Shown here piece by piece: positions 1 through 64,000 of a stretch of 64,000 nt of DNA. How positions within the stretch are numbered: the first letter of the stretch is position 1; each line of letters opens with the position of its first letter. This stretch comes from Candidatus Pacearchaeota archaeon (GTDB lineage Archaea > Nanobdellota > Nanobdellia > Pacearchaeales > GW2011-AR1). The notes beneath the pieces were generated by a model that saw only the letters and a program-made list of their open reading frames with translations, made no database searches and was not told the DNA's origin. The stretch lies in contig JBAZOZ010000002.1 of the NCBI GenBank assembly GCA_041648455.1, positions 1,531 to 65,530 on the forward strand, read 5' to 3'. The position numbers and the translations under genes were made by a program.

Positions 1-1173
1 TGTTCTTTCATCTACTCTTGTTGGTGGTGGTCCGGAAAATCTATCGTGAATCTTTACAAGAGAAGGCAATTTATCGACAATGTTAACTCTTTCTACAGAT
101 TTTTGCGCGTTTATAATTAAAGATACTTTTAATGCAAACTCTCCACCCTTTGTTCTGACAAAATTGACTTTTTTCTTTAACACTAAATCTGTTGTAGAAA
201 TTCTTTTTACCACTAAAACTATAACTACAATAAAGATAATAATCAGCAAGGGGAAAAGCCAATTTGTTTTTACTTTTATAATCAGCGTCTCGCCGGGTTT
301 TATCGCGTTTTCCCAAGTATAGGAAACTGTCATGCCTTTTCTTTCCACAATATCTGGTTCTGGGCTAAAACTTGTGAAAAGCCTAGAGATAATATTCTTC
401 TTAATTTGTGTTTCTGATTTTTGTATAACATTTCCTTCATTTTTCTTTTCAATTATTTTTGTTGTTACGACCCAGCCATATTCTCTTTTTGTTGTTACAG
501 CAATATCTTTCTCGACGAAATTTATATCCCCATTAATTTCCGTATTTATTTCACCAACATTTATTTCACCTTTTAAAGTATAATATCCAGCGACTAACTG
601 CTTGAAATCTTCCTTGTTCAAATTTATATCAAACTCTTTTTTTTCATACGAAGATAAGGAAAATGATTTTTCGAGCTTAAAGAACGGCGAAGAAATTTTT
701 GCGTTGATTTTTTCAAAATTAAAATTCTTTCTATTCTTGATAAATATTTTTATAGAATTTGATTCGGGGTTTATGTCGTCGGCGCCGATTTCAAAAGCAT
801 CCTTTAAATTAATTATTTCAAAAGTTAATTTTTCTTCTTGGTCTTGAGAGTCATGTCCTTTAATGAAATATTGAAGAGTGTAATATCCTAAGTAATTTGA
901 AAGATCTCTCGGATAAACTTTGAATTTTATTTCTTTTGTTTCTCCTGATTTTATTTGAATCGGTTCTTTTGGAAACATATCAAATCCGAAAAGATTGTAA
1001 AATGTAAATTCGTCCGTTGCTCCTGCATTATATATTTTTAAATCGAAACTCGCTGGCTCATTTAAATCGCTAATCATAATCTCGTCTTGTGAAGTTTTTT
1101 CTATTTTAACATTGACTGCTAAAATGGAAGGCAAGAATAACAAAATTAATACAAGTAAATATAATTTTCTCAT
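1..1173 (-). CDS. Secreted/membrane protein, 3'-truncated by window edge (N-terminal signal peptide MRKLYLLVLILLFLPSILA, internal TM segment)
   Basis: Hand translation of the minus strand from ATG at 1173 gives an uninterrupted frame through position 1 (about 391 aa). The ORF track omits it because there is no stop inside the window. Plus-strand track ORFs 80..322, 332..583 and 602..847 overlap it and look spurious. Confidence 0.6.
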   Translation of the reverse strand, partial: MRKLYLLVLILLFLPSILAVNVKIEKTSQDEIMISDLNEPASFDLKIYNAGATDEFTFYNLFGFDMFPKEPIQIKSGETKEIKFKVYPRDLSNYLGYYTLQYFIKGHDSQDQEEKLTFEIINLKDAFEIGADDINPESNSIKIFIKNRKNFNFEKINAKISSPFFKLEKSFSLSSYEKKEFDINLNKEDFKQLVAGYYTLKGEINVGEINTEINGDINFVEKDIAVTTKREYGWVVTTKIIEKKNEGNVIQKSETQIKKNIISRLFTSFSPEPDIVERKGMTVSYTWENAIKPGETLIIKVKTNWLFPLLIIIFIVVIVLVVKRISTTDLVLKKKVNFVRTKGGEFALKVSLIINAQKSVERVNIVDKLPSLVKIHDRFSGPPPTRVDERT

Positions 1174-1174
1174 T

Positions 1175-1275
1175 TTAAAAATTTCCTATTTTGAAAAGGC
1201 AAAAAACTTCCTGTTTTTCTTACTTTCAAAATTTCCTGCTTTGTAAGTGGTGAAAAACTTCCTGTTTTTCTCATG
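1175..1275 (-). repeat. AGGAA-core AT-rich tandem module array directly upstream of the start codon at 1173 (member of dispersed family)
   Basis: Reverse complement reads ...aaaacaggaagtttttcacc...gcaggaaattttgaaagtaagaaaaacaggaagttttttgcc...aaaataggaaatttttaaaATG. The same unit types are seen upstream of at least 12 other genes. Confidence 0.7.
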
Positions 1276-1317
1276 TTAGAATTATATTATCTCTATTTAA
1301 AAACTTTATTATATAAA

Positions 1318-1821
1318 TTATCTCTTTCCTTCTAAATCTAAATAAGCCTTTGCTTGGCCGAGAAATTCGTCGCAGCCGCCAATTATTTTGTCTTCCATCT
1401 GATCTACTCTGCTTGGAATGACCCATTTTTCATAAATACTTCTTAAAAATTTGTTGAACGCGTTTGTTTCGAATTTTCCTTTGTAATCTCTCGTCAGAGT
1501 TCCCTTGATTGAAATTTCTACTGAACCCTTGTTGGTGTTTACTTTTTTTCCACCCTCGGTTATTTCAACTTTTGTCAATCCGAGAATTTTGAAAGTTATC
1601 TTTGCATCAAACTTAAAATAATCTGTGATTTTTCTGAATCCAGTCCACATAATATCAATATTTTTCGAATCTCCTAGAATTTTTTCAACATATTTATCTT
1701 CATTCATTAAAAGAAGTGTCTCTTCAGTAAGCCAGTCATAACAGAATTTGTAAAAATCCGCGAAGTTAAAAACTCCATTATATTTTACCTTGCTTGAAAA
1801 TACTATGTCTTTTTCAGCCAT
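1318..1821 (-). CDS. Hypothetical protein (168 aa); start taken at MAEKD
   Basis: ORF 1318..1863 in track. The first 14 codons lie inside the conserved hairpin element, so ATG at 1821 (MAEKDIVF) is preferred. Confidence 0.45.
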   Translation of the reverse strand: MAEKDIVFSSKVKYNGVFNFADFYKFCYDWLTEETLLLMNEDKYVEKILGDSKNIDIMWTGFRKITDYFKFDAKITFKILGLTKVEITEGGKKVNTNKGSVEISIKGTLTRDYKGKFETNAFNKFLRSIYEKWVIPSRVDQMEDKIIGGCDEFLGQAKAYLDLEGKR

Positions 1822-2090
1822 TAAAAGAAACCCGCTGGTTTCTTTTGAACTTCCTCGAAACACTGAACGGTGGTATCTCTCTTTGCCTCCGAGGATACCA
1901 CGAAAAAGAAACTAAATTTATTTTGAATCTCCTCGAAATGCTGAACGGTGGTATCTCTCTTTGCCTCCGAGGATACCACGAAAAAGAAACTAAATTTATT
2001 TTGAATCTCCTCGAAATGCTGAACGGTGGCATCTTTATTAGCCTCCGAGGATACCACGAAAAAGAAACCATTGGTAAAATACCTCTGGTG
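1822..2090 (+). repeat. Conserved hairpin (AAAAGAAACCCGCTGGTTTCTTTT, 1822..1848) followed by three tandem copies of a 78-nt unit (period starts at 1853, 1931, 2009)
   Basis: Direct read: cctcgaaa(c/t)(a/g)ctgaacggtggtatctctctttgcctccgaggataccacgaaaaagaaactaaatttattttgaatct occurs three times, the third copy degenerate. 78 is a multiple of 3, so three ORF-track entries (1794..2102, 1814..2071, 1821..2138) are repeat artefacts. Confidence 0.85.
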
Positions 2091-2183
2091 AAAATCGTGT
2101 AAAAGAAACCCGTTATTTAATTCAATTAAATTTATCATTTTCCCCGTTTATATAATAAAAAAAGATTGTTTAAATATTTATTG

Positions 2184-2750
2184 TTAGAGAGAATTCCTGC
2201 AGTTTTCGCAGATTAACATTCCATTAAATCTGTACAAAAAATCGGTGTTTCCGCATTCTTCACAAATTCCTTCTATTATTCTTTCTTTTGCTTTTTTTAT
2301 TCTTTTTAATTTCTCAGATTCCTCTCTGATTTTTGAAAGTTCTTCTATTTCAGGGTAAATTTCTGGATTGAAGGTAAGTATATCTTTTATAGTTATAATT
2401 CCGACGAGCTCTCCTTCTTGAATTACCGGCAGTTTTTCAAATTTCAATTTTTTCATTTTGTTCAGTGCGTCATTGATTGTTGCATCCGGCCGGATTATTG
2501 CTATTTTTTTTGGAGAAATGTCACTCGCTTTTATTTTTGACAAATCTTCTTTTGATTTTTTAATAAGCGCCCATAGAATATCTTTTTGAGCAAGGAATCC
2601 GACAAGCTTCTTTTTTCTGGTTTTGTCGACGAGAAGAAGGCTACCAACTTTCTTTTTAATCATGGTTTTTGCGCAATCCAGAAGATTTGTGTCCGGACTC
2701 ACTATTATGGGATATTGAGTCATGACATCTGATACAAGGATGTTTTTCAT
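2184..2750 (-). CDS. CBS-domain pair protein with C-terminal CxxC...CxxC zinc ribbon
   Basis: Two CBS-like segments (VSDVMTQYPIIVSPDT...; IIRPDATINDALNKM...) and C-terminal CEECGNTDF...CENCRNS. Confidence 0.65.
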   Translation of the reverse strand: MKNILVSDVMTQYPIIVSPDTNLLDCAKTMIKKKVGSLLLVDKTRKKKLVGFLAQKDILWALIKKSKEDLSKIKASDISPKKIAIIRPDATINDALNKMKKLKFEKLPVIQEGELVGIITIKDILTFNPEIYPEIEELSKIREESEKLKRIKKAKERIIEGICEECGNTDFLYRFNGMLICENCRNSL

Positions 2751-3043
2751 CTTAGTTGATATTCTAAGGTATAAATTCCTTATAAAAGTTATTCAACACT
2801 GAATAGTTACTTTAAAGGACGACAATGTTTAAAAGAGGTCTTGCTCGACTTTGTCGAGAGATGAGTTGCTCAAATTTCTACTCACGACTTCGCACGAGTT
2901 ATTAATATTTCACATTTCTCTCTACCACAAAATCGTTCGACTTTATCAGGAATTTTCGTTGATAAAATTGTTAATCAAAAAATTCGGCATATATCTTTTA
3001 TATTTTATCTTATTTTCATCACAATAATCTTTAAATAGAAATT

Positions 3044-4666
3044 TTGAGAATTGATTTCATGACAGATAGACCAGTTGTTCTAATGCCGGAAGATATTCAA
3101 AGAATTATGGGAAAGGATGCGCAGAGAAATAATATTCTCGCTGCGAAGATGGTTGCTGAAATTGTAAAAACAACGCTCGGTCCGAAGGGAATGGATAAAA
3201 TGCTTGTTTCTCCGACGGGCGAGATTATTGTTACCAATGATGGCGTTACAATTTTGGAAGAAATGCAGATTGAACATCCCGCTGCAAAAATGATGGTTGA
3301 AATTGCGAGAACACAGGAAAGCGAAGTTGGCGACGGGACTACTACTGCGGTGATGATTGCAGGCAAACTTTTGGAAAACGCGGAAAAACTTTTAGATAAA
3401 AAAATTCATCCAACAATAATCACCAAAGGCTACAGAATTGCTGCTGAAAAATGCCAGGAAATTTTGAAAGATATTTCTTTGAGAATTACTGCGGATGATG
3501 AAGAAGTTTTGAAACAGATTGCGATGACGGCCATGACTGGAAAAGGCGCTGAAGATTCTCGGGAAAAATTTGCAGAAATTGTTGTTAAGGCTGTAAAGCA
3601 AATTGAAAATAACGGGCGGATTGATTTGAGGGATATTAAAATAGAAAAAGCAAAAGGAGACGGAATCAGCGACACAGAATTAATTTCTGGAATTGTTCTT
3701 GACAAAGAAAAAGTTTCATCTGAAATGCCTTCAATTATTCGGGCAGCAAGAATCGCTTTGATTGACTTTCCGTTGGAAATTAAAAATCCAGAGATTGACA
3801 CGAAAATTTCTATTTCTTCCCCCGAGCAATTGCAGAGTTTTTTGAATCAAGAAGAAACCACTATTAAAAACATGATTGAAAAAGTAAGGGAATCCGACGC
3901 GAATGTTGTTTTTTGCCAGAAAGGAATTGATGATTTTGCACAATATCTTTTAGCTAAGGTTGGAATTTATGCCTGCAGAAGAGTCGCTAAATCAGATATG
4001 GAAAAAATTGCAAAAGCGACACGCGGAAAAATTGTCAGTAATTTAAGTGAGTTGAGTTCTTTTGAATTAGGCGACGCTGAAGTTGTTGAAGAAGTAAAAC
4101 ATGGCGAAGATGTTTTAACTTACATTCGAGGATGCAAGAATCCAAAAGCTCTGACAATTTTAATTCACGGCGGGAGCGAACATGTTATCGACGAGATTAA
4201 ACGAGCGTTGATGGATGGATTAGGAGATGTTTCGTCTTCTTTGAAATCTGGGCTTGTTGTTCCTGGGGGAGGTGCGATTGAAATGGAACTTTCCAAAAGA
4301 TTGAGAGAGTTTTCTCAAGGGCTTAGTGGAAGAGAGCAGTTGGCTGTCGAGGAATTTGCTTCTGCTTTGGAATTTATTCCTGCAACTTTAGCTGAAAATG
4401 CCGGCATTGACCCAATTGATGTGCTTACTGAATTAAAATCTCGGCATGATTCTGGAGAAAAAAATGCAGGATTAAATTTATTTACAAATAAAGTTGAAAA
4501 TGTTTTGGAGGCGAGAATTATTGAGCCGTATAAAATTAAGAGCCAGGCAATTAATTCAGCGTCGGAAGTTGCAATTATGATTTTAAGAATTGATGATGTT
4601 ATTGCTTCGACTGGGAAAAAGAAAGGAATGAATTCTGCCGGAGGAATGCCGTCGATGGATTATTAA
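3044..4666 (+). CDS. ths: Thermosome subunit (group II chaperonin, Cpn60/TCP-1 family)
   Basis: 540 aa with [35 protein letters not shown] and VPGGGA motifs. Alternative start MTDRP at 3059. Confidence 0.9.
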
Positions 4667-4667
4667 A

Positions 4668-4862
4668 ATGAATACAATTGATAAAAAATTAAAAAATTTA
4701 GGAAGACGGGGAAAAAATTTAAAAGAAATTGAAGAGGAGATAGAATTAATAAAAAAAGAATATCCGTTAAAATCAAGTGAATGTGTGTTACCGCATGAAG
4801 ATTATAAATTTTCTAAGTTATTTTCATCATTACCAATTGATATACTCAATGATTTTTATTAA
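4668..4862 (+). CDS. Small hypothetical ORF (64 aa) immediately after the thermosome stop
   Basis: ORF track only; no recognisable motif. Confidence 0.25.
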   Translation: MNTIDKKLKNLGRRGKNLKEIEEEIELIKKEYPLKSSECVLPHEDYKFSKLFSSLPIDILNDFY

Positions 4863-5001
4863 ATTAATAAAATGCGCGAGTGATTTAGAGATAAATTATT
4901 ATTTTAATAAAGTAAATAATCCCCAAACCACCATAAAAACAATTATTGCTATTGCGATCATCTTGATTATTTCTAATATGTTATCAACTGAAGATGATTT
5001 T

Positions 5002-5286
5002 TTAGCCATGTTCTATTTTGTACAACCTCTTTTCTATATTTATTAATCTATCCTGCATTTTAAACTTTTCTTCTATTTTTCTTTCAATCTTTTCCTCAAC
5101 TGATGAATCAATTTCTGAAAATTTAGCTAAAATTATCCATACAATTAAAATTATTAGTATCGCTATGAGAAAGATTAGAGAATAGATTATTAGAAAAAAT
5201 ATTGAATCTGTTGTCTTTTGTATAAGAGAAATAAATATACCGCCAATTAATCCGATTAAGATACCAATTATTTCTGTAATTCTCAT
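5002..5286 (-). CDS. Small membrane protein (two TM helices, coiled C-terminus)
   Basis: Hydrophobic N-terminal half (ILIGLIGGIFISL...LIFLIAILIILIVWIIL). Confidence 0.4.
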   Translation of the reverse strand: MRITEIIGILIGLIGGIFISLIQKTTDSIFFLIIYSLIFLIAILIILIVWIILAKFSEIDSSVEEKIERKIEEKFKMQDRLINIEKRLYKIEHG

Positions 5287-5354
5287 TAATTAATTTAATT
5301 TTTTTATCTCTTAAATATTGTTGTGATTAATAAGGATTTTTATAAGGATTATAT

Positions 5355-5480
5355 CTGCATCTTGGAGTTGTCAAGAACCCTCGGAATAAATCCCAGGGCG
5401 TGTCTCGGGTTCTTGAACACCCCAAAAATTGTTTTTGCTTTCTCACGAATTAAAACAGGGAGTTTTACGCAAAAAACAAT
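5355..5480 (+). repeat. About 125-nt structured element, copy 1 (inverted copy at 40852..40977); candidate ncRNA or MITE-like element
   Basis: gtcaagaaccctcggaataaatcccagggcgtgtctcgggttcttgaacaccccaaaaattgtttttgctttctcacgaattaaaacagggagttttacgcaaaaaacaatttttgctg. It has a 9-bp stem CAAGAACCC/GGGTTCTTG and a roughly 16-bp stem CAAAAATTGTTTTTGC/GCAAAAAACAATTTTTG. The second copy carries compensatory substitutions. Confidence 0.7.
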
Positions 5481-5681
5481 TTTTGCTGTATTAATAAATA
5501 TTAAATTAAGAAACATCATCCATCCAAGATAATAAATTACACCTTTTTTGTTCATGAAAAAATAAAGAAAAGTTAATAAAAATTAGTATAGTGCAATTAA
5601 AAGACATTATTAATTTCCAATCCTATCTTTTGATATATTCGAGAAAACGAAATAGCAGATAGGAATTATTTTGATCTCTTA

Positions 5682-5990
5682 TTATAAATATTCTATTAAT
5701 TTATATATTTCATAACCAGCTCCTACGATACCGATAAGTAATGATAAACAACCTGTTGTTGCTTTACTATTTTTATTAACATTTGAAACGCAACTACAAT
5801 GGTCTTCACAATTACAGGTGTCCGCACATCTACAAACAATACAATCCTTATACTTATCATCGCTATTACACGGTGAAAATGTCTTATCCGAATTTAAATT
5901 TCTCTCTTTATTAAATTCATAAATTCCATTGATTTCTTGCTTTCCTAAAACTTCTCCATTCAAATCTTCTAATCTAAATTTATCTGTCAT
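5682..5990 (-). CDS. Cys-rich RiPP precursor-like peptide C (102 aa from MTDKF). Conserved leader plus a Cys-rich core (10 Cys) plus a C-terminal hydrophobic tail
   Basis: MTDKFRLEDLNGEVLGKQEINGIYEFNKERNLNSDKTFSPC...CIVCRCADTCNCEDHCSCV...TTGCLSLLIGIVGAGYEIYKLIEYL. The track ORF starts at a TTG at 6008; ATG at 5990 is preferred. Confidence 0.7.
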   Translation of the reverse strand: MTDKFRLEDLNGEVLGKQEINGIYEFNKERNLNSDKTFSPCNSDDKYKDCIVCRCADTCNCEDHCSCVSNVNKNSKATTGCLSLLIGIVGAGYEIYKLIEYL

Positions 5991-6004
5991 TTTATTTCTC
6001 GTTA

Positions 6005-6298
6005 TCAATATCTTATTAATTTATATATTTCATAACCAGCTCCTACGATTCCGCCAAGCAATAACAAACAACCAGTCGGTGATTTATGGTTTTGACTTTT
6101 ATTAACTCCATGATCTTCACAAACACAAGTATCTGCGCATCTACAAACAATCGGACAAGGGTTTTCATTTCTAGTACACGGCGAAAATGTCCTATCATCA
6201 TTTAATTCTCGTCGATTTTTAAACTGATAAACCCCATTAATTTCTTGTTCTCCTAAAACTCCTTCTTCTACATCTTCAAGTCTAAATTTGTTTTCCAT
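6005..6298 (-). CDS. Cys-rich RiPP precursor-like peptide B (97 aa). Same leader, a Cys-rich core (7 Cys) and a C-terminal hydrophobic tail
   Basis: MENKFRLEDVEEGVLGEQEINGVYQFKNRRELNDDRTFSPC...CPIVCRCADTCVCEDHG...TGCLLLLGGIVGAGYEIYKLIRY. Confidence 0.7.
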   Translation of the reverse strand: MENKFRLEDVEEGVLGEQEINGVYQFKNRRELNDDRTFSPCTRNENPCPIVCRCADTCVCEDHGVNKSQNHKSPTGCLLLLGGIVGAGYEIYKLIRY

Positions 6299-6315
6299 TT
6301 ATTTACGAATGGGTT

Positions 6316-6519
6316 TTAAATCGTTGCGCAGCCACAATGCTCTGAACAATAAGGTGAACAAACGTTAGGACAAGTTTTACCAGCACACTCACACATACCG
6401 GTACAGAATGTCCTATCTGAAACTAAGTTTCTTGTCGTTTTAAAATCATAAATTCCATTAATTTCTTGCTCTTCTTCAAATTCTTCACCAATATTATCTA
6501 ATCTAAATTTGTTTCCCAT
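6316..6519 (-). CDS. Cys-rich RiPP precursor-like peptide A (67 aa). Same leader and a 10-Cys core; no tail
   Basis: MGNKFRLDNIGEEFEEEQEINGIYDFKTTRNLVSDRTFCTGMCECAGKTCPNVCSPYCSEHCGCATI. Its start overlaps the maturase stop by 17 nt. Confidence 0.7.
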   Translation of the reverse strand: MGNKFRLDNIGEEFEEEQEINGIYDFKTTRNLVSDRTFCTGMCECAGKTCPNVCSPYCSEHCGCATI

Positions 6520-7876
6520 TTTGACCCCCTTTCAATTTTTGTTTTATTTCGTGAAATAAAATCCCCTGATTTATTGAACATCTTGAATTATTAATTGTGT
6601 CTTCTAAACTTCTTGATTGAGCATAGCCCTTCGCAAGACAATCACCACCACAATTATATTTCGCAAAACAATCTCTACAATTAGGAATATTTTCAACAAC
6701 TCTTCCTTGCAATCTTTTTATTTTTGTATCATCAAACTCAAATTGATTTTTATCAGGATTGTATTGCCCAACAATGAATATTTCAGCCATATCATCATCT
6801 TTTCTAGAGACCTCTAAGCACGTTGTAACTCTCCCTTCAGGAGATACAAGGAAGTTTTTCCCAGCAGCACCGCAAAAAGAATTATGGATTCCTTCTAATT
6901 TAGCTCCAGAATAATAAATCCCGACCTCTAATTTTTCAGCAGTTTGTTTAGCCTCAAGAAGATATTTTAGATAATCTTCTGGAGATGGTGCTCTTGCTTT
7001 TGTTGTTTTGCATCTTCCGCATTCAAACAAAGGCTCTAAATGAAAACTTTTATTTGAAGAAATTGAGTGAAAAAATTCTAAAATCTCAGACATTCTTGGT
7101 ACACTCTCTGCAGTAATTGTTGCCCTTATTCCATAAGGATATTTTTCTTCTTCTAATATTTTTATTGTCTCAACAACATAATCAGAAGAAGGCATAAACC
7201 GGTGGTTTGGTCCTGCCATTGGTCTCTGTGCATCTTGAATGTCTGCAGTACCGTCGAGAGAAATGTTTAATCTGTCAATATTTTTTAAAATCCATTCCAA
7301 ATCTCTATGATTTAAATTATTAAAAACACCGTTTGTTGCGCTTGAAACTCTTCCTTTCAAATTATTTTTTTCTGTCTGCTTATTAAAATATTCCACAGAT
7401 CTTTTTAAGAAATCTATATTTCCTCTTAAAAGAGGTTCTCCTCCCCCATGAAATCCAAGATGAATATCTTTGTTTCCGACTTTTAAACTATTTTTGACTA
7501 CTAAATCAATTGCAGATTTTGCAACATCAAATTCCATAATCTGTCCAACTCTTTCACCACCATGTGAATAACAATAAACACATCTGAGATTACAATTATA
7601 AGTTGGCATAAGTGTAATACTCGTAGGCTCATATTCAGAACCTTCTTTTTTTATATTGCAACTAGATTGAGATTCAACTAAAATTTTAGTCTTGATTAAT
7701 TGTTCTTTTATTTCTGGTTGTAAAGAAGATTCTTCTCCTTTTTTTATTTTTTTCAAAGCACCCACAACTCCCGAGCTCACAGAAACAACAGAACCCTCTA
7801 AAGGAACATAAAGAATAAATTTGTCTTCATCTGGGATAACAAAAAGCTCGTTATTGATTTCCATCTTATTTAACAC
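6503..7876 (-). CDS. Radical SAM / SPASM-domain peptide-modifying enzyme (anSME/sactisynthase-like) with N-terminal RRE/PqqD-like region
   Basis: CNLRCVYC (CX3CX2C) and GGGEPLL. The C-terminal SPASM pattern is FCGAAG...TTC...CRDCFAKYNCGGDC. The first 95 aa (FVIPDEDKFILYVPLEGSVVSV) resemble a peptide-binding RRE. Confidence 0.85.
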   Translation of the reverse strand: MLNKMEINNELFVIPDEDKFILYVPLEGSVVSVSSGVVGALKKIKKGEESSLQPEIKEQLIKTKILVESQSSCNIKKEGSEYEPTSITLMPTYNCNLRCVYCYSHGGERVGQIMEFDVAKSAIDLVVKNSLKVGNKDIHLGFHGGGEPLLRGNIDFLKRSVEYFNKQTEKNNLKGRVSSATNGVFNNLNHRDLEWILKNIDRLNISLDGTADIQDAQRPMAGPNHRFMPSSDYVVETIKILEEEKYPYGIRATITAESVPRMSEILEFFHSISSNKSFHLEPLFECGRCKTTKARAPSPEDYLKYLLEAKQTAEKLEVGIYYSGAKLEGIHNSFCGAAGKNFLVSPEGRVTTCLEVSRKDDDMAEIFIVGQYNPDKNQFEFDDTKIKRLQGRVVENIPNCRDCFAKYNCGGDCLAKGYAQSRSLEDTINNSRCSINQGILFHEIKQKLKGGQNGKQI

Positions 7877-7978
7877 TATTCTTATTTAATTAATATCTAA
7901 ACAAATTTCTTGATAAATAATCTTGGTTGAACAAAAATCAACCAAAAGGTTTAATAATTAAAAACAAAACCATTATTA

Positions 7979-8821
7979 ATGGTAATAGAATTCACTCTTC
8001 CGGAAATGAATACTGATAATAAATCACTCAAAGATTTAATAATTATTATTTTGGCAGATTGCTGGCCATTGACATTAAAAAAGATTCATAATTCATTAAA
8101 GAAAAATTATTCTGTTAATGTTAGCTATCAAGCAGTTCACAAAACAATAAATGAACTGAAAAATAAAAATATCTTAGATAAAAACAGAAAAGAGTATCGG
8201 CTAAATATTGATTGGATTAAAAGTATTGCAGAGTTTGGAGAGAAAATGAAAGATACATACCAAGAAAAGAAACCTTTAACAGACAAAATTCCATCAAGCT
8301 TTACAGTAAAAAACGCTTGGGAATTATATCCATTATTCATAGATCTCTTTAAGAGAGATATTTTTGACAGCAACGGAAGAAGTATTTGTTTCATTGGCAA
8401 TCAAGTATGGAATCCTATGATGGGTTCCGAGAAAGAAATGGAGAGCTATAAAGAATTATCAAAAAAATATAAATTTCTTCTTGCAGTAAGAAGAAACAAT
8501 CTTCTTAATAAGATGTGGAAAACTTATTGGGACAAATTAGGGGTTAAAGTTAAATTAAATTGTAAAATCTGGCCCAATGAGTTAATAGAATTATTTATCG
8601 TAGGTGATTTCTTTATTCAAAAAATTTATCCAAAAGAACTTATTAACCAGGAGAATAAGGTTGGGGAGAAGATTAAGAAAATTTCAGATGTTAATGTAAA
8701 AGAAGTAAATGACCTCTATTTTGAAAGCTATGGAGATATAAACATTATAATCACAAAAAATGTAGAACTGGCCGCATCTTGGAGAAAGAAGGTAGAAGAT
8801 CTATTTAAGCCAATAAAATAA
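7979..8821 (+). CDS. Hypothetical protein with N-terminal winged-helix-like DNA-binding region, divergent from the rSAM operon
   Basis: 280 aa. The N-terminal 80 aa (LTLKKIHNSLKKNYSVNVSYQAVHKTINELKNKNIL) are wHTH-like. Confidence 0.45.
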   Translation: MVIEFTLPEMNTDNKSLKDLIIIILADCWPLTLKKIHNSLKKNYSVNVSYQAVHKTINELKNKNILDKNRKEYRLNIDWIKSIAEFGEKMKDTYQEKKPLTDKIPSSFTVKNAWELYPLFIDLFKRDIFDSNGRSICFIGNQVWNPMMGSEKEMESYKELSKKYKFLLAVRRNNLLNKMWKTYWDKLGVKVKLNCKIWPNELIELFIVGDFFIQKIYPKELINQENKVGEKIKKISDVNVKEVNDLYFESYGDINIIITKNVELAASWRKKVEDLFKPIK

Positions 8822-8948
8822 ATCAAATTTCTTTCTGTGAAATCTTTTTAAAGATTAAATTTACAAATTTGTTTATCGCTCTTAATGGTATCTTGATAGT
8901 GGTAACATTATCAAAACATTTAAATATTGGTTATTATCTAATTTTTAT

Positions 8949-10223
8949 ATGACATCATGGAAAAATATTAAAAAGAATTTAGATGAGAAAGTAGCTAATT
9001 CAAAAATAGGAAGAACTATCTTTTCAAGAACAGCAAAAGCTATTGCTTTAGGTAGTCTTATTACTACGGCATTGGTTGGAGGAGTTAAATATCATAACTG
9101 GAGAAGTGAGCCAGTTTATAAACATGAAATAAGTGCTGTAGCACCAAGAAACTATAATCCTAACAAAGCAAGCTTAGCAAACAAATTATTACAAGATTTT
9201 CCTACTGAAATTCCTGGGGCTGCTCAAGTTGATAAATATGTTATACCAGAAGCGAAATATTGTTTAGTTCATGTTAGACAAAAACACGTTGTTAAAGGGG
9301 ATTTTAAATATATTTATCATCTAACTGAAAAAGAAATTGAAAATATGAGGAAATTTTTTGAATTAAGTGAAAAAGAAATTAGGGATTTAATCAAAGATGA
9401 TTCTAAAGAAAATGTTTTTGAAAGAACTAAACGATTAAAAAAAACAACAGAAGTTCAAGCAGATATTTATCGAATTTTGGAAAATTTAATTTTAAATAAG
9501 GGATTAAAAGAGGTTTATGATGAGGGATTAACTCCTGAATTTGAAGATTGGAATACTCAAAAATTTAAGACAGATAAATTATGGGATAAAGTCTATAGAA
9601 CTCTTGGAAGTAATGAAAAAAGAGTAAGGGGAGAAATAAGTGAACTTGAGAAAAAAATTAAAGAAGGTAAACAGAGTGTTTCTGTTGCTCTAGAAGCGGA
9701 TTTTGAATATCCTAATGATAAAAATTGTATTGATAAATATCTTTCTAAATTAAGTCAAGAACTTGAAGAACAAAGAAAAAAATTACCTGAAGTTATTGGA
9801 GAAGATAATAAACATGAGCAAGAAAAGAAAAATAGATATCAGTATGATGCAGTGGACAAAGCAGGATTTAATTATGGAATAAAAATTATTCCTGCTGAAA
9901 CTCTTAAGGGGAATATAAGGGCATCACTTGCTATGGATGAAATCAAGAGAGGAAATAAAGATCCGAAATTAGATGAAAAGATATTCGATAACAGAGAAGA
10001 TATTCTTCTTCAATACATCGCCGATCAGAATGAACCTCTTGCAATAAGTGTTTATGGTGGAGCTCATGCATGGGGAGGGAGAGAGTCCTTTGGTACTTCC
10101 TATCCTACAACTGAAAGGACATCTCTAAAAGATAAAGATAATATTGCAGAATGGAATAAAAAACATCCCGACAAAAAATTTTCATTAATAGAAATTACAC
10201 CGACACATTATGAAAAGAAGTGA
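8949..10223 (+). CDS. Membrane-anchored hypothetical protein (single N-terminal TM, about 380-aa soluble domain)
   Basis: TM segment AKAIALGSLITTALVGGV; no recognisable catalytic motif. Confidence 0.45.
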   Translation: MTSWKNIKKNLDEKVANSKIGRTIFSRTAKAIALGSLITTALVGGVKYHNWRSEPVYKHEISAVAPRNYNPNKASLANKLLQDFPTEIPGAAQVDKYVIPEAKYCLVHVRQKHVVKGDFKYIYHLTEKEIENMRKFFELSEKEIRDLIKDDSKENVFERTKRLKKTTEVQADIYRILENLILNKGLKEVYDEGLTPEFEDWNTQKFKTDKLWDKVYRTLGSNEKRVRGEISELEKKIKEGKQSVSVALEADFEYPNDKNCIDKYLSKLSQELEEQRKKLPEVIGEDNKHEQEKKNRYQYDAVDKAGFNYGIKIIPAETLKGNIRASLAMDEIKRGNKDPKLDEKIFDNREDILLQYIADQNEPLAISVYGGAHAWGGRESFGTSYPTTERTSLKDKDNIAEWNKKHPDKKFSLIEITPTHYEKK

Positions 10224-10331
10224 AGTTTGATGTGGTAAATGTGTGGACAGACTTAGATATCTTCGATTTCCAGTACATTCAATTCTCTTTAATATCGAAT
10301 TGAAGTGGCTCGAACCCTTCTCGTTCGAATA

Positions 10332-10501
10332 TGCGCGATACGAGAATCGAACTCGTGTCTCAACGTTTTTGCTTTCTCGCGATTTCCGTCGGAGGCAATT
10401 TAAGAAATCGCCTTACAGCGTCGAAAAAGGAAGGTGTGTGAGAGGAAACCATAGGTTTCCTTCATTGGCAACGTTACGTTCTACCACTAAACCAATCGCG
10501 C
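10332..10501 (-). tRNA. tRNA-Gly(GCC) with a 98-nt intron at canonical position 37/38 (intron 10367..10464)
   Basis: Minus-strand read GCGCGAT-TG-GTTT-AGTGGTA-GAAC-G-TAACG-TTGCCA[intron]A-CGTTG-AGAC-ACGAG-TTCGATT-CTCGT-ATCGCGC-A. Acceptor 7/7, anticodon stem 5/5 (one G-U), T-stem perfect. The intron holds an 8-bp hairpin GCGATTTC..GAAATCGC. Confidence 0.6.
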
Positions 10502-10564
10502 ATAAATAATTCATAGAAAAATAATATTTAAAAGTTGCTGTGGCAACTTTTAACTCTTCAAGAT

Positions 10565-10682
10565 CAGAAAAACGATGCGCCATTGCATTTTTTAAGATGC
10601 GGTTTATTCGGCGCTCGTTTTTTGGATGCTCAAGATTCTAACCACACATCCAGTGTGTGGTTTTTGTCAAGAATCTTGACAT
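10565..10682 (+). repeat. Left copy of an approximately 118-bp inverted-repeat pair (partner 11655..11773)
   Basis: cagaaaaacgatgcgcc...gatgcggtttattcggcgctcgttttttggatgctcaagattctaaccacacatccagtgtgtggtttttgtcaagaatcttgacat. The reverse complement of 11655..11773 matches over the full length with a few substitutions. Internal hairpins AACCACACA/TGTGTGGTT and GTCAAGA/TCTTGAC. Confidence 0.8.
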
Positions 10683-10704
10683 AAAAATCTTGAACATTTA
10701 AAGA

Positions 10705-10950
10705 TTAGTGTTTACGAATTTCCCTTCTAGGAACGAGAATAGGACTGCCTGCGTATTCTGGAACTAATTCTTCTTCTCTCATTGGATATATTATATTTCT
10801 TTGTTTTGGGGTTGAGAGAAAACTTTTTCCATATTCTCCTTTTTCTTCTTTAACTGGATTTCCATCTTCATCTAATATCATAGGGCCAGAAATAACTCTT
10901 TCAATGTTTCCTTTAGGATTTCCAATAAAAATTCTATCGAATCTCATCAT
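10705..10950 (-). CDS. Hypothetical small protein (81 aa)
   Basis: ORF track; sits with tsaC between the inverted repeats. Confidence 0.45.
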   Translation of the reverse strand: MMRFDRIFIGNPKGNIERVISGPMILDEDGNPVKEEKGEYGKSFLSTPKQRNIIYPMREEELVPEYAGSPILVPRREIRKH

Positions 10951-11020
10951 GTTATTAGAATTTTGAAGTTTAAAATCTTTATTGTGGTACTTTCTGATGA
11001 TTGTTTTGGCATATTTCTCT

Positions 11021-11602
11021 TCATCTTTTTATTTCTTTGCCGCCTATTATTAATGTTGATGGTCTGCCTTCTAATTTTCCAGCATCTATTATTATATCAA
11101 TTTTATCTTCGATTTCTTTTGGGATTTCATTTATAGATTCTATTGCAGATTCTCCAGAGAGATTTACAGAAGTTGTTATAAATGGTTTTCCAGAGTTTTG
11201 AATTATTTTTGTGAATTCATTATATGGAATTCTTATTCCTATTGAATCTGTATTAGAAACATGTTTTAAAAAATCAAGATTTTTCTTCTTTAAAATTATT
11301 GTATAGGGACCTGGAAGATATTTATTTAAATCTGTGTCAATTATCAAATTTTCCTCTATCCATTTTATATAAGGAGCAATAATTGATAATGGTTTATCTC
11401 TATCTCTTTGTTTTATTTGTTTTATTTTTTCAACAGAATCTTTATTTTCTGCATCACATCCAAGCCCATATATTGTATCTGTTGGATAAATAAATATTTT
11501 ACCTTCTTCAATTCCAATTAATATTTCTTCTTCATCTATTTCATTTATCTTTATTATTTTCATATATAATCCAGTAGACAATAGGTTAAAAAATTTAAGC
11601 AT
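11021..11602 (-). CDS. tsaC: L-threonylcarbamoyladenylate synthase, TsaC/YrdC/Sua5 family
   Basis: YPTDTIYGLGCDA, LPGPYTIIL, IGIRIP, ITTSVNLSG and STLI motifs. Likely start at MKIIKIN (11563). Confidence 0.8.
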   Translation of the reverse strand: MLKFFNLLSTGLYMKIIKINEIDEEEILIGIEEGKIFIYPTDTIYGLGCDAENKDSVEKIKQIKQRDRDKPLSIIAPYIKWIEENLIIDTDLNKYLPGPYTIILKKKNLDFLKHVSNTDSIGIRIPYNEFTKIIQNSGKPFITTSVNLSGESAIESINEIPKEIEDKIDIIIDAGKLEGRPSTLIIGGKEIKR

Positions 11603-11654
11603 TATTGTAATCGAGAAATATGGCCCTACGAGGGACTCACAAAAGCATTTTCAT

Positions 11655-11773
11655 GATGTCAAGATTCTTGACAAAACCACACACTTAAGTGTGTGTGGTT
11701 AGAATCTTGAACATCCAAAAAACGAGCGCCGAATAAACCGCATCTTTCAAGGTGCGGTGGCGCATCGTTTTTC
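11655..11773 (-). repeat. Right copy of the approximately 118-bp inverted-repeat pair
   Basis: atgtcaagattcttgacaaaaccacacacttaagtgtgtggttagaatcttgaacatccaaaaaacgagcgccgaataaaccgcatc...gcgcatcgtttttctg is the reverse complement of 10565..10682. Confidence 0.8.
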
Positions 11774-11807
11774 TGATTTATATATTTTAGTAAAAATGCT
11801 TTCGCTC

Positions 11808-11834
11808 GGTTGAACCTCGGACTACTCGGTGTAA
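11808..11834 (-). other. 27-nt duplicate of the tRNA-Val 3' portion (anticodon loop through T-loop), att-like fragment
   Basis: gttgaacctcggactactcggtgtaaac is identical to 12512..12538 inside tRNA-Val(TAC) and diverges on both sides. Confidence 0.6.
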
Positions 11835-11911
11835 ACTAATATATCATAAAGCATCTAAATAAAAAGAGCACTTTAAGATAGCTCGTTTAACACGAATGGT
11901 TTTTATTTAGT

Positions 11912-12484
11912 TTAGATATATTCCTTCATACTTTTAATTAACAACATTATGGCTTCATACTTGTCTTTCACTATTTCTTTAGCTTCTGGCAATGTCAGCT
12001 TAATATCCCAATTTCTTTGCATTTTTTTCTCTATTCTTATAACTGCATCTTCAAAAGAGTCTGTTGTTTTTAAAAAAACATTAAATAAATCTAAAAATGT
12101 ATCAAAGTGCGCCATTGCATCTGCACATGCAACAATTTTAGCTTCCAATGTTTCTGGATTTGGTTCAGCTCTTCCCCTATGAGCTAAAACACAATGAGCT
12201 ACTTTTTCTATAAATTCATTATCATACCCCAATTCTTTTAGAAATTTTTTACTTTGTTCTGCTCCGTCGATATGATGGGTATTTTCTTTTACAAATTCCT
12301 TTACATCATCTCTATTAAGTGAACGAGCAATATCATGTAAGTATGCTGCCATTTCTACAACATCTTTGTCAGCTTTTAATTTGTCTGCTAATAACATCGC
12401 ATTTTTTACAACAGCAGAAATATGGCACTTAAAATCTCCTTCTTCATATTTTTCCTTAATTAATCTTAATACTTTTTCTTCCAT
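11912..12484 (-). CDS. HD-domain phosphohydrolase
   Basis: H..HDIAR, ...H...H.. and CADAMAH motifs. The track start 12505 overlaps tRNA-Val, so ATG at 12484 (MEEKVL) is chosen. Confidence 0.7.
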   Translation of the reverse strand: MEEKVLRLIKEKYEEGDFKCHISAVVKNAMLLADKLKADKDVVEMAAYLHDIARSLNRDDVKEFVKENTHHIDGAEQSKKFLKELGYDNEFIEKVAHCVLAHRGRAEPNPETLEAKIVACADAMAHFDTFLDLFNVFLKTTDSFEDAVIRIEKKMQRNWDIKLTLPEAKEIVKDKYEAIMLLIKSMKEYI

Positions 12485-12497
12485 GTTATTGTTTGAA

Positions 12498-12568
12498 TGG
12501 CCCATCGAGGAGTTGAACCTCGGACTACTCGGTGTAAACGAGTCATTTTACCGCTAGACTAATAGGCC
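12498..12568 (-). tRNA. tRNA-Val(TAC)
   Basis: Minus-strand read GGCCTAT...ACTCG-TTTACAC-CGAGT-AGTC-CGAGG-TTCAACT-CCTCG-ATGGGCC-A. Acceptor 7/7 (one G-U), perfect anticodon and T stems, GG in D-loop, no encoded CCA. Confidence 0.7.
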
Positions 12569-12793
12569 GTAAAATAATATTATTAATTTTGATTAAAAAT
12601 GTTTCTGTTCTTAAAATTTCCCTTTCTTTTAAGTATAGACTATCTAAATATTTTCTATCTCTACAATTCACTAATTCATGACTTGCAGATATAGTGAAAG
12701 ATATAATTCTTCCCATCTAATCAACGACAAAATAAGGAAAAATAAGTCGTTGATTATAGTAACTTTTATAAATGGAAACTTCATTTTTTAATC

Positions 12794-14356
12794 ATGCAAA
12801 ATAAAACCTCTCAAACAAATGACGAAGAAATTCCTGGAATGGAGCTTGACAGGAAGTATGACAAAAAAAATATTCTTCCTGAAAATCCTACGGAAACGAA
12901 AAAAGAAATGGAGAAAACTAAAAAGGAATTGGATAAGTTTAAAAATTCTATTGTTAAAAAATATCCGTTCGTTCAGTCGCTCAGTATTTTGCCTCCACAA
13001 ACGATTAAAATGTTTATTGATGAAGAGGAAGTTCCCAAGGAAACTGAAAAGTATATTCATCTTTATATGATTCTTTCTGAGGATAAATTCAAGGAAATAC
13101 CGAAGGTAAAACAAGAAATTCTCGGAGAGATTGAAACTCTTCAGAAAAATATGAAACAAAAAATTTGGCTGCAAATTAAAACACCGGTTGATGTTTGGGA
13201 AGCATGTTTGGATTCAAAATTTGAAATCTCGTCGGCAATTGCAATTTCTTTCCCGTTATATGACAAGGGTTTTTTAGGCGCGTTGAGAGTTGCTGAAATT
13301 CATAAATCTCTGGTTTTGCAAAAGTTTGAAAAATATGTTGTCTCTTATGTTATTGGCGGAAGTCTTGTTAGAGGAGAAGCTATTCCAACTTCTGATGTTG
13401 ATGTTTTTATTGTTATAAATGACACCGACGTGAAACAAATGCCAAGATTGGAATTGAAAGAAAGACTTAGAGGAATTATTTACAAATATATCGGAGAGGC
13501 GACTGCTTTGGCTGGAGTAAAAAATGAATTGTCACCTCAGATTTATCTCTTGACAGATTTTTGGGAATCGGTTAAAGATGCTCATCCTGTAATTTTTACT
13601 TTTATCCGAGATGGAATCCCAATTTATGATCGTCATACTTTCCTTCCATGGAAAAATCTTTTAAGAATGGGAAAGTTGAAACCTTCTCCCGAGGCTATTG
13701 ACATGTTTATGAAAACTGCGGACAAGACAAAAGAAATGATTGAGAGAAGATTGATCGATGCTATGATTGATGTTTATTACGGAGTTTTGACTCCGAGCCA
13801 GGCGTTAGTTATGCTTTATGGTTTGCCTCCTCCGACGCACAAAGAGGCTCCTATTTTAATGAAGAAAATTTTTGTTGACAAGGAAAAAATGCTGGAGAAA
13901 AAATATGTTAATTTTCTTGACAAGGCAGTTAAGATGTTCAAGGCATATGAGCATGATCCAAAATACAAAGTTTCTGGAAAACAAATTGACGAGCTTGTGA
14001 AAGAATCTGAAGAATACATAAAAAGATTAAAAGAATTGAGAGAGCAAATTGAAAAAAGATCTCAGGAAAAAACTATCGAGCAAACTTACAAAGATGTTTT
14101 TGAACTCTTGAAAACAATTGTTGGAAATAAATCTCAGGAAAAAACTATCGAAGATTTTGAAAAAAATTTTGTGAAAAAAGGACAATTTTCTCCTCAAGAT
14201 TTAAGGATATTGAATGATATTGTAGGAGCCAGAAAAGAATTCAAGAAGGGAAAACTTGATTCGCATAAAGTAGATAATGCAAGAAAGAACGCGTCTATTT
14301 TAATTAGTGATTTAATTGAATATAATCAAAGATGTGAACTTGTGAAAAAAAAGTGA
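12794..14356 (+). CDS. Nucleotidyltransferase-domain protein (Pol-beta superfamily) with helical C-terminal extension; paralog of 17323..18180
   Basis: GGSLVRGEAIPTSDVDVFIV (GS...DxD) and shared block PVI..I..G..I.D......GK.K.SPEAI. Confidence 0.55.
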   Translation: MQNKTSQTNDEEIPGMELDRKYDKKNILPENPTETKKEMEKTKKELDKFKNSIVKKYPFVQSLSILPPQTIKMFIDEEEVPKETEKYIHLYMILSEDKFKEIPKVKQEILGEIETLQKNMKQKIWLQIKTPVDVWEACLDSKFEISSAIAISFPLYDKGFLGALRVAEIHKSLVLQKFEKYVVSYVIGGSLVRGEAIPTSDVDVFIVINDTDVKQMPRLELKERLRGIIYKYIGEATALAGVKNELSPQIYLLTDFWESVKDAHPVIFTFIRDGIPIYDRHTFLPWKNLLRMGKLKPSPEAIDMFMKTADKTKEMIERRLIDAMIDVYYGVLTPSQALVMLYGLPPPTHKEAPILMKKIFVDKEKMLEKKYVNFLDKAVKMFKAYEHDPKYKVSGKQIDELVKESEEYIKRLKELREQIEKRSQEKTIEQTYKDVFELLKTIVGNKSQEKTIEDFEKNFVKKGQFSPQDLRILNDIVGARKEFKKGKLDSHKVDNARKNASILISDLIEYNQRCELVKKK

Positions 14357-14427
14357 TTGGCTTCAGAGAAAAGTTCTGAATATAAAATGAAAAAAACAAG
14401 AAATTTTTTACCTCTTAAACACAGGAT

Positions 14428-14823
14428 GTGTTCAAGATGAGAAGACAAAGAAATTTGATTGTTGGTAAGGAAGAAGCCATTCCGGTTGGAGCGGTTTTTC
14501 AAAGAAGTAAATATTATTTTATCGTCGGGAATTCTGATGAGAATGGAATGATTAATTATTGTTCTATTGATAGATTTGCTTTTGCATCTGAAAGATTAAA
14601 ATATAATGATGGAATAGAACACCTCACAATTCAAGAAAGCCCGTTTTATTTTTCAAGGCAGCACATCAATTGGATTAGAAATTATCTTAATAATAACGAA
14701 GCCAAAAATCTTAGCAAAATAGAAATAGATAATCTTAAGCAAGATTTAGATGTTGCAGCCAGAGATGGATTAAAAAAGGATGTTAAGAAGTTGATTGAAA
14801 TTTGTTCTGAGAAGAAGATTTAA
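14428..14823 (+). CDS. Hypothetical protein (131 aa)
   Basis: ORF track only. Confidence 0.35.
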   Translation: MFKMRRQRNLIVGKEEAIPVGAVFQRSKYYFIVGNSDENGMINYCSIDRFAFASERLKYNDGIEHLTIQESPFYFSRQHINWIRNYLNNNEAKNLSKIEIDNLKQDLDVAARDGLKKDVKKLIEICSEKKI

Positions 14824-14882
14824 AAACTATTTTTCTTCTTGTTAATTATATAATAAAATTTAAATTTAAGGAAAAATTCAAA

Positions 14883-15140
14883 ATGAAAGCAAAAATTATT
14901 CAGTTCCGAAGGGGAAGGCACGTAATTCATGACAGACATTTTTTAATAGAAATAGAAGGAACTAAAAATAAAAAAGATGCTGAAAAATTCATCGGTAAAG
15001 ATGTTGAATGGAAATCACCTGCCGGGAAAATTATAAAAGGAAAAATTTCTGCTGCACATGGAAATAATGGAATTGTTCGTGCGATTTTTGAAAGGGGCTT
15101 GCCAGGACAAGCAATTACAAATGAGGTTGAGATAAAATGA
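14883..15140 (+). CDS. rpl35ae: Ribosomal protein L35Ae
   Basis: FRRGRH..H, IEIEG, GK.VEWKSP.GK.I.GKI...HGNNGIVRA.FE.GLPGQA. Confidence 0.8.
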   Translation: MKAKIIQFRRGRHVIHDRHFLIEIEGTKNKKDAEKFIGKDVEWKSPAGKIIKGKISAAHGNNGIVRAIFERGLPGQAITNEVEIK

Positions 15141-15343
15141 AGACAATAGAATTAATAGTGCCAATGATGTCTAGTTCTATTCCAGACCAAGTATTAAATA
15201 TAACTATCGATGATAAAGAATGCGATATCCCAGATAAATCTAAGGTGATATTAGCGGGTAATAGTTCCAATCTTTTTTATGCTATTGCTCAATTAAATGA
15301 TAAAGAATATCTTATTTCAAGTTTAGGAGTTAAAAAAAGATAA
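15137..15343 (+). CDS. Hypothetical small protein between L35Ae and L10e (ATGA overlap)
   Basis: ORF track; the operonic position suggests it is real. Confidence 0.35.
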   Translation: MKTIELIVPMMSSSIPDQVLNITIDDKECDIPDKSKVILAGNSSNLFYAIAQLNDKEYLISSLGVKKR

Positions 15344-15344
15344 C

Positions 15345-15893
15345 ATGGCTGCACTAAGAAAAGCAAATGCATATTCGAAGAGGATAGTTGTTCCATATAC
15401 TAGAATTAGCAAGAAAAAAAATAAATCGTATATAAAAACAGTTCCGCCTCAAAAAATTGTAAAATTCACTATGGGAAATGAAAATTTAATTAGTCAAGGA
15501 AAACTTCCGCACACATTGACTGTTGTTTCTGAAGATAATGTTCAGATTAGGCACAACGCTCTCGAGGCGTGCAGACAATTTGTTAATAAAAAATTAGAGA
15601 CAGAACTTGCAGGAAATTATGTCTTCAAGGTTATTCCTTTTCCGCATCACATTCAAAGGGAAAATAAGATGCTTACTGGTGCTGGAGCAGATAGAATGCA
15701 GACAGGAATGCAGTTATCTTTTGGAAAATCTATTGGTAAGGCAGCGATTATAAAAAAAGGAAGCAAGATATTTTTCGTTGCTGTTGCAAATGAAAAAGCA
15801 GTAAGTCTTGCCCGAGAAGCGTTAAAGCAAATTAAGTCAAAACTTCCATGCAGGACAAGAATTATTTACCAAGATTTATCTAAAAAGAAATAA
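15345..15893 (+). CDS. rpl10e: Ribosomal protein L10e (uL16)
   Basis: AYSKR, RHNALEACR, FKVIPFPHH and MLTGAGADRMQTGM motifs. Confidence 0.9.
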   Translation: MAALRKANAYSKRIVVPYTRISKKKNKSYIKTVPPQKIVKFTMGNENLISQGKLPHTLTVVSEDNVQIRHNALEACRQFVNKKLETELAGNYVFKVIPFPHHIQRENKMLTGAGADRMQTGMQLSFGKSIGKAAIIKKGSKIFFVAVANEKAVSLAREALKQIKSKLPCRTRIIYQDLSKKK

Positions 15894-16177
15894 AATTAGC
15901 ACTTCGTGAATTAGTTGTTCAGAATTAGACTTTCGTCATAATTCTTCGCTAAGAAATACTCTTAACGCATAAATTAAATACTAGGTTCAGCTGTAATTTT
16001 TGTTGAATTAATAGTTTTTCCGACGGAGAAATCAAATGAAGCGGATTTCCGAGTTAAAGTAAATTTAAGAACTTGTTGTGAAGTAAGTCTTTTGTCTGGA
16101 TATTCTTATCCATTGTTACTTCTTATTAGTTATAACAATATAGAAAAGTTTATAAATATGGAAATTGTTGGAAAAAT

Positions 16178-16534
16178 ATGAAAGACGAATACACAAAATT
16201 TGAAGAGGAAGCAAAAAGATTGGGTAGTGGAACGAATACTAAGGGCGTATCAGATGAAGAGAACCAATACTTCTCAAGAGCCTCAAAGAGAATATCATAT
16301 AAAGTTGAAGAATCTAGGAGAATATTTAATGAGATAAGACGGTATGCACTTTTAGGAATTACGGCTGTTGAAATGTATAAAAAAGTAAAACACAATCCAG
16401 AAGCAGAAAGAAAATTCCTATCACAATTAAAATTCGCATTAGAAAGACTTGTTCAGGAAAATCCAGAATTAGGAACAAAAATTCCTGCAGCATTTAAATC
16501 TGAAACACTAAGACAAATCCCAATTTCACAATAA
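16178..16534 (+). CDS. Hypothetical protein (118 aa)
   Basis: ORF track; helical/charged. Confidence 0.4.
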   Translation: MKDEYTKFEEEAKRLGSGTNTKGVSDEENQYFSRASKRISYKVEESRRIFNEIRRYALLGITAVEMYKKVKHNPEAERKFLSQLKFALERLVQENPELGTKIPAAFKSETLRQIPISQ

Positions 16535-16565
16535 AATATTTAAATTAATAAAACAAACAAAAAAC

Positions 16566-17162
16566 ATGGCAGATTTAAGACGATATGAACTTGCTCCAAT
16601 TGGTTTGGAGTATTTTGAAAGAAAAGACATTGGTGCAGCGAAGGCTTCGTTAGACAACTTATTAAAAAGTATTTCTGCAACAGTTACAGATCCTAATTTA
16701 AAAGATGATTTTAAAATCATTGGAGAAGGTTCAGAAGCAAGTAAAGAAGGAATAGCAACCGCACTTTCTGGTTATGGAAAAAAATATTTAGATGCAGTAA
16801 AAAATTCTAATTTGGGGGATTTTTGGGATGTTTACAAAGATGAATTTAACGACGCTGAAAAAAGAGTTTATGGAGCTAAAATCTCGAGATTCTCTGGTCT
16901 TAAATTAGAGGAATTAGAAAAGGAAATTAAGACAAGGCAGGATAGACTTGCAGAAATCTTGGACAATAATTTGAATGTTCCTGCTGCAGAAATAAATACT
17001 TTAAATGACGAATTAAATCATTATAACGAAGCTTATCAGCTTATAGCAAAAGCACAGGAAATTAGAGTTGGCAATTTGAAATTGAAGGTATATACTGATG
17101 CAAGAAAAGAAGAGAATGACAATTCTAAAAAAGAAATGAGATCTATAATAGGAATTAAATAA
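16566..17162 (+). CDS. Hypothetical protein (198 aa), coiled-coil rich
   Basis: ORF track. Confidence 0.45.
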   Translation: MADLRRYELAPIGLEYFERKDIGAAKASLDNLLKSISATVTDPNLKDDFKIIGEGSEASKEGIATALSGYGKKYLDAVKNSNLGDFWDVYKDEFNDAEKRVYGAKISRFSGLKLEELEKEIKTRQDRLAEILDNNLNVPAAEINTLNDELNHYNEAYQLIAKAQEIRVGNLKLKVYTDARKEENDNSKKEMRSIIGIK

Positions 17163-17322
17163 TTAATTGTCTCGATATAATTGCTCCGAATCGGCTATTC
17201 GTCATTAGTCGCAATTTCGCACGAGAATTAATAATAAATTATTCTCTACCACAAAATCGTTCGGCTCCGCCAGAAAATTATTAATGCAATAAGAATTTCA
17301 AGATATTTATTCAACGATTTAA

Positions 17323-18180
17323 TTATTTTATGATATCCTTAACTAATTGCACCATGACATCCAAAAAATCTTGAGTTTTTTTCTGCCATTCGTCTATTTC
17401 AACACCTTTCAAATCGGTTACTTCCCCATGAGAAATTTTTTTATGAAGCAAGAATAAATCTCTGTAATCAATGACATATTTCATTTTTAATTTTCCTGTA
17501 TTCACAAAAGTTTCTTTCAAATCAATTGGAATGTGTTCTGGCGACGGAGGAAGAACGTTTGATGCAATCAACGCCGCGTGAGAAGAATCAACCATTGCCC
17601 AAAATAATCCTTCTATAGAATTTAATTCTGATGCTTTGCTTCTTGCTAAATGCTGGGGTGCTCTTTCAAGACAGCTGTAAATTGCTTCGGGGGTTGATTT
17701 TATTTTTCCCGTAATTAATAAATATTTTAATGGTTCAAAAAATCCTGCGAAGTCAATCAGAGATTCTCCATATCGCAATATATTTATAATGACGGGGTCG
17801 CCCCTCATCAAATCTTCCCACCAGGTGCTTAATTTCACCGTGTTTATGTGCAGTTCTCTGCTGTAAGGATTTGCTCTTACCATCTTATCGAGCTCTTCTC
17901 TATACCAGGCAATTAGCTCTTGGTCCCATTTTATTGAAACGTCGTCTATAACAATGATTATATCAATATCAGAGCCTTTGGTGCTTGTTTGCTTTATTGT
18001 CGAGCCGAATAGAATTGTTGATTTTACTATTTTGTTGAATTTTTGGTAAACCTTTGTTGCAAAGTCCATTGCTATTTCAGATTCTGTTTTCAAATTCAAT
18101 GTTGAAACATTTTTTTTATTAGTTATTTTAGGTTTGTCTACAACTTTAGAAATTTTCTTCACACTCTTTTCTTTTTTCAT
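17323..18180 (-). CDS. Nucleotidyltransferase-domain protein (MNT-like N-terminus plus HEPN-like C-terminus); paralog of 12794..14356
   Basis: ILFGSTIKQTSTKGSDIDIIIVIDD and DPVIINILRYGESLID...GKIKSTPEAI. An AGGAA-type array lies upstream at 18181..18236. Confidence 0.55.
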   Translation of the reverse strand: MKKEKSVKKISKVVDKPKITNKKNVSTLNLKTESEIAMDFATKVYQKFNKIVKSTILFGSTIKQTSTKGSDIDIIIVIDDVSIKWDQELIAWYREELDKMVRANPYSRELHINTVKLSTWWEDLMRGDPVIINILRYGESLIDFAGFFEPLKYLLITGKIKSTPEAIYSCLERAPQHLARSKASELNSIEGLFWAMVDSSHAALIASNVLPPSPEHIPIDLKETFVNTGKLKMKYVIDYRDLFLLHKKISHGEVTDLKGVEIDEWQKKTQDFLDVMVQLVKDIIK

Positions 18181-18813
18181 TTTGAAAAATTCCTGTTTTT
18201 GAAAGGCAAAAAACTTCTTGTTTTTTTCATTTTCTTTTTATTAACATCATTTCAACAATGACAGAAAATATTAGTGCTCCTATTGAGAGATTAATATCCA
18301 CTGCGTTGAAACATGCGGTTTTTAATGTTCTTATTCCTATGAGGAATATCACTGCAAAGTCAATTAGCAAAGGCAGTATTCTTAACATCCTAAATTATTC
18401 CAAATGCCCTCGCTAATAAAACCACAATGATTATTATTCCTATTATCCATAATATCTTATCTAAATTTCTTTGCAACCAATTAGTCTTCTTCACCATCTT
18501 TTATAATTTTGTTATGTCAATATAGTTTTTAAATTTGTTTATTTTAATCGTGCTTGTAAACTCGCAGATTCTCTTTCCCACCCAACCCGCGCCTGTGATT
18601 TGTTATTATCTTTAAATTTGTCAAATCACAAATGCTCTGCTCCCATTTCGAATTTATTATTTAATTTAAAGACGGTAAATTCAAAATGTTCGCCAACCCA
18701 GATAACGTCAACAAATGTTTTATCATTATTATCTAAATACATTAATTAGTTAAACAAATTATCTCAAGAGTTTTTATGTGATCTTCTTTTCTTCAAATTC
18801 AAAAACCAAAATC

Positions 18814-20586
18814 TTATTCCATTCTATTTCCGCTTAATCTGCTTCCTTGCTGTCCAGGTGTTTGACCGCCGAGTTCCGACGGCAATTGTGAAAAACCTGC
18901 ACCGAAAATATTATAATTTCCTTGAGGCAACATTGTTCCATAACCCGAAAAATATCCTTGTTGAAATCCGGTTGATTGATTCCAATATGGAGCCATTTTC
19001 ATTGAATAAATTGGAGAACCGAAAGCTTCTAGAGATTCCTGAACTGGCGGAGATTTAAAATGCTGCCACCAACTTGCTGCTTCTATAACTTTTTTCGCTT
19101 CAAAACCTTCCTTGCCTAATTTTTCCATCATTTCTTTTATCGGAACATTTCCCATACCCATCGGCAATTCAGTATGTTCAAATCCAAAATTATCAGAAAG
19201 ATGAATATGTTTCAGAAGCGGTTTTATTTTTTCTGTTTCTTCAACAATATCTTTTGATTCGTAACCGTATTTTCTCATCATATTTATATGGCCGACATCC
19301 CAAGTTACTCCGATTAATTTTTCTGCCTGACTTTTTGCTTCGCTTTCCGAAAGACCTTTTTCTCTTCCTATTTTAACAAATTCATCTCTTGCTTTCTCTA
19401 CGATTTCTTTAAGTTCATGTCCCCTTGAAAAAGCTCCGCCAGCAGGAGGATTTTCAATTGCGATTATCGGTGCTGCTTTCCACTTTCCTTCTCTAACTTT
19501 TTCATAAGAATCCCAAGCAACATTCGCAAAAGTCTTTATTGTTTTTTCTTTTGCAAATTCATCGAGGGGTTTATAAATTTCTGGAATTGAAATCCTATTA
19601 TTTAAAGTTTCTAATCCACTTGCAAGAATTTCTTTGGTTAATTCTACTCTTCTCAAACTATCTTGAGGTAATTCATTGATTTTAGTTACCTTAGATTCTA
19701 TTTCTTTTTTAAGTGCATCTAATTTTGGTTTATCTTCGTGTGTTGCATTATTGTATGCTAAATTATAAAGTTCTTTTAATTCCCTGTAAGAATCATTTAA
19801 AAATGCTGTTCCAATATTATAATTTGAAAGAGCTTTTTTTTCTTCTGGCAATAATTCTTTTCCTGCTTCTTTTTCTGCTTTTGCTCCTAATCTAAGATAT
19901 TTTGTTGACTCAATAAATTCTCCTGCCCTTTCAGTATTGTAGGCCAAGTGTGATAGTGAAGAACGCCAAGTTTGTTCATTTTGCTTCTTAATTTCATTTT
20001 TTATTTCTTTGGATTCTTCTCCCGGGAAATTTCTTTCTTTTAAGGAAATTCTATTGATTGAACCTGTTTCTGGATTTATCATCAATCCTTCTTCAACTTC
20101 TCCTCTCTTGGGTTTTATTTGTCCGGGAAGAATTGCAGAAGAATGAAATACAATTGGAGAATTTCCGTCTGGATTTATTTCATGTGCTCTCTCTACGGCA
20201 AATTTCATTTGCCTTTCTGCTGCCTGTCTGCCCGTTTCACTCCACCCTTCTTTTGTAAAACCGGAAGCCTCAATCAGAGGACCGTGAACAGTTACATCGA
20301 CGCCAGTTAGTTTTGAAAGCCTGTTAATTTCTTTCAAATGTTGTTGAGGAATAGATTCAAAAACTTCGGGACTAACTCCTTCCAACTCAATATGTTTTAC
20401 TCCGGTTGATAATTTAGAAGACATTTCTTGAAGCCAGTTCGCATTTCTTGGGTCTGTTGTTAATGCAAATTGTCCTGCGGGGATATGAGTTCCAACGAAA
20501 CCATATCCATAACCTTTTTCAGGGTCGAGAGAAGAATATCCTCCCTGATATAAATCGCTTGTTTTATACTCTTTTTTTTCTACCAC
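18814..20586 (-). CDS. Xylose-isomerase-like TIM-barrel (sugar-phosphate isomerase/epimerase family) protein with large insertion and Q/G/Y-rich low-complexity C-terminal tail
   Basis: IELEGVSPEVFE near the N-terminus and VTWDVGHINMM...HIHLSDN near the C-terminus. Tail YWNQSTGFQQGYFSGYGTMLPQGNYNIFGAGFSQLP. Confidence 0.45.
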   Translation of the reverse strand: MVEKKEYKTSDLYQGGYSSLDPEKGYGYGFVGTHIPAGQFALTTDPRNANWLQEMSSKLSTGVKHIELEGVSPEVFESIPQQHLKEINRLSKLTGVDVTVHGPLIEASGFTKEGWSETGRQAAERQMKFAVERAHEINPDGNSPIVFHSSAILPGQIKPKRGEVEEGLMINPETGSINRISLKERNFPGEESKEIKNEIKKQNEQTWRSSLSHLAYNTERAGEFIESTKYLRLGAKAEKEAGKELLPEEKKALSNYNIGTAFLNDSYRELKELYNLAYNNATHEDKPKLDALKKEIESKVTKINELPQDSLRRVELTKEILASGLETLNNRISIPEIYKPLDEFAKEKTIKTFANVAWDSYEKVREGKWKAAPIIAIENPPAGGAFSRGHELKEIVEKARDEFVKIGREKGLSESEAKSQAEKLIGVTWDVGHINMMRKYGYESKDIVEETEKIKPLLKHIHLSDNFGFEHTELPMGMGNVPIKEMMEKLGKEGFEAKKVIEAASWWQHFKSPPVQESLEAFGSPIYSMKMAPYWNQSTGFQQGYFSGYGTMLPQGNYNIFGAGFSQLPSELGGQTPGQQGSRLSGNRME

Positions 20587-20648
20587 TTTGAATTTTTCCT
20601 AAATTTAAAGGACAGAAAATTTTCTTAAATTTTCTGTATGTTTATATT

Positions 20649-20876
20649 TTATTTAATGTGTTTTTTAAAATCATTTGCTAAATGTGAAAAGGAGTTCTCT
20701 AATGATAAAAATCGTGATTCTAATTTAATAAGTCTTGTATTAATTGTAAACAGAAAAGTGATAATCAATATCAATAATGCCTGCTCAAATGTGGGTGAGT
20801 GACCAAAGATATACCATAAAGATACAATTATTGAAATTATAAATAAAATCCAAATTATTATATCTATTATTTTCAT
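20649..20876 (-). CDS. Small membrane protein (75 aa)
   Basis: N-terminal TM IIIWILFIISIIVSLWYIF. Confidence 0.35.
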   Translation of the reverse strand: MKIIDIIIWILFIISIIVSLWYIFGHSPTFEQALLILIITFLFTINTRLIKLESRFLSLENSFSHLANDFKKHIK

Positions 20877-21204
20877 ATTATCCTCCCTTGAAAAATGAGA
20901 CCACCCATACAGTTAACGCTAAAGCAAGCAATATCCAAGCAATTATTTTCATCCAATCAAATCTCATTTTATTATTAGTAATTTTTAATTTATATATTTA
21001 TTGAATTAGATATTGATAATTTAATAGTTAAACAAATATACCTTTTCCCGCCCAACTCGCGCCCGTGATTTGTTATTATATTTAATTTGTCAAATCACAA
21101 ACGCTCGCCCAACCCAGATAATCTATTTTTATGATTTATACATTAACAATTTTCAGCAAAGAGCCTTAGATTTATCTTGGTTCGAGGCGATTAATTTCTA
21201 CTTT

Positions 21205-21756
21205 TCACAGCCTTGTTTTCTTATATTTCCTTTCTTCTCTTTCAAATGGGAGATTTCTTTCATGCTCAAGAAATTCCGCACCGATAAATCTTGAATTTAT
21301 TGTTTCTTTTTCTGAAAGATTCATTTGTTCCATAGGATTGACAAAATGAGCCTGCCTCATCGTATTTTCCCTCGGAGTTAAGACTGGAGCTTCGATTCTT
21401 GATTCATATCTTTTTTCTAAATTTTCTATTTGCCTTATATTGTAATCGTTTGTATTTCTTATATCATAGTTTCTTATTCCGGTTTCTCTATTTTCTGTTG
21501 CGGGGGTTGTTGGAATTTCTTGTTCAGGAGGAATATTTTGTCTCGGATTTGATTCTAAAATTGGAGTGATTAATTTTCCTGTTGAGTGCATAAATTCCTG
21601 AAATTGCTCTGTTTGAATTTCCTTGGTTTCTTTTACAATTTCTTTTTCAAGATTTTCTTTTTCAGGAATTTCGATTTGAGTTTTTTGAAGTTTAGAAAAT
21701 AATTCATTGAGTTGTTTTTTATTCAGCTTTATCTTTTTATCGCTCTTTTTTTTCAT
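21205..21756 (-). CDS. Hypothetical low-complexity protein (183 aa)
   Basis: ORF track. Confidence 0.35.
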   Translation of the reverse strand: MKKKSDKKIKLNKKQLNELFSKLQKTQIEIPEKENLEKEIVKETKEIQTEQFQEFMHSTGKLITPILESNPRQNIPPEQEIPTTPATENRETGIRNYDIRNTNDYNIRQIENLEKRYESRIEAPVLTPRENTMRQAHFVNPMEQMNLSEKETINSRFIGAEFLEHERNLPFEREERKYKKTRL

Positions 21757-21982
21757 AAGCTTAAGAAGAATGAGAAATATTTAAGGTTGGTGGTTTGGGG
21801 AATAAATTTAAATAAGATGTTTGGTTTATTGTTAAAAAGTAGGGGAAGATGAAAATAAATGCCGGATTTAAATGAAATGTTGAAACCAACCTGGAAGCAT
21901 ATGGCAGGAACTGGCCTCATTTCTGAAGAAGTTAGAAAAAAAGATATAAAGAAACAATACAATTAGGCCTCTTCAAGAATTT

Positions 21983-22119
21983 TACGTGTAGCTCACCATT
22001 GAAGACAACCTACGGGTTTCTCTCACACACTCTCCCTCTCGTATCGGATGGGCGATTTCTTTCCAATGCCTCCGATAAAAATCGCATCGCCTTCGCTGCA
22101 CTACGTGTAGCTCACCATT
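21983..22119 (+). repeat. Insertion-like element: 18-nt direct repeats (tacgtgtagctcaccatt at 21983..22000 and 22102..22119) flanking a hairpin GCGATTTC...TGCCTCCGA...AAAATCGC (22052..22084)
   Basis: The direct repeat encodes the C-terminus plus stop (MVSYT*) of gene 22101..23513, which is duplicated. The hairpin is the same family as the tRNA-Gly intron hairpin. Confidence 0.6.
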
Positions 22120-23513
22120 CCATGAGATTTCTTGTAAATATCGAATAAATTAAATATTGTATCAGATGCCTTTTTTGCGGCTAATGGACGGACATGCTCT
22201 TTTTCAACCCAGTCGTCAACTTTTACTATTACATCTTTTTTGTTTTCTTTTTTATCTGATTTTTTTCCTTCTTTTTTGTCATAACCACCGATTAAAGCCA
22301 TGAAAGGATTTGAATTATCTTTTGATTTTTCTTTTTCCTTATCTTCTTTTTCTTCCAAAAATTCATTTATTTCTTCCTGCATTTGATCAAGACTTTCTGT
22401 TGTTGTGCCCTCAATTAAAGACAAAACATCTCCTAAATCGGATTTTTCCAATTCATAATTTAATTTTTTTAGTTCATCTTCGTTTAACGCGTAAGCCCGG
22501 AAAGTTATTTCAGATTTTCCTATAAAATTTCCCTGCTGTGGAACTGCTAAAAAAACAAAATCCACCAATACGCAAGAATAATATTTTCTTTTTCCCTTTA
22601 ATGATCTGGACTTGTAAAAATCCTGCGGCAAATCGCCTGCGAGCGCAGCGTCGTCAACTTTCATTTCTGATTTTCCTAGCAAGGTTAATTCAAGAATAGT
22701 TCTGTTAAATGCATTTACTGCGTAAGGATTTCTTCCTTGTTCTTTCATCTCGAGTTTTTGTGCTGCTAATAAATATGGTCTTACCCAACGAGAATAAAGT
22801 TTTACATTATTAACCTGGCTTCTTAAATAAGTTCTTTCAATTTCGTATCTTTTCCTCAATTCTTTTTCAGATTGCGTGAGCCATAAATTAAATTCAAGAA
22901 TTCTCGGTTTCAGAATTCTTTTTACTCTATCATTCAAATCAATTTTATCTACATCTTTCTCATCTTTTACTGCAAGAAATGCGTCTCTTAGCGTCTGGAA
23001 TCCTAATTGCCCGGTTGTCATTGCATGAATGCTACCCTGGCTTCTCTGTAAATCAACTTTGTCAAGCCAGATTTGTTTTAAAGAAAGCTTTGCGGCTTCC
23101 GAAGTATTTTCATTTTTTGATTTCAAATCGTCGTAAACTTGCAGTCTTATTTTAAATTCTTTCAAATCGTAAATTATATTTAAAATGCTTCGTGTTAAAA
23201 CTCCGACGCTCTGCATCATCTTTGAAGCTTCTTCTTGCATTCTCGCCATCTTCATTCCAGATTCTGAAAAGTGCGGGCCTCCAGGCATTGAAGAAAAATT
23301 ATCAATAAGCTTTTCGGTTGATAATCCAAAATCATTCATTAAGTCAATTATAAAATAATAAATCGGCTCGAGGGTTTCTGCGTATGACTCGTAAGATAAG
23401 GAGTGTTCGGACTCGGGCACAGAATCAATTAAACCTTTTTTCTTTTTTTCTATTCTTTTTTTGTAATAAGGAGAAATTTCTTCGATTATGCCGTGAATTG
23501 TTTTTACTTCCAT
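22101..23513 (-). CDS. Hypothetical protein (470 aa)
   Basis: ORF track; no recognisable motif. Confidence 0.45.
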   Translation of the reverse strand: MEVKTIHGIIEEISPYYKKRIEKKKKGLIDSVPESEHSLSYESYAETLEPIYYFIIDLMNDFGLSTEKLIDNFSSMPGGPHFSESGMKMARMQEEASKMMQSVGVLTRSILNIIYDLKEFKIRLQVYDDLKSKNENTSEAAKLSLKQIWLDKVDLQRSQGSIHAMTTGQLGFQTLRDAFLAVKDEKDVDKIDLNDRVKRILKPRILEFNLWLTQSEKELRKRYEIERTYLRSQVNNVKLYSRWVRPYLLAAQKLEMKEQGRNPYAVNAFNRTILELTLLGKSEMKVDDAALAGDLPQDFYKSRSLKGKRKYYSCVLVDFVFLAVPQQGNFIGKSEITFRAYALNEDELKKLNYELEKSDLGDVLSLIEGTTTESLDQMQEEINEFLEEKEDKEKEKSKDNSNPFMALIGGYDKKEGKKSDKKENKKDVIVKVDDWVEKEHVRPLAAKKASDTIFNLFDIYKKSHGMVSYT

Positions 23514-23642
23514 ACTTATATTGAGTAATCAAGATATTTAAAATGTTTTGCTTGTCACTTTATACAATAATACTTAAAAATGAGGGGCACCAAGGTTCCC
23601 CTTACACTAACCCCTCCTTATAATAATACTTAAAAACATCTG

Positions 23643-24020
23643 TTGTTTAACTTATTCATGGGTTTGTTTGGACTTGGTAAAAAAAGGGTTGTCGATTTGA
23701 CTGAAAATTATAAACAGCAGGAGCGTGCGAAAAAGATTATGGAAAATTCCGCAAAATCAAAACAAACGCCGTCTAAGTACGAAAATTCTATCAGTTCAGA
23801 TGCTTTGGATTTTTTTGCGAATAAAATGTCCACAAATGAAGTTTCTAACGACGATAGTTCTGATTATTCTGACGATTCTGGAGAAGATAAAAAGAAAAAA
23901 CTTGCGAAAAGATTAATGGATATGACAGATAAAATAGAGGATTTGTCAAACCAGATTTATCATCTTCAACAGCGGATTGAAGTTCTTGAACAAAAGCTAA
24001 GAGTCGGACTTAAAAATTAG
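23643..24020 (+). CDS. Hypothetical acidic/coiled-coil protein (125 aa)
   Basis: ORF track. Confidence 0.35.
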   Translation: MFNLFMGLFGLGKKRVVDLTENYKQQERAKKIMENSAKSKQTPSKYENSISSDALDFFANKMSTNEVSNDDSSDYSDDSGEDKKKKLAKRLMDMTDKIEDLSNQIYHLQQRIEVLEQKLRVGLKN

Positions 24021-24029
24021 ATTTATCTA

Positions 24030-24323
24030 TCACTCTTGACTCTTGCAACAATGACATGCACACTTCAGATTAGTTATAAATCCTAAATCAGTTTCTCCGG
24101 CTAAACAGGAAGTTGTTTTAAAATCCTGTGCTGTTCTTACAACGCCACCGATGCCAATACAATCCGCCTCGGAATTTATATTCTGACTATCATTAAAATC
24201 TGGAATATTGTTTTCGGATGGAGAAGACTTGATAAAGAAAAAATAAGCGATAAAAATTGCAGAAACAACCAATATTGCAATAATAACAAAGATGGTGATT
24301 TGGCTTTTTTTGACTTTTTTCAT
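24030..24323 (-). CDS. Small secreted Cys-rich protein (N-terminal TM/signal, 7 Cys)
   Basis: QITIFVIIAILVVSAIFIAYFFF then ...CIGIGG...CLAG...CACHCC. Confidence 0.45.
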   Translation of the reverse strand: MKKVKKSQITIFVIIAILVVSAIFIAYFFFIKSSPSENNIPDFNDSQNINSEADCIGIGGVVRTAQDFKTTSCLAGETDLGFITNLKCACHCCKSQE

Positions 24324-24452
24324 ATATGTTTTAATATCTTCAAGTTTTTAAATCTAATGCAGAAAACAAATTTTGTTTTCTGCCTCACAAACTTTTAAAG
24401 AAAATGAAAAGTTCGTGATGGTAACTTTTATTAACTAATTTATTTTTATTGT

Positions 24453-24709
24453 TTGATGAATATGAAAATACAAAAATTTCTAATTTTTGTCCTTCAAAAA
24501 CAAGAAGTTTTAGAAGAAATAGGAAATTTTTTACCTTTTACAGAAATTAGAAATTTCTGTCCTACGGAAAATAGGAAAAACAAAAAAGTTTTTCATCTCT
24601 CCAAATCAAGAAGATTTGAAGATAAGAAATTTTCCGTCCCGTTCAAAACGGGAGATTTTGAAGGTTACAAAACAGGAAGTTTTGAAAGTAAAAATAGGAA
24701 ATTTGAAAA
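24453..24709 (+). repeat. AGGAA-core module array upstream of the GluRS-like gene; the first 80 nt are a conserved block shared with 39489.. and 62373..
   Basis: atgaaaatacaaaaatttctaatttttgtccttcaaaaacaagaagttttagaagaaataggaaattttttacctttta...aacaggaagttttgaaagtaaaaataggaaatttgaaaaATG. Confidence 0.8.
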
Positions 24710-25906
24710 ATGAAAAATCTCGATAAAAAAATTCGTGCTTACGCTTTGAAGAATGCAATTGCTTATGAAGGAAAGGCACGACAGGGTGCGGTTATTTCTG
24801 GATTGTTTGCTGAGGGTTTGAAGAAAGAAGATGTGAAGAAAATTATTAAAGATGTCTCAAAAATTGTTAATGAAGTAAACAAACTTTCTCTGGAAGAACA
24901 GGAAAAAGAATTTGAAAAATTAAAAAAAGAGACTCACGAAAGAGAGCATAGAGAAGGTTTGGAAGAATTGCCGAATGCAAATAAGGGAGTTGTTATGAGA
25001 TTCAGGCCATCTCCTTCCGGACCATTACATATTGGGCACATAATTTCAAATATAGTTAATTCTCTTTACGTTAAAAAATATGGCGGAAAATTTTATGTAA
25101 TTATCGACGATACAAACCCAGAAAATGTTTTGAAGGATTCTTATAAAAAAATCAAGGAAGATTGCGACTGGGTTTTTGGAAATGTCACAAAATATCTTAA
25201 TTCTTCGGATAGAATGGTATTGTATTACAGGTATGCAGAAGATTTAATTAATAAAAAATTTGCTTATGTCTGCACTTGTTCTGCTGAAAGATTTAGAAAG
25301 TTTTCTGAATTTCAAGAAGATTGTCCGTGCAGAAATAATGAACTGAAAGAAAATATTTATAGATGGAAAAAGATGTTTGATGAATATAAAGAAGGCGAAG
25401 CAGTTTTGAGATTTAAAACTCAAGAAGGAATGAAACATCCAAATCCTGCGATGCGAGATTTTCCTCTTGCAAGAATAAATCTGACAGAGCATCCCTTGCA
25501 AAAGAAAAAATATCGAGTTTGGCCGTTGATGAATCTTGCCGTCGCTGTCGATGATATTGAATTGAAGACCACGCATATTATTAGAGGAAAGGACCACAGA
25601 GATAATGCAGAGAGGCAGAAAATGATTTTTGAAGTTTTTGGAAAGAAATATCCGTGGAGTTTTTTTATGGGAAGAATAAAATTTAAAGATTTAGTTTTGT
25701 CAAAGAGAAAGATTACGCAGGCAATCGAATCAGGTGAGTTTTCTGGAGTCGAGGATGAAAGACTTCCAACTATTGCATCTTTAAGAAAAAGAAAATACAA
25801 TATGAAAGTTTTCGAGAGATTTGCAGAACAGAGAGGACTTACAGAAGTGGACAAAGTTGTTGATTCAAAAGAATTTTTCTTGATTTTGGATAGTTTTAAC
25901 AAGTAA
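24710..25906 (+). CDS. gltX: Archaeal/eukaryal-type GluRS-like catalytic domain with N-terminal GatB/YqeY-like helical domain; canonical C-terminal anticodon-binding domain absent (398 aa)
   Basis: RFRPSPSGPLHIGH (HIGH motif) and VLSKRK (KMSKS variant); only about 65 aa follow the KMSKS. The N-terminal 90 aa (IRAYALKNAIAYEGKARQGAVISGLFAEG) are YqeY-like. Confidence 0.7.
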   Translation: MKNLDKKIRAYALKNAIAYEGKARQGAVISGLFAEGLKKEDVKKIIKDVSKIVNEVNKLSLEEQEKEFEKLKKETHEREHREGLEELPNANKGVVMRFRPSPSGPLHIGHIISNIVNSLYVKKYGGKFYVIIDDTNPENVLKDSYKKIKEDCDWVFGNVTKYLNSSDRMVLYYRYAEDLINKKFAYVCTCSAERFRKFSEFQEDCPCRNNELKENIYRWKKMFDEYKEGEAVLRFKTQEGMKHPNPAMRDFPLARINLTEHPLQKKKYRVWPLMNLAVAVDDIELKTTHIIRGKDHRDNAERQKMIFEVFGKKYPWSFFMGRIKFKDLVLSKRKITQAIESGEFSGVEDERLPTIASLRKRKYNMKVFERFAEQRGLTEVDKVVDSKEFFLILDSFNK

Positions 25907-26111
25907 CTAAATGTAAATCCCCAACATAAGATTTTTATACTGGATTTCCTTGCGTAAATATATCGTTTGAGAATTACAATTCAATTTGAATTGAATAAAA
26001 TGAATATTCGGCAAAATCAAAAACACAAGATTTTGCTGGCGCAGAAAACCTTCGGTTTTCTGAGAATTCATTTTTGAAATAAGACGAAAGATGAATTTGA
26101 AAGGAGGTAAG

Positions 26112-26576
26112 ATGATAACTAACAAAAAGGGTTTGTCAACAGTTGTGACAACACTGATACTAATTCTTTTGGTTTTAGTAGCTATAGGAATTGTTTGGGT
26201 TGTTGTTCGTGGATTAATTGGAACTACAGAATCCCAAATTGATATTCAGAAGAAGTGTATTGGAATTGATTTAGAAATAACAAGTGCTAGTTGCATTCAA
26301 GATGTTGGATTAACAACATATACTTGTAGAGCTAAAGTTGGAAAGAGTGGTGGTGAAACACCGAGTGGAATCTTAGCAAGTTTCAGCGATGCTACTCAAA
26401 CTGTAGGGAGTGGGAGAATAACAACAGGGATTAGTTTAACAAATAATATCCAAGCAACTGGAGTGACTGCAAATCCAAACAAAATTACTGTTGCTGCGTA
26501 TTTCACGGATCCAAATGATGCAACTAAGGAATCTTTTTGCTCGCAGACAGTGGATTCAAGAGTTCCGTATCCTTAA
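26112..26576 (+). CDS. Archaeal type IV pilin-like protein (class III signal peptide)
   Basis: MITNKKG|LSTVVTTLILILLVLVAIGIVW with GGAGGT 4 nt upstream of ATG 26112. The track ORF starts 7 codons earlier. Confidence 0.5.
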   Translation: MITNKKGLSTVVTTLILILLVLVAIGIVWVVVRGLIGTTESQIDIQKKCIGIDLEITSASCIQDVGLTTYTCRAKVGKSGGETPSGILASFSDATQTVGSGRITTGISLTNNIQATGVTANPNKITVAAYFTDPNDATKESFCSQTVDSRVPYP

Positions 26577-26713
26577 TTTTTATCTTTTTATAATTCTTAT
26601 TTTTTATTATTTTAAAAGACTTAGTTGGAAATGGGCTCGTAAACTCGCATATTGACTACGAAATCGACTTTGTCAGATTTCTCCGTCGAGAAAATTGTTA
26701 ATGCAAAAAGAAT

Positions 26714-27013
26714 TTATGGAATTATTAATGGTTTCTCTTCTTTTTGAGTTAGGTATCTGTGAACTGATTTGAATGTTGGGAATTCTGTAAATTCATATCT
26801 TAATAATCCCAATACTGCCTTTAATGCTGTTGGTTCATCAACAATATCCTGAGGTCGAAGAAACGCCTTATTACATTCTTCTGTATAAATAGTACTGTCC
26901 TCTCTTGCAAACATTAGATAAGCACAATCGGCAACTTTGAGAGCAGCTAGACCTTCAAGAGCAATAATTCCACCAACAATAATAGTTGGGATTACCATTG
27001 ATTCTAATTCCAT
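26714..27013 (-). CDS. Hypothetical small protein (99 aa)
   Basis: ORF track. Confidence 0.35.
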   Translation of the reverse strand: MELESMVIPTIIVGGIIALEGLAALKVADCAYLMFAREDSTIYTEECNKAFLRPQDIVDEPTALKAVLGLLRYEFTEFPTFKSVHRYLTQKEEKPLIIP

Positions 27014-27035
27014 TCTTTAAAATAATTAATCTAGT

Positions 27036-28310
27036 TTATAATTTTTGCGGTAAATTTTTGATTAAATAAACTTCATCGCCTTTTCGAACTAAAAGAATTT
27101 TGATTCCAACTTCCTGTCCTTTATTTGCGGTTTTAATTGGCTTGTTTTTTATTTCCATAGTTTCTATCTTTGAATTCAAGATTCCGGTTGTGTTTCCAAT
27201 TACGGAAATTTTATCTCCAATTTTAACTGAAGAAGATAATTTTATTGCGGCTACATTTATTTTTGGATAGTAATGCAGGACTTTTCCTACGAAATGTTTT
27301 TTTTCTGTTGCTTCGGAATGTTCAATTCTTGCAAAATCGTCTGGCGTCGGTAAACCAAGGTAAAATCCAGAGGAGAATCCTTTATTGTAAACTTTTTTTA
27401 ATTCTTCTAGAGATTCCCGAATTTCTCTTTCAGAAAGTTTTTTGTCGAGGGCTTTTCTATAAATTCTAATAACTGTTTCAACATATCTTGGGTCACGATT
27501 TCTTCCTTCAATTTTGAAAGATTTTATTCCTGCTTTTTTCATTTCTTCAATAAAAGGCAAGGTGCATAAATCTTTTGCTGACATTATCTTATCGTTTTCT
27601 AATTCTAATTCATAGCCTTCTTGCTTGTCTTTTACAATGTAGCCTCTTCTGCATGGATGCAAACACTCCCCGCGATTTGCAGATTTATTGAATAAGAATT
27701 GAGAAGTGAAACATCTTCCGGAAATTGAGACGCACATTGCTCCGTGTGCAAAACATTCTATGTCAATTATTTTTGAGATTTTCTTAATTTGTTTTAGATT
27801 TAATTCTCTTGCTAAGATAATTCTTTTTGCTCCGAGTTTTTTGTAGAATCTCGCTGTTTCTGAATTTGCAACAGATGCTTGAGTTGAAATAAAGAAAGGA
27901 ATTTTGTATTTTTTGCAGAGTTGAACAACAGCCAAATCCCAGCAAATCACAGCATCGACTTTTCCTTTAATTTCTTTAATTATTTTCTCAATTTTCTCCA
28001 ATTCTTCATCGTAGATTATTGTGTTCAGAGTCAAATACATTTTTACTTTTCTTTTGTCTTTTCCATTGCTGCAGATTTTTCTTATTTCATCTAAATCATT
28101 CAATGTGAAATTTTTTGCATTTGCCCGCATTGAGAAATCTTGCAGTCCGAAATAAACTGCGTCAGCTCCGGCATTCACCGCTGCAATTAAATTTGGAAAA
28201 CTTCCTGCTGGTGCGAGCAATTCAAAACCTCGCGGTTTTGTATCCCGACGCGAATTCTTTTCTTTGCCTCCGATAGAATTCTTCACAGCAAATTCGTATT
28301 TGGATTTCAT
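27036..28310 (-). CDS. Peptidase U32 family protein
   Basis: ELLAPAGS, AGADAVYFG, ...DAVI..D and CFAHGAMC motifs. Confidence 0.8.
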   Translation of the reverse strand: MKSKYEFAVKNSIGGKEKNSRRDTKPRGFELLAPAGSFPNLIAAVNAGADAVYFGLQDFSMRANAKNFTLNDLDEIRKICSNGKDKRKVKMYLTLNTIIYDEELEKIEKIIKEIKGKVDAVICWDLAVVQLCKKYKIPFFISTQASVANSETARFYKKLGAKRIILARELNLKQIKKISKIIDIECFAHGAMCVSISGRCFTSQFLFNKSANRGECLHPCRRGYIVKDKQEGYELELENDKIMSAKDLCTLPFIEEMKKAGIKSFKIEGRNRDPRYVETVIRIYRKALDKKLSEREIRESLEELKKVYNKGFSSGFYLGLPTPDDFARIEHSEATEKKHFVGKVLHYYPKINVAAIKLSSSVKIGDKISVIGNTTGILNSKIETMEIKNKPIKTANKGQEVGIKILLVRKGDEVYLIKNLPQKL

Positions 28311-28408
28311 AAATCAACTAGAATGAGAAGATTTAAAAATTTATTCAAATAAAATTAAATGAAATAATTAAAAACAAACCCCTTTTCTTTAATCTATGAA
28401 TAAAAAAA

Positions 28409-28753
28409 TTGGTGCTAAAATGTCTCAATCACCTAAATTTATTTCCAAATTATTCCACACTTTCTTTTCCAATTAAAAAATCATCTCCTGAATCAGTAAG
28501 AACAAAATTTATTTTTGCTGAAAGTGATCCTATTATTTATCGGGCGTCTCCTAAAGAAGGTGTTATGAAAAGATTCGTAAATTATTTTTCTGGGGTTCCG
28601 AATTCAGAGGTAGTGGTAATTCCTGGAGATCATGGATTTAATAATTCAAATAATCCAAGTGGTCCAAATAGAAAGAGAGTACAACAATTCAATATAAATA
28701 ATACAGATAGATTGATTAACGAAATAAGAGATTATATAGAAAAAGTTAAATAG
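28409..28753 (+). pseudogene. Possible alpha/beta-hydrolase C-terminal fragment (VVVIPGDHGF); likely a remnant
   Basis: ORF track; only a weak motif. Confidence 0.2.
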
Positions 28754-29022
28754 TCTATTTTCTAAGATTTTTTATGACAGCTAATTATCGGCATCACGAG
28801 TAGAGAATTTGATTTCTTTAGCTGTGCGTTTTCTGAAGACAATATTTTTATACCATATTCAACTGAATTAAATGATAGATGCTTTGCGATTTCCAGCGGA
28901 GGCAATTTAAGAAATCGTTTTCCGCGTCGAGAAGGAAGTTGATTGCCTCAAGAATGAAAATTCTTGATGGTGTTCAGGAATCTTTGATTCCTGACATAAA
29001 GAAACCGCAGGTATCTTACAAT

Positions 29023-29094
29023 GGCGATTGTAGTTTAACGGTAGAATGTGTGACTGTGGCTCGCAAGACGAGGGTTCGACTCCCTCCTTTCGCC
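29023..29094 (+). tRNA. tRNA-His(GTG) with encoded G-1 and C73
   Basis: g-GCGATTG-TA-GTTT-AACGGTA-GAAT-G-TGTGA-CTGTGGC-TCGCA-AGAC-GAGGG-TTCGACT-CCCTC-CTTTCGC-C. Anticodon and T stems pair; the acceptor has two U-U mismatches (5-68, 6-67). Confidence 0.55.
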
Positions 29095-29305
29095 CTTTCA
29101 GTCGTGAGTCGAATAAAAAAGGAGAAACAAAGATGAAAAAAATAAAATATTCAATTGCAAAATCTGGGCTGTGCCTTTGCACAGACGGAATTAAAGATTT
29201 TGCAAATATAGAAAATACAGAAATCGAAGATTTCTGTCCTTACAAAACAGGAAGTTTTGAAAGTAGGAAATTTTCTATCTCATTAAAATTCAGGAGAATT
29301 TTAAG

Positions 29306-29707
29306 ATGAAAATCTTATTTGTCTGCAAGCACAACAGATTTAGAAGCAAGGTAGCTGAAGCATATTTCAATAAAATAAATAAAAACAAGAATATTAAAGT
29401 AGCAAGTGCCGGAATTTTCAAGGGGTTTCCAACTGAACCCATCGTCGTTAAAATTGGAAAAAGATACGGATTAAATATAAACAAAAATACAAATGGGTTA
29501 AAAGAAGAAGCAGTTAAAAAGATTGATTTATTGATAATTGTAGCGAATGACGTTCCTGCATATTTATTTAAAAGCAAAGTAAAGAATATCCTTGTCTGGA
29601 AAATTCGTGATGCAAATTCCCTCGATAAAAAAGAAATTGAAAAGATTATGAAAAAAATATTTAAGAAGATTGATGAATTAAATAGAAAAATAGGGAAACT
29701 AAAATGA
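29306..29707 (+). CDS. Low-molecular-weight protein tyrosine phosphatase / ArsC-like
   Basis: ILFVCKHNRFRS (CX5R P-loop) at the N-terminus. Confidence 0.75.
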   Translation: MKILFVCKHNRFRSKVAEAYFNKINKNKNIKVASAGIFKGFPTEPIVVKIGKRYGLNINKNTNGLKEEAVKKIDLLIIVANDVPAYLFKSKVKNILVWKIRDANSLDKKEIEKIMKKIFKKIDELNRKIGKLK

Positions 29708-30840
29708 CAAACACCGATGCTGTTAAAGGATTCAAAGATTATACTGGAGAAGAAGCAATTAAGAGAGAAGAAATCAGAAAAATATTAGTTGGAACTTTTG
29801 AAAATTATGGATTTGAGCCTGCCGAAACTCCGATAATCGAATATGAAGAATTTGTCAAAGGTGATAATAAACACGACGAGGCTGTTTCAGATATTTTCAG
29901 ATTAGAAGATAAGGGAAAAAGAAAGCTCGCACTAAGATATGAATTTACATTTCAATTAAAAAGAATTATGCAAAATAAAAAACTCCCATACAAGAGATAT
30001 CAAATCGGTCCGGTGTTTAGAGATGAGCCAATATCTGCCAATAGGTTTAGACAATTTATTGCGTGTGATGCAGATATTATTGGGAGCGATATAAAAGATG
30101 AAGCAGAAATTTTAGCAATTATAAAGACTATTTTAGAAAAATTAGGAATTAATTTTATTATTTATTTTAATAATAGAAAATTATTGAACGAAATCCTTGA
30201 TAAATATAAAGTTAAAGAAAATAACAAAGACGATGTTATTCGAGAATTGGACAAATTGGATAAGATTTCTGAGGAAGAAGTAAAAAAGGGATTAAAAAAG
30301 TATAATGCAGAGAAAATTATTGATATTTTAAAAAATAAGGAAAGCTTTTTTGAAAAATTCTCTAACTATAAAGAAGTTGAAGAGCTTAAAAGATATTGTA
30401 AATATTATGGTGTAGAAGTTAAATTTTTACCGATGCTGGCGAGAGGTTTGAGCTATTATAACGGGAATGTTTTTGAAGTTAAATCGAGTATAAAAGAAAC
30501 AATCTGTGGTGGTGGGAGTTTTATGTTCAATGGAGTTCAAGCAACAGGATTCGGAACCGGTTTGGAGAGACTGGAAATCTTATCGAATTTAAAAAATGAA
30601 AAAGAAAGATTCTTGATTGTCTCTCTTGGAAAAGATAAAAAAGCAATTGAATTAGCGGAAAAATTTAGAGAAAAAAATAAAATAATTTCAATTTATTACG
30701 GCAAACCATCGAAAGCGCTGGATTATGCAAATGCTTATAATTTTAATAAAGTAATCTTCGTCGGAGAAAAGGAAGTAAAATCCAAGAAATTCAAGATTAA
30801 GGATATGAAAACTGGAAAAGAAAGTTTGTTGAATATTTAG
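29704..30840 (+). CDS. hisS: Histidyl-tRNA synthetase
   Basis: Class II motifs (GFKDY..EE, FE.YGFEPAETPIIE, RYEFTF) and GLERL. Confidence 0.85.
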   Translation: MTNTDAVKGFKDYTGEEAIKREEIRKILVGTFENYGFEPAETPIIEYEEFVKGDNKHDEAVSDIFRLEDKGKRKLALRYEFTFQLKRIMQNKKLPYKRYQIGPVFRDEPISANRFRQFIACDADIIGSDIKDEAEILAIIKTILEKLGINFIIYFNNRKLLNEILDKYKVKENNKDDVIRELDKLDKISEEEVKKGLKKYNAEKIIDILKNKESFFEKFSNYKEVEELKRYCKYYGVEVKFLPMLARGLSYYNGNVFEVKSSIKETICGGGSFMFNGVQATGFGTGLERLEILSNLKNEKERFLIVSLGKDKKAIELAEKFREKNKIISIYYGKPSKALDYANAYNFNKVIFVGEKEVKSKKFKIKDMKTGKESLLNI

Positions 30841-30853
30841 CGGAGAAAAATCA

Positions 30854-31519
30854 CTAATCTATATCTAATTCCATTCTCCAAGAATTCTTTTCTCCGGAAA
30901 TTTTCTTATCTATTATTTTTAAAGATTTTTCAAAAAGCGGGCAATCCAGGACAAAGGTTTCAAATTCGCCACCTTCGCCTGCAGGATGAATTTTATACTT
31001 TTCTTTAAGTATTATAGCATCATCTATGAATTTTCTATTAATTTCTCTTCCGAGCCATTTGTCATCGAGGGGATATGCAGCAACCCCAATAATTATGATT
31101 TTAAATTTCGCTTCGACGAGTTCGTTAAGATATTCTATCTCATCTTTTTGCCAAAGAGGATTTAAGTTTTTTAATCCTAATTTATCACAGATTTTCTTGA
31201 TTCTCGAAGATTGATAAACGCTTTTCAGTGCACCTGTAACAATTCCTTCAATTTTGTATTTTTTAATTGCTAATTTAATTGATTTTTCTAAATCCTTTAA
31301 TTCTAATTCTTTTTCTCCTTCAGTTTTTTGAATTATCAATGGAATGTTCATAACCTCTGCCTGTTTTTTTGTCATTTTTATCGACGGAGTATGAAACATA
31401 AATGAATCTTTATTCTCTGAGAAAATTGATATAAGACAAGCTATTTCGTTTCCAAATTTTTTTGCTAAATAAGCAGCGTAAGTTGAATCTTTTCCGCCAG
31501 AAAAGAGAATGCCGAGTTT
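30854..31519 (-). CDS. PP-loop ATPase of the diphthine-ammonia ligase (Dph6/MJ0570) family
   Basis: LFSGGKDS and EGGEFETFV motifs; start at MKLGILF (31519). Confidence 0.7.
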   Translation of the reverse strand, partial: KLGILFSGGKDSTYAAYLAKKFGNEIACLISIFSENKDSFMFHTPSIKMTKKQAEVMNIPLIIQKTEGEKELELKDLEKSIKLAIKKYKIEGIVTGALKSVYQSSRIKKICDKLGLKNLNPLWQKDEIEYLNELVEAKFKIIIIGVAAYPLDDKWLGREINRKFIDDAIILKEKYKIHPAGEGGEFETFVLDCPLFEKSLKIIDKKISGEKNSWRMELDID

Positions 31520-31735
31520 CATAAATTGAAAAATGAAGCAGGGATTTAAAAATATTGCTCCTCTCATGTCTTAATTTTATTATTGATTAAGATTGCAAAA
31601 TCAAAACACTCGGCCAGAAAGTTCAAGGCTTTCCACTAAAAGATTGTTAATGGATTAATTCTTTGTATGCTTTGCTACTATCGGTTATCTAATTAATATT
31701 TCAAACAAAAAACTCTTATCTAAATTGAATGATTC

Positions 31736-32644
31736 TTAAACATTTCCAATTGGATTTTCAAACTTTTCTTCTATTTCCTCTAACCTTTCCATTTGTTCTT
31801 CGTCTAAATTCTCGAGTTCTTTTTCAAGTTCTTCTTTCAAATCGGCAAATGGATCGCCATTATATTCAATATAAGTTTGTTTCATCCAAATATCGATTTC
31901 TCCAAAATGTTCTTTCTGGTCCAGCCATATTTTTTTCTGGTTTTCTAAATGCAAAAGGGGAGAAAAAGAAACAATTCTCTCTTCTTTGTTATCTCCTATA
32001 AAATTGGTGTAAGAAATCTTTTTTCTTGCCTCATCTTCTTTAAAATGTTTTAAAAGATTCTCGTATATTTCTCTTATTTTATTTTTTATAGAGAAATTTA
32101 TTTTTGGCAGAGAAATTGAAGATTCTCTTAACGCGTTTTTGTTTATAATTTCCTTTTTTATTCTTCTATTTTCGGTAATTATCGCCTTGTTAAGAGATTC
32201 CATTAATTCTTTTAATGTAACTTTTTTGAACCGAGGCATTGGACTTCTCGGAATAAGTTCAGGAATTTCTTCTTCTAGTTCTATTCTTTCCATAAGATAT
32301 TTTTTTTCTTCTTTTTTTCCAAAAAGAATTTCGTCAACGCTTTTGATGTATTTGTTCAAAAGTATTTCGGATTTGATTCTTAGCAAAAGTGCGGCCGCTA
32401 ACAAGACTTTGCTTGATATAAAAAAATCCATTTCTTCCAATTCTTCTATCTTTTTCAAATATTTATCTGTTAAAATAATTATATTTACATCCCACGGATC
32501 TAATTGTTCTGTATTTATTAAATCATAAATAATTTCCTGCCAGCCAATTTCTCTGCTAAAAAGTAAATCTTGAATTTGATCTTGTTTTATATTTCGTTTT
32601 TCTGCAGAAACACTCTCTTTTATCATATATGTTAAAGAAGACAA
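31736..32644 (-). CDS. scpA: Segregation and condensation protein A (ScpA kleisin)
   Basis: N-terminus WQEIIYDLINTEQLDPWDVNI. Confidence 0.7.
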   Translation of the reverse strand: MSSLTYMIKESVSAEKRNIKQDQIQDLLFSREIGWQEIIYDLINTEQLDPWDVNIIILTDKYLKKIEELEEMDFFISSKVLLAAALLLRIKSEILLNKYIKSVDEILFGKKEEKKYLMERIELEEEIPELIPRSPMPRFKKVTLKELMESLNKAIITENRRIKKEIINKNALRESSISLPKINFSIKNKIREIYENLLKHFKEDEARKKISYTNFIGDNKEERIVSFSPLLHLENQKKIWLDQKEHFGEIDIWMKQTYIEYNGDPFADLKEELEKELENLDEEQMERLEEIEEKFENPIGNV

Positions 32645-32966
32645 GGTTTTATAAAATGTTTGTGTTTTAAATGATAGATTAATTATTTAGTAGTTTGTAT
32701 ATTAAATTAAAGTAGTTAGTATATTCGAATGTTCAAATTGTAACTTCGAAAGGGCTAACAAACAAATATTTACTACTATATATTGAAAACCCTATGTCAT
32801 TTTATAAGAGTAACATAAGCGAAAGATTTATATACTATTAAGTGTTATGAAATCTATCACCTCTTTTTCCCCAGGAGAAGCTTCAGGTCGTACTATTTGT
32901 TTGGCTTGAAGAATCTCCCAGGGTTTATCGCATGCAGACGAGAGTCTCGAAGAATTTGATAAAAAT

Positions 32967-33209
32967 ATGAGGGAAAATATTTCTGAAAAAGTTTTTAAAG
33001 ATGAGAAGATTAGAAATAGGATGGAAGTAATGGATAGTAATTCTGTTGAAAGATTAAAAGAAGAAAATAAAGAACTAAAGATAGCTCTTAGTCTTTGTTT
33101 GAACAAGCCACTTGTAAAAAGATTATCTGAGGCTGTTAAAAGAATTGATGACGGAGAATATTATTCCGAAGAAGAATTTTTTAAGAATTCTCGTCAATTA
33201 GCTGCTTAA
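32967..33209 (+). CDS. Possible antitoxin-like small protein, convergent and overlapping the RelE-like gene
   Basis: C-terminus KRLSEAVKRIDDGEYYSEEEFF is typical of RelB/ParD-type antitoxins. Orientation is atypical. Confidence 0.3.
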   Translation: MRENISEKVFKDEKIRNRMEVMDSNSVERLKEENKELKIALSLCLNKPLVKRLSEAVKRIDDGEYYSEEEFFKNSRQLAA

Positions 33210-33501
33210 TTTTATCTTTAGTTAATTGTTTAAGATATTTATTACATTCGTCTTTATGCTCCAAACCAATTAATAAAACTCTGACTTCATTATCCTGAAC
33301 AAGATAAAAAATTCTAAACATTTGAACATGCAACTCATAAAGATTTGCAAAATATCTCAAGGGTTTTCCAATTTCTTTTGGATATTCTTTTAATCTTCTT
33401 ATTTTCTTTTCTGCTTCTATTTGTATTGAATTATCTAATTTCCAAAACTCTTTTGCAAATTTCTTGTCGAATATTAATTTATATTCCATCTCTAACCTCA
33501 T
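33181..33501 (-). CDS. RelE/ParE-family toxin
   Basis: MEYKLIFDKKFAKEFWKLD...FRIFYLVQDNEVRVLLIGLEHKDE. Confidence 0.65.
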   Translation of the reverse strand: MRLEMEYKLIFDKKFAKEFWKLDNSIQIEAEKKIRRLKEYPKEIGKPLRYFANLYELHVQMFRIFYLVQDNEVRVLLIGLEHKDECNKYLKQLTKDKIKQLIDENS

Positions 33502-33740
33502 TTAATTTTAGGATTAAGATTGAGAGATTTATAAAATATTTGTATGATGAAATTGAAGAAGTGAAAAAGAACAATAATGTTATACTTGTTTACACAAAGT
33601 AGATATGTTTTTTGACCAGACTTTTAAACACATTTTATCTTACAGGTTTTAAGTAAATTCTTACTAGAATGTTTAACAATCAACGTTATTTCATATGAGA
33701 CAAAAATACACACTTCTTTGCTTCTTTTTTAAAAGAAGAT

Positions 33741-34298
33741 TTAACTGGCAACTTGATTTAGATACTCGGCTAATTGCTTCATATCGTCTGGCTTTCCTTC
33801 TAATTCTGAATAATATTTGTTATCCATCTCAAAATAAAATTTATTTACAAAATCAATAGTTTTCCTGTAATTCTCCCCGCCTTCTTTCTCTACTAATTTA
33901 TTAAAAAGCGCAATATACTTCATTAAATCTTCAATTAGTTCTTTTATCTCTGTTTCTTCTCTAAAATTAGACTTGTTGTCAAGTTCTAAATACAACTTAT
34001 CTAAGAACTCAATAGTTTCTTTGTAATTTTCAATTCCCCTCTTTCGCACTAGCTTATAAAAAGCACAAGCATATTCAGTCAAAGCCCTTGTTAATTCTCT
34101 AATTTCAGGATTCTTGATTCTAGGTATTTCCTTTTGGAATCTGTCCATATCATCAAGTTCTTTCTTGATTGTTTCTTGAAAAGTTTGATTTTTAATTTTT
34201 GAGCGCAAAATAATCCCATGCTCCACTAGACCTTTGTGAAACCCTTTTAGTCCTTTCAGCATTCTTTCGTTCAATTTTGGCGTTTGTATTTTATGCAT
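33741..34298 (-). CDS. Hypothetical protein with internal repeats (185 aa)
   Basis: Repeated blocks ENYKETIEFLDKLYLELDNK and ENYRKTIDFVNKFYFEMDNK. Confidence 0.4.
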   Translation of the reverse strand: MHKIQTPKLNERMLKGLKGFHKGLVEHGIILRSKIKNQTFQETIKKELDDMDRFQKEIPRIKNPEIRELTRALTEYACAFYKLVRKRGIENYKETIEFLDKLYLELDNKSNFREETEIKELIEDLMKYIALFNKLVEKEGGENYRKTIDFVNKFYFEMDNKYYSELEGKPDDMKQLAEYLNQVAS

Positions 34299-34475
34299 TT
34301 TACCAGTTCCAACTACCCTTATTTGCTTCCAAGAAAGACAAAAAGAAATTATCTTTCTTCAGATTCTGCCTTAAGCTCAGAAAACTTCTCGTTTGACATA
34401 GATGTTTCTACCAAACCAACATGGAAGTTTTCAAGACCTTCCAGCATTTCCCGATTAAATCCACAAAAGGGCATT

Positions 34476-34790
34476 TTATTTTTTCTCCTCGTTTCTCTTA
34501 TCGATTTCGTCGAGCCACTCTTGATGAGAATTACTATAATATCCACCTTTCTCTTTGGAGTATCTTGAATCTTCCATTGCAACAGCTATTGCTAAAGGAG
34601 CAAGTATAGAAGCCAGAAGCATATGTGATACTGGTCCAACATATCCAATCATTCTTTCTGCAAAGTTTGAAGATTTACGTAACCTTGCACCATTCTCCAG
34701 ATGGGATCTATTTACCTCATTGAATCTATTTAATGCAAACTCCAATCTTGAATTGAATACTCTTAGTTCTGGTCTGTCTTCATTTAACAT
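34476..34790 (-). CDS. Hypothetical protein (104 aa)
   Basis: ORF track. Overlapping ORF 34349..34582 may instead be real, since its N-terminus resembles that of 33741..34298. Confidence 0.3.
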   Translation of the reverse strand: MLNEDRPELRVFNSRLEFALNRFNEVNRSHLENGARLRKSSNFAERMIGYVGPVSHMLLASILAPLAIAVAMEDSRYSKEKGGYYSNSHQEWLDEIDKRNEEKK

Positions 34791-34908
34791 TTCATTTCTC
34801 TATACATTTAATTAATATTCTAATATTATTCCTATATATAAAACCTTCTTAGTTATTATCTTACAAAAACGAAATATTTATATACTAATAATGATTATAT
34901 GTATAATT

Positions 34909-35877
34909 ATGATTAAATTGGATGCTTTTGATAGAAAAATCTTAGAAATTCTTCTGAAAAATGCAAGAGAGCAAATAACAACAATAGCAAAGAAAATAAA
35001 ATTGGGAAGGGAAAATGTTAATTACAAAATTAATAGATTGATTAAAGAAGGAATAATAAAAGAACCCTTGACTATTTTTGATGAGGATAACTTAAGGTTA
35101 TCCCGTTATGTTTTGTTTGTTGAACTGATAAAGTTACAAGAAGATTCAGAAAGAAAAATAATTGGGGATTTAAAAAATTCTAAATATATTAGTTGGATTG
35201 GAATTAACGCTGGAAAATGGAGCCTGATTTTTGATGTAATTATAAAAGAAAAAGATGATTTAGATAAAATTGTAAATGATTTTCTAGACAAATTTGGCAG
35301 ATTTATTGGAGATTATGTAATCCTAAATTCAAAAGAAATGGGATATTATCCTGAAAAAATGTTAGAATTGAATTATAAAGAGCAGGCTATTAAAAAAACT
35401 AAAAATGTAAAACTTGATAAAACAGACATTGGGATATTATCTATTTTGAATGAAGATGCGTGGAGAAATTATGTTAAAATTGCTGAAAAGATTGGATTAA
35501 CACCTAATGCGATTAATAATAGGATTAAAAATTTAGAGCGAAATGGGGTTATTATTGGTTATACAATCTCACTTGATTGGAAAAAATTGGGATGGGAATT
35601 GTATGGTCTACAGTTAAAGATTATAGGATTTAAAAACGATATTAATAATAAGTTAATCTCTCATTTCAAGAAGAATAGTAAAGTCATTTTCTACTACAAG
35701 TATCTTGGTGGTGTTTGGGATTATGATATAGGAATTATTGTAAAAGATTCTGAAGAATTGAGGGAATATATTAATGAATTTAGGGCTTCTTTTTCTGATT
35801 TTGTTAAAATCTCAGATGCATCTGCAATATTAAAAGAAGTTACTGGGTATAAGCTTCCGAAAGGAGTTTTTGATTAA
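34909..35877 (+). CDS. Tandem Lrp/AsnC-like transcription regulator (two HTH plus RAM-like modules)
   Basis: LDAFDRKILEILLKNAREQITTIAKKIKL...VNYKINRLIKEGII and DKTDIGILSILNEDAW...NAINNRIKNLERNGVIIGY. Confidence 0.6.
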   Translation: MIKLDAFDRKILEILLKNAREQITTIAKKIKLGRENVNYKINRLIKEGIIKEPLTIFDEDNLRLSRYVLFVELIKLQEDSERKIIGDLKNSKYISWIGINAGKWSLIFDVIIKEKDDLDKIVNDFLDKFGRFIGDYVILNSKEMGYYPEKMLELNYKEQAIKKTKNVKLDKTDIGILSILNEDAWRNYVKIAEKIGLTPNAINNRIKNLERNGVIIGYTISLDWKKLGWELYGLQLKIIGFKNDINNKLISHFKKNSKVIFYYKYLGGVWDYDIGIIVKDSEELREYINEFRASFSDFVKISDASAILKEVTGYKLPKGVFD

Positions 35878-35978
35878 AATGTAAGGCAAGATCTAAGATA
35901 TTTAGAACAAAAGTTCTTAATTTTATGGTAAAAAATAGTATACGCTCGTTTACACCGAGCATATCAAAAAGATTTTAT

Positions 35979-36194
35979 TTATTCTTTTTTACTTGTGAAT
36001 TCTGAATAATGACATTTACCGCAATACAATCTTTCTTTAGAATTCATTAAAAATACCCCCGGACCGCATCTTGGACAAGTTCTCTCTCGTATTATTTTAT
36101 TGCCTTCAATTTTATATTTAGTATATTTCTTGCTTGTTGGTTTGTTCTTGTGCTTTTTCTTTCCTTTTTTGTTTGATTTTTTTGTTTTTGCCAT
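35979..36194 (-). CDS. rps27ae: Ribosomal protein S27ae
   Basis: [24 protein letters not shown]. Confidence 0.8.
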
Positions 36195-36206
36195 GCTATT
36201 TTATTT

Positions 36207-36488
36207 TCATCCTAAAAATTCTCCAAATATCTTTTCACCTTTTTCATACCAATTCTCCCTATTAAATGCCAATCCATATCCCTGAAGTGAAATCGCTTTC
36301 CATCCGTTTTTTGTTATTTCTAAATCTTTTGATCTATTAAATAATAATGATGAAGCAAGATTTGTTATTAAATAGGCTGGCGCCGGTAAAATTGTTATTA
36401 ACCCCCCAATAGTTATTCTTTCTAAAAGATTAAAGTGGTTTGCTGTCCATTCTTTTCTTCCAACCCCCGTTCCTGTTCCTTCACCCAT
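36207..36488 (-). CDS. Hypothetical protein inserted between S24e and S27ae genes
   Basis: ORF track; start adjusted to MGEGTG to limit overlap. Confidence 0.4.
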   Translation of the reverse strand: MGEGTGTGVGRKEWTANHFNLLERITIGGLITILPAPAYLITNLASSLLFNRSKDLEITKNGWKAISLQGYGLAFNRENWYEKGEKIFGEFLG

Positions 36489-36489
36489 T

Positions 36490-36831
36490 TTATTCATTAA
36501 CCTCTTCAGATTTATTTTCTTCAATCACATTTTTTTTCATTCTTTCCATCCTAGTTTTCTTTTCAGCTTCTCTTTGCTTTTTAGTTTTTATTTCACTTTT
36601 TTCCTTATCTTCCATTGATTCGTAGATATTCGCTTTAATTTTGAATGTTTTTGATCCGAATCTTCCCTCGATCTTTTGTGTTTTTATGTTCTCCACAGGT
36701 TTTGAAAATCTCTCTGATAATTTTTTATCAATTTCGATTATCTTTGGCGTGGTTTCCGAGTTTATCTCTGCTATTATTTCATTTCTTTTGAAAAGAGGAT
36801 TTTCTTTTTCATGAATAATTTTTAATTCCAT
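36490..36831 (-). CDS. rps24e: Ribosomal protein S24e
   Basis: MELKIIHEKENPLFKRNEI...GRFGSKTFKIKANIY. Confidence 0.8.
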   Translation of the reverse strand: MELKIIHEKENPLFKRNEIIAEINSETTPKIIEIDKKLSERFSKPVENIKTQKIEGRFGSKTFKIKANIYESMEDKEKSEIKTKKQREAEKKTRMERMKKNVIEENKSEEVNE

Positions 36832-36838
36832 TTTAGAA

Positions 36839-37027
36839 TTAACGAGTTTTGATTGCAAACTCGCCCTTGCTTTTTAATTTTAATTTCTGCGCGATTTCGG
36901 ATTTTTCTGGATCTAAAATAATTACTCTTCCTTTGAATCCTTCTGTTGATTCACGAGATTCACATTTAGGACATTTTTCTAATTCATGTATTGTACTGCA
37001 AATTTTGCATGCTTTTTGTTTTGCCAT
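36839..37027 (-). CDS. spt4: Transcription elongation factor Spt4 / RNAP subunit E''
   Basis: MAKQKACKICSTIHELEKCPKCES...GRVIILDPEKSEIAQKL. Confidence 0.8.
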   Translation of the reverse strand: MAKQKACKICSTIHELEKCPKCESRESTEGFKGRVIILDPEKSEIAQKLKLKSKGEFAIKTR

Positions 37028-37215
37028 TAAAAGAACCCCGCTGGTTTCCTCAGAAATTGAAAATTTCTGGGACATTCAAAATTTGCATTTTGAAGTTTTT
37101 GAACTTCCTCAAATTGTGGAACGGCGATATGAAAAACTTTATTGTTTTTCATCCTTCCGAAACAAGAAGTTTCGAAAGTTTTCAGAAATGCCTCCGACGA
37201 AAATTGCATAAGAAA
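37028..37215 (+). repeat. Second locus of the hairpin-plus-78-nt-unit element family, abutting the spt4 start codon
   Basis: ttaaaagaaccccgctggtttcc...tgaacttcctcaaattgtggaacggcgatatg...gcctccgacgaaaattgcataagaaaca parallels 1822..1940. Confidence 0.65.
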
Positions 37216-37235
37216 CAATTTATTTAATTTAATTA

Positions 37236-37850
37236 TCATTTTTTCTTTACCTTTTTTTCTTTTCCTTTAACTGCTTTCTCCTCGAATTTTGCGGCTTTAA
37301 CAGCTTCTTTTTGTTTTTTTATTGCATCTTCTTTAGTCCATTCTAATTTTCCAAGTCCGGGCTGGCGCATTGTCAATCCTATTTTTGGCTCGTCTCCCTT
37401 GTAACTTATTGCAACAACTCTTGCCAAACAAGTATCTCCTGATTTTAAAATTCTTTTTGAAGTTTTCCCAGTTAGCGTATTTGACTTGCTGAAAGTCACA
37501 TAATCATCCATTGTTTGAGAAATATGAATCATTCCCTGCATAACCCCCATATTTACAAAAGCTCCGAAATTAGTTATTTCTGAAATTGTTCCGTAAACTA
37601 GTTCTTGAAGTTCTGGCTTCCACGCAAGTAGTTTGAATGTTGATTTGTAATAAGTTGCACCGTCTCCCGGAATTATCACTCCCTCTCCGACGCTTAAAAC
37701 TTCAATTACTGCGACGGCTTTTCCGATTTCTCTATCATAATAATTTTTGTAAGTTTCGTGCAGCTGGTTTTCAACAGCCTCACCAGTTGGCATACCAAAT
37801 AGTTTCGGTTCAACTCTTACATAATCTTCAACTTCTGTTACATAGAACAT
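37236..37850 (-). CDS. rpoE: DNA-directed RNA polymerase subunit E' (Rpo7) with S1 domain
   Basis: MFYVTEVEDYVRVEPKLFG, then an S1 domain and a basic tail. Confidence 0.75.
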   Translation of the reverse strand: MFYVTEVEDYVRVEPKLFGMPTGEAVENQLHETYKNYYDREIGKAVAVIEVLSVGEGVIIPGDGATYYKSTFKLLAWKPELQELVYGTISEITNFGAFVNMGVMQGMIHISQTMDDYVTFSKSNTLTGKTSKRILKSGDTCLARVVAISYKGDEPKIGLTMRQPGLGKLEWTKEDAIKKQKEAVKAAKFEEKAVKGKEKKVKKK

Positions 37851-37972
37851 AAAAAAAGTAGTGAAAAATGGCTTAAAAACCTTTTTGTTAAAGATTTTTG
37901 GGCCACGAAATTTAGAATTGCGCCTACACACAAAAGTGAAACAAAAATTTCGTCGGTTTTTAAAATTTCCGA

Positions 37973-38326
37973 CTAGATAATCTCCAACTTCTTTTTATTT
38001 CGGATAATCAATTTTGGGCTTTTGACTTTTGATTTTATTTCTCTGTCGAGTGTTGCTACAATGACATTTGGATTTTTCTTAGAATAATTAATAATTGCGT
38101 TGTCTGTATTTTTTCCTGGAAGTCCAATAATTTTCGGCTTGTTTATTTTTATTAATTTTAATGCTAATTTTGCTTCTATTCTTGAATGTGAAATTCCTTC
38201 AATTTCCTTAATTACTTGTTTTGGAATTAAAATTCTAATTCCATCTAATTTAAGCTGTTCAAAGAAATCAATTTTATTTCTTATGCATGTTAAAATAAAC
38301 GAGGTGTCCAAGATTATTTCTTTCAT
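37973..38326 (-). CDS. PIN-domain protein
   Basis: ILDTSFIL...D residues at PIN positions. Confidence 0.55.
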   Translation of the reverse strand: MKEIILDTSFILTCIRNKIDFFEQLKLDGIRILIPKQVIKEIEGISHSRIEAKLALKLIKINKPKIIGLPGKNTDNAIINYSKKNPNVIVATLDREIKSKVKSPKLIIRNKKKLEII

Positions 38327-38376
38327 GAACTAAATAAGATATTAAGGTTTAAATAATCTTTTTTCTTTGTTATTTT

Positions 38377-38940
38377 ATGCAAGAGGTTGATAATGTTCTT
38401 AGAATTCTGAAAGAGACAAAAGAATCTATAAATAACAAAGATGCTGTTGCATTAAAAACTCTCAGCAATCAAACAATCCATACGGCTGCAGTGAGTCAAG
38501 ATCCCGATAATATTGCCGTGGCAGTTATTGTCTATTCAATTGGGAAAATTATTGAAAGAAGTAATAATGGGGAAGAAAAAAAATATGCCGGGCTTTATAA
38601 CAGATTGTCGGTTATGATTGATAAAACTATTTTTGAACTTAAAAGTGGAAATCAAGACAAAGTCAGAAAAAATTTAAATTACATTCGAAAAGATATTGAA
38701 CGTGGCTCTGGAGATTTTAAAAGGCACATTCAAGATGTTTTTAGAAAAGCTTCAATAAATAAAGCATCTAAAATTTACGAACATGGAATTTCAATGGAAA
38801 CGACAGCTTCGCTTTTAGGAATTACAATGTTCGAACTTGCGAGTTATGCTGGACAAAAACAAGTTATCAGCGAGGAAAAAGAAGAAAAAACAATTTCTGC
38901 CAAAGAAAGAATTAAAATTGCAATGGAGATGTTTGAATAG
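38377..38940 (+). CDS. Hypothetical protein (187 aa)
   Basis: ORF track. Confidence 0.45.
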   Translation: MQEVDNVLRILKETKESINNKDAVALKTLSNQTIHTAAVSQDPDNIAVAVIVYSIGKIIERSNNGEEKKYAGLYNRLSVMIDKTIFELKSGNQDKVRKNLNYIRKDIERGSGDFKRHIQDVFRKASINKASKIYEHGISMETTASLLGITMFELASYAGQKQVISEEKEEKTISAKERIKIAMEMFE

Positions 38941-38941
38941 T

Positions 38942-39487
38942 ATGGATATAATCTTAGTTAGACATGGTGAATCTGAACATAATGCTAAATTAAGTGAAGA
39001 TAATGATTCTGCTTTGACTAAAAAAGGGAGAAAACAGGCAGAATATGTAGGTAAAAAATTGCAAAAAATAAAGATATCTAAAATTTACACAAGCGGATTA
39101 ATAAGAGCTAAACAGACGGCGCAAATTATCTCCAAAATTAATAAAATATCTAAGATAAAATATTTTGATGGATTAAATGAATATCCTGGAAGATATTTGA
39201 AGCAAAAATGGAGATGGTTATTTAATAAAAGATTAAAATTATTAAAAAAATTAATAAAAGATATTTCTAAAGACAAAAAAAAAGATAAGACAATATTAAT
39301 TGTTGCTCATGGAATTACTAATAGAATTATAATAGGTTATCTTTTACAGATTCCTCTGAAAAAACAGCTCCTATTTTTCAGACAACACAATACAGGTGTT
39401 AATATTTTGATATGGGATAATGATTTTAAAAACTGGAAGCTGGAATCTATGAATGATATTTCACATTTGCCGGAGAGGTTAAGATGA
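38942..39487 (+). CDS. Histidine phosphatase (phosphoglycerate-mutase-like) family protein
   Basis: ILVRHGESEHN, ...R...T and VAHG motifs. Confidence 0.75.
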   Translation: MDIILVRHGESEHNAKLSEDNDSALTKKGRKQAEYVGKKLQKIKISKIYTSGLIRAKQTAQIISKINKISKIKYFDGLNEYPGRYLKQKWRWLFNKRLKLLKKLIKDISKDKKKDKTILIVAHGITNRIIIGYLLQIPLKKQLLFFRQHNTGVNILIWDNDFKNWKLESMNDISHLPERLR

Positions 39488-39632
39488 AAATACAAAAATT
39501 AAAAATTTTTGTCCTTCAAGATGGAAAACAAAAAAGTTTTCCATCCCTAAAAATCAGGAAGATTTTAAGGAAACAAGAATTTTTAGAAGAAATAAGAAAT
39601 TTTTTACCTTTTAAAAACAGGAAATTTTTAAA
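39488..39632 (+). repeat. AGGAA-core module array upstream of 39633
   Basis: atgaaaatacaaaaattaaaaatttttgtccttcaaga...aatcaggaagattttaagg...aaataagaaattttttaccttttaaaaacaggaaatttttaaaATG. Confidence 0.8.
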
Positions 39633-40316
39633 ATGAACAAAGCAATAATTTTCGACTCGGGAACTTTGATTAGTTTATCAATGAGTGGTTTACTTGATAG
39701 TATTCGTGATTTAAAAAGAATATTCAATGGACATTTTTTAATTACAAAAGATGTCAAAGAAGAAATTATTGACAAACCACTTACAATAAAAAAATTTGAA
39801 CTTGAAGCTTTGAGAATTAAACAGCTTCTTGACGACGGCGTATTGGAGAGTTCAGATGTAATGAAAATCAGCAAAGAAGAAATTGATGCCGAAAAAAATA
39901 AATTTATAAATATTGCAAACGCAACTTTTTACGCAAGGGGGAAAGAAATTCATATAATTGATTTTGGTGAAGCGTCCTGTTTGGCTCTTAGCAAAATTCT
40001 AAGTGAAAAGAAAATTGAAAATGTTATTGCTGTCGATGAAAGAACTACAAGACTTCTTGGGGAAAAACCAGACAACATAAAAAAGATTATGGGGAATAAA
40101 TTACATACAAATATAAATTCCAATAAGGAAAACTACAAATTATTTCAGGGGTTTAAATTTATTAGATCGACCGAATTAATTTATGTTGCATATAAAAAAG
40201 GTTTTATTAACATAAAAGATGGTACAACTGTTCTTGACGCATTGCTTTATGCTTTAATGTTCAGCGGATGTTCTATTTCTTCTACAGAAATTAATGATAT
40301 AAAAAAAATGAAGTAA
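39633..40316 (+). CDS. Hypothetical protein, possibly PIN-like nuclease fold
   Basis: AIIFDSGTLISL...VDERTTRLL; weak. Confidence 0.4.
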   Translation: MNKAIIFDSGTLISLSMSGLLDSIRDLKRIFNGHFLITKDVKEEIIDKPLTIKKFELEALRIKQLLDDGVLESSDVMKISKEEIDAEKNKFINIANATFYARGKEIHIIDFGEASCLALSKILSEKKIENVIAVDERTTRLLGEKPDNIKKIMGNKLHTNINSNKENYKLFQGFKFIRSTELIYVAYKKGFINIKDGTTVLDALLYALMFSGCSISSTEINDIKKMK

Positions 40317-40321
40317 TAAAT

Positions 40322-40564
40322 TTAATGAGGAGTTAATATTTCTAGAGCAGTTGGGAGATTATTTCTTAGGAAAAATTCTGGATGAAATGTTAATAAAAGA
40401 GTGGCGTCCCATAAACTCGGGTCGTCTGTTTGAGCAAGATATTTTCTGCAGCTGCAATTTTTCTCAGAACATACTCGATAATACGTGCATAGGTAAGGAT
40501 CTTTAAAATCTATGATGGGTTCAATCTCTTTTTCTAATGCTAATATAGACATTTCAATTATCAT
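40322..40564 (-). CDS. Hypothetical small Cys-containing protein (80 aa)
   Basis: ORF track. Confidence 0.3.
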   Translation of the reverse strand: MIIEMSILALEKEIEPIIDFKDPYLCTYYRVCSEKNCSCRKYLAQTDDPSLWDATLLLTFHPEFFLRNNLPTALEILTPH

Positions 40565-40632
40565 TTTATTATCACAAAACTATTTAAATATTCTTATATC
40601 AGGATAGATAAAGAAAACAAAAGTTTCTATTG

Positions 40633-40703
40633 GGGTCTGTAGTTCATCGTTAGAATATCTGCCTCCAGAGCAGAAGAGGGGGGTTAAATTCCCTCCAGGC
40701 CCA
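40633..40703 (+). tRNA. Putative tRNA-Trp(CCA) with non-canonical D-loop (no GG) and T-loop (TTAAATT)
   Basis: GGGTCTG-TA-GTTC-ATCGTTA-GAAT-A-TCTGC-CTCCAGA-GCAGA-AGAG-GGGGG-TTAAATT-CCCTC-CAGGCCC-A. All four stems pair with G-U allowed. Missing G18G19 and C56 lowers confidence. Confidence 0.35.
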
Positions 40704-40830
40704 TTAAAAAGAACCCGCTGGTTCTTTTTAGAAATCTCCTCTAATGCTGAACGACGATTTCTAAATGCCTCCGGTGAAATCGTATAAAAGAACCCAAATA
40801 TTTTTCCTCTGGTAGAATCGCATAAAAGAT
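40704..40830 (+). repeat. Third, degenerate locus of the hairpin-plus-78-nt-unit element, abutting the tRNA 3' end
   Basis: ttaaaaagaacccgctggttctttttagaaatctcctctaatgctgaacgacgatttctaaatgcctccggtgaaatcg. Confidence 0.6.
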
Positions 40831-40851
40831 TATAATTATTTTATATACTAA

Positions 40852-40977
40852 TACAGCAAAAATTGTTTTTTGCGTAAACTCCCCGTTTTAACTCGTGAGA
40901 AAGCGAAAACAATTTTTGGGGTGTTCAAGAACCTGAGACACGCCCCGGAATTTATTCCGAGGGTTCTTGACATACTA
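40852..40977 (-). repeat. About 125-nt structured element, copy 2 (inverted relative to 5355..5480)
   Basis: Reverse complement reads gtcaagaaccctcggaataaattccggggcgtgtctcaggttcttgaacaccccaaaaattgttttcgctttctcacgagttaaaacggggagtttacgcaaaaaacaatttttgctgta. Confidence 0.7.
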
Positions 40978-41110
40978 AAAAATTCTGAAAGAATTTTTGG
41001 TAAGTTTTAAAAAGCAATTTCGGAACCTTAAAGATAAAATCTTTAACTCATTCGTTTTTACAAACGAAGATTTTAAAAACATCTTTTTCTTGTAGGTTAT
41101 AACAAAATAT

Positions 41111-41330
41111 GGGGCTGTGCTTTCGCACAGACTGAGTTTAATATTTTGTTATTACAGAAAATATGAAAAATAAAAAGTTTTTCATCCTGTTCACATGGAA
41201 AACAAAGAAGTTTTCCATTCCTCAAAATCAGAAAGATTTTAAGGAAACAGGAAGTTTTGAAGGTAAAAAAATTTTCTGTCCCTTAAATTTCAAGGGGATA
41301 ATATGAAATTAAAGGTGAAAGGAGGGTGAA
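41111..41330 (+). repeat. Hairpin GGGGCTGTGCTTTCGCACAGAC followed by AGGAA-core module array upstream of 41331
   Basis: Same hairpin-plus-array architecture as 29166..29305. Confidence 0.7.
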
Positions 41331-41711
41331 ATGGAAAAGAGTTTGAAAATTGGTTTGATTGTTGTCGCAGGAATTGTAATAATTGCTATTGTAGCAATGA
41401 ATGGTTCTCAATCAACAGGACAAGCAACATCAACATTTACTTCTGGTGCGAATTACGGGGCAATTAATCCAGGATTTAATGTACAAACACAATGTACTTA
41501 CGTTGATGAAAATGATGGATGGGATGTATTGAAAAAAACAACTGTTAGGTTTTATGACAGAACTTCCGGGAAGTATATTAAGTATAGCGATGCATGTTCG
41601 GGTCAGAACAGCGTATCTGAAAATCATTGTGAAGATGGATATAGAAAAACAAGATTAGTTAATTGTCCGTCGGAAACTGCTTGTATTGATGGTGCGTGTG
41701 TTTCTAGATGA
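41331..41711 (+). CDS. Small secreted Cys-rich protein (N-terminal TM/signal; 8 Cys)
   Basis: IGLIVVAGIVIIAIVAM...CTYVDEN...CSGQNS...CEDG...CPSETACIDGACV; GGAGGGTGA SD. Confidence 0.45.
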   Translation: MEKSLKIGLIVVAGIVIIAIVAMNGSQSTGQATSTFTSGANYGAINPGFNVQTQCTYVDENDGWDVLKKTTVRFYDRTSGKYIKYSDACSGQNSVSENHCEDGYRKTRLVNCPSETACIDGACVSR

Positions 41712-42447
41712 TTTTATTCTTAATTAATTTTTTTATTTTTTCAAATTTATATATTTTGTTGTCTCCTATAGTGTGAACTGTGAAATTCATTAGATCTTTC
41801 TTTTGCATAATAGAAAAACAATCTTCGTATTCTTCGCTGTAATTATTAATTGGAGAACCTTCGATTGTTGATAAAAAACTTGGCAGGATAATTATCTCCT
41901 TACCCTTAAATTTCCCAACAAGAAAACACTTGAATATTTCTTCTTTTATTCCTTGCTTGTCGGAAAGAATTATTGAAGGATGAATATGCCCTATAACAAT
42001 TGTTTTTATTCTTGAATCGAATACTTCTGAAAAAAATTTATCTCCATGAAGAAATGCTATATCTTTTTCAATGTAATAATCTTTTAATTTTTTATCAAAA
42101 GTATAATCTATCGTGTCATGATTTCCCTTAATGAAAATTATATCTTTCTCTTTAAGGTTCTCCTTTAAAAAATTTAACACCTTATTAAAATAATTTTTTT
42201 CTTTCCATTCGTAAGCAAAAGAATGCTTTAAGTCTCCGATGAAAACTATCTTTCTTAATTTTTGTTTTTTTGATTTCATTTTATTAAAGATATTCTTTAA
42301 TTCAATTATAATTTCTTCAACCTGTCTTTCCGGAATTAAAACTCCAGATTGTTGAATCATATAATCGTACCCTAAGTGCAAATCCCCGACGGCTAGAATT
42401 CCATGCTGAGGGAAAAAGAGAGTTTTGTCAAGAAATTTAAATTTCAT
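41704..42447 (-). CDS. Metallophosphoesterase (Lhr-associated MPE family)
   Basis: VGDLHLG, GDL.H, GNHD and GHIH motifs; stop overlaps the lhr start. Confidence 0.75.
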   Translation of the reverse strand: MKFKFLDKTLFFPQHGILAVGDLHLGYDYMIQQSGVLIPERQVEEIIIELKNIFNKMKSKKQKLRKIVFIGDLKHSFAYEWKEKNYFNKVLNFLKENLKEKDIIFIKGNHDTIDYTFDKKLKDYYIEKDIAFLHGDKFFSEVFDSRIKTIVIGHIHPSIILSDKQGIKEEIFKCFLVGKFKGKEIIILPSFLSTIEGSPINNYSEEYEDCFSIMQKKDLMNFTVHTIGDNKIYKFEKIKKLIKNKII

Positions 42448-45035
42448 CTTTCTCCGATAATTCTCAAATGTTCCTTATGCATTCTTTGAAGGAATTCCTG
42501 TTTATCTTCTATTCTAATTAAATCTGTGTGGCCTTGGATAATCAGGTTCAATGCGAATGGACTTGGAATTGAAGTATCTTTAATCTTGAATTTTAACTTT
42601 CCTAATTCTATCCATTCTAAAACTTGTTTTGCAGATGAAATGTCCATCAAATCTTCCAAAACTTCCCGTCTTGCTTCACGAAGAATTGGAAACTCTGAAG
42701 TTATTTTCTTAACTGCATTAATTAAGAAATGAGATTTCATTTGCTGTTTTCCGACGGTCTTGCTTCTTCCTTTGTAATTTCTTAGAATCATTAAAGAACG
42801 AGTTGCACAATGCCTGAATCTTCTTGCAAGAACGTCTGTTTTCTCAATCGCTTCTTTTAAAATTTCCTCAAGATTATCTTTCTTAAGAAAATTAATTGCT
42901 TTTTCAATCTTCATTTTTTCTCCTGCAAGATAAAATCCGTTGTCGTTTATTCCTATTTGAATATCCCTGCCTCCGGCTCTTGCAATTAAAAAAGCGAATG
43001 CCCTCGACAACGCATCATTGACTCTTCTTCCATACATGCTGTGAAATAAAAGATAATTTTTTTCTGACTTGTATCTTTCTATAAGAATTGTTTTTGAATC
43101 AGGAATCTCAAGAAAATTATATTGTTCCTTAAAATAATTATAGATTACCTCCGCAGTAGACTTGCTTTTTTCATCGAGATAAAGATGATTAGAGATAAAA
43201 TTAATTATTTCTTCCTTATTTTTGCCGGAATTTAATCTCTCTTTCATTAATGTTCTGAAGCGATTCACTTCATTTGCAGAATCAAAACTTAATGGAAGCA
43301 TTTCAGAAAACCACGAAGGAATTGTCGGAGACTTTTCTATTGTAGATTTAACATAAAGATTCATTCCCCGAGTATATAAGTAAATATATTTTTTTCCTCC
43401 GAGTACAAAAACATCTCCTTTTTTCATCCGCTCTAAAAATCCTTCATCGATGTGTCCGACTTGTTCTCCGTTAGGAGCTATTTTTACGGTAATAAAAGAT
43501 TCTTCGGGTATTGTCCCTATGTTTGTCAAATAGAGCATCCTTGCAAGTTTTCCTCTTTTTCCAATTTGTTTGGTATCTTTATCATACCATATTTTTCCAT
43601 AAATATAATTTTTTTCCAGAGAATATTCGCCAGATAAATAACTTATAACGTCGAGGAAATCATTTCTTGTTAAATTTGAATAACAATAACTTTTTCTTAT
43701 TAATGAAAACATTTCTTCGATGTCCCATATCTTGTAAATTGACATCCCGTAAATTTGCTGACTTAAAACATCCAGGGCGTTTTTAGGAAAATAAATTTTG
43801 TTTATTTTTTTTTCAATCATTTCTTTTTGAATCACGCTGCACTCAACTAAATCATCCCTGTCCATTACAATAAATCTCCCTTTTGCCGTATCGTGCAGTC
43901 TGTGGCCGGCCCTTCCTAATCTTTGCAGGGCTCTTGCGGAAGATTTCGGAGAGCCAATCATTAAAACCAAATCAATATATCCTATATCAATTCCAAGTTC
44001 CAAGGAAGTTGAACAAACAACAACCTTTAGTTTTCCGTCTCGAAGTTTTTCTTCTATATCAAAACGATGTAATTTGCTCAGAGAGGAATGATGTGCAGCA
44101 ATATTGTCGTCGCCATATTCGGTTGGAAATTTTTCTTTAAGATGATTTACAACTCTCTCCGTCGCTGAACGAGTGTTTGTAAAAATCAATGTGGTTTTAT
44201 GTTCCTTAATTAAATTGTCCAAGAGAGAATACATTCCAAGTTTTAAATCAGAATCATTAATTAAATCTTCAACAGGAGCAAGAACTTTTATGTCTATATT
44301 TTTAACCATAGGAACTTTTGCAATGTGGACTGTCCTTTCTTTGTCAATTCCAACCAAATATTTTGCAACCTCTTCTAATGGTTCTATCGTTGCTGAAAGC
44401 CCGATTTTTACCGGATAAATTTTGCTTACTTCGTTAAGCCGTTCTAAAGTTAAACTAAGATATGTTCCTCTTTTATTATCTAACGCATGAATTTCGTCAA
44501 CGATACAAAATTCTAGTTCTTTTAAATTTTCAACGAATTTTTTTGTTGTCAAAATTATTGCAAGTGACTCTGGAGTTGTAATTAAAATGTGGGGAGGTTT
44601 ACGCGCCATTTTTGCCCTTTCACTTTGAGTTGTATCTCCGGTTCTTAGCGCCACTCTAATTTTTTGGAGTTTAATATTTTTTTTCTCTGCTAGCTCTCCA
44701 ATTTCTTCTAATGGTTCAATAAGATTTTTGTGAATGTCATTGCTCAACGCCTTTAAGGGGGAAGTATATAACGCATAAATCTTATCGTCTAAAGTTCCTT
44801 TTTCTGCTTGAATAATTAGATAATTTAAAACAGACAAAAAAGCGGTTAAAGTTTTGGTTCCTCCTGTCGGAGCGGAAATAAGAATATCTTTTCTTTCCCA
44901 AATATTTAATACGCCGTATTTTTGAGTTAAAGAAAAATCATTGAATTTTGAAAAAAACCATTCGCTAACAAGAGGGTGCAGAATCTTTTTTATATCCTCC
45001 ATATTTCTTTCTTGAGCATTTAGAATTTCAGTCAT
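42444..45035 (-). CDS. lhr: Lhr-like large ATP-dependent helicase (superfamily 2)
   Basis: APTGGTKT (Walker A), DEIH, SAT, ...RAGR; 863 aa. Confidence 0.8.
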   Translation of the reverse strand: MTEILNAQERNMEDIKKILHPLVSEWFFSKFNDFSLTQKYGVLNIWERKDILISAPTGGTKTLTAFLSVLNYLIIQAEKGTLDDKIYALYTSPLKALSNDIHKNLIEPLEEIGELAEKKNIKLQKIRVALRTGDTTQSERAKMARKPPHILITTPESLAIILTTKKFVENLKELEFCIVDEIHALDNKRGTYLSLTLERLNEVSKIYPVKIGLSATIEPLEEVAKYLVGIDKERTVHIAKVPMVKNIDIKVLAPVEDLINDSDLKLGMYSLLDNLIKEHKTTLIFTNTRSATERVVNHLKEKFPTEYGDDNIAAHHSSLSKLHRFDIEEKLRDGKLKVVVCSTSLELGIDIGYIDLVLMIGSPKSSARALQRLGRAGHRLHDTAKGRFIVMDRDDLVECSVIQKEMIEKKINKIYFPKNALDVLSQQIYGMSIYKIWDIEEMFSLIRKSYCYSNLTRNDFLDVISYLSGEYSLEKNYIYGKIWYDKDTKQIGKRGKLARMLYLTNIGTIPEESFITVKIAPNGEQVGHIDEGFLERMKKGDVFVLGGKKYIYLYTRGMNLYVKSTIEKSPTIPSWFSEMLPLSFDSANEVNRFRTLMKERLNSGKNKEEIINFISNHLYLDEKSKSTAEVIYNYFKEQYNFLEIPDSKTILIERYKSEKNYLLFHSMYGRRVNDALSRAFAFLIARAGGRDIQIGINDNGFYLAGEKMKIEKAINFLKKDNLEEILKEAIEKTDVLARRFRHCATRSLMILRNYKGRSKTVGKQQMKSHFLINAVKKITSEFPILREARREVLEDLMDISSAKQVLEWIELGKLKFKIKDTSIPSPFALNLIIQGHTDLIRIEDKQEFLQRMHKEHLRIIGER

Positions 45036-45402
45036 ATAAAAACAACCTCGCGTTTTCCGCGAGAATCATAGATTCTCGGGGTCTGAAAAATCCATTTTGG
45101 ATTTTTCTGATTTTGCATTTTCCCTTTCGTGTCGGAAGGGCGATTTTTTTCAACTCGAGCCCAGGTTTGCTTCAAGTTTGCCTTCGAAATAAATGCAAAC
45201 CTAAACTCTCGACTCGAGCATTGGAAAGCCGTTATGGATTAAAAATATTTGTCGCATTCCAATACTCTCGACCTCCTATGAAAATCGCATAGCAATAAAT
45301 CTTATTAAAAAATAGTTATTTAATTAGTTATAAATCTGATGTTCGTGGGTTTATTAATTTATTGGAGGAAAAGTATTTAATATAATCTCCCGAATAAAAT
45401 TT
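45036..45402. promoter_or_regulatory. Highly structured 367-bp divergent intergenic region (multiple perfect palindromes)
   Basis: CTCGCG-ttttc-CGCGAG; CAGAAAAATCCA-tttt-TGGATTTTTCTG (12-bp perfect); AGGTTTGC...GCAAACCT; repeated CTCGAG. Confidence 0.5.
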
Positions 45403-46845
45403 ATGAGTATAGGGAAAAAAGTTAGTGATAAGATTAATACAGAAAATAGGAAATTTTCTGCCTCTAAAACTTCTAAGGGAAAACAAGAAGTTCGTGAAAA
45501 AGAAAAAACACTCAAGATTTCAATTAAAGAGGCCAGTGCTGCTTCTGTTATGACTGGTGCAGGAGATGCGTATGTTGTTCCTTATGCTCTTGCCTTAAAT
45601 GCGAATAATGCTCAAATAGGATATTTAACAAGTCTTGCGGGTTTGATCGGGCCGAGTTCACAAATTATTGGAAGTAGATTTATGTATAAATATTCTAGAA
45701 AGAGATTGGTAATTAGTTCTGTTTTTTTACATGCCCTTATGTGGGTGGTTTTTTTGTTATTGGGACTGTTATACTGGCAAGGATTTTTAGAAGGAGAAAA
45801 TGTTGCAATGATTTTTATTATATTATATTGTGCATATGCTCTTTTTGGTTCTCTCGGAGGACCTGCATGGTTTTCATTAATGGGAGATTTAGTTGACGCG
45901 AAAGAAAGAGGAAGATATTTTGGAAAAAGAAATAGAATTGCAGGAATAGTTAATATTTCTGTAACGCTTGTCGCTGCCTTTATTCTAGATTATACAAAAA
46001 ATTATAATTTGGTTATATTCGGATTTATAATAATATTTAGTTTTGCGGCAATTGGGAGGTTTGTTTCTTGTTATCTTTTGACAAAACATTATTATCCTAA
46101 AATGAATATGAAAAGGGAAGATTATTTTTCTTTTTGGGAATTTATAAAAAAGGCTCCGAAAAACAATTTTGGCAAATTTGTTATTTTTGTCAGCCTTGTA
46201 ACGCTTGGAACAAATTTTGCCGCTCCTTTTTTTGGAGTTTATATGTTAGAAGAACTGCATTATAGTTATACTTGGTTTACAATAGTTACATTGTCTGGGG
46301 GAGTGTTCACACTTCTTAGCATGCCGTTTTGGGGAAAAATTGGAGATAAATATGGAAACAGACAACTTATGAAAATAGGGATGTTTATGATTCCGGTCCT
46401 GCCTCTGCCTTGGATTATCTTTAAAAGTCCTGTTGCTTTAATTCTTACAGCCCAGTTGTTATCTGGACTTGGTTGGGCTGCGTTTAACTTGGGGTTATCA
46501 AATTATATTTACGACGCTGTTACTCCGGGAAGAAGAGGTTTTTGTGTTGCATATTTTAATGTAATTAATGGTGTTGGTGTTTTTATCGGTGCAATTTTAG
46601 GCGGATTATTTGCTCAATATATTCATATTTCATTCATAAATACTTTTTTCCTAATCTTCTTAATCTCAGCTATACTTAGGGTTTTGCCGGGATTTATTTT
46701 ATTTCCAAAGATTAAGGAAGTTCGAGCGACTTCAAATAAAAAAGAAAATGTCTTGACTTCGATTTTATCTCCAGCAAGGCCATTGATTGATATGTTTCGT
46801 GGAGTAGTTTCAGTATTTAATTTTAAAATTTCAAAGAAAAAATAA
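45403..46845 (+). CDS. MFS transporter (12 TM)
   Basis: Hydrophobic profile and MFS signature GKIGDKYGNRQ. The first 40 codons are encoded by an AGGAA array, so the true start may be downstream near 45550. Confidence 0.7.
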   Translation: MSIGKKVSDKINTENRKFSASKTSKGKQEVREKEKTLKISIKEASAASVMTGAGDAYVVPYALALNANNAQIGYLTSLAGLIGPSSQIIGSRFMYKYSRKRLVISSVFLHALMWVVFLLLGLLYWQGFLEGENVAMIFIILYCAYALFGSLGGPAWFSLMGDLVDAKERGRYFGKRNRIAGIVNISVTLVAAFILDYTKNYNLVIFGFIIIFSFAAIGRFVSCYLLTKHYYPKMNMKREDYFSFWEFIKKAPKNNFGKFVIFVSLVTLGTNFAAPFFGVYMLEELHYSYTWFTIVTLSGGVFTLLSMPFWGKIGDKYGNRQLMKIGMFMIPVLPLPWIIFKSPVALILTAQLLSGLGWAAFNLGLSNYIYDAVTPGRRGFCVAYFNVINGVGVFIGAILGGLFAQYIHISFINTFFLIFLISAILRVLPGFILFPKIKEVRATSNKKENVLTSILSPARPLIDMFRGVVSVFNFKISKKK

Positions 46846-46906
46846 GCAGGCGTGCTATTGAGAGATGCTCCGCAAAGTATATAAACAGGTATGAATACAA
46901 TTTCAT

Positions 46907-47215
46907 ATGACTACATGTGCATACTATATATTTTTCACTAATCTTTCAAATAAACTAAAAATAAATATTATTCAGTCTTTAAGAAAAAAAGAGAGGAGTG
47001 TTGGTGAAATTGTTAATGGATTAAAAATGGAACAAAGTAAGGTATCTCATGCGCTGGCATCTTTAAAGTACTGTAGTATTGTTAAATCAAAACAGAAAGG
47101 GAAACAAAGGATATATTACTTAAATAAAGAAACAATAATACCTATTTTAAATTTAATAGATAGACATGAGAAGAAATCTTGCAAATTGTGCATGAAGAAG
47201 AGGTTGGGGAAATGA
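46907..47215 (+). CDS. ArsR-like HTH transcription regulator
   Basis: SVGEIVNGLKMEQSKVSHALASLKYCSIVKSKQKGKQRIYYL. Confidence 0.5.
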   Translation: MTTCAYYIFFTNLSNKLKINIIQSLRKKERSVGEIVNGLKMEQSKVSHALASLKYCSIVKSKQKGKQRIYYLNKETIIPILNLIDRHEKKSCKLCMKKRLGK

Positions 47216-47772
47216 AAATAATTTATTTAATTCATGGATGGGGAGAAAGCCCTAAAAGTGAAGCGTGGTTTAAATGGCTCAACGAAGAATCTAAAAAAAG
47301 AAATTATAAATTAATAATTCCTGAAATGCCGAATACAAATAATCCAAAAATTGATGAATGGTTAAATAAACTTAATAATATTATTAAACCAAATGAAGAT
47401 ACTTACTTAATAGGTCATAGTATTGGTTGTCGGACAATTATGAGATATCTGGAAAAACTTCCAAAAGAAATTAAGTTCAGATGGATAATCTTCGTTGCTG
47501 GATGGTTTAATTTATTAGAATCTGCTTATGAAGATAATCAAGAAAAATATATAGCAAAACCTTGGTTAGAAATTCCAATTAATGCTGAAAAAGTTAAACA
47601 ACACACTGATAAAGTTCTTGCTATCTTTTCTGACAATGACCCTTGTGTTCCATTAAGCGATTCAAAGATTTTTAGAGAAAAACTTGGTGCAAAAGTAATT
47701 ATTAAAAAGAATGAGGAACATTTTAATGATACTATTAAAATTAAAGAAATGCTAAATTTTATAGAAAGATGA
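47212..47772 (+). CDS. Alpha/beta hydrolase (YdeN/DUF1234-like serine hydrolase)
   Basis: MKIIYLIHGWGE and GHSIG motifs. Confidence 0.65.
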   Translation: MKIIYLIHGWGESPKSEAWFKWLNEESKKRNYKLIIPEMPNTNNPKIDEWLNKLNNIIKPNEDTYLIGHSIGCRTIMRYLEKLPKEIKFRWIIFVAGWFNLLESAYEDNQEKYIAKPWLEIPINAEKVKQHTDKVLAIFSDNDPCVPLSDSKIFREKLGAKVIIKKNEEHFNDTIKIKEMLNFIER

Positions 47773-48923
47773 AACAAATCTATCTCGACAATGCAGCTAC
47801 GACAAAAGTTGATGGAAAAGTTTTGAAAGCCATGATTCCGTATTTTAATGAAAAATATGGAAATGCGTCTTCACAACATCAAGTCGGACAAGAAGCAAAA
47901 AATGCGTTAGAGAAAAGCAGAAAGATAATTGCAAAGTCAATAAATGCAAAAACTAATGAAATAATCTTCACGTCGGGTGGAACAGAATCAAATAATCTTG
48001 CATTAAAGGGCTTATTTTTTGCAAACAGAGAGACTAACACAGGAAAAAATCATATTATAACAACAAGAATTGAACACGATTGTATTTTAAATTCTTGCAA
48101 ATGGCTCGAAACTCAGGGAGCAAAAGTAACTTACCTTGACGTCGATAAAGAAGGTTTTGTTAATCCGAAAGATATTGAAAATGCAATCACAAACAAAACA
48201 ATTCTTGTTTCAGTTATTCATGGAAATAACGAAATTGGAACAATTCAGGATTTGGAAGCAATTGGAAAAATATGCAAAGAAAAAAAAGTATTGTTTCATA
48301 CAGATGCCTGTCAGAGTTACACAAAAACAGATTTGAATGTTAAAAAAATGAATTTAGATTTAGTTACATTGAACAGCCATAAAATTCACGGGCCGAAAGG
48401 TGTAGGTGCTTTATATATTCGAGAGGGGGTTAAGATAATTCCATTGTTCCATGGTGGAGGACACGAAAAAAAAATACGAAGCGGAACGGAAAATGTTCCT
48501 GGAATTATTGGATTTGCCGAAGCTGTTGAAACAATTGGAAAAAAAGATTTGAAAAGAATGGAAGAATTGAGAGATAAATTAATTGATAGTGTATTAAAAA
48601 TTCCCAATACAAAATTAAACGGAGCAAGAAAAAAAAGATTATGCAATAATATTAATATTTCGTTTATGAATATTGAAGGCGAAGCGATTGGCGGGTATTT
48701 GGAAAATGAAGGAATTTATACGTCGACTGGAAGCGCGTGCCAGTCACATACTTTAGAATCAAGCCATGTTTTGAAAGCCATAAATTTGAGCCCGTTAGAA
48801 GCAAATAGTTCAATAAGAATGAGTTTAAGCAAATTTACAACGGAAGAAGAAATTGATTATGTTCTTAAAGTTCTTCCAAAAGTTGTTGAAAAATTAAGGA
48901 GGCTTAGCCCGCTTGTGAATTAA
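47769..48923 (+). CDS. iscS: Cysteine desulfurase (NifS/IscS)
   Basis: NSHKIHGPKGVGALYIR (PLP-Lys), ...C...GSAC. Confidence 0.85.
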   Translation: MKQIYLDNAATTKVDGKVLKAMIPYFNEKYGNASSQHQVGQEAKNALEKSRKIIAKSINAKTNEIIFTSGGTESNNLALKGLFFANRETNTGKNHIITTRIEHDCILNSCKWLETQGAKVTYLDVDKEGFVNPKDIENAITNKTILVSVIHGNNEIGTIQDLEAIGKICKEKKVLFHTDACQSYTKTDLNVKKMNLDLVTLNSHKIHGPKGVGALYIREGVKIIPLFHGGGHEKKIRSGTENVPGIIGFAEAVETIGKKDLKRMEELRDKLIDSVLKIPNTKLNGARKKRLCNNINISFMNIEGEAIGGYLENEGIYTSTGSACQSHTLESSHVLKAINLSPLEANSSIRMSLSKFTTEEEIDYVLKVLPKVVEKLRRLSPLVN

Positions 48924-48924
48924 A

Positions 48925-49989
48925 ATGAAAAAAATAAAATTTCCTAAAGATGAACAATCTCATGATAACATAATTGAGTGGTGGTATTTTAACGGAAATT
49001 TGAAAGACAAAAAAGGGAATAAGTATGCTTTTATGAATTGTCTATTTAAAGTTGATGTAAATCGTGTAAATATTCCCTTTCTAAAAATCCCTTTTAAAAC
49101 AGCTTATTTCTCCCACTCTCTTTTATCAGATATCAAAAATAATAAATTTTATCCAAGGGTTAGCCCCTTATCAATTGTTTCTACTGATAGTTTTTCAAAA
49201 CCCTTGCTTTTTATTAATTATACTAACCCTTCTTTAGAAGGATATACTAATTACATAATTGAGAATATTGAAAAATCCAGATATCATATAAAAACTAAGG
49301 ATATAGATTTAATACTGACTTCAATAAAAAAACCATTATTAGAGGGGGGCAAGGGATTTATAAATCTCAATCCAAAAAAAACATATTATTATTCTTTAAC
49401 TAATTTACAAACTAAAGGGAGAATAAAAATCAAAAATAAATGGATAGAAATTACAGGAAAGTCATGGATGGATCATCAGTGGGCAGATGTTCCTTATAGT
49501 GAAAATGAAAACAAATGGACTTGGTTTTCAATACAATTGCATAATAATATGGAAATTGTCTGTTTTGAATATGATGATGGAAAAAATAAAACATATTTTG
49601 CTAGTATCTCTTACCCAGATAATAAACAAAAGCATTTCTCTAAAATTGAATTTAAACCTCTCGGAAAAAAATGGAAAAGTAAAAAAACCGGAACAATATA
49701 TCCTCTTTCTTGGGAAATTAAAATCCCTAAAGAAAAAATTACCTTAGAAGTTGAGCCACTAATTAATAATCAAGAGGTGAATTTTGGAACGATTAATTAT
49801 TGGGAAGGTCCATTAAATGTAAAAGGAAAAATAGGCAAGAAGAATATTAAAGGAGAAGGATTTATGGAACTGGTTGGTTATCCTTCTGATTACACTAAAA
49901 TAAAATTCTTAAGGGATGAGGCTGCTTGGGTTTTAAAGAAATCTTTATCTTTTGTTAAAAAAGAAATCAAAAAAAATATTGGATATTGA
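48925..49989 (+). CDS. AttH/CrtC-like lipocalin-fold protein (COG5621-like)
   Basis: EWWYFNGNL...G.KYAF motif. Confidence 0.4.
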   Translation: MKKIKFPKDEQSHDNIIEWWYFNGNLKDKKGNKYAFMNCLFKVDVNRVNIPFLKIPFKTAYFSHSLLSDIKNNKFYPRVSPLSIVSTDSFSKPLLFINYTNPSLEGYTNYIIENIEKSRYHIKTKDIDLILTSIKKPLLEGGKGFINLNPKKTYYYSLTNLQTKGRIKIKNKWIEITGKSWMDHQWADVPYSENENKWTWFSIQLHNNMEIVCFEYDDGKNKTYFASISYPDNKQKHFSKIEFKPLGKKWKSKKTGTIYPLSWEIKIPKEKITLEVEPLINNQEVNFGTINYWEGPLNVKGKIGKKNIKGEGFMELVGYPSDYTKIKFLRDEAAWVLKKSLSFVKKEIKKNIGY

Positions 49990-50134
49990 AATGGGAAAAA
50001 ATAAAATTAAAGACAAATTTGAGGAAATTGGATGTGAATTTAAAAATGAAACTGCATGTGATGAAGACCTTGAGGAAGAAGATGTAGATATTGATGATGC
50101 AGAATCATCCAATTACGAAGATGAAGAATAAAAA

Positions 50135-50332
50135 ATGAAAAAGATAACAGGAAAAGAAAAAATATCTGAATTAATTGGAGACAAAAGAGTTGTTGAAGTA
50201 TTATTTGAAAATGGAATTATGTGTATGGGTTGCCATGCGGCTCCATTTGAAACTTTAGAACAAGGATGCAAAGCTCATGGAATGAGTAAAAAAGAAATTG
50301 ATAAATTAATTGATAAGTTGAACAAAGAATAA
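50135..50332 (+). CDS. Small Cys-motif redox protein (DUF1858-like)
   Basis: CMGCHAAPFETLEQGCKAHG. Confidence 0.45.
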   Translation: MKKITGKEKISELIGDKRVVEVLFENGIMCMGCHAAPFETLEQGCKAHGMSKKEIDKLIDKLNKE

Positions 50333-50333
50333 A

Positions 50334-50732
50334 ATGTCGCTACAATATTCAAAAAAATTAATGAAGCATTTCAAGAATCCGAAGTTTGTCAAGAAATTGA
50401 AGAACCCCGATGCTGTTGGCGAAGTTGGAAATATAAGATGCGGCGACATAATGAGATTAGAATTGAAAATTGATCCCAAAACTCGCAAGATAAAAGATAT
50501 TGGATTTCAAACTTTTGGGTGTCCGGCGGCAGTTGCAAGTTCAGATGTTGTTTGTGAAATTGTAAAAGGAAAAACATTGAAACAAGCAGAAAAAGTGGGC
50601 AAGGATGATATTGTAAAAAAACTCGGTGGAATGCCTCCAATAAAAATTCATTGTTCTATTTTAGGTATTGAAGCATTGAGAAAAGCAATTAAGAACTATG
50701 AGGAAAAAAATAAATTGGAAGGGAAAAAGTAA
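50334..50732 (+). CDS. iscU: Fe-S cluster scaffold IscU/NifU-like
   Basis: CGDIM.L, ..FGCPAAVASS and ...H.. motifs. Confidence 0.8.
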   Translation: MSLQYSKKLMKHFKNPKFVKKLKNPDAVGEVGNIRCGDIMRLELKIDPKTRKIKDIGFQTFGCPAAVASSDVVCEIVKGKTLKQAEKVGKDDIVKKLGGMPPIKIHCSILGIEALRKAIKNYEEKNKLEGKK

Positions 50733-50747
50733 GATGAAATATAAAAG

Positions 50748-51305
50748 ATGATAAATAAAAAGGCACCGGATATTGAATTGAGAGCTTTCCATGAAGGAAA
50801 GATAAAGAAGATTGACTTATTTGATTATCGCGGAAAATGGGTTGTATTATTTTTTTATCCTGCGGATTTTTCATTTATCTGCCCGACAGAACTCAGTGAG
50901 TTGGCCGAAAATTATGAATTGTTAAAAAAAATGAATGTAGAAGTTTTATCTATAAGCACAGATACTGAATTTGCCCATAAGGCCTGGCACGAAACATCCG
51001 AGATAATAAAAAAAGTTAAATTTCCGATGCTAGCAGATCCGACAGGCAGAATCTCCAAAATTTATGGCACCTATATTGAAGAAGAAGGACTAAGTGTAAG
51101 GGCAACTTTTATTATAGATCCCGAGGGAGTTATTAAGGCTTATGAATTTCATAATAATGATATTGGTAGAAGTATTGAAGAATTGATTAGAAAAATCCAG
51201 GCCGCGCAATTTGTAAAAGATAATAAAGGATTTGTTTGTCCCATGAATTGGAAACCTGGAAAAGAAGCACTGAAGCCAGAATTAAATATTATTGAAAAGA
51301 TATAA
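50748..51305 (+). CDS. Peroxiredoxin (2-Cys Prx, AhpC/TSA family)
   Basis: FYPADFSFICPTEL. Confidence 0.85.
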   Translation: MINKKAPDIELRAFHEGKIKKIDLFDYRGKWVVLFFYPADFSFICPTELSELAENYELLKKMNVEVLSISTDTEFAHKAWHETSEIIKKVKFPMLADPTGRISKIYGTYIEEEGLSVRATFIIDPEGVIKAYEFHNNDIGRSIEELIRKIQAAQFVKDNKGFVCPMNWKPGKEALKPELNIIEKI

Positions 51306-51556
51306 TTAGAAACTGGAATATAAATAAAATTGTAAGAATAAAAATATGGCAGATAGAAAACGCAGAAGTTTATTGAAAGCAATAAGTTGGTGATTCGTTG
51401 CAGTGTTAATTACATTTGTAATAAGTTTTATTATAACTAAAGAAATCCTTATTGCAGCAACAATCGGCTTAACTGACAGCTTTATTAAGATATTTGCATA
51501 TTATTCCCATGAAAGACTTTGGGAGAAGATAAATATTTGGAGAGTTAAAAACTAAG

Positions 51557-52222
51557 ATGAAAAAAATAGGAAATTTTTTACCCCATTCAAATCAAGAAAA
51601 TTTGAAGGTGAAGAAAATTGAACTTTCAAAATTAGAATATCCCTATGATAGTCTGGAGTCATACATCGACGAGAAAACAATGGAAATTCATCACGACAAA
51701 CATCATCAAACTTATGTTGATAAATTCAATGCACTAATCGAAGCGAATAAAGAATTAGAAGGAAGAACACCCAAAGAGATAATTATGGATATTGAAGATG
51801 TTGACGAGAAAATAAGAACTGCTGTAAGAAATCATGGTGGCGGAGTTATTAATCATAATTTTCTCTGGAAAATCTTGAAAAAGAATACAGAACCTAAGGG
51901 AAATATTCTTAAGGAAATAGAAAAAGAATTTGGAAATATTGATAAATTTAAAGAAGAATTTAAAAAATCTGCCATGAGTTTATTTGGAAGTGGCTGGACT
52001 TGGCTAGTTCTTGACGACGGCAAATTAAATATCATTAACACATCAAATCAGGATTCTCCATTAAGTATGGGAATGATTCCATTATTAACAATTGATTTGT
52101 GGGAACATGCATATTATTTGAAATATCAAAATAGAAGAGCAGATTATATTGATAATTTTTTTCATGTGATTAATTGGGAGAAAGTAAATGAAATATTCTT
52201 GGAGGAAAATGTGAATGGATAA
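51557..52222 (+). CDS. sod: Fe/Mn superoxide dismutase
   Basis: HHDKHHQTYV and DLWEHAYY motifs. The first 20 codons lie in an AGGAA array, so the true start may be GTG at 51617. Confidence 0.85.
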   Translation: MKKIGNFLPHSNQENLKVKKIELSKLEYPYDSLESYIDEKTMEIHHDKHHQTYVDKFNALIEANKELEGRTPKEIIMDIEDVDEKIRTAVRNHGGGVINHNFLWKILKKNTEPKGNILKEIEKEFGNIDKFKEEFKKSAMSLFGSGWTWLVLDDGKLNIINTSNQDSPLSMGMIPLLTIDLWEHAYYLKYQNRRADYIDNFFHVINWEKVNEIFLEENVNG

Positions 52223-52739
52223 AGCGATAAAAATTCTTGTTGACGAGCATAAAAATATCTTAAAACTAGCTGATGCTCTTGAAAAAGAATGTAATAAGAT
52301 TAAATCTGGAGAAAAAGTTAATGAAGATTTCTTTAAGAAAGTTATAGATTTTATAAGGAATTATGCGGATAAATTTCACCATGCTAAAGAGGAAGATATT
52401 TTATTTAAAGAATTCTGCAAGACTGCAGAAAAAGGATGTTTGCATTGTAATCCTGTTGAACAAATGTTATATGAACATGATATTGGAAGAAAATTTGTTA
52501 GGGGAATTGAAGAAGGAATAAAAGAGAAGGATAAAAGAAAAATTGTAGAGAACTCACTTGGTTATGTCAATTTAATAAGAGAGCATATTTTCAAAGAAGA
52601 TAATATTTTGTATCCTATGGCAGAAAATTCATTTGATAAAAGAACCAAGGAAGAAATTCTAAAAAAGTTTAATAAAATAAGTAAAGATAAAAAAATTGAA
52701 GAAAGGAAATATTTTTTATTTGTGAGGGGATTAAATTGA
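52215..52739 (+). CDS. Hemerythrin-like HHE cation-binding domain protein
   Basis: H..I...A..L, FHHAKEE, YEHDIGR and REHIFKEDNILYPMAE motifs. Confidence 0.65.
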   Translation: MDKAIKILVDEHKNILKLADALEKECNKIKSGEKVNEDFFKKVIDFIRNYADKFHHAKEEDILFKEFCKTAEKGCLHCNPVEQMLYEHDIGRKFVRGIEEGIKEKDKRKIVENSLGYVNLIREHIFKEDNILYPMAENSFDKRTKEEILKKFNKISKDKKIEERKYFLFVRGLN

Positions 52740-53032
52740 ACAAGAATATCTATGAGTTAATCGAATATCCAAAAGAAGGAATCTTAAGCAAGAATATTCA
52801 TAAAGATAACAAATCAGATGTAACATTATTTTGCATGACAAAGGATGCAGAGATGTTAGAACATACTTCAACAAGAGAAGGATTTATTTATGTTTTAGAA
52901 GGTGAAGGTATCTTTAATTTAGAAGGGAAAGATATTAAAATGAAAAAAGGGACACTTATAATTATGAATAAAAATGAAAAGCACTCTTTAGGTGCTAATA
53001 AAAATCTGTCATTTTTATTGACTTTAATTTAA
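52736..53032 (+). CDS. Cupin-domain protein
   Basis: G..H.H....IYVLEGEG.F...G and H motifs. Confidence 0.55.
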   Translation: MNKNIYELIEYPKEGILSKNIHKDNKSDVTLFCMTKDAEMLEHTSTREGFIYVLEGEGIFNLEGKDIKMKKGTLIIMNKNEKHSLGANKNLSFLLTLI

Positions 53033-53038
53033 TAAAAA

Positions 53039-53509
53039 ATGGAAAACAAATCTGTAGGATTATTAATTATTGGAATTGCAGTTGTAATGGTAATTATAGT
53101 TATTATTTTTAATTTTGCATTAAATTCTATTGTTGGAGTATCATGCAGTATGGGGTCATCATGCACGATGTATGATACAATAAAGGTTCAGACATGGATA
53201 AGTCTTGCAATTGTTGCAGTTATATTTATAATAGGTTTAATTATAATGTTCTCAAAACCAAAAGAGAAAATAGTAATTAAGACAATAAAAGAAAAGAAGA
53301 AAAAACTAAATCTTGATGGGTTGGATAATAAAGAAAAAGAAGTTGTGAAAATTCTTGAAGAAGAAAATGGAACAATATTTCAAGCAACATTAATGGAAAA
53401 GATTGGAATTGGAAAAGTTGGAATTACTCGCTTGTTAGATAAGCTTGAAGCAAAACAAATTATTGAAAGAAAACGACGTGGGATGAATAATGTTGTTGTT
53501 TTACGCTAA
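53039..53509 (+). CDS. Membrane-anchored winged-helix transcription regulator
   Basis: Two TM segments then KEKEVVKILEEENGTIFQATLMEKIGIGKVGITRLLDKLEAKQIIER. Confidence 0.5.
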   Translation: MENKSVGLLIIGIAVVMVIIVIIFNFALNSIVGVSCSMGSSCTMYDTIKVQTWISLAIVAVIFIIGLIIMFSKPKEKIVIKTIKEKKKKLNLDGLDNKEKEVVKILEEENGTIFQATLMEKIGIGKVGITRLLDKLEAKQIIERKRRGMNNVVVLR

Positions 53510-53517
53510 AAAATAGA

Positions 53518-53907
53518 GTGAATATGACAAAGAAAAAAAAGAATGAGATTTATTGGAGAAAGTATATTTCTATATTCTTTATTGTATTTCTAATAATATT
53601 AATACTCACTTTTATTGATTTCTTAATTCACTCCTTAAGTAAAGAATATGCTGTTCCAGATTATTATTTCAGAAATAAGATAATCTTCGGAACAATTATA
53701 GGTTTGATAATCTATTTCCTTGTTAAAAATAAAAATCCGTTAATTAAATCACTAACTTTTTCTGTGGTTGTAAGTGTATTGTTGCAGATAAGATATTTCT
53801 TAGAAGGATATCCAATAAGATTTGTGATAGAATTTCTTGCAATTCATTTCATAATCTTATTTATTGTTTCTATAATAACGTTTAAATATTTAAAGAGATT
53901 AATATAA
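53518..53907 (+). CDS. Integral membrane protein (129 aa)
   Basis: Hydrophobic. Confidence 0.4.
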   Translation: MNMTKKKKNEIYWRKYISIFFIVFLIILILTFIDFLIHSLSKEYAVPDYYFRNKIIFGTIIGLIIYFLVKNKNPLIKSLTFSVVVSVLLQIRYFLEGYPIRFVIEFLAIHFIILFIVSIITFKYLKRLI

Positions 53908-53922
53908 AAAGAGATAAATAAT

Positions 53923-54351
53923 ATGAAAAGCTCAATAGTTATTTTATTAGTAATTGTAGCGATACTGGTAATTGGTGGTGTTTTTTACATTGCTATAGGT
54001 AGCAATCCTTCTTCTAAGAATATTGAAGGAACTGGCACTCAGAATTCTGGAAATGAAATAGATAGTAATACTCCAAGTGAAACTAATACTAACACTCCAA
54101 AAACATATAATACAGAGATAAAGAATTTTGCATTTAATCCTATAACTTTAACTATAAAAAAAGGAGATAGTGTTAAATGGACTAATATAGATTCTGCAAA
54201 ACATACAGTAACTTCTGATTCTGGAAATGAATTAGATTCTGAATTGCTGACGAATGGAGAAACATACTCACATACATTTAATGAAGTTGGAACCTATAAT
54301 TATCATTGTGCACCACATCCTATGATGAAAGCAAAAATAATTGTTCAATAA
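53923..54351 (+). CDS. Plastocyanin/azurin-like blue copper protein (cupredoxin), membrane anchored
   Basis: N-terminal TM; H...NYHCAPHPMMKAKIIV (Cys-X2-His-X2-3-Met type 1 Cu site). Confidence 0.7.
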   Translation: MKSSIVILLVIVAILVIGGVFYIAIGSNPSSKNIEGTGTQNSGNEIDSNTPSETNTNTPKTYNTEIKNFAFNPITLTIKKGDSVKWTNIDSAKHTVTSDSGNELDSELLTNGETYSHTFNEVGTYNYHCAPHPMMKAKIIVQ

Positions 54352-54553
54352 TTTACAGAGAAAATTATAAATCCTAAGGAAATTGTATTTGAATGATATT
54401 TGAGATACCGTTAGTAATTATCCTTGGAATCGCTACAATAGTTTCAGTTTTTATAACTGCAAGTTTTGGTATGGCAATGCATATCTTCAAAAAAGATGTT
54501 TTCAAATATCATAAACTTTTTGCATCTTTAACAATCACTCTAGCAATATAAAA

Positions 54554-54982
54554 ATGGAAAAAATATCAGAAGCGATGTTAATTGAGCATCAAAGATTGTA
54601 TAATCTCTTGGAAAGATTAGAAAAAAATTTAGATGGTAATGACAAAAATTGGAAAGAATTATTTAATGAATTTAAATGGAATTTAGAAAAACATTTTTTT
54701 GTTGAGGAGAAAGCAATATTTGACTTGTGCAATTCTGATTGTGGAGAAAGAATTCCAGAGATATTTGATTTAATGAAAGAACATGGGGAAATTATTTATT
54801 TGATGAATGAAATTGATGATGAATTAGATGATAATCTTAAAAAAAACTTGTTGGAGATTAAGAGAATGTTAATTAAACATTCTAATTCTGAAGACGAGAG
54901 TTTTTATCCATTATTAGATGAAGAATTAAGCGAAGAAAGAAAGTTAGAAATTTTATCTCGAATTAAAGAAATTGTTCATTAA
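54554..54982 (+). CDS. Hemerythrin-like domain protein
   Basis: EHQRL..LL, LEKHFFVEE and HSNSED motifs. Confidence 0.55.
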   Translation: MEKISEAMLIEHQRLYNLLERLEKNLDGNDKNWKELFNEFKWNLEKHFFVEEKAIFDLCNSDCGERIPEIFDLMKEHGEIIYLMNEIDDELDDNLKKNLLEIKRMLIKHSNSEDESFYPLLDEELSEERKLEILSRIKEIVH

Positions 54983-55382
54983 GAATTCTAAAAATATAAA
55001 TTGAAATTATTGCCGTTGTTGCCAATTGTATTAATGGGCTTATTCCAATTCCAAAAATTGTTGGCATTAATTTTGTATAGGCCCATCTTCCAAGATTAAG
55101 ATTTACTTTCTCAATTATTGATGCAGTAATTAAACCTAAGATTATAATTAAGAAATAATCATTCTTCTTTGGTTTATTAATCCAATTTATGCTTTTATTT
55201 CTTAGAGATATTATTAAGAATATTCCTAAGATTATTAACATATCTGTGAATGATGCTAAAAGTAGATGAAGAATCGGAGAAATTCCAGATTTATCAATGT
55301 ATAAAAAATAATGAGACAATTCCCAAATTAGATTTATTACTAAGATTATCGACGAGAGGATAAAAATATTCCTGATTTTCAT
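54963..55382 (-). CDS. Integral membrane protein (139 aa)
   Basis: Four predicted TM segments. Confidence 0.45.
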   Translation of the reverse strand: MKIRNIFILSSIILVINLIWELSHYFLYIDKSGISPILHLLLASFTDMLIILGIFLIISLRNKSINWINKPKKNDYFLIIILGLITASIIEKVNLNLGRWAYTKLMPTIFGIGISPLIQLATTAIISIYIFRILNEQFL

Positions 55383-55487
55383 AATTAAATTAGGATCTTC
55401 TTCTTTAAATTTTTATCTGAAACTAGTTTCTCCAAAGAGAATATATAATATCTTTTTCTTGAAATACTAATTAAATTTGGAGTTAAA

Positions 55488-56147
55488 ATGGACGAACAAA
55501 AAAACAATGCAGTAATTGTAAAGAAAACTGATTGGGAGTTTTTCCTTCAGGTAGGAATAGTTATTGTGCTCGCAGTACTGTTGTTTTATAATGTTAATAA
55601 GACAGGAAATGTTACTGGTGGAGTTATCGGAACAGTATCTGCTTCAGAAATAATTCCTAAGGGAGTTCCAGAGATTTACGGAAAAGAATTAGGAGTTAGT
55701 TACGACGGTGTTTCTACAAGTAATCCGCAATTGGCAGATACAACTATTGAAATTCTTTCTAATATTGATAGAACTGTGACCTTGACAGGAGATGATTTGC
55801 AGAGATACATTAAGATTGGAAGTATGATTGCATGTGAATATTGTTGTGGTGCAGAGACATTAGTTTTTAGCAATGGACAACCTGCATGTGGATGTGCTCA
55901 TAGTTATTCTATGAGAGGATTAGCTAAATATCTTATCAAAAACCATGGAGATGAATTTACAGATGATCAAATCCTTGAAGAGCTTGGAAAATGGAAGGTT
56001 TTATTTTTTCCAGGGGTGCATGAACAAAAAGCAGCGATATTGAAAAGTCAAGGAATTGAACTTAGTTATATCAATTTAGCAAGCAACAAATACCGTGGAA
56101 TTGAACAAGGACAAACATCTGACGGAGCAATGGTAGGTGGCTGTTAA
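55488..56147 (+). CDS. Membrane-anchored Cys-rich protein ending in MVGGC (CEYCCG...CGC motif)
   Basis: TM LQVGIVIVLAVLLFY; CEYCCGAETLVFSNGQPACGCAHS; C-terminus ...GQTSDGAMVGGC. Confidence 0.5.
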   Translation: MDEQKNNAVIVKKTDWEFFLQVGIVIVLAVLLFYNVNKTGNVTGGVIGTVSASEIIPKGVPEIYGKELGVSYDGVSTSNPQLADTTIEILSNIDRTVTLTGDDLQRYIKIGSMIACEYCCGAETLVFSNGQPACGCAHSYSMRGLAKYLIKNHGDEFTDDQILEELGKWKVLFFPGVHEQKAAILKSQGIELSYINLASNKYRGIEQGQTSDGAMVGGC

Positions 56148-56189
56148 AGTGGATTGCTATTGCACAAATGAAAACAAGGAGAGAAAACA

Positions 56190-56420
56190 ATGGATACAAA
56201 GAAATTAATTTTATGGATTGTTATTGCTATACTTGCAATTGCAATAGTTTATGTAGTGTTTTTCAAAACAAGTGGCACAGCAGCTGCAGTATCTGGTGGG
56301 AAAATTGATACAACTGGTTGGACAGAGAATGAAAAGATGAACTATGAAATGCATGGGACAATCCCTGCACGAGTTGGAAGCAGTACATCGAGCGGATCAG
56401 GTATGGTGGGAGGTTGTTAA
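56190..56420 (+). CDS. Small membrane peptide with C-terminal ...SGSGMVGGC
   Basis: AAGGAGA SD; TM ILWIVIAILAIAIVYVVFF; ends GSGMVGGC. Confidence 0.5.
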   Translation: MDTKKLILWIVIAILAIAIVYVVFFKTSGTAAAVSGGKIDTTGWTENEKMNYEMHGTIPARVGSSTSSGSGMVGGC

Positions 56421-56488
56421 TTTGAAAGATTGTTGTTCTCCCACACCTAATAACAAAGAAATGAAAGGAGGAAAAATTCATATATAAA

Positions 56489-56644
56489 ATGGACAAAAAA
56501 ATCATTTTGTGGATAATAATAGCTATCCTTGTAGTTGCAGTGATATACATAACCTTTTTTAGAGGCGGTTCAACAGGAAGTGCAATAAGTGCTGTACAAT
56601 CTGCTGGGCAAACTGCATCTAGTGGAATGGTTGGTGGCTGCTAA
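56489..56644 (+). CDS. Small membrane peptide (51 aa) with C-terminal ...SSGMVGGC (not in ORF track, below 60 aa)
   Basis: Hand translation MDKKIILWIIIAILVVAVIYITFFRGGSTGSAISAVQSAGQTASSGMVGGC*. Confidence 0.45.
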   Translation: MDKKIILWIIIAILVVAVIYITFFRGGSTGSAISAVQSAGQTASSGMVGGC

Positions 56645-56914
56645 AATATTTATTTTTTTGATTTTTTATTTTTCATAATTAGTAAAGAAATTGCTTAAAA
56701 ATTCACAATCCCACCGTTCGCTGATGCTCACTTCGGAGCAAGCTCGGGAGTATTTGTGAATTTTTTGCTTTGCACCAGCAATTTCAGTCTCCAGGAAAAA
56801 ATAGATATTTTTTCAGGGCCATTCAAAATCATAGATTTTGAAGGTTCCAAATCTGGCACAGCAAGCTGTGGGGTATTGACCCAGATTTAGAAACAAAGAA
56901 AATGCAAATATAGA

Positions 56915-57121
56915 AAACAAAATAGTTTTCTATCCCTAAAAATTGAGAAAGTCTTAAGGAAACAGGAAATTTTTAAGATGAAAAAAATAACAAATTTTTT
57001 ACCTTTTCAAATCAGGAAAAATTTAAGATGCGGAAAACAGGAATTTTCCGTCTCGTTAAAAACAGGAAATTTTTAAGATGAAAAAAATAACAAATTTTTT
57101 ACCTTTTCAAATCAGGAAAAT
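56915..57121 (+). repeat. AGGAA-core module array containing a 101-nt direct duplication (56957..57017 and 57058..57118), upstream of 57122
   Basis: aaacaggaaatttttaagatgaaaaaaataacaaattttttaccttttcaaatcaggaaaa occurs twice. Confidence 0.8.
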
Positions 57122-57574
57122 TTGAAAATGAACAAAAAAATAACGATTATAATATTAGTAATTTTATTAACTGTGTTTGTTGGAGCATATTTAATAAAAC
57201 AAAAAGATCCAAGAATCCCCATTACTATTTATAAAACCCAAAGTTGCGGATGTTGCGAAGGTTTTATATCTGAATTAACTAAAGGTGGATTTGATGTTAA
57301 AATGAATGTTGAGGATAATATAGATATAAAAGGAAAATATAACATTCCAGAAGAAATGCGAAGTTGTCATACTTCTTTTGTTAAGGGTTATTTTGTAGAA
57401 GGACATGTTCCTCTTGAAGCTATAAATAAATTAATTGAAGAATCTCCTGAAATTGATGGGATTGCATTACCTGGAATGCCTTCTGGTTCTTTGGGAATGC
57501 CAGGAATAAAAGATGGACGACTTAAAATATATTCTATCACCAATGGAACAGCTTCTATTTTTATGGAAATATGA
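57122..57574 (+). CDS. CopG/DUF411-like metal-binding protein (membrane anchored)
   Basis: N-terminal TM; CGCCEGF and CH motifs. Confidence 0.55.
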   Translation: MKMNKKITIIILVILLTVFVGAYLIKQKDPRIPITIYKTQSCGCCEGFISELTKGGFDVKMNVEDNIDIKGKYNIPEEMRSCHTSFVKGYFVEGHVPLEAINKLIEESPEIDGIALPGMPSGSLGMPGIKDGRLKIYSITNGTASIFMEI

Positions 57575-57712
57575 AAGAATTTCCTACTTTCAACATGGAA
57601 AATAAGAGATTTTCCATGCCATTCAAAACAAAAAGTTTTGAAGGAAACAGGAAGTTTTCAAAATGTGAAAAACTTCCTATTTTTCACCTTTTAAATTCAG
57701 GAAGAATTCAAA

Positions 57713-59224
57713 ATGAATGCAATTAACAATCTTTTAAAGAAAAGGTGGAATCCATTTGCTTTCAGAGTTGTTTCTCTTATTGTTTTTATCTTTATAATAA
57801 TTATTCTTTATCTTGGATCTTTGAAATTAATTTTTAATTTTAATAGTAATTCAGTTATGTTCATTTTGTGGACTTTGTGGTGGCCATTTTTGTATATTAG
57901 TTTATTATTTCTTGGGAGATTTTGGTGTGGTTTTATTTGCCCGATTGGGTTGTCAAATGAAATGGGAAATTCTATTAGAAAGACAAAAAAAGATTATCTG
58001 ATAAAATATGGATTTATTCCTTTTGTGATATTCTTTCTAATTGTGTTCTGGGAGCAGGTTTCTGGATTGTTCTCGTCGACAAAAATAACTTTAATTTTTC
58101 TGGCAACTTTTCTTATCTCCTCTTTTATTGCAGGTATTTTAATGCCTAGATGGGGATTTTGCAAACATTTTTGTCCTATTGGTTCTTTGTTTGGACCCTT
58201 TAGCAGACTTTCTTTTTTAAGTATCAGAACAAATAGAGAAATTTGTAAGTCGTGCAAAACGAAAGAATGTATTAGAGGAGGAAAAGTTGAGCCATGTCCA
58301 ATGTTTAATGATGTTCCTAATTTAAACAGCAATAAAGATTGTCTTTTATGCACTAATTGTATAAAAAATTGCCCGTATGATTCTGCTAAATTAAGTTTTG
58401 TAAAACCAGGAGAGGAATTAATTAAGAAATCAGGATTTAATCTTCCGGAATCTTTGTTTATTATAGCCTTGCTTGGATTTAGTGTTTTATTGACGACAAG
58501 AGGAACCAATATTTTTAGATTAATTGAATTTAGCGGAGTTTGGATAAGAGCGTTTGATTTTGTATTTGGAATCGGGTTCTTTATTTTGGCTTATTTTATT
58601 ATAACCTATATTTCGACTAACTTAGACAAAGGAAATAAAAATTTTAAAATCAATTTAATAAATGGAGGATATGTATTTTTACCTTTGGTTTTTTCTTTAA
58701 TGTTTTTCTTAATTGTCTTTGGATTTATAACTCCCTTAACCAATATAGATGGAAATATAATTGCTTTGAGTAAATATACTCTCTTAGGCATCGGAGGAAT
58801 TTGGGGCTGGAAACTTGCAAAAGATATTTTTGAAAAAAGAAATTTTGTTTATAGAATTTCAATAATCTTGATTATATTATTCTGGGTTTTGGCTTTAATT
58901 CCAGGTCCATTAAATATTTTTCCAGATAATACCGGAATTTATTTTGCAAAAAGAGGCGAAACAATTAATATGAGAGCGTTTAGTATGGGATTTGATCCTA
59001 CAGTAATTAAGATTGAATCCGGAGAAGGATTTGATATAAATGTGACAAACCAAGATATGGTTCATTCCTTTGTTATTAATGAATTAAATATCAGTGTTAA
59101 TATTCCTAGCGGGAAAAATAGGCTTATAAGGTTTGGTAATCTTGAAAAAGGAAAGTATGAATATTATTGTGCAATTCCAGGACATAAGGAAGCTGGAATG
59201 AAAGGAGTGTTAATTGTGGAATAA
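57713..59224 (+). CDS. Polytopic membrane protein with 4Fe-4S ferredoxin motifs (NapH/CcoG-like polyferredoxin) fused to a C-terminal cupredoxin domain
   Basis: CLLCTNCIKNCP (Cx2Cx2Cx3CP) and CKSCKTKEC. C-terminus GKYEYYCAIPGHKEAGMKGVLIV. Confidence 0.65.
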   Translation: MNAINNLLKKRWNPFAFRVVSLIVFIFIIIILYLGSLKLIFNFNSNSVMFILWTLWWPFLYISLLFLGRFWCGFICPIGLSNEMGNSIRKTKKDYLIKYGFIPFVIFFLIVFWEQVSGLFSSTKITLIFLATFLISSFIAGILMPRWGFCKHFCPIGSLFGPFSRLSFLSIRTNREICKSCKTKECIRGGKVEPCPMFNDVPNLNSNKDCLLCTNCIKNCPYDSAKLSFVKPGEELIKKSGFNLPESLFIIALLGFSVLLTTRGTNIFRLIEFSGVWIRAFDFVFGIGFFILAYFIITYISTNLDKGNKNFKINLINGGYVFLPLVFSLMFFLIVFGFITPLTNIDGNIIALSKYTLLGIGGIWGWKLAKDIFEKRNFVYRISIILIILFWVLALIPGPLNIFPDNTGIYFAKRGETINMRAFSMGFDPTVIKIESGEGFDINVTNQDMVHSFVINELNISVNIPSGKNRLIRFGNLEKGKYEYYCAIPGHKEAGMKGVLIVE

Positions 59225-59271
59225 AGAAAACAGGAAGTTTTCTAATTCTCCATTTTTGGAGAATATAAAAA

Positions 59272-60354
59272 ATGGATAATAAAATGTATAAAAAATATAT
59301 TCGCCAAAGATTATTTAAGTCTGATCCTGAAAGTATTCACAATTTAATAATCTATTTAGGAAGAGTTATGGCTTTCACTAAGCTCTCAAGATTATTAAGA
59401 TTTAATTTTGTTTTTAAGGATAAAAGACTGGAAAATGAAATTATGGGAATCAAATTTGAAAATCCCGTCGGACTTTCTGCTGGTTTTGATAAAAATGCGC
59501 AACTTACAGATTTTATTCCTGATTTAGGATTTGGATTTATAGAGATAGGGAGTGTTACTGCAAATTTTTGTGAAGGAAATCCAAAGCCAAGACTTCATCG
59601 GCTTGTAAAAGATAATGCAATTATTGTTCATTATGGTTTAGCAAATCAAGGTGCAGAGAAAATTTATCAAAGATTGAAATATAAATGTTTTAGAATCCCT
59701 CTTGGAATTAGTATTGCGAAAACAAATGATTCTACAATAAAAGGGGAGAAAAGTGTGGAAGATTATTTTAAGAGTTTTGAATTGTTAAAGAATATTGGAG
59801 ATTATATTACAATAAATATAAGTTGTCCTAATTCAGGAGACGGGAGAAGTTTTGAAGATCCTTTTTTACTGGAGTCCCTATTAAAAAAAATTGAAAAGGT
59901 TAGAAGGAATGAGAAGATAGTATTAAAAATTTCTCCAGATATTAATGAGGGAGATTTAAATTCTATTATTAACCTTTCAAAGCGATACAAAATAAATGGA
60001 TTTATTATTAGTAATCTATCAAAAAAAAGAGAAAATCTCAGCGAAGATGAAAATCTAAAATATGTTGGTGGAATTAGCGGAAGGCCCGTTCAATATAAAT
60101 CAGATGAGTTAATAAAGAAAGTTTATAAGAAAACAAAAGGAAAATTTGTGATTATTGGCTCTGGAGGAATATTTAGTGGAGAAGACGCCTATAGAAAAAT
60201 AAAAAACGGAGCAAGTTTAATTCAATTAATAACCGGAATGATTTATGAGGGCCCAGGAATTGTAAAAAAGATTAATCGGGAAATAGTTGAATTGCTAGAA
60301 AAAGATGGGTTTAATAATATTCAGGAAGCTATAGGAATAAATGCTCGAAACTAG
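59272..60354 (+). CDS. pyrD: Dihydroorotate dehydrogenase (quinone-type, PyrD family)
   Basis: FENPVGLSAGFDKNA, IEIGSVT, ...NISCPN and GSGGI motifs. Confidence 0.8.
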   Translation: MDNKMYKKYIRQRLFKSDPESIHNLIIYLGRVMAFTKLSRLLRFNFVFKDKRLENEIMGIKFENPVGLSAGFDKNAQLTDFIPDLGFGFIEIGSVTANFCEGNPKPRLHRLVKDNAIIVHYGLANQGAEKIYQRLKYKCFRIPLGISIAKTNDSTIKGEKSVEDYFKSFELLKNIGDYITINISCPNSGDGRSFEDPFLLESLLKKIEKVRRNEKIVLKISPDINEGDLNSIINLSKRYKINGFIISNLSKKRENLSEDENLKYVGGISGRPVQYKSDELIKKVYKKTKGKFVIIGSGGIFSGEDAYRKIKNGASLIQLITGMIYEGPGIVKKINREIVELLEKDGFNNIQEAIGINARN

Positions 60355-60614
60355 TTACACCAAACCTTTTATAATAACTATTGATTAAGTTGATTAATGA
60401 AAAGAAGGTATTCGTTCCCCTCAAATGAGACAAAGATTAATGAGAGACAAAGTAATTCAGAATATTGAACGAAAATTAAATTTATCGTAAATAAACAAAG
60501 AAGGAGAAAGTTAAATGAAAAAAATAGAAATTTTTTACCTCTCAAACTTAGGAAAAGTTCAAGATACAGAAAATAGGAAATTTTCTGTCTCATTAAGAAT
60601 AGGAAATTTTTAAG

Positions 60615-61691
60615 ATGAAGATAAAGAATATATTAAAAGATGAAAAAATATTGACAATTATAATTGCTGTTTTGGTTGTTTTATTTGCAATTTTATTATC
60701 GTTTCCAAACATGACTAGTCCTATAAAAGATATTATGAGTAAAGAAAAAATTTATTCTGTTGATATTATTAAAATTAATGGGTGTGATGATTGTTTTGAT
60801 TTAAATAGGGTATTAACTGTTGTGAAAAAAGATAATAGCATAGAGATAAAAGAAATTAAAGACTTAGATTACAAAAGCAAAGAAGCAGAATCATTAATAA
60901 AAGAATATGGAATAAAAACAACCCCTGCCCTAATAGTAAAATCAAGGGGAATAGAAAAAAGAGAATTCAACAAAGAAATATTTTCCTCAGGTAAAAATTA
61001 TCTTCTTTTCGATAAGTCAGTTCCATATTTAGATTTGTCTTCTGGAGAAATTAAAGGAAAGGTTGATTTTAAAGAGATTCAGGATAGTTCGTGTAAAGAA
61101 TGCCCAAGTTTATCCTCGCTAGAAAAACAATTAGAAGCCCTTGGTATTAAAAAGAAAAATTATGAAATAATTGATTCATCACAAGAAGAAGGAAAGAAGT
61201 TAATAAAAGATAATAACATTAGATTTTACAATAATTTAATTATAGGAAAAGAAATTAAGGCATATTGGTGGATATTTCCAAGTTTGAGTAAGGCATTGAC
61301 AGAAGAGAAGGATTATTATGTATTTTCAGAGCCGATTGTGTATCCTTATAAAGATGCAATTACGGGTATGATTAAAGGAAAAGTAGAAGTAATTTATGTT
61401 ACAGCAAATGACTGTAATGATTGTTCTAATGTTTCAGTTTTAAAAGAAGATTTTGAAAAATCCGGCGTTTATATTGCTAAAGATAAATATATTGATTACT
61501 CGTCGGGAGAAGGGAAACAGATAACTTCTAATTATAATATAAATGCTGTGCCAACAATTATACTTTCAAAAGAGATATTAGATTATCCCAGATTATCAGA
61601 AACCTTGAAAGAATTAGGGACTTTTGAAAAAGACGATTCTTTTGTTTTTAGAGAATTAAAAAAATTAAATCTAAAATATAAAGAAATATGA
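60615..61691 (+). CDS. Membrane-anchored protein with two thioredoxin-fold CxxC domains (extracytoplasmic thiol-disulfide oxidoreductase)
   Basis: N-terminal TM; INGCDDC...TTPALIV and VTANDCNDC...NAVPTIIL. Confidence 0.55.
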   Translation: MKIKNILKDEKILTIIIAVLVVLFAILLSFPNMTSPIKDIMSKEKIYSVDIIKINGCDDCFDLNRVLTVVKKDNSIEIKEIKDLDYKSKEAESLIKEYGIKTTPALIVKSRGIEKREFNKEIFSSGKNYLLFDKSVPYLDLSSGEIKGKVDFKEIQDSSCKECPSLSSLEKQLEALGIKKKNYEIIDSSQEEGKKLIKDNNIRFYNNLIIGKEIKAYWWIFPSLSKALTEEKDYYVFSEPIVYPYKDAITGMIKGKVEVIYVTANDCNDCSNVSVLKEDFEKSGVYIAKDKYIDYSSGEGKQITSNYNINAVPTIILSKEILDYPRLSETLKELGTFEKDDSFVFRELKKLNLKYKEI

Positions 61692-62131
61692 ATTTAAAAA
61701 CAAAAGCCGTGAGTTATGGAGTTTTGGCAATTGTTATAGTTTTGGGTTTGAATTTTACAATTTTATATTTATTGAATTTCCCTTCGATGGCAACTGAAAT
61801 AATTCAAAAATATTGGATTCTCATAGTTTTATTAATTGGAGGTTTTGGTTTGCAGATAGGATTATTTACTTATTTCCGAGGATTGAATGCAATAAGCTGT
61901 TCCACAACTGTTGCTTCTGGAAGTATATCCAGTGTGAGTATGATCTTGTGTTGTTCTCACTATTTACTAAATATACTTCCTTTTTTAGGAGCGGTCGCTG
62001 GAATTTCAGGATTAACCGCGTTATCAAAATATACTTTACAATTTTTAATTATCGGAATAGTTTCTAACATCTTTGGTGTGGGGGTTATTTTTTATCAATC
62101 AAATAAATTTAGGAAGTTGAGGAAATATTAA
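61688..62131 (+). CDS. Integral membrane protein (possible disulfide-bond formation partner)
   Basis: Four TM segments; CC pair (MILCCSHY). ATGA overlap with the upstream gene. Confidence 0.45.
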   Translation: MNLKTKAVSYGVLAIVIVLGLNFTILYLLNFPSMATEIIQKYWILIVLLIGGFGLQIGLFTYFRGLNAISCSTTVASGSISSVSMILCCSHYLLNILPFLGAVAGISGLTALSKYTLQFLIIGIVSNIFGVGVIFYQSNKFRKLRKY

Positions 62132-62368
62132 ATGGAAAATAAATTTTTAATTTTTGGTGTTGTTTCTTTAGTTGTCCTGTTAAGTATTGCGGTTGTTATA
62201 AAATTAAATAGAACTGGAGATGCAATCAACAACGAAGATTTAAACAAATATAGGTCTGAGAAAATTCCGCAGGAGTGCAGACTTTCACAAGGAGAAAATC
62301 TCCAATCATGGAAAGAACATTTGGGACATCATCAGGATACACTTTACTGTCTAGATTATTATAAATGA
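62132..62368 (+). CDS. Small membrane protein (78 aa)
   Basis: N-terminal TM. Confidence 0.35.
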   Translation: MENKFLIFGVVSLVVLLSIAVVIKLNRTGDAINNEDLNKYRSEKIPQECRLSQGENLQSWKEHLGHHQDTLYCLDYYK

Positions 62369-62496
62369 AAATACAAAAATTTCTAATTTTTGTCCTTCAA
62401 AAACAAGAAGTTTTAGAAGAAATAAGAAATTTTTTGTCTTTTACAAATAGGAAATTTGAAAAATAAAAATGGAAAAATTGAAAGGAGGTAAACAAC

Positions 62497-62652
62497 ATGG
62501 ATAAGACTGCTTGGATTTTGTTAATAATTTTATTAGTTGTTATTGGTGTTTTTGCAATTATCTCGTTTGGATCTGATGGGGGAGGTAGTACTGGGAGCTC
62601 AATTGCCTACTCATCTGCAAATCAGTACAGTGGGGGCGGATGTGGTAGATAA
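62497..62652 (+). CDS. Small membrane peptide (51 aa) ending ...SGGGCGR, related to the MVGGC family (not in ORF track)
   Basis: GAAAGGAGGTAAA SD; MDKTAWILLIILLVVIGVFAIISFGSDGGGSTGSSIAYSSANQYSGGGCGR*. Confidence 0.4.
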   Translation: MDKTAWILLIILLVVIGVFAIISFGSDGGGSTGSSIAYSSANQYSGGGCGR

Positions 62653-62667
62653 TTAATCTAATTTAAA

Positions 62668-63123
62668 ATGGAATTTAAATGCAATATTTGTAATAGAAAT
62701 TTTAATTCAGAAGAAAGTCTGAGACAGCATAATGAAATGAAACATCGTATTGAAGAAAAAAAGGCGAAAATAAATATGAGAAAATATATTATAATATCTT
62801 TATTTGTATTAATTGTTCTCTTTTCTATTCTTACAATTAGCTCTTATATGAAAAAACCTGGGAAATTTGATGAGTTTGCACAATGTCTGACTGAAAAAGG
62901 CGCTGTGATTTATGGGAATGATTACTGTCAATATACTCTAAAACAGTTTGGAATGTTTGGAAAATCCAAGAAATATCTTAATTATGTAAAATGTATAGAT
63001 AATGAAACATTATGCGACACTAAAGGAGTTAAAATAACTCCAACATGGGAAATTAAAGGACAGACGTATGAACAAGTTCAAAGTTTTGAAAAATTATCTG
63101 TTTTAAGCGGATGTGAAATATAA
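62668..63123 (+). CDS. C2H2 zinc-finger plus TM plus thioredoxin-like domain protein
   Basis: FKCNICNRNFNSEESLRQHNEMKH, TM, ...ITPTWEI. Confidence 0.45.
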   Translation: MEFKCNICNRNFNSEESLRQHNEMKHRIEEKKAKINMRKYIIISLFVLIVLFSILTISSYMKKPGKFDEFAQCLTEKGAVIYGNDYCQYTLKQFGMFGKSKKYLNYVKCIDNETLCDTKGVKITPTWEIKGQTYEQVQSFEKLSVLSGCEI

Positions 63124-63259
63124 ATGGAAAAATTGAAAGGAGGTAAATAAAATGAGTTGTTGTGGCGGAAAAAAGAAAGGAAAGAAGAAGTAGAAGAGAT
63201 TAAAAAATATGTCTAATTGTACAAAAGATATTTAAATATTAGAGTATTCTAATATACTT

Positions 63260-63574
63260 ATGGATAAACTTTATGAAATTCATGCGGAAATGTGTAAAAT
63301 CTTCTCTAATCCAATTAGATTGGAAATCTTAAATTTATTGAGAGATAAAGAAATGTCTGTAACCGAGATTATAAATAAATCAAAATTAAGTCAAGCGAAT
63401 ATATCTCAACATTTGTCAATAATGAAATCGAGGGGGATTGTTGCAGCAAATAGAAAAGGCAAGAATATATACTATCGGATTACAAATCCAAAGATTATCA
63501 AAGCATTTGATATTATAAGAGAGGTTCTAGTTGAAAAATTAAAAAGAGATAGGAAATTGTTAATTAAATTATAA
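63260..63574 (+). CDS. ArsR/SmtB-family transcription regulator
   Basis: FSNPIRLEILNLL...MSVTEI...LSQANISQHLSIMKSRGIV. Confidence 0.75.
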   Translation: MDKLYEIHAEMCKIFSNPIRLEILNLLRDKEMSVTEIINKSKLSQANISQHLSIMKSRGIVAANRKGKNIYYRITNPKIIKAFDIIREVLVEKLKRDRKLLIKL

Positions 63575-63575
63575 A

Positions 63576-64000
63576 ATGCAAGATAATCTAACAAAATTAG
63601 ATAATGTAACAAAAATATTGTTGATTGTGTTAGTTGTAGCTATAACTTACTTTTTTGTATTTTTAATAATGGGTTCTTTTTTTATTAAACAACCCACATC
63701 TATGATGGAGGTGATGAATCAAACGATATATGGAAGCAATAGGACAAGCATACTTATTTTTTCATTGATTATTGCTTTATCTATTGGAATTATTTTTTCA
63801 TTTTACTTATCTAAAATTCAAACAAAAGATAAAGAGTATCATATCATTAAAAAAGCCTTATCAAAAGATGAAAGAACAATCTTAGACGAAATAAAAAAAG
63901 CCGGCGAGGTAACACAAGATTCATTAAGATTTAGATTAAATTGGAGTAAAGCAAAGATTTCAACTATTCTAACCAATCTTGATAAAATGAGTCTAATTCA
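63576..64000 (+). CDS. Membrane-anchored winged-helix regulator, 3'-truncated by window edge (same architecture as 53039..53509)
   Basis: ATG 63576, two TM segments, then DERTILDEIKKAGEVTQDSLRFRLNWSKAKISTILTNLDKM. Confidence 0.45.
   Translation, partial: MQDNLTKLDNVTKILLIVLVVAITYFFVFLIMGSFFIKQPTSMMEVMNQTIYGSNRTSILIFSLIIALSIGIIFSFYLSKIQTKDKEYHIIKKALSKDERTILDEIKKAGEVTQDSLRFRLNWSKAKISTILTNLDKMSLI

Follow-up and report, generated by a model that had tools for sequence, protein, structure and literature searches.

Characterised GluRS (glutamyl-tRNA synthetase) and GlnRS enzymes rely heavily on the anticodon, which is a major identity element for both, and they require tRNA even for amino-acid activation. 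A natural GluRS-family core without an anticodon-binding domain is found in bacterial-type GluQRS, or YadB, a tRNA glutamyl-Q34 synthetase that modifies queuosine in tRNA-Asp; this protein is a paralogue that accompanies a full GluRS, and it has neither a YqeY domain nor the archaeal stem-contact fold. The archaeal non-discriminating GluRS of Methanothermobacter thermautotrophicus (PDB 3AII; family models PRK04156 and TIGR00463) combines a YQEY domain at its N-terminus (residues 1-85), a Rossmann/CP core with a Zn site and HIGH and KMSKS-like loops, a stem-contact fold (residues 354-399), and proximal and distal beta-barrels (residues 400-552) (PMC2978374). An engineered counterpart without its anticodon-binding region has also been described by Dubois et al. 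(2009, Biochemistry 48:6012; cited in PMC4393105): to judge by the title, this is a C-truncated E. coli GluRS that keeps its specificity for tRNA-Glu and that the free distal domain stimulates in trans. Finally, in the GlnRS of Deinococcus radiodurans a covalently attached YqeY domain raises tRNA affinity, and does so only in cis (PMC1865053).

The gene described here lies in a 64-kb window, by which we mean the whole stretch of DNA that was analysed, and its features are collected in Table 1. Its product is an archaeal-type class-I GluRS core with an N-terminal YqeY-like domain and without an anticodon-binding domain; it shares every element of 3AII listed above except the two barrels, of which it has neither. 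The archaeal/eukaryal class I core proposed for this ORF in an initial annotation is borne out by the domain match and the structural alignment. Pfam recognises a single domain, PF00749, the Glu/Gln-type class-I catalytic domain (E=3.6e-56, residues 94-383); in phmmer, residues 7-389 are colinear with residues 7-389 of 3AII (E=4e-85); and the AF2 model (pLDDT 95.7, pTM 0.81) superposes on 3AII through residue 398, at an rmsd of 1.7 A across 313 aligned columns. A database protein (P0001) is 100% identical, and a second, independent ENA assembly also contains the identical protein. The archaeal family models are matched over their first parts only and below their curated equivalog cut-offs, PRK04156 over roughly 397 of 567 positions (414.7 against 516) and TIGR00463 over roughly 389 of 560 (338.8 against 401.75), which is why NCBI names the protein only as a "glutamate--tRNA ligase family protein" of Candidatus Pacearchaeota archaeon.

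Table 1. Features of the barrel-less GluRS gene and its upstream region, in window positions.
Feature	Position	Strand	Basis
AT-/purine-rich 5' leader or intergenic region, with dispersed motif AGGAA[A/G]TTT and a 26-nt core at 24665-24690	24453..24709	+	repeat and motif counts
Start-site motif AGGAAATTTGAAAAATG, with Shine-Dalgarno-like GGA 11 nt upstream of ATG	24696..24712	+	pattern counts
Barrel-less glutamyl-tRNA synthetase gene ("A-type"), 398 aa	24710..25906 (including stop codon)	+	ORF listing, PF00749, 3AII colinearity
N-terminal YQEY/YqeY-like helical domain and linker, residues 1-90	24710..24979	+	aligns to 3AII residues 7 to about 95
Rossmann-fold catalytic domain with CP insertion, residues 91-335	24980..25714	+	PF00749; superposition on 3AII
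HIGH signature, H107-I-G-H110	25028..25039	+	read from sequence
Zn-binding Cys cluster of the CP domain: C188, C190, C205, C207	25271..25330	+	family conservation
KMSKS-equivalent loop "LSKRK", residues 330-334	25697..25711	+	family conservation, alignment
Helical stem-contact-fold region, residues 336-398	25715..25903	+	3AII boundaries, model secondary structure

The N-terminal domain forms four helices in the model (pLDDT about 90-97) and is under almost as much constraint as the core, with a mean family conservation of 0.74 against 0.81 for the catalytic domain. It carries the clade signature "LFAEGLK-KEDVK," and full-length "B-type" GluRS proteins of 563-567 aa have the same YqeY signature. 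The initial annotation was right to place a YqeY-like domain here, and mistaken in having it stand instead of the barrels; the domain is colinear with 3AII and canonical for archaeal GluRS (PMC2978374). A novel N-terminal fusion was rejected on the same evidence.

The difference from canonical enzymes lies at the C-terminus. Neither anticodon-binding barrel domain, proximal or distal, is matched (PF03950, PF20974), a profile of the barrel region scores -0.5 bits, and the last element of the protein is a helix (residues 386-397) at the place where the proximal barrel would start. Alignment to an archaeal GluRS structure, which the initial annotation had proposed, matches 3AII to residue 389 and reveals no C-terminal barrels. 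The loss that it had reported is thus real, as are its KMSKS variant and its other motifs, and the protein ends 64 aa past the KMSKS-like loop (it had given about 65); the absent part, however, amounts to some 155-170 aa rather than the 250 or so that it had estimated. The search for a barrel encoded elsewhere covered these 64 kb of a roughly 0.7-Mb genome, plus flanks of ±10 kb at other loci. A hidden Markov model built from 106 C-domains detected no barrel domain in six frames of the window (best E=0.05), Pfam scans recovered no GluRS-related domain among the 30 other window ORFs, and no barrel match was found within ±10 kb of 16 related loci. Free-standing C-domains were also sought, within the limits set by word indexing, in a database of 5.8 billion proteins, where a single-sequence query returned only 22 short matches and a profile query 29, and in neither search was any free C-domain tied to the short-form clade. 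Three matches on longer contigs turned out to be neighboring fragments of genes, sporadically broken, that belong to other lineages; the location of both P0344 and P0106 on contigs of 6,879 bp is mere coincidence.

The catalytic apparatus is preserved. The stretch "RFRPSPSGPLHIGH" occupies residues 97-110, and across 119 family members the catalytic motifs are 97-100% conserved, with H107 and G109 of HIGH invariant and H110 lower, at 84%. The four cysteines of the Zn site are conserved at 98-100%, and C188, C190, and C205 are invariant in a seven-sequence alignment that includes full-length forms. In the KMSKS-equivalent loop, which aligns with "LSKTK" or "ISKSK" in full-length GluRS, conservation reaches 100% at S331, K332, and R333 and 99% at K334. 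Conservation is at least 95% at 153 of the 398 positions of the A-type family, and purifying selection acts on the short form.

This short form is widespread: its database clusters number more than 120, with lengths of 397-435 aa and 67-89% (about 70%) identity. All 120 close relatives end 0-10 residues past the motif "...FF.ILD.FNK," and in 13 species-representative genomes the frame is open over 403-418 codons, with no barrel match within ±10 kb. Between this form and the full-length enzymes stand proteins of 474, 468, and 472 aa from which the distal barrel alone has been removed. Neighbor-joining trees, which are simple distance trees in which long-branch effects are possible, place these tail-bearing forms within the short clade. 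From this nesting, it appears that an internal deletion removed the anticodon-reading distal barrel ahead of the final truncation. The graded series, from full length through loss of the distal barrel to forms of 397-418 aa, indicates a stepwise loss and not a split. The idea that other short GluRS forms make up one old split family was rejected: in the tree they stand as scattered singletons, and the pieces at one such locus (L005) fall into one 90% cluster together with an intact gene.

The short-form gene occupies a conserved gene neighborhood, at the GluRS position. The order NTP_transf_2, AP_endonuc_2-like, two unknown genes, a small coiled-coil ORF, and GluRS is common to the window and to a locus with the 468-aa form (L007). 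The same order recurs at L011 with a full-length-type GluRS in that slot; there the barrels are still encoded and the frame is broken by a frameshift. The flanking proteins at L011 are as similar to those of the window as are those of other short-form genomes.

We favor, with moderate confidence, the reading that the 398-aa protein is the organism's working, anticodon-blind GluRS. Its ancestor would be a canonical archaeal non-discriminating GluRS, which in the Pacearchaeota-type (DPANN) lineage would have lost both C-terminal beta-barrels by stepwise reduction. The short enzyme would activate glutamate and charge tRNA-Glu, and probably also tRNA-Gln, to be transamidated afterwards as in other archaea, with recognition of tRNA running through acceptor-stem and D-arm/inner-elbow contacts only. 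The cis-linked YqeY domain may act as a tRNA-affinity module, and if such contacts and such a clamp sufficed, the anticodon would, we propose, no longer be an identity element. Specificity of this kind is an extrapolation, since the GluRS and GlnRS enzymes characterised to date read the anticodon as a major identity element. Two of the systems introduced above offer analogies. The C-truncated E. coli enzyme, so far as its title conveys, may serve as proof of principle for anticodon-independent GluRS specificity, although that construct is lab-made and bacterial, with an alpha-helical anticodon-binding domain, whereas the archaeal form is natural and clade-wide. Similarly, the cis effect of YqeY in D. 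radiodurans GlnRS may correspond to the role proposed for the N-terminal domain here, although YqeY is C-terminal in that enzyme and the barrels are retained. No tRNA-Glu or tRNA-Gln gene was found in the window or in the related loci examined. The intron-containing tRNA is a tRNA-Gly.

The initial annotation had also raised a paralogue with altered tRNA recognition. It is conceivable, if unlikely, that a full-length B-type GluRS-like protein, active or dead, is encoded outside the window. Such a protein and the short enzyme could share the work, for example with one serving tRNA-Glu and the other tRNA-Gln, or the short enzyme could dock with a dead paralogue that supplies barrels in trans. 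Full-length B-type genes do occur in closely related organisms (L011), and coexistence is evidently possible at L024, the one genome seen with two GluRS genes, where an A-type gene of 472 aa with intact motifs is followed 40 nt downstream by a 565-aa full-length paralogue. The paralogue keeps the YqeY domain, the Zn-cysteines, the stem-contact fold, and both barrels; it is without the HIGH, "EDTNP," "THIIRGKDH," and KMSKS-like motifs and so is catalytically dead. Its barrel domain shows the same degree of conservation as that of active relatives and its core is relaxed, while its 565-codon frame remains open at 28.7% GC, with 19-71 stops in the other frames. In a collection of 15 billion proteins, however, this dead paralogue occurs as a singleton, and a metagenome scan found no close relative of it. 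Used as a query, it matched only the A gene in the window and detected no further GluRS-like gene at the other short-form loci. The remaining sampled B-type proteins look catalytically intact and occur without an A-type neighbor, which, together with the absence of a second gene at other short-form loci, is more in keeping with a single functional GluRS in each genome than with an obligate pair. The nearest full-length relatives (P0315, P0317, and P0133) lie in unrelated gene contexts and are uninformative on co-occurrence.

A split gene, which the initial annotation had offered as a second option, would have the barrel module encoded by an ORF of its own at another place in the genome, to be reassembled non-covalently with the 398-aa catalytic piece. 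Two-ORF GluRS genes broken at or near the same boundary between stem-contact fold and barrel do exist among DPANN archaea, as in the Woesearchaeota-type L005 (395 + 149 aa, 14-nt spacer) and at L009, L010, and L011, and the reported stimulation of the truncated E. coli enzyme by its free domain lends the idea some plausibility. These broken genes are all sporadic, recent one-offs, and in every such case the C piece adjoins the N piece; at L005 the pieces share a 90% cluster with an intact 554-aa protein on 19 contigs. The short form, by contrast, is ancient and conserved, with no detectable free C-domain in the window, the 16 flanks, or the two large searches, and the nested forms that lack the distal barrel place an internal deletion first. 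The option is not supported, and we regard it as very unlikely.

We consider it equally improbable that the protein performs a GluQRS/YadB-like function, glutamylating a modified base or some other acceptor instead of the 3' end of tRNA-Glu or tRNA-Gln. The comparison with YadB, also raised by the initial annotation, holds as an analogy, in that both are GluRS catalytic cores without an anticodon-binding domain, and fails as a family assignment: GluQRS models reach about 87 bits against cut-offs of 256-277 (TIGR03838, 87 against 276.7), and the best matches are to archaeal GluRS, within which the protein nests. It retains the archaeal YqeY domain, as a 90-aa extension, and the stem-contact fold, both missing in YadB, and it sits at the conserved gltX position, where L011 has a barrel-encoding GluRS. 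Queuosine, the target of YadB, is not known as an archaeal modification. A truncated pseudogene, the last option of the initial annotation, or an assembly artefact, at which the shortness of the gene and its scores below the NCBIfam equivalog cut-offs might hint, is refuted by the identical protein in an independent assembly, the length and stop position shared by over 120 clusters and by 13 species genomes, catalytic residues conserved at 97-100%, and a predicted fold that is confident and complete, and deserves next to no credence.

The short form suggests that charging of tRNA-Glu proceeds, in a lineage as a whole, with no recognition of the anticodon. For the statement that an entire order-level lineage of ultra-small, Pacearchaeota-type archaea uses the barrel-less enzyme as its only GluRS, we judge the chances to be about even. 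If this is so, the enzyme would be a natural "minimalist" synthetase working via the acceptor-stem ("operational") code, with tRNA-Glu and tRNA-Gln identified solely by their acceptor/D-arm side and YqeY serving as a tRNA clamp. In at least one relative, L024, the dead full-length paralogue that has been kept may bind tRNA in trans as a subunit, in which case this class-I synthetase would be heteromeric. It would illustrate how far the translation apparatus can shrink in reduced genomes, and the series from full length through excision of the distal barrel to neither barrel would be ready material for resolving the contribution of each. Since the short form scores below curated cut-offs, GluRS could look missing or doubtful in such genomes, with consequences for marker-based estimates of completeness. 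No earlier description of a clade-wide barrel-less GluRS was found in the literature searched; full-text searches, and a preprint from 2026 that covers 208 complete Nanobdellota genomes, yielded no mention of truncated or split GluRS.

The region upstream of the gene had been described as a long AGGAA array directly before the start codon. Copies are indeed present, and the array is weak, with AGGAA[A/G]TTT occurring three times in 190 nt (TRF scores 54-70) as one instance of a motif type that has 35 matches across the window against 14 expected. The AGGAA copy closest to the start at 24710 belongs to a fixed motif, AGGAA.TTT-N5-ATG; this pattern, AGGAANTTTNNNNNATG, has eight matches in the window against 0.2 expected, and matches end on the start codons at 24710, 18180 (minus strand), 39633, and 60615. 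Given this window-wide dispersal and the association with start codons, a gene-specific regulatory array was rejected; the AGGAA motif is a genome-wide leader or ribosome-binding (start) motif.

The open reading frame proposed in the initial annotation is real and encodes a GluRS-like protein of 398 aa. Its only Pfam match is PF00749, the class-I Glu/Gln catalytic domain (residues 94-383, E=3.6e-56). Two NCBIfam equivalog models for archaeal GluRS also match strongly, but over their first portions only (roughly 397 of 567 positions for PRK04156 and 389 of 560 for TIGR00463), and the scores of 414.7 and 338.8 fall below the curated cut-offs of 516 and 401.75. The best match among solved structures is 3AII, the non-discriminating GluRS of Methanothermobacter thermautotrophicus (E=4e-85), with which residues 7-389 of the query are colinear at chain residues 7-389. 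That structure comprises an N-terminal YQEY domain that is disordered (residues 1-85), a Rossmann fold (86-170 and 288-331), a CP domain (171-287), a stem-contact fold (354-399), a proximal beta-barrel (400-408 and 500-552), and a distal beta-barrel (409-499) (PMC2978374). The window protein therefore stops where the stem-contact fold would give way to the barrels. The alignment confirms the suspected loss of the anticodon-binding barrels, although the missing part amounts to ~155-170 aa rather than the ~250 aa first estimated; the YqeY/GatB-like domain once thought to stand in their place is no substitute, being what archaeal GluRS ordinarily carries at its N-terminus. An AlphaFold2 model of the 398-aa protein is fully ordered (pLDDT 95.7, pTM 0.81) and ends in a helix (386-397); superposing its core on 3AII gives an rmsd of 1.7 A.

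The identical protein is found in NCBI, JGI, and ENA, and is named in NCBI 'glutamate--tRNA ligase family protein [Candidatus Pacearchaeota archaeon]'. The best 120 database clusters are all 360-435 aa long and 67-89% identical, and carry PF00749 alone; in 120 of 120, the stop falls 0-10 residues past the same '...FF.ILD.FNK' motif. Among 119 family members, conservation lies at 97-100% for R97, H107, G109, 'DDT', all four Zn-cysteines, 'THIIRGKDH', and 'LSKRK', it reaches 95% or more at 153 of the 398 positions, and the YqeY domain is nearly as constrained as the core (mean conservation 0.74 vs 0.81).

Longer relatives suggest how this form arose. In distance trees, the short forms constitute a single clade with two sub-clades, within which branch the 468-aa database protein P0121—a form with seven members, all identical in length—and the 472-aa L024-A, one of two GluRS-like genes on a contig from another genome. 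These two and the 474-aa P0138 keep only the last ~55 profile positions after a short strand-like linker; the retained positions correspond to the proximal barrel, and therefore the distal barrel, inserted within it, has been removed. All short and tail-bearing forms have in common a one-residue deletion in the YqeY domain and the signature 'LF.EGL.-K..(V/I/M)K', seen also in P0138 and in a subset of a full-length B-type subfamily (P0133, P0134, L011, and L024-B). In P0138, the distal-barrel deletion occurs together with a core of B-type ('DDT-IGS' insertion, HIGN). The gene order in the window (NTP_transf_2, AP_endonuc_2-like, two unknown genes, a small ORF, GluRS) is the same for the 468-aa form and on L011, where GluRS is B-type with both barrels still encoded, broken by a deletion and a frameshift, and where the flanking proteins are as similar to those of the window as are those of other short-form genomes. 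Taken together, tree nesting, YqeY signature, and synteny indicate that the window gene sits at the canonical gltX position and was reduced stepwise in cis, first by loss of the distal barrel and then of all barrels.

The window enzyme has no barrels; what it retains, intact and constrained, is the catalytic core together with the YqeY domain and the stem-contact fold. We propose that it recognises tRNA independently of the anticodon, for which an engineered, C-truncated E. coli GluRS that reportedly stays specific for tRNA-Glu, in work attributed to Dubois (2009), is a precedent. It seems reasonably likely that the enzyme glutamylates tRNA-Glu, and probably also tRNA-Gln for GatDE-type transamidation, as occurs in other archaea (PMC3655853). 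Specificity would come from acceptor-stem and D-arm contacts, the anticodon remaining unread, and the cis-linked YqeY domain would raise tRNA affinity, as it does in D. radiodurans GlnRS (PMC1865053). The protein would work like archaeal non-discriminating GluRS, from which it descends, and departs from the curated family in two respects, having no barrels and scoring under the cut-offs. A barrel-less archaeal GluRS is not described in the literature searched, which included a 2026 preprint covering 208 complete Nanobdellota genomes; subject to a whole-genome check, specialists in synthetases and in reduced genomes should find it of real interest.

It is also conceivable, if rather unlikely, that a paralogue or trans-acting pseudo-enzyme resides elsewhere in the same genome. 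Contig L024 (CAZLFJ010000022.1, species-representative), from a related MAG, carries such a pair, 40 nt apart: L024-A, A-type with intact motifs and no distal barrel, and 3' of it the 565-aa L024-B, in which the YqeY domain, the Zn-cysteines, the stem-contact fold, and both barrels survive and every catalytic signature has been lost (HIGH is replaced by 'IRLNN', 'EDTNP' by 'EDLIGNET', 'THIIRGKDH' by 'NKVFEYSEN', and 'LSKRK' by 'LEYTKQ'). In its barrel domain, L024-B is as similar to active B-types as these are to one another, with the core relaxed, and at 28.7% GC its frame stays open over 565 codons, the other frames containing 19-71 stops; it therefore resembles a pseudo-enzyme that has been retained, not debris, and may be a pseudo-synthetase or trans-acting tRNA-binding subunit. 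In this sole genome seen with two copies, the short-type copy is read as the catalytic enzyme. Against a general role, L024-B forms a singleton within the protein collection, the metagenome scan turned up nothing closely related to it, no second GluRS-like gene was found with it as query in the window or any other short-form locus, and other sampled B-types appear catalytically intact.

A split gene, with a free barrel ORF elsewhere in the genome, is improbable. Two-ORF GluRS genes do exist in other lineages: on L005, ORFs of 395 and 149 aa are broken at the same boundary with a 14-nt spacer, and the genes of L009, L010, and L011 are likewise broken. But these are scattered singletons whose closest relatives are full-length, the C piece adjoins the N piece in every case, and the L005 pieces share a 90% cluster with an intact 554-aa protein found on 19 contigs. 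A barrel-region profile built from 106 full-length relatives drew a blank in every frame of the 64-kb window (best match E=0.05, spurious), as it did over 10 kb to either side of GluRS in L001-L003 and of short-form loci in species-representative genomes. Two large database searches for free C-domains gave 22 and 29 short matches, none attributable to the window's clade, a negative that word indexing leaves only moderately strong. The tail-bearing forms and synteny, moreover, point to stepwise reduction in cis and argue against the export of an intact anticodon-binding module. Separately, in P0275 a GluRS barrel domain is joined to an HNH endonuclease domain (PF13392), a hint that insertion of mobile endonucleases can break GluRS at or near the fold-barrel boundary.

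A non-canonical role like that of YadB/Glu-Q-RS, to which the protein had been compared, is very doubtful, as GluQRS models score it at ~87 bits against cut-offs of 256-277 and it is not a member. That it is a truncated pseudogene is scarcely credible given the shared stop, the conserved catalytic motifs, the identical database copies, and the ordered model.

Coordinates of the GluRS gene, neighbouring and dispersed window features, and GluRS loci on other contigs
Feature	Position	Strand	Remarks
GluRS	24710-25906	+	
Dispersed leader element	1179-1263	-	intergenic
Dispersed leader element	24453-24712; 29240-29273; 41245-41269		intergenic
Dispersed leader element, further sites	56964-57080; 57649-57678; 60575-60617		intergenic
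Leader tandem modules	~56964-57130		roughly 100 nt, each ending in ATG
86-aa ORF	24453-24713	+	4-nt overlap with GluRS start; mostly repeated leader motif; annotated as gene in ENA assembly (L003 9747-10004)
tRNA	10332-10501	-	Rfam only (50 bits); missed by ARAGORN
590-aa protein	18814-20586	-	partial AP_endonuc_2/TIM-barrel match only
183-aa ORF	21205-21756	-	counterparts in relatives positional only
470-aa ORF	22101-23513	-	no Pfam domain
125-aa ORF	23643-24020	+	coiled-coil; directly upstream of GluRS
161-aa ORF	26091-26576	+	just 3' of GluRS; no Pfam match
tRNA-His(GTG)	29024-29095		few hundred bases upstream of HisRS
HisRS	29704-30840		short (378 aa); weak HGTP_anticodon match
Broken two-ORF GluRS (DPANN/other archaeal metagenomes)	L005:676-2327; L009:429-2144; L010:1177-2917; L011:7605-9268		break at or near stem-contact fold-barrel boundary; L010 contig at 2x coverage, break may be sequencing error
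L024-A/L024-B pair	L024:3384-6540		

The 590-, 470-, 125-, and 183-aa ORFs form a syntenic block upstream of GluRS, of conserved proteins with no clear function. Homologues of the first three occur across short-form genomes and L011, that of the 125-aa ORF being undetected in L007, a 468-aa-form locus. The 161-aa ORF has an N-terminus, 'KKGLSTVVTTLILILLVLVAIG', like a class-III (type IV pilin/archaellin-like) signal peptide; most related genomes have a counterpart, 31-40% identical, downstream of their short GluRS, and it is absent beside 468-aa and B-type forms. tRNA-His(GTG) lies 1-5 kb downstream of GluRS in most related genomes sampled (window, L001, L014-L016, L018-L020, L023, and L028), with HisRS also in most related loci whose flanks are long enough; the tRNA/synthetase neighbourhood is conserved.

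The GluRS start was initially described as lying directly after a long AGGAA array. A motif copy does stand there, as part of a fixed motif, AGGAA.TTT-N5-ATG (8 matches vs 0.2 expected), which ends on several start codons in the window, as would fit a Shine-Dalgarno-like signal. AGGAA[A/G]TTT is enriched window-wide (35 matches vs 14 expected), and the 26-nt leader core, 'TACAAAACAGGAAGTTTTGAAAGTAA', recurs upstream of several other window genes and is absent from the loci of related genomes; the array is therefore not specific to GluRS. The 86-aa ORF is probably spurious. Elsewhere in the window, the tRNA detected by Rfam reads as tRNA-Gly(GCC) with a ~101-nt intron after the anticodon loop.

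Follow-up and report, generated by a model that had tools for sequence, protein, structure and literature searches.

A membrane polyferredoxin fused to a blue copper domain in a copper-associated gene island of DPANN archaea

Which task could be fulfilled by a membrane iron–sulphur protein joined to a blue copper protein, in a tiny archaeon of symbiotic type whose lineage has neither electron-transport complexes nor oxygen reductases (PMC8421398; PMC7507113)? The question arises from a 64,000-nt stretch of a Candidatus Pacearchaeota genome (hereafter the window), in which an initial annotation had described a copper-handling cluster with a possible copper-redox or electron-transfer role. The three open reading frames on which that description was built, encoding the fusion, a plastocyanin-like protein and a DUF411 protein, are all present in the ORF listing, on the + strand, at the coordinates given below.

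A conserved two-domain protein restricted to DPANN archaea

57713..59224, +, polyferredoxin–cupredoxin fusion gene, 503 aa (ORF; Pfam and NCBIfam domains)
57713..58903, +, membrane polyferredoxin domain, residues 1-397 (invariant columns, AF2 helices, profile alignments)
58907..59221, +, type-1 copper (T1Cu) cupredoxin domain, predicted to be extracytoplasmic, residues 399-503 (ligands H451, C486, H491 and M496)

The initial annotation had placed a membrane Fe–S half and a C-terminal type-1 copper cupredoxin in one gene on the basis of two motifs, CLLCTNCIKNCP and YEYYCAIPGHKEAGMKG; both motifs are found in the protein, and Pfam and NCBIfam searches confirm the two halves. The polyferredoxin half matches Fer4_5 (residues 51-92, E 4e-9), while the NCBIfam NapH/MauN match (residues 62-226, E 4e-14) scores 52.7 bits and falls below the cut-off of 213. 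The C-terminus, for which a Pfam check had been suggested, does match cupredoxin models (Cupredoxin_1 with E 1.3e-13 over residues 399-502; Copper-bind with E 1.8e-6), and its cupredoxin fold was confirmed. A frameshift artefact joining two genes is excluded because the two-domain architecture is kept across about 50 full-length homolog database clusters (41-93 % identity) and in the 38 loci out of 38 that have the 3' end of the gene on the contig. All 16 cysteines and the ligands H451, C486, H491 and M496 are invariant among 30 aligned homologs, down to 41 % identity, and the AF2 model of the protein reached a pLDDT of 77 and a pTM of 0.80.

The architecture is rare. It occurs in 9 of 185,579 species genomes and, in a set of 1.84 billion proteins, makes up two clusters at 50 % identity; both surveys confine it to Woese-/Pace-/Nanoarchaeota-type DPANN archaea.

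The membrane half and its relatives

Nine transmembrane (TM) helices are present in the polyferredoxin half of the AF2 model. TM2 carries the motif W53xxW56W57P...GRxWC72GFxC76P, a second CX3CP motif lies at C150/C154, and two four-cysteine Fe–S motifs are found at C178/C181/C186/C195 and C210/C213/C216/C220. The tally of lysines and arginines (14.9 for the loops predicted inside vs 3.4 outside) agrees with the positive-inside rule. The side faced by the cupredoxin, which the initial annotation had left to a topology prediction, comes out from these helices, this tally and the net charge of the cupredoxin (-5.7) as the outside, with the CX3CP motifs and both four-cysteine motifs predicted to be cytoplasmic. 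Among the aligned homologs, no histidine is invariant in the TM helices and no intramembrane redox cofactor is evident.

In hhalign comparisons the polyferredoxin half matched FtrD with E 1e-18, the CcoG-type protein YccM with E 2e-14 (98.3 %) and NapH with E 3e-13, and the TM2 motif is common to the FtrD clade only. The NapH/CcoG type that had been proposed holds at the level of the polyferredoxin superfamily but not of these specific families; judged from profiles and motifs, the nearest relative is FtrD of the bacterial FtrABCD iron uptake systems. The closest unfused paralog, from Woesearchaeota, aligns over fusion residues 51-398 (E 1e-50), and its gene is followed by that of a two-domain copper-resistance-type multicopper oxidase (MCO).

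Despite this affinity, it is very improbable that the fusion is a component of Ftr-type ferrous iron uptake, with FtrD fused to FtrB. FtrD and FtrB are encoded by separate genes lying side by side in Ftr clusters, whereas the fusion is one polypeptide, polyferredoxin then cupredoxin, and its alignment with Methylobacterium FtrD is limited to residues 47-243. FtrB is Cys-less and without a Cys-His-Met site, whereas the fusion cupredoxin holds a complete, invariant T1 His-Cys-His-Met site. FtrABCD comes in an iron context with P19 and FTR1; the genes surrounding the fusion relate to copper, not iron, along with a dihydroorotate dehydrogenase, and neither P19/FtrA nor the FTR1 permease occurs in the window or in any of the 26 loci evaluable for the wider neighbourhood. 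An iron uptake identity is largely refuted by this gene context.

NapH, MauN and NosR share with the fusion the Fer4_5 core, the CX3CP motifs and the double-cluster arrangement. The fusion has five TM helices more than they do and carries its cupredoxin on the same chain, while NapG, NosZ, an FMN-binding domain and mau genes are all absent. Pairing with cupredoxin-fold partners is a recurring theme among these polyferredoxins, as NosR assists NosZ, a CuA/CuZ enzyme, and the amicyanin gene cluster includes mauN. CcoG/FixG and Escherichia coli YccM likewise are polytopic polyferredoxins with CX3CP and two four-cysteine cluster motifs, and CcoG/FixG further resembles the fusion by a C-terminal extracytoplasmic beta-sandwich after the last TM helix, by a genetic association with Cu P1B-ATPases and by a presumed copper-handling role. 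CcoG/FixG has about five TM helices and an Ig-like external domain, whereas the fusion has nine and a T1Cu cupredoxin, and cbb3 oxidase genes are missing, as are respiratory oxidases from the organism (PMC7507113).

Among proteins of solved structure, those closest in sequence to the cupredoxin domain are the tethered electron-transfer T1Cu domains of copper nitrite reductases such as 2dv6 and 6tfd, which have a near-identical ligand loop, yyCS[IL]PGHrqAGMqG. In these enzymes the cupredoxin is a built-in module feeding electrons to a catalytic copper enzyme on the same chain, whereas in the fusion it is joined to a membrane Fe–S protein, with no catalytic copper domain.

Copper genes and a dihydroorotate dehydrogenase beside the fusion

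56907..57130, +, tandemly duplicated module of ~100 nt upstream of the DUF411 gene (repeat family D1, alignment)
57122..57574, +, membrane-anchored CopG/DUF411 protein with CxCC copper-cluster motif, 150 aa (PF04214, E 5e-23)
57592..57715, +, third copy (70 %) of the D1 upstream module, before the fusion gene (alignment)
59272..60354, +, class-2-type dihydroorotate dehydrogenase (DHODH), 47 nt 3' of the fusion (TIGR01036, 330.7 bits for a cut-off of 200 bits)

The protein noted earlier as CxCC DUF411/CopG-like clearly belongs to this family, matching both PF04214 and the solved CopG structure 6wis (E 3e-21) and keeping the motifs CxCC (C42-x-C44-C45), SCHT, EGHVP and PGMPxGSxGM; its gene possibly starts at an ATG at 57128 instead of the TTG at 57122. 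It shares with 6wis the CxCC and Met-rich motifs, and differs by its archaeal origin, its N-terminal helix anchor and its operon-like arrangement with a polyferredoxin–cupredoxin. Bacterial CopG is linked to copA, cusCBA and cutO/cueO in a review that does not mention such a partner (PMC7558416).

The gene-context survey covered 52 loci, of which 42 could be evaluated for the immediate upstream gene, 45 for DHODH and 26 for the wider neighbourhood. The gene directly 5' of the fusion encodes CopG (DUF411) or PCYCGC in 34 of 42 loci, often with its stop codon overlapping the fusion start codon, and in the window the D1 module is common to the DUF411 and fusion genes. The CopA ATPase is found near the fusion in half of the loci (13/26); neither CopA nor an MCO was found in the window. 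The linkage to CopG/PCYCGC and CopA, the domain content and the predicted outside location of the cupredoxin support the copper-redox or electron-transfer module initially suggested, whose role may be copper detoxification or the supply of copper to the blue-copper site.

The DHODH gene directly 3' of the fusion is a conserved partner that the initial annotation did not include. Its best matches in the PDB are quinone-dependent DHODHs of mitochondria (E 1e-64), and all eight DHODHs examined bear the N[IV]SCPN variant. It adjoins the fusion in 12 of 45 loci, window included, spread over all identity tiers, and two loci (L127 and L132) display the order DUF411–DHODH–fusion. Four unfused homologs also have a DHODH gene 4-40 nt downstream and bear external His/Met-rich tails in place of the cupredoxin. 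DHODH is an enzyme of pyrimidine synthesis that requires an electron acceptor, membrane quinone for the canonical class-2 relatives. The enzyme is a candidate cytoplasmic electron donor to the fusion, although a linkage seen in about a quarter of the evaluable loci could mark co-regulation rather than electron transfer.

Could the fusion instead be a CcoG-like cupric reductase, whose CX3CP and Fe–S motifs convert cytoplasmic Cu(II) into Cu(I) for CopA, with a cupredoxin that replaces the Ig-like domain, binds or senses copper and passes no electrons across the membrane? CcoG likewise combines Cys motifs, two [4Fe-4S] clusters, a periplasmic beta-sandwich and genetic association with a Cu P-type ATPase (PMC7558416), and both the YccM alignment and the presence of CopA in 13/26 loci point in this direction. 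This explanation appears improbable, given that Pfam and NCBIfam yield no match to the CcoG/FixG models or to FixG_C, that a fully conserved His-Cys-His-Met redox site exceeds the need of a binding module, and that the fusion is linked most tightly with extracytoplasmic CopG/PCYCGC rather than with CopA; it also leaves the DHODH and MCO partners unexplained.

A possible outward electron outlet

The reading that we favour, while granting it slightly less than an even chance, is that of an outlet that carries electrons outward from DHODH, by way of Fe–S clusters and blue copper, to extracellular copper centres. The fusion would be a single-polypeptide transmembrane conduit, made of an FtrD/NapH-superfamily polyferredoxin and an outward blue copper domain. 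A cytoplasmic reductant, for which the class-2-type DHODH is the best candidate, would load the Fe–S clusters, with scavenged quinone as a possible but not required intermediate; electrons would then traverse the membrane, possibly via the invariant Trp/Tyr ladder of TM2, and arrive at the outside T1 copper site. They might be discharged onto extracellular copper centres, foremost the copper held by CopG, or in relatives by PCYCGC and in a sister clade by an MCO, reducing Cu(II) to Cu(I) and holding the Cys-Cu cluster reduced. We infer the crossing, its direction, the DHODH donor and the copper/CopG acceptor. If true, this would represent a minimal wire carrying electrons across the membrane to copper in an archaeon without a respiratory chain.

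Electron flow from low-potential dihydroorotate and Fe–S centres to high-potential T1 copper is downhill and assisted by the membrane potential. Against an outward outlet, electrons move inward from the cupredoxin in the usual FtrD model, and no terminal acceptor beyond copper emerged for the fusion. Precedent comes from CcoG, which reduces Cu(II) with two [4Fe-4S] clusters, but CopG was proposed as a Cu(I) oxidiser and not as an electron receiver (PMC7558416).

The reverse direction would make the fusion an anaerobic cuprous oxidase, its T1 copper oxidising Cu(I) from CopA or CopG to the less toxic Cu(II) while the polyferredoxin serves as electron sink, as a fused, copper-specific analogue of FtrB/FtrD. 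We consider it unlikely: electrons would have to move uphill from high-potential T1 copper to ferredoxin-type [4Fe-4S] clusters and against the membrane potential, an organism that lacks a respiratory chain offers no evident oxidant in its cytoplasm, the neighbouring electron-donating DHODH suits outward flow better, and the sink role of FtrD is itself a hypothesis. FtrD nonetheless is the best profile match, shares the TM2 signature and pairs with the cupredoxin FtrB, a proposed Fe(II) oxidase; CopA lies near 13/26 loci, and CopG as a proposed Cu(I) oxidiser acts anaerobically where O2-dependent MCOs fail (PMC7558416).

In the favoured outward outlet, CopG and several other proteins of the island, joined by the CopA ATPase in relatives, would deliver, buffer and sense copper while maintaining surface thiols in the reduced state. 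The island further comprises these genes:

53039..53509, +, winged-helix regulator of the DUF7343 type, tethered to the membrane, with a Cys pair in an external loop (PF24034, E 1.7e-9)
53923..54351, +, stand-alone membrane-anchored amicyanin-like cupredoxin, 142 aa (PF00127, Copper-bind, E 1.4e-14)
54963..55382, -, polytopic membrane protein of 139 aa that is conserved next to the MVGGC pair (homologs in loci L004 and L010)
55488..56147, +, Cys-rich membrane-anchored protein with an MVGGC tail, 219 aa, CEYCCG...ACGCAH core
56190..56420, +, small single-TM protein with a GMVGGC end, 76 aa (ORF)
56489..56644, +, second small single-TM protein with a GMVGGC end, 51 aa (sequence reading, then confirmed)
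60615..61691, +, membrane-anchored protein with a series of thioredoxin-like domains, CxxC x3 (weak thioredoxin Pfam matches)
62668..63123, +, protein with a C2H2 zinc finger, a TM helix and an external thioredoxin-like domain

Besides CopG, those tasks would fall to the MVGGC Cys-rich proteins, the thioredoxin-like proteins and the DUF7343 protein as sensor-regulator. The DUF7343 regulator, another conserved partner not reported initially, is present in 16/26 fusion loci with its architecture and Cys pair conserved, and the triple-CxxC and C2H2 thioredoxin-like proteins are syntenic with the fusion in 7/26 and 8/26 loci, respectively.

Copper genes could also do no more than metallate the cupredoxin of a general electron outlet, from blue copper to O2 (via an MCO or the amicyanin-like protein) or to the surface of a host cell, for oxidant defence or host transfer. 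P1B ATPases can feed copper to extracytoplasmic cuproproteins, MCO genes lie downstream of the closest unfused paralogs, and the island adjoins genes for superoxide dismutase, peroxiredoxin, hemerythrin and Fe–S assembly. A review also cites the proposal that CopG passes copper to cuproproteins (PMC7558416). Such an outlet is quite improbable, as an MCO and a stand-alone cupredoxin each occur in only 2/26 fused loci and the window is without an MCO.

The plastocyanin-like gene of the initial annotation does encode a cupredoxin (E 1e-12 to 1e-13 with amicyanins; ligands H94, C129, H132 and M135 read from the sequence), but its place in the cluster is not conserved. The 139-aa polytopic protein has no family match in Pfam or NCBIfam. 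The proteins ending in MVGGC constitute a previously unannotated DPANN family; their three genes, likewise conserved partners of the fusion and of which the 51-aa one falls below the default ORF cut-off, lie within the interval flagged at the outset and had escaped notice there.

Architecture and kinship of the fusion protein

The gene at 57713-59224 (+) is a single open reading frame of 503 aa, as the initial annotation had described it, and joins a membrane polyferredoxin to a cupredoxin in one chain. The proposed 4Fe-4S-type membrane domain was recovered as a Fer4_5/NapH-type region (Pfam Fer4_5 at residues 51-92; NCBIfam NapH/MauN at residues 62-226, E 4e-14, well under the family cut-off). 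Throughout an alignment of 30 members, its two CX3CP motifs (C72/C76/P77 and C150/C154/P155) and the eight cysteines of its two 4-Cys cluster motifs (C178/C181/C186/C195 and C210/C213/C216/C220) are invariant. The C-terminal domain, likewise anticipated as a cupredoxin, matches the Cupredoxin_1 (residues 399-502, E 1.3e-13) and Copper-bind (E 1.8e-6) models and has the Greek-key beta-sandwich fold of cupredoxins. Its His-Cys-His-Met ligand set, H451, C486, H491 and M496, is invariant in 30/30 members and constitutes a predicted type-1 (T1) blue copper site. NCBIfam also returns weak NosZ and CoxB matches for this domain, automated pipelines give the protein a Cox2-like label and JGI names one homolog Cox2. 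An identity as CuA, NosZ or Cox2 is ruled out, since the ligand loop holds a single Cys, which excludes a CuA site, and the scores lie far under the cut-offs. Cox2-like or NosZ labels of this kind could lead metabolic reconstructions astray (compare PMC10936187). The "nosZ-like" cupredoxins already published from DPANN carry a CuA site and are a different protein (PMC10936187).

The AlphaFold2 model of the fusion (pLDDT 77, pTM 0.80) contains nine transmembrane (TM) helices, including a weak TM8 overlooked by a simple hydropathy scan; TM4 and TM5 flank a ferredoxin-like domain, and TM9 is followed by the cupredoxin. Across the family, K+R number 14.9 in the predicted inside loops and 3.4 in the outside ones, and the cupredoxin is an acidic domain. 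On these grounds the predicted location of the Fe-S sites is the cytoplasm and that of the copper site the extracytoplasmic side, which answers by prediction the question, raised in the initial annotation, of which side the cupredoxin faces.

Database searches returned about 50 full-length fusion clusters (41-93 % identity), all of which share one two-domain architecture, and among 52 non-redundant loci the cupredoxin is kept in 38/38 copies whose 3' end lies on the contig. This identical architecture rules out a frameshift or gene-fusion artefact joining two genes. Where a source organism is named, it belongs to Nanoarchaeota, Nanoarchaeia or Woesearchaeota only. The window, too, comes from a DPANN archaeon, and one protein encoded in it shows 100 % identity to that of a Candidatus Pacearchaeota MAG. 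When 1.84 billion representatives were searched exhaustively by profile, only two 50 %-identity clusters matched the fusion end to end in one stretch, the other matches listed being contig-end fragments, cupredoxin-less polyferredoxins or multi-cupredoxin proteins, and the full-length gene occurs in only 9/185,579 species-level genomes. A membrane polyferredoxin with a cupredoxin partner is already known as separate proteins; the fused form is a variant of which no description was found in the literature searched. By the Rosetta-stone argument, a polyferredoxin covalently joined to a canonical blue-copper domain is evidence that the two halves work directly together. The fusion bears on how NapH-, NosR-, CcoG- and FtrD-type polyferredoxins, for which no solved structure was found, reach copper proteins across the membrane, and as a single chain it lends itself to spectroscopy, redox titration and cryo-EM.

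The closest solved sequence relatives of the fusion cupredoxin are electron-transfer T1 copper domains tethered to nitrite reductases, and by fold the domain comes nearest to 4hcf, nitrosocyanin and Brucella FtrB. The latter match led to a comparison with the polyferredoxins of Ftr clusters. The TM2 motif WxxWWP...GRxWCGFxCP, invariant in the fusion and missing from E. coli NapH and YccM, is also present in unfused bacterial polyferredoxins beside P19, FtrB and FTR1, identified by this Ftr context as FtrD.

Profile comparisons with the fusion
Unfused Woesearchaeota paralog, whole membrane domain: E 1e-50
FtrD: hhalign 99.1 %, E 1.1e-18
YccM: hhalign 98.3 %, E 2.3e-14, residues 58-256
NapH: E 3e-13

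The NapH/CcoG-type label of the initial annotation therefore holds only in part: the core is Fer4_5/NapH-type and homologous to YccM, but FtrD is closer. With NapH/MauN (TIGR02163) the fusion shares two CX3CP motifs after TM helices and two 4-Cys cluster motifs, whereas its scores stay below the cut-offs (52.7 bits against 213.05; NapH equivalog 45.6 against 234) and its nine TM helices contrast with a four-TM architecture accompanied by a NapG/MauM partner; no nap or mau genes were found in the window or related loci. Kinship with CcoG/FixG lies in the core homologous to the CcoG-type YccM, but the C-terminal Ig-like FixG_C domain is replaced by a cupredoxin, and neither CcoG/FixG profiles nor FixG_C matched the fusion at E <= 0.1 in Pfam and NCBIfam. 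A CcoG-like cytoplasmic reductase with an accessory cupredoxin is thus a reading that we regard as quite unlikely.

The FtrD likeness, through TM2 signature and profile similarity, brings iron uptake into consideration, and FtrB or EfeO-type (Cup-II) proteins share the Cupredoxin_1 fold with the fusion domain. Unlike FtrABCD, however, fusion loci lack FtrA/P19 and FtrC/FTR1 partners (each 0/26 evaluable loci, and neither in the window). Methylobacterium FtrB is Cys-less, reading ...DDFHPE..., whereas the fusion has a canonical T1 site, and BLAST gave no cross-match between them at 1e-4. The absence of P19 and FTR1 wherever evaluable, with an FtrB devoid of a Cys-His-Met site, rules out the fusion as an Ftr iron-uptake component and makes a function in iron uptake extremely improbable.

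The gene of the unfused Woesearchaeota paralog is followed by that of a two-domain copper-resistance-type multicopper oxidase (MCO), and the pair is the split counterpart of the fusion. A polyferredoxin followed by a two-domain MCO is an arrangement seen in archaeal MAGs, and in Solirubrobacterales an FTR1 permease appears fused to a polyferredoxin in a 704-aa ORF. The loci showing these arrangements of the polyferredoxin clade are L019 (9659-13348), L021 and L024 (9486-12886), and L025 and L027 (~8969-11083).

Copper-handling neighbours

Neighbours of the fusion gene in 52 fusion loci (denominators are the evaluable loci per feature)
DUF411/CopG or PCYCGC, directly upstream of the fusion, same strand: 34/42
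DUF411/CopG or PCYCGC, anywhere in the fusion locus: 33/37
CopA-type P1B ATPase: 13/26
DUF7343 membrane-tethered HTH: 16/26
MVGGC-tail Cys-rich protein: 18/26
MCO: 2/26
Stand-alone cupredoxin: 2/26

The upstream DUF411 or PCYCGC gene frequently overlaps the start codon of the fusion gene. In the window, a module of ~100-124 nt is tandemly duplicated at 56907-57130 before the DUF411 gene, pseudo-start ATG included, and a third copy (70 % identity) lies at 57592-57715 before the fusion gene. Upstream linkage, start overlap and common module together make the link of the fusion to copper robust, and the module has the look of a cassette of promoter, operator and ribosome-binding site common to both genes. 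Neither CopA nor an MCO was found within the window.

The neighbouring gene at 57122-57574, annotated at first as a CxCC DUF411/CopG-like protein, is a clear family member (PF04214, 80.9 bits against a cut-off of 27), and its alignment to CopG of known structure (6wis, E 3e-21) shows the CGCC, SCHT, EGHVP and PGMPxGSxGM motifs intact. Homology to 6wis predicts a thioredoxin-like fold with a Cys-bridged tetranuclear copper cluster. Four loci instead carry, directly upstream of the fusion and overlapping its start, a protein of the PCYCGC domain (PF13798, function unknown).

PCYCGC-domain genes in the CopG/DUF411 position of fusion loci
L001: 5579-6004
L006: 5574-5999
L007: 4553-5023
L010: 9584-9991

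Replacement of CopG at the same operon position ties the PCYCGC family to copper and implies that its members are functional equivalents of CopG in copper handling.

The stand-alone plastocyanin-like gene at 53923-54351 was also found, and encodes a membrane-anchored cupredoxin (PF00127 Copper-bind, 54.7 bits against 21.2) whose ligands read H94, C129, H132 and M135 (His, Cys-X2-His-X2-Met). Amicyanins match at E ~1e-12, and the score of 64 bits stays under the 110.2 of the amicyanin equivalog TIGR02657; judged by sequence, the product is amicyanin-like and not an amicyanin ortholog.

Three ORFs within 53923-59224, adjoining one another, end in ...GMVGGC.

MVGGC-tail ORFs
55488-56147: 219 aa
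56190-56420: 76 aa
56489-56644: 51 aa, below the default ORF cut-off

The tail occurs 16 times in 164 kb of fusion loci, against 0/11,252 ORFs in 1.04 Mb of control loci. The 219-aa protein's family falls into two subfamilies, one of at least 1,934 and the other of at least 529 clusters, without exception from DPANN and labelled "hypothetical", which have in common an invariant CE[FY]CCG...CGCxH core; neither matched Pfam, NCBIfam or PADLOC, and no MVGGC motif was found in the literature searched. This brings to light an unannotated protein family of DPANN, very large in size, in which the C-terminal MVGGC does not vary. The stand-alone cupredoxin, CopG and the MVGGC proteins alike begin with an anchor helix preceded by basic residues, from which we infer that they too face outward.

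The dihydroorotate dehydrogenase and the path of electrons

Only 47 nt downstream of the fusion gene lies a dihydroorotate dehydrogenase (DHODH) gene at 59272-60354 (+). By its scores (TIGR01036, 330.7 against a cut-off of 200; NF003652, 374.9 against 267), the product is a class-2-type enzyme; it includes the N-terminal quinone-tunnel domain, aligns to 4ori from residue 2, and among solved structures is best matched by quinone-dependent enzymes of mitochondria. A DHODH gene no more than 1.2 kb away from the fusion gene was seen in 12/45 evaluable loci, across all identity tiers, and in two loci it stands between the DUF411 and fusion genes. It also follows, by 4-40 nt, four unfused homologs in which the TM2 motif is kept and an external His/Met-rich tail replaces the cupredoxin.

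Unfused archaeal polyferredoxin subfamily (550-577 aa)
L031: 6143-7831
L037: 3175-4887
L038: 809-2539
L047: 9668-11323

In this subfamily a signal peptide is accompanied by an external N-terminal stretch rich in His, Met and Asp and by the conserved segment AGH[IL]AHNLFH, and DHODH comes directly after the polyferredoxin in every case.

Canonical class-2 DHODHs differ from class 1 in using Ser as catalytic base. All eight polyferredoxin-linked DHODHs examined (those of the window, L003, L010, L012, L031, L037, L038 and L047) have Cys at that position, reading N[IV]SCPN in contrast to the NVSSPN of mitochondrial enzymes. With a class-2 scaffold and N-terminal domain and Cys in place of Ser, they appear to make up an atypical subfamily. 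Woesearchaeota were reported without electron-transport complexes I-IV (PMC8421398), and oxygen reductase genes were found in 0/81 DPANN single-cell genomes (PMC7507113). A membrane-type DHODH in such a lineage has no obvious acceptor, and the adjoining polyferredoxin is therefore a candidate acceptor for its electrons.

The architecture of the fusion, its conservation, its distribution and its gene linkage are observed and its topology is predicted; transmembrane electron transfer, with its direction, donor and acceptor, is what we infer. Our preferred, still tentative, reading is that of an outward electron outlet from a cytoplasmic donor to extracellular copper centres. DHODH or another cytoplasmic donor would reduce the Fe-S clusters, electrons would cross the membrane to the T1 copper, and this site would pass them on to CopG or PCYCGC, or to the MCO in the sister clade. 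Several observations support such an outlet. Judged by redox potentials, the path from donor through Fe-S to T1 copper is energetically downhill, and a dehydrogenase in need of an acceptor adjoins the fusion. NosR and NapH are polyferredoxins that serve periplasmic enzymes. The island contains DsbD-type, thioredoxin-like and CcmH-like genes, which we take to be families bringing reducing power to the cell surface. CcoG is a biochemically established precedent (PMC7558416).

The main rival reverses the flow: the fusion would act as an anaerobic Cu(I) oxidase with the polyferredoxin as electron sink, the same scheme as that proposed for FtrB and FtrD. We hold this to be unlikely. Outward flow might also serve a general electron outlet to O2 or a host, which we consider very unlikely.

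A more specific form of the outward outlet, on balance somewhat doubtful, would make the fusion the dedicated acceptor for a variant class-2 DHODH in DPANN archaea devoid of quinone respiration, without heme and possibly without quinone. Pyrimidine synthesis would then be driven by electrons passing through two Fe-S clusters, the membrane and a blue-copper site, finally to extracellular copper (the Cys-Cu cluster of CopG/PCYCGC, or an MCO), and the MVGGC-tail proteins would represent a new class of surface thiol/copper relay. If true, this would be a minimal three-gene electron outlet, in which polyferredoxin, cupredoxin and tetranuclear copper cluster would be chained by analogy with NosR, CuA and CuZ. 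The link to DHODH is one testable hypothesis, new if true, and its conserved adjacency raises the question how the enzyme is re-oxidised in archaea without a respiratory chain, and whether copper is the electron sink.

Regulatory DNA and other genes of the island

The 470-nt non-coding spacer 56645-57121 contains a unique long hairpin, AATTCACAA...TTGTGAATT (56700-56762), with a comparatively G+C-rich interior in a window of ~30 % GC. Shuffled controls fold less well than the stretch 56690-56900 (z = -3.75). A non-coding RNA was considered for this spacer and set aside, nothing credible being found in Rfam, where the hairpin has no match. The palindrome TTCAAAA-N7-TTTTGAA, with one mismatch allowed, has six mostly intergenic copies against ~1 expected (window positions 1175, 24642, 24666, 29241, 56822 and 57622). 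Since 4/6 copies lie elsewhere, a cluster-specific operator is ruled out, and the palindrome is probably a genome-wide regulatory or promoter-associated motif.

DUF7343 regulators
53039-53509, +
63576-64000, +, continuing past the window end

Both consist of TM1, an external loop, TM2 and a cytoplasmic winged helix. The loop holds a Cys pair in most homologs, often with Met or Pro close by, which suggests membrane-tethered sensors of extracytoplasmic metal or redox state. An ArsR-family gene (63260-63574) precedes the copy at 63576-64000.

Other features of the window
10332-10501, -: tRNA
47769-52739, +: redox and Fe-S maintenance gene run, just upstream of the island
54963-55382, -: 139-aa polytopic membrane protein
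60615-63123, +: conserved block downstream

The upstream run comprises cysteine desulfurase, DUF1858, NifU, peroxiredoxin, Fe/Mn superoxide dismutase, a hemerythrin-domain protein and a cupin, and a similar run is present in the fusion locus L004. The 139-aa protein, without family match, overlaps by 20 nt the 3' end of a hemerythrin gene (54554-54982) and is kept beside the MVGGC pair in L004 and L010. The downstream block encodes a membrane-anchored protein whose three CxxC domains are thioredoxin-like, a membrane protein of 147 aa bearing a CC motif, a protein of 78 aa in which WKEHxxHH occurs, and one that combines zinc finger, TM helix and thioredoxin-like domain. Synteny of the block extends to L004, L007 and L010 and to several metagenome loci, and it may be an extracytoplasmic thiol-redox system. 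An anti-phage defence role was discarded, with no PADLOC match.

Small anchored family ending ...RV[FY][ESQ]W[ERKT]
L003: 5519-5995
L005: 4333-5247
L011: 8623-9096
L016: 7569-8006

This family, for which Pfam gave no match, has a conserved L[ST]AP.L.GHH motif and recurs in more distant fusion loci; its L005 member is fused to a membrane domain. The tRNA hit, missed by ARAGORN, spans 170 nt, which points to an intron-containing tRNA and fits an archaeal origin.

Follow-up and report, generated by a model that had tools for sequence, protein, structure and literature searches.

The Mer thiol relay runs over MerP, MerT and the C-terminal cysteine pair of MerA, and the swinging arm of SoxY bears the motif GGCGG. 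In copper chaperone systems the donor (CopZ or Atx1) and the acceptor (the HMA domain of a P1B ATPase) share a cysteine motif, permitting ligand exchange. Proteins of the CopG/DUF411 family bind a tetranuclear copper cluster via a CxCC motif and two methionines (PMC7558416), and SoxY carries its intermediates on the cysteine of the swinging arm (PMC5336275). Here we describe an operon of a DPANN archaeon that probably encodes an undescribed cell-surface copper or thiol carrier system. It lies in a window of 64 kb, the whole stretch of DNA analysed, and its three genes, all on the forward strand, encode protein A (55488..56147; 219 aa, ending DGAMVGGC), protein B (56190..56420; 76 aa, ending GSGMVGGC) and protein C (56489..56644; 51 aa, ending SSGMVGGC). 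Further downstream on the same strand, protein D (62497..62652; 51 aa, ending SGGGCGR) has a related layout, and each of the four proteins begins with one N-terminal hydrophobic helix followed by a Ser/Gly/Thr/Ala-rich linker. The initial annotation had described these ORFs, with coordinates, translations, transmembrane (TM) helices, linkers and C-termini that agree with ours, as one family of four small peptides. B, C and D are indeed small, but A is a 219-aa domain protein, and instead of a single family we find a domain protein (A), two partners tied to it (B and C) and an independent GGGCGR family (D).

The likeness of this system to SoxY, namely a single cysteine next to Gly-Gly on a flexible C-terminal arm that would be offered to partners outside the cytoplasm, is a resemblance only. 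SoxY itself is a soluble protein of beta-sandwich fold that partners SoxZ in sulfur oxidisers, whereas here the arms sit on membrane helices or on a helical Cys-rich domain in a copper context; none of A to D matched a SoxY profile in NCBIfam or Pfam, AlphaFold2 (AF2) gives a helical model for A, and B and C lack any globular domain. As in copper chaperone systems, the putative donor and acceptor share a cysteine motif suited to ligand exchange, CopA, CopZ, DUF411 and cupredoxins are encoded in the same clusters, and Cys-rich motifs of the CxCC type occur as in CopG. Unlike those chaperones, the tail proteins have neither a ferredoxin-like HMA fold nor an MxCxxC motif (PF00403 matched none of A to D) and present a terminal pentapeptide on a disordered tether predicted to lie outside the cell. 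With the Mer relay the system shares cysteine motifs on both sides of the membrane, flexible C-terminal Cys tails and a possible soft-metal handover; it differs in having no Mer homology, no MerA and a single tail cysteine rather than a vicinal pair. Three further candidates were tried and set aside: a sortase, archaeosortase or exosortase signal (LPXTG, PGF-CTERM), as the motif is at the extreme C-terminus and the sole TM helix is N-terminal; a CaaX or Rab-type prenylation box (Cys at -4, or a CC or CXC end), as the single Cys is the last residue; and an AviCys-type RiPP precursor, as the N-terminus is a TM helix and no such enzymes were found among the recurrent neighbours checked.

A, B and C form a single operon, and a six-frame scan of the whole 64 kb found no ORF ending in MVGGC beyond these three. 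The transcription unit probably ends at a hairpin followed by a U6 run (56697..56768, forward strand), which is preceded by T-tracts (56650-56680), has a minimum free energy of -26.5 kcal/mol (z = -4.2 against shuffles) and a GC content of 45% against 31% for the window; Rfam gave no match from 52 to 64 kb, this hairpin included. The strong GGAGG site that the initial annotation had placed before all four genes holds for C and D only, A having GGAG and B AGGAG, and that of C lies 17 nt from the ATG, within a candidate micro-ORF of uncertain status in the gap between B and C (56422..56487, forward strand; 21 codons with a TTG start; LKDCCSPTPNNKEMKGGKIHI). An ATG-started homologue, MKDCCSPTSTEEKMKGGI, occupies the equivalent place in locus L006, and related M-x-CC Lys-rich ORFs lie directly 3′ of the MVGGC stops in six other loci. 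A scan for sigma-70 promoters and terminators was discarded as uninformative for an archaeal host, and the repeated CAGGAARTTTTY was rejected as an island-specific operator on account of its enrichment throughout the window (34 hits versus 7.1 expected).

Protein A consists of a short N-terminal stretch predicted to be cytoplasmic, a TM helix (residues 16-37 in the AF2 prediction), a linker, a helical ectodomain, a Ser/Gly stretch and the terminal M215-V-G-G-C219. Its ectodomain carries the invariant cluster C116-E-Y-C119-C120-G ... C134-G-C136-A-H138 (IACEYCCG...ACGCAHS). The family numbers 1,934 clusters, all without annotation and mostly from genomes labelled as DPANN archaea; a bacterial homologue is an FKBP fusion with a Sec signal that ends MPNMVGGC. 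Searches of A to D against Pfam and NCBIfam gave sub-threshold noise only, and 50 homologues of A searched against Pfam at E ≤ 10 yielded no recurrent family and no PF03918. The predicted structure of the ectodomain may resemble that of the periplasmic thiol oxidoreductase CcmH, although A has no detectable membership of the CcmH/NrfF/CycL sequence family (PF03918; PDB 2hl7, 2kw0). A PDB sequence-profile search with A returned spurious TM and coiled matches, CcmH chains being absent at E ≤ 10, Foldseek of the model against PDB found nothing at E ≤ 0.001, and the hhalign alignment with a two-sequence CcmH profile, which places C116-x-x-C119 on the CPKC of CcmH, has a non-significant probability of 1.5%. 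Compared with CcmH, A has CxxCC and an inserted hairpin with CGCAH, and adds an N-terminal subdomain and the C-terminal Cys tail. Ccm and Nrf families were absent from the annotatable recurrent neighbours in 82 loci (families with a window member or a Pfam-scanned representative), and a c-type cytochrome context was not seen there. The last 19 residues of A have a pLDDT of 74-82, indicating an ordered tail, which in the model is compatible with docking on the protein's own domain.

The tail itself is strikingly constant. All 120 of the closest A homologues end in MVGGC, as do 118 of the 120 best among the 401 homologues of B and 100 of the 101 small ORFs found 3′ of A in 74 other genomes, a degree of conservation that lies far beyond chance. 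Among the 150 best-scoring A representatives at 50% identity, 125 end in G-x-C, with the consensus L-P-x-[M/Q]-V-G-G-C; none of those 125 departs from G(-2) or the terminal C, V(-3) occurs in 113, and position -4 is occupied by M in 87 cases and by Q in 33. The terminal Cys behind Gly-Gly is the most conserved feature of the family, and conservation of this kind singles out the tail as its functional core. Tail ORFs are obligatorily paired with an A-domain gene: one to three small ORFs consisting of a TM helix, a linker and the tail lie less than 1.5 kb 3′ of A in 72 of 74 species-representative loci, and in about 1.1 Mb of fetched loci such ORFs were seen only beside A-domain genes. The pairing extends to exceptional arrangements, as in L018, where extra tail ORFs adjoin a second A-like gene, and L028, where an A-like domain has no tail of its own and the next ORF supplies it. 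The tail variant also co-varies between A and its partner, with QVGGC on both proteins in L087 and in L088. A mutual-information scan of A-domain columns against the M/Q switch showed no clear coupling and is confounded by phylogeny. No relevant paper on the tail or on the Cys-cluster motifs of A emerged from a full-text literature search by motif strings.

Protein B is predicted by AF2 to have its TM helix at residues 3-25 and a short helix at 46-55 in an ectodomain motif, D-T-T-G-W-T-E-N-E-x-M-N-Y-E-M-H-G-T-I-P-A-R, followed by the Ser/Gly linker and MVGGC, which at pLDDT < 50 are disordered. Its invariant residues are W44, E48, M50, N51, Y52, M54, H55, P59 and M72-C76. The motif E-x-M-x(2,3)-M-H occurs in 30 loci, and the Met/His motifs that accompany tails, E-x-M-N-Y-E-M-H in B, EMMARMHP in L085 and EQMNERMH in L088, are typical of Cu(I) sites. 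Protein C is the minimal, tail-only partner (a TM helix, a Ser/Gly/Ala/Gln linker and MVGGC), and most of the 74 loci that could be tested have an equivalent ORF of about 50-57 aa directly 3′ of A.

The operon sits within a copper/thiol homeostasis island, mainly in genomes labelled as DPANN archaea, and Pfam agrees with the plastocyanin-like, CopG/DUF411-like and polyferredoxin-cupredoxin neighbours named in the initial annotation (all gene positions that follow are on the forward strand). The membrane-anchored cupredoxin at 53923..54351 is of the plastocyanin/amicyanin type (PF00127, E 1.4e-14). The gene at 57122..57574 belongs to DUF411/CopG by both its PF04214 match (E 5.4e-23) and its CxCC motif; its product has an N-terminal anchor, C-G-C-C (SCGCCEGF) and a GMPxGSxGMP stretch. 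DUF411 is the most frequent annotated neighbour of A plus tail, lying less than 3 kb 3′ of A in 38 of 62 loci and less than 8 kb 3′ in 23 of 35. A NapH-like polyferredoxin membrane protein with a C-terminal cupredoxin fusion (57713..59224; PF12801, PF13473, TIGR02163) comes next, as it likewise follows DUF411 in L018. When neighbour families were built by single-linkage clustering with low-complexity masking and coverage limits, the family of 53039..53509 was found less than 8 kb 5′ of A in 33 of 39 loci. Its product has two TM helices, a C-x5-C-x-M loop on the extracytoplasmic side and a winged-helix domain on the cytoplasmic side (DUF7343/MarR-like according to a Pfam scan of a representative), and is a candidate for the island's membrane-bound sensor and regulator. 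Tail genes in other genomes also keep company with P1B ATPases, less than 8 kb from A in 19 of 35 loci, which bear CPC (25/27), YNx4P (26/27) and MxxSS (26/27), the signatures of the Cu(I) type; L087 encodes a CopZ-like HMA protein, a Met-rich membrane protein with an HMA fusion, a secreted Met-rich protein and a cupredoxin as well. The 64 kb of the window contain no P1B ATPase. Also encoded in the island are CxxC membrane proteins, M-x-CC micro-ORFs and proteins with the C-termini ECCKE or CCKKW.

We tentatively favour, with somewhat less than even confidence, a reading in which the products of the A-B-C operon are thiolate carrier arms, extracytoplasmic and tethered to the membrane, from which Cu(I) passes to the Cys cluster of A. 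Each protein would use its one N-terminal helix as an anchor and a flexible Ser/Gly linker to present a free-carboxylate [M/Q]-V-G-G-C, whose terminal thiolate may bind Cu(I) or another soft metal, assisted by the Met thioether, the unhindered Gly-Gly backbone or both. By ligand exchange the metal would then move from the tail to CE[YF]CC...CGCAH on the CcmH-like ectodomain, a direction of transfer that is presumed, and A may serve, or be served by, the adjoining DUF411/CopG protein, cupredoxins and Cu(I)-exporting P1B ATPase, with B contributing a second, Met/His site (E-x-M-N-Y-E-M-H). The extracytoplasmic placement of tails and ectodomains is suggested by the Sec signal of the FKBP fusion homologue and by neighbours that are anchored or secreted cupredoxin and DUF411 proteins; docking of a tail on the cysteine cluster is suggested by pLDDT values, and metal binding, like the identity of the metal, is inferred from sequence and gene context. 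The Met/His motifs that accompany the tails speak for the carrier-arm reading, as do homologues whose cytoplasmic N-terminus is His-rich or begins M-x-CC. The novel metallochaperone or metallophore-like family proposed in the initial annotation fares differently in its two parts. A metal-ligand or chaperone role is the best-supported one for the tail proteins, whereas a metallophore or secreted peptide is unlikely because the anchors look uncleaved, no conserved modifying or export enzymes lie nearby and one member is a folded protein of 219 aa. Two aspects of the tail weigh against the carrier-arm reading. Gln replaces Met(-4) in about a quarter of representatives, and Met is therefore not an obligatory Cu(I) ligand; and the near-invariance of Val-Gly-Gly exceeds what metal ligation usually needs, so that recognition by an enzyme or a tight pocket would fit equally well.

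A redox role is conceivable because the island is equally rich in thioredoxin-like, DsbA-like and VKOR genes, which recur there, and because of the missing P1B ATPase in the window. The terminal Cys could then form mixed disulfides or persulfides with the CxxC(C) of A, the arms shuttling reducing equivalents or sulfur between the membrane and extracytoplasmic thioredoxin-like partners, and the link to copper would be an indirect one, through repair or prevention of copper-catalysed thiol damage. Such a thiol-disulfide or sulfane-sulfur carrier would resemble the GGCGG arm of SoxY, the C-terminal arm of DsrC and the shuttle cysteines of Erv/Ero, and the Gly-flanked Cys on a flexible C-terminus does mirror the SoxY arm. 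The adjacency of the GGGCGR tail of D to thioredoxin-like genes points the same way, as do the window's upstream genes, which are oxidative-stress genes in a neighbourhood that holds IscS, IscU, peroxiredoxin, SOD and hemerythrins. The alignment of C116-x-x-C119 with CPKC would also favour it, but its probability is just the 1.5% given above and the structural search was empty. Moreover, the loci examined yielded no recognisable Sox, Dsr or Ccm genes, and among annotated neighbours it is copper proteins, not redox enzymes, that recur most constantly; a tail with one Cys is unable to cycle alone, and the Met/His motifs near the tails are left unexplained. We consider this alternative rather unlikely.

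We are a little more doubtful still of a reading in which [M/Q]VGGC-COOH is a portable, trans-acting module, the tails of A, B and C either entering the CE[YF]CC/CGCAH pocket of A to form or service a composite metal/redox centre, or carrying a covalent adduct on the terminal Cys. Were either version true, ultrasmall archaea would bear on their surface a split-site or carrier-arm system of a kind not described before, with a bacterial outlier.

The shared tail could instead have no chemistry of its own and mark proteins for one modification by a dedicated enzyme, such as S-lipidation, a cut after Gly-Gly or covalent attachment to the envelope or to the surface of a host. Five near-invariant residues shared by a domain protein, a motif peptide and a bare linker peptide that are otherwise unrelated would suit such a processing or attachment signal, as would the L-P before the tail in divergent members and the use of one tail variant per genome across its tail proteins, as in L087 and L088. 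It is nevertheless improbable: no modifying enzyme is universally linked, the best candidate, an HCPLC membrane protein, being absent from the window and from L018; in the 1.1 Mb of fetched loci the tails do not mark diverse cargo but stay with A-domain genes; and the motif is followed by no TM helix or basic cluster, unlike exosortase, archaeosortase and sortase signals, and has Cys as its last residue, unlike a CaaX box. That B, C and D give rise to ribosomally made peptides that are modified and then released (metallophores, or AviCys-type products of the C-terminal Cys) is scarcely credible, for although the ORFs are small, with a C-terminal Cys, a Ser/Thr/Gly-rich core and a metal-related cluster, their N-terminus is a conserved TM helix and not a leader peptide, the tail also occurs on a folded 219-aa protein, the linkers vary freely with the last five residues alone fixed, and no flavoprotein decarboxylase, dehydratase, YcaO, radical-SAM or peptidase/exporter was found among the recurrent neighbour families checked.

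Hundreds of tiny-genome DPANN archaea retain the operon beside copper-handling genes, and its products are all annotated as ‘hypothetical’ and lack models in both Pfam and NCBIfam. Should the tails prove to be copper or thiol carriers, the operon would define the way in which these episymbionts, which have no classical periplasm, deal with a toxic, redox-active metal outside the cell. Membrane-tethered terminal Gly-Gly-Cys docking on a CcmH-like Cys cluster would, if borne out, be a new solution to metal trafficking. The invariant five-residue end makes the proteins easy to target in proteomics and peptide chemistry, and could serve to annotate about 2,000 A-family and several hundred B-type clusters.

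Protein D belongs to a separate, syntenically distinct family with a GGC tail, which adjoins thioredoxin-like genes and not A. It comprises a TM helix, a Ser/Gly linker and a terminal Y-S-G-G-G-C-G-R. A word-index homology search with D gave one relative only, because the peptide is of low complexity, and the rest of the family came from the fetched loci, 11 of which, besides the window, hold tails of the form GGGCGR, GAGCGR or GGGCGI (one of these is a duplicate record). Upstream of D, on the same strand, lies a gene for a membrane-anchored thioredoxin-like protein with C-x-x-C motifs and weak thioredoxin-family matches (60615..61691), which keeps its synteny with D in further loci, L003 and L018 among them. 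It is followed by a four-TM membrane protein with conserved C-S-T-T ... C-C-S-H motifs and no Pfam match (61688..62131, forward strand) and by a 78-aa anchored protein with the motif C...W-x-E-H-[LM]-G-H-H...C (62132..62368, forward strand), whose families occur less than 8 kb 3′ of A in 24 and 17 of 35 loci, respectively. D is always followed by a gene whose product combines an N-terminal C2H2 zinc finger with a TM helix and a thioredoxin-like ectodomain (62668..63123, forward strand). A family that clusters with the ORF at 46907..47215 (PF01022 match) is represented by the ArsR/SmtB-type (HTH_5) regulator at 63260..63574 on the forward strand, and is found less than 8 kb 3′ of A in 12 of 35 loci. 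Between these two genes, the 13-codon ORF MSCCGGKKKGKKK (63152..63193, forward strand) lies behind a duplicated GGAGG leader, as had been noted initially, the two copies (62461-62499 and 63116-63154) being 92% identical over 39 nt; five close counterparts of MSCCGGKKKGKKK occur in L003 (two copies), L010, L034 and L037.

Translation of the window reproduced exactly the four forward-strand ORFs of the initial annotation and their C-termini: A (55488..56147, 219 aa), B (56190..56420, 76 aa) and C (56489..56644, 51 aa), each ending MVGGC, and D (62497..62652, 51 aa), ending GGGCGR. A six-frame scan of all 64 kb (GC content 31%) found no further MVGGC-ending ORF, and a homology search matched the A protein at full identity to an entry, named only as hypothetical, from a Candidatus Pacearchaeota MAG, which makes the source a DPANN archaeon. 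The intergenic gaps are 42 nt (A-B) and 68 nt (B-C), and T-tracts lie 3′ of C, ahead of a stable hairpin and its U6 run (56697..56768, forward strand; minimum free energy -26.5 kcal/mol, z = -4.2), so that A, B and C look like a single transcription unit. The hairpin (GC 45%; 12-bp outer stem, inner CUUCGG-loop hairpin, U6 thereafter) has no match in Rfam and looks like either the terminator of this unit or a small RNA. Strong GGAGG sites had been described before all four ORFs; the full motif is present for C and D, but not for A and B. That of C lies 17 nt 5′ of the ATG, within a 21-codon TTG-initiated ORF, LKDCCSPTPNNKEMKGGKIHI (56422..56487, forward strand), which sits between B and C and has an ATG-started homologue in the same place in L006 (7172..7228), one of the loci fetched from other genomes and designated here by L numbers.

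Conservation in homologues indicates that A, B and C and their C-terminal motif are genuine. Homologues of A form 1,934 clusters at 90% identity, for which no source offers a functional name; all 120 of the best end in MVGGC. Fifty of these 120 share 52 invariant columns, including C116, E117, C119, C120, G121, C134, G135, C136, A137 and H138, together with K168, W169, F173, F174, P175 and the tail itself (M215-C219). B has 401 relatives, with MVGGC ends in 118 of the best 120 and a second invariant block, D-T-T-G-W-T-E-N-E-x-M-N-Y-E-M-H-G-T-I-P-A-R. An exhaustive profile search over 1.84 billion representatives gave 301 matches at E <= 1e-3, with a G-x-C terminus in 125 of the best 150; most of the other 25 look like gene-calling truncations or extensions. 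Among the 125 the consensus is L-P-x-[M/Q]-V-G-G-C, with Met (87) or Gln (33) at position -4 and an invariant Gly at -2 and terminal Cys, and the CE[YF]CCG...CGCAH core is retained throughout the representatives.

The tail ORFs (small genes encoding a TM helix, a linker and the tail) are closely tied to the A domain. A scan of GTDB species representatives yielded 241 stretches encoding a relative; the top 80 belong to genomes that carry the labels Pacearchaeota, Woesearchaeota, Nanoarchaeota, Micrarchaeota and Aenigmatarchaeota. Among the 74 of these loci with at least 400 nt 3′ of A, 72 carry small tail ORFs within 1.5 kb downstream (one in 44 loci, two in 27, three in 1), and 100 of the 101 downstream tails read MVGGC. 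The partner is of B type, with an E-x-M-x(2,3)-M-H motif, in 30 loci; the remainder are of C type, consisting of TM helix, linker and tail and nothing else. Every tail ORF in the ∼1.1 Mb of fetched loci adjoins an A-type gene, including a second, divergent module in L018 with a 250-aa A-type protein ending LPGMVGGC and a 72-aa partner ending NLPGMVGGC. The A-like domain of L028 (15828..17036) is joined to a multi-TM N-terminal domain that bears GICPVCQ; it lacks the tail, and the next ORF (17064..17279) encodes a 71-aa peptide ending NLPSMVGGC. In the two QVGGC loci examined, L087 and L088, A and its partner both carry the variant. AlphaFold2 models gave pLDDT values of 74-82 for the last 19 residues of A and below 50 for the linker and tail of B. 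Adjacency, the split in L028, the matched QVGGC ends and the contrast in modelled confidence thus link tail to domain; the last of these would fit a tail that is disordered unless docked on the A domain. In L028 the upstream genes include a BlaI/CopY-type repressor and an M48-type peptidase-like gene.

The model of A (mean pLDDT 86, pTM 0.74) comprises a TM helix (residues 16-37) and a helical ectodomain. In an hhalign profile comparison with two sequences of CcmH, a periplasmic thiol oxidoreductase (identity checked against PDB 2kw0 and 2hl7), A ...DLQRYIKI...CEYCC aligned with CcmH ...QFRQLTEELRCPKC such that the CxxC motifs coincide, with a probability of only 1.5%; neither HMMER profile searches nor Foldseek detected a relationship. 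We therefore describe the A domain as resembling CcmH in its predicted fold and in where the motif falls, without counting it as a member of that family. In a bacterial homologue from a Desulfobacterales bin (L086, 8034..9416), which starts with a Sec signal peptide, the A domain is fused to a periplasmic-type FKBP domain; the protein ends MPNMVGGC, and no small tail ORF or DUF411 gene lies nearby. Because of this fusion, the anchored or secreted neighbouring DUF411 and cupredoxin proteins and the Ser/Thr/Gly-rich linkers, the tail proteins are predicted to be N-in, C-out, which we consider likely.

The typical gene order is a TM-wHTH regulator (window 53039..53509), A, tail ORF(s), DUF411, a membrane protein with an HCPLC motif at its mature N-terminus, a protein ending ...ECCKE or ...CCKKW, and the families of window genes 61688..62131 and 62132..62368. 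The proximity to cupredoxin and CopG-like genes noted initially extends to other genomes: among loci long enough to judge, DUF411 (38/62) and the HCPLC protein (46/62) lie within 3 kb downstream of A, and a P1B ATPase (19/35), a cupredoxin (14/35) and a Met-rich membrane protein (15/35) within 8 kb downstream, with the TM-wHTH regulator within 8 kb upstream in 33/39. CPC, YNx4P and MxxSS, which we take to be signatures of Cu(I)-type P1B-1 ATPases, are each present in 25-26 of 27 ATPase copies. L087 holds the full set: ArsR and wHTH regulators, A, tail peptide, HCPLC protein, ...DCCKEW protein, DUF411, Met-rich protein, cupredoxin, CopZ-like HMA protein, HMA-fused Met-rich membrane protein and CopA-like ATPase. 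The regulator family has homologues in 65 loci, almost always just 5′ of A; its proteins combine two TM helices with a Cys-x(5-9)-Cys-x-M loop outside the cytoplasm and a DUF7343/MarR-like winged helix inside it, and are candidates for one-component transmembrane sensing of metal or redox state.

The window island (the copper/thiol cluster around A, B and C) lacks the HCPLC and CCK proteins; in their place, as in its close relative L018, are NapH-like polyferredoxin-cupredoxin, PyrD and thioredoxin-like proteins. Directly upstream is a redox-stress block (47769..52739) encoding IscS (cysteine desulfurase), IscU/NifU, peroxiredoxin, a SOD that is Fe/Mn-like by its own sequence and by clustering with the Sod_Fe_C family of L003, and a hemerythrin-family protein (52215..52739) that clusters with the hemerythrin genes of other loci; a second hemerythrin lies inside the island (54554..54982). 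The operon has comparable flanking genes in L001 and L003. The gene for dihydroorotate dehydrogenase (PyrD) sits within the copper/thiol island both in the window (59272..60354) and in L085 (12378..13580), where it adjoins VKOR and DoxX genes; this may hint that PyrD and the NapH-like polyferredoxin-cupredoxin share an electron route linked to quinones.

What does not vary is the terminal Cys after Gly-Gly, carried on a flexible tether. Such a terminus could form a soft-metal site in which the thiolate would be helped by the Met thioether, the terminal carboxylate or the unhindered Gly-Gly amides, as seen in N3S Gly-Gly-Cys chelators and the Cys-Gly-Cys site of acetyl-CoA synthase. Alternatively, it could act as a covalent carrier arm of the type of SoxY, whose carrier Cys is Gly-flanked. 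SoxY has a swinging arm (PMC5336275). We favour, tentatively and at somewhat below an even chance, a putative role of the tails in carrying copper, because the neighbourhood holds a set of copper genes, DUF411 among them, because Met/His motifs accompany the tail, and because cytoplasmic N-termini are His-rich or M-x-CC. In CopG, the bacterial homologue of DUF411, a CxCC motif together with two Met residues holds a tetranuclear Cu cluster (PMC7558416). The CcmH resemblance of the A domain and the thioredoxin, DsbA and VKOR neighbours support instead a thiol or sulfur redox carrier, a clearly less likely reading. A processing or attachment signal would account for the rigidity of V-G-G, but no linked enzyme was found and diverse cargo bearing the tail was not seen in the fetched loci, which leaves this doubtful. 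That the tail ORFs are RiPP precursors is highly improbable. The proposed working principle would resemble that of known carrier arms and metallochaperones. For the architecture itself, in which one invariant terminal pentapeptide is shared, both in cis and in trans, by membrane-tethered chains grouped about a CcmH-like domain with its Cys cluster, we found no described counterpart. The tail-protein family has no Pfam or NCBIfam model, all source names shown for A and B homologues are "hypothetical protein", and the motifs of tail and domain have no mention in the searchable literature.

D, initially grouped with A, B and C, belongs to a family of its own with a different tail (TM helix, linker, Y-x-G-G-G-C-G-[R/I]), present in the window and, beyond it, in eleven of the fetched loci, one a duplicate record, and located between thioredoxin-like genes wherever the neighbourhood was inspected. 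The 13-aa ORF MSCCGGKKKGKKK (63152..63193) is conserved in sequence in L003 (14341 and 14904), L010 (18085), L034 (9824) and L037 (11602), mostly with its GGAGG spacing, as an M-[GSC]-CCG-[GS]-poly-Lys micro-ORF. At least 11 loci encode tail-anchored peptides (33-55 aa) in which M-x-CCG and a His-rich stretch precede a C-terminal TM helix, and peptides of reverse polarity ending ...KKKGGCC(G) also recur. Six loci (L042, L059, L060, L061, L062 and L077) have a Lys-rich M-x-CC...GCCK ORF (36-44 aa) immediately 3′ of an MVGGC stop codon, and a C-type peptide of L035 (1388..1558) combines a cytoplasmic-end MNCC, a TM helix and an outer-end MVGGC. Short Cys-motif peptides thus abound in the island at both membrane faces, which fits a soft-metal and a thiol relay alike.

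Two repeats were also observed. The motif CAGGAARTTTTY is strongly enriched in the window (34 matches with at most one mismatch vs 7.1 expected), with copies, several of them intergenic, at for example 1177..1264 (four at 25-nt spacing), 57648, 59231 and 60574; since it is spread across the entire window, an island-specific operator was ruled out. Tandem units of ∼50 nt, each with AGGAAA, ATG and the first codons MKKITNF..., lie upstream of the DUF411 gene, with copies also upstream of the polyferredoxin, thioredoxin-like and D genes (56940..57130, 57600..57715, 60517..60624 and 62416..62465), and look like decoy or duplicated gene starts.
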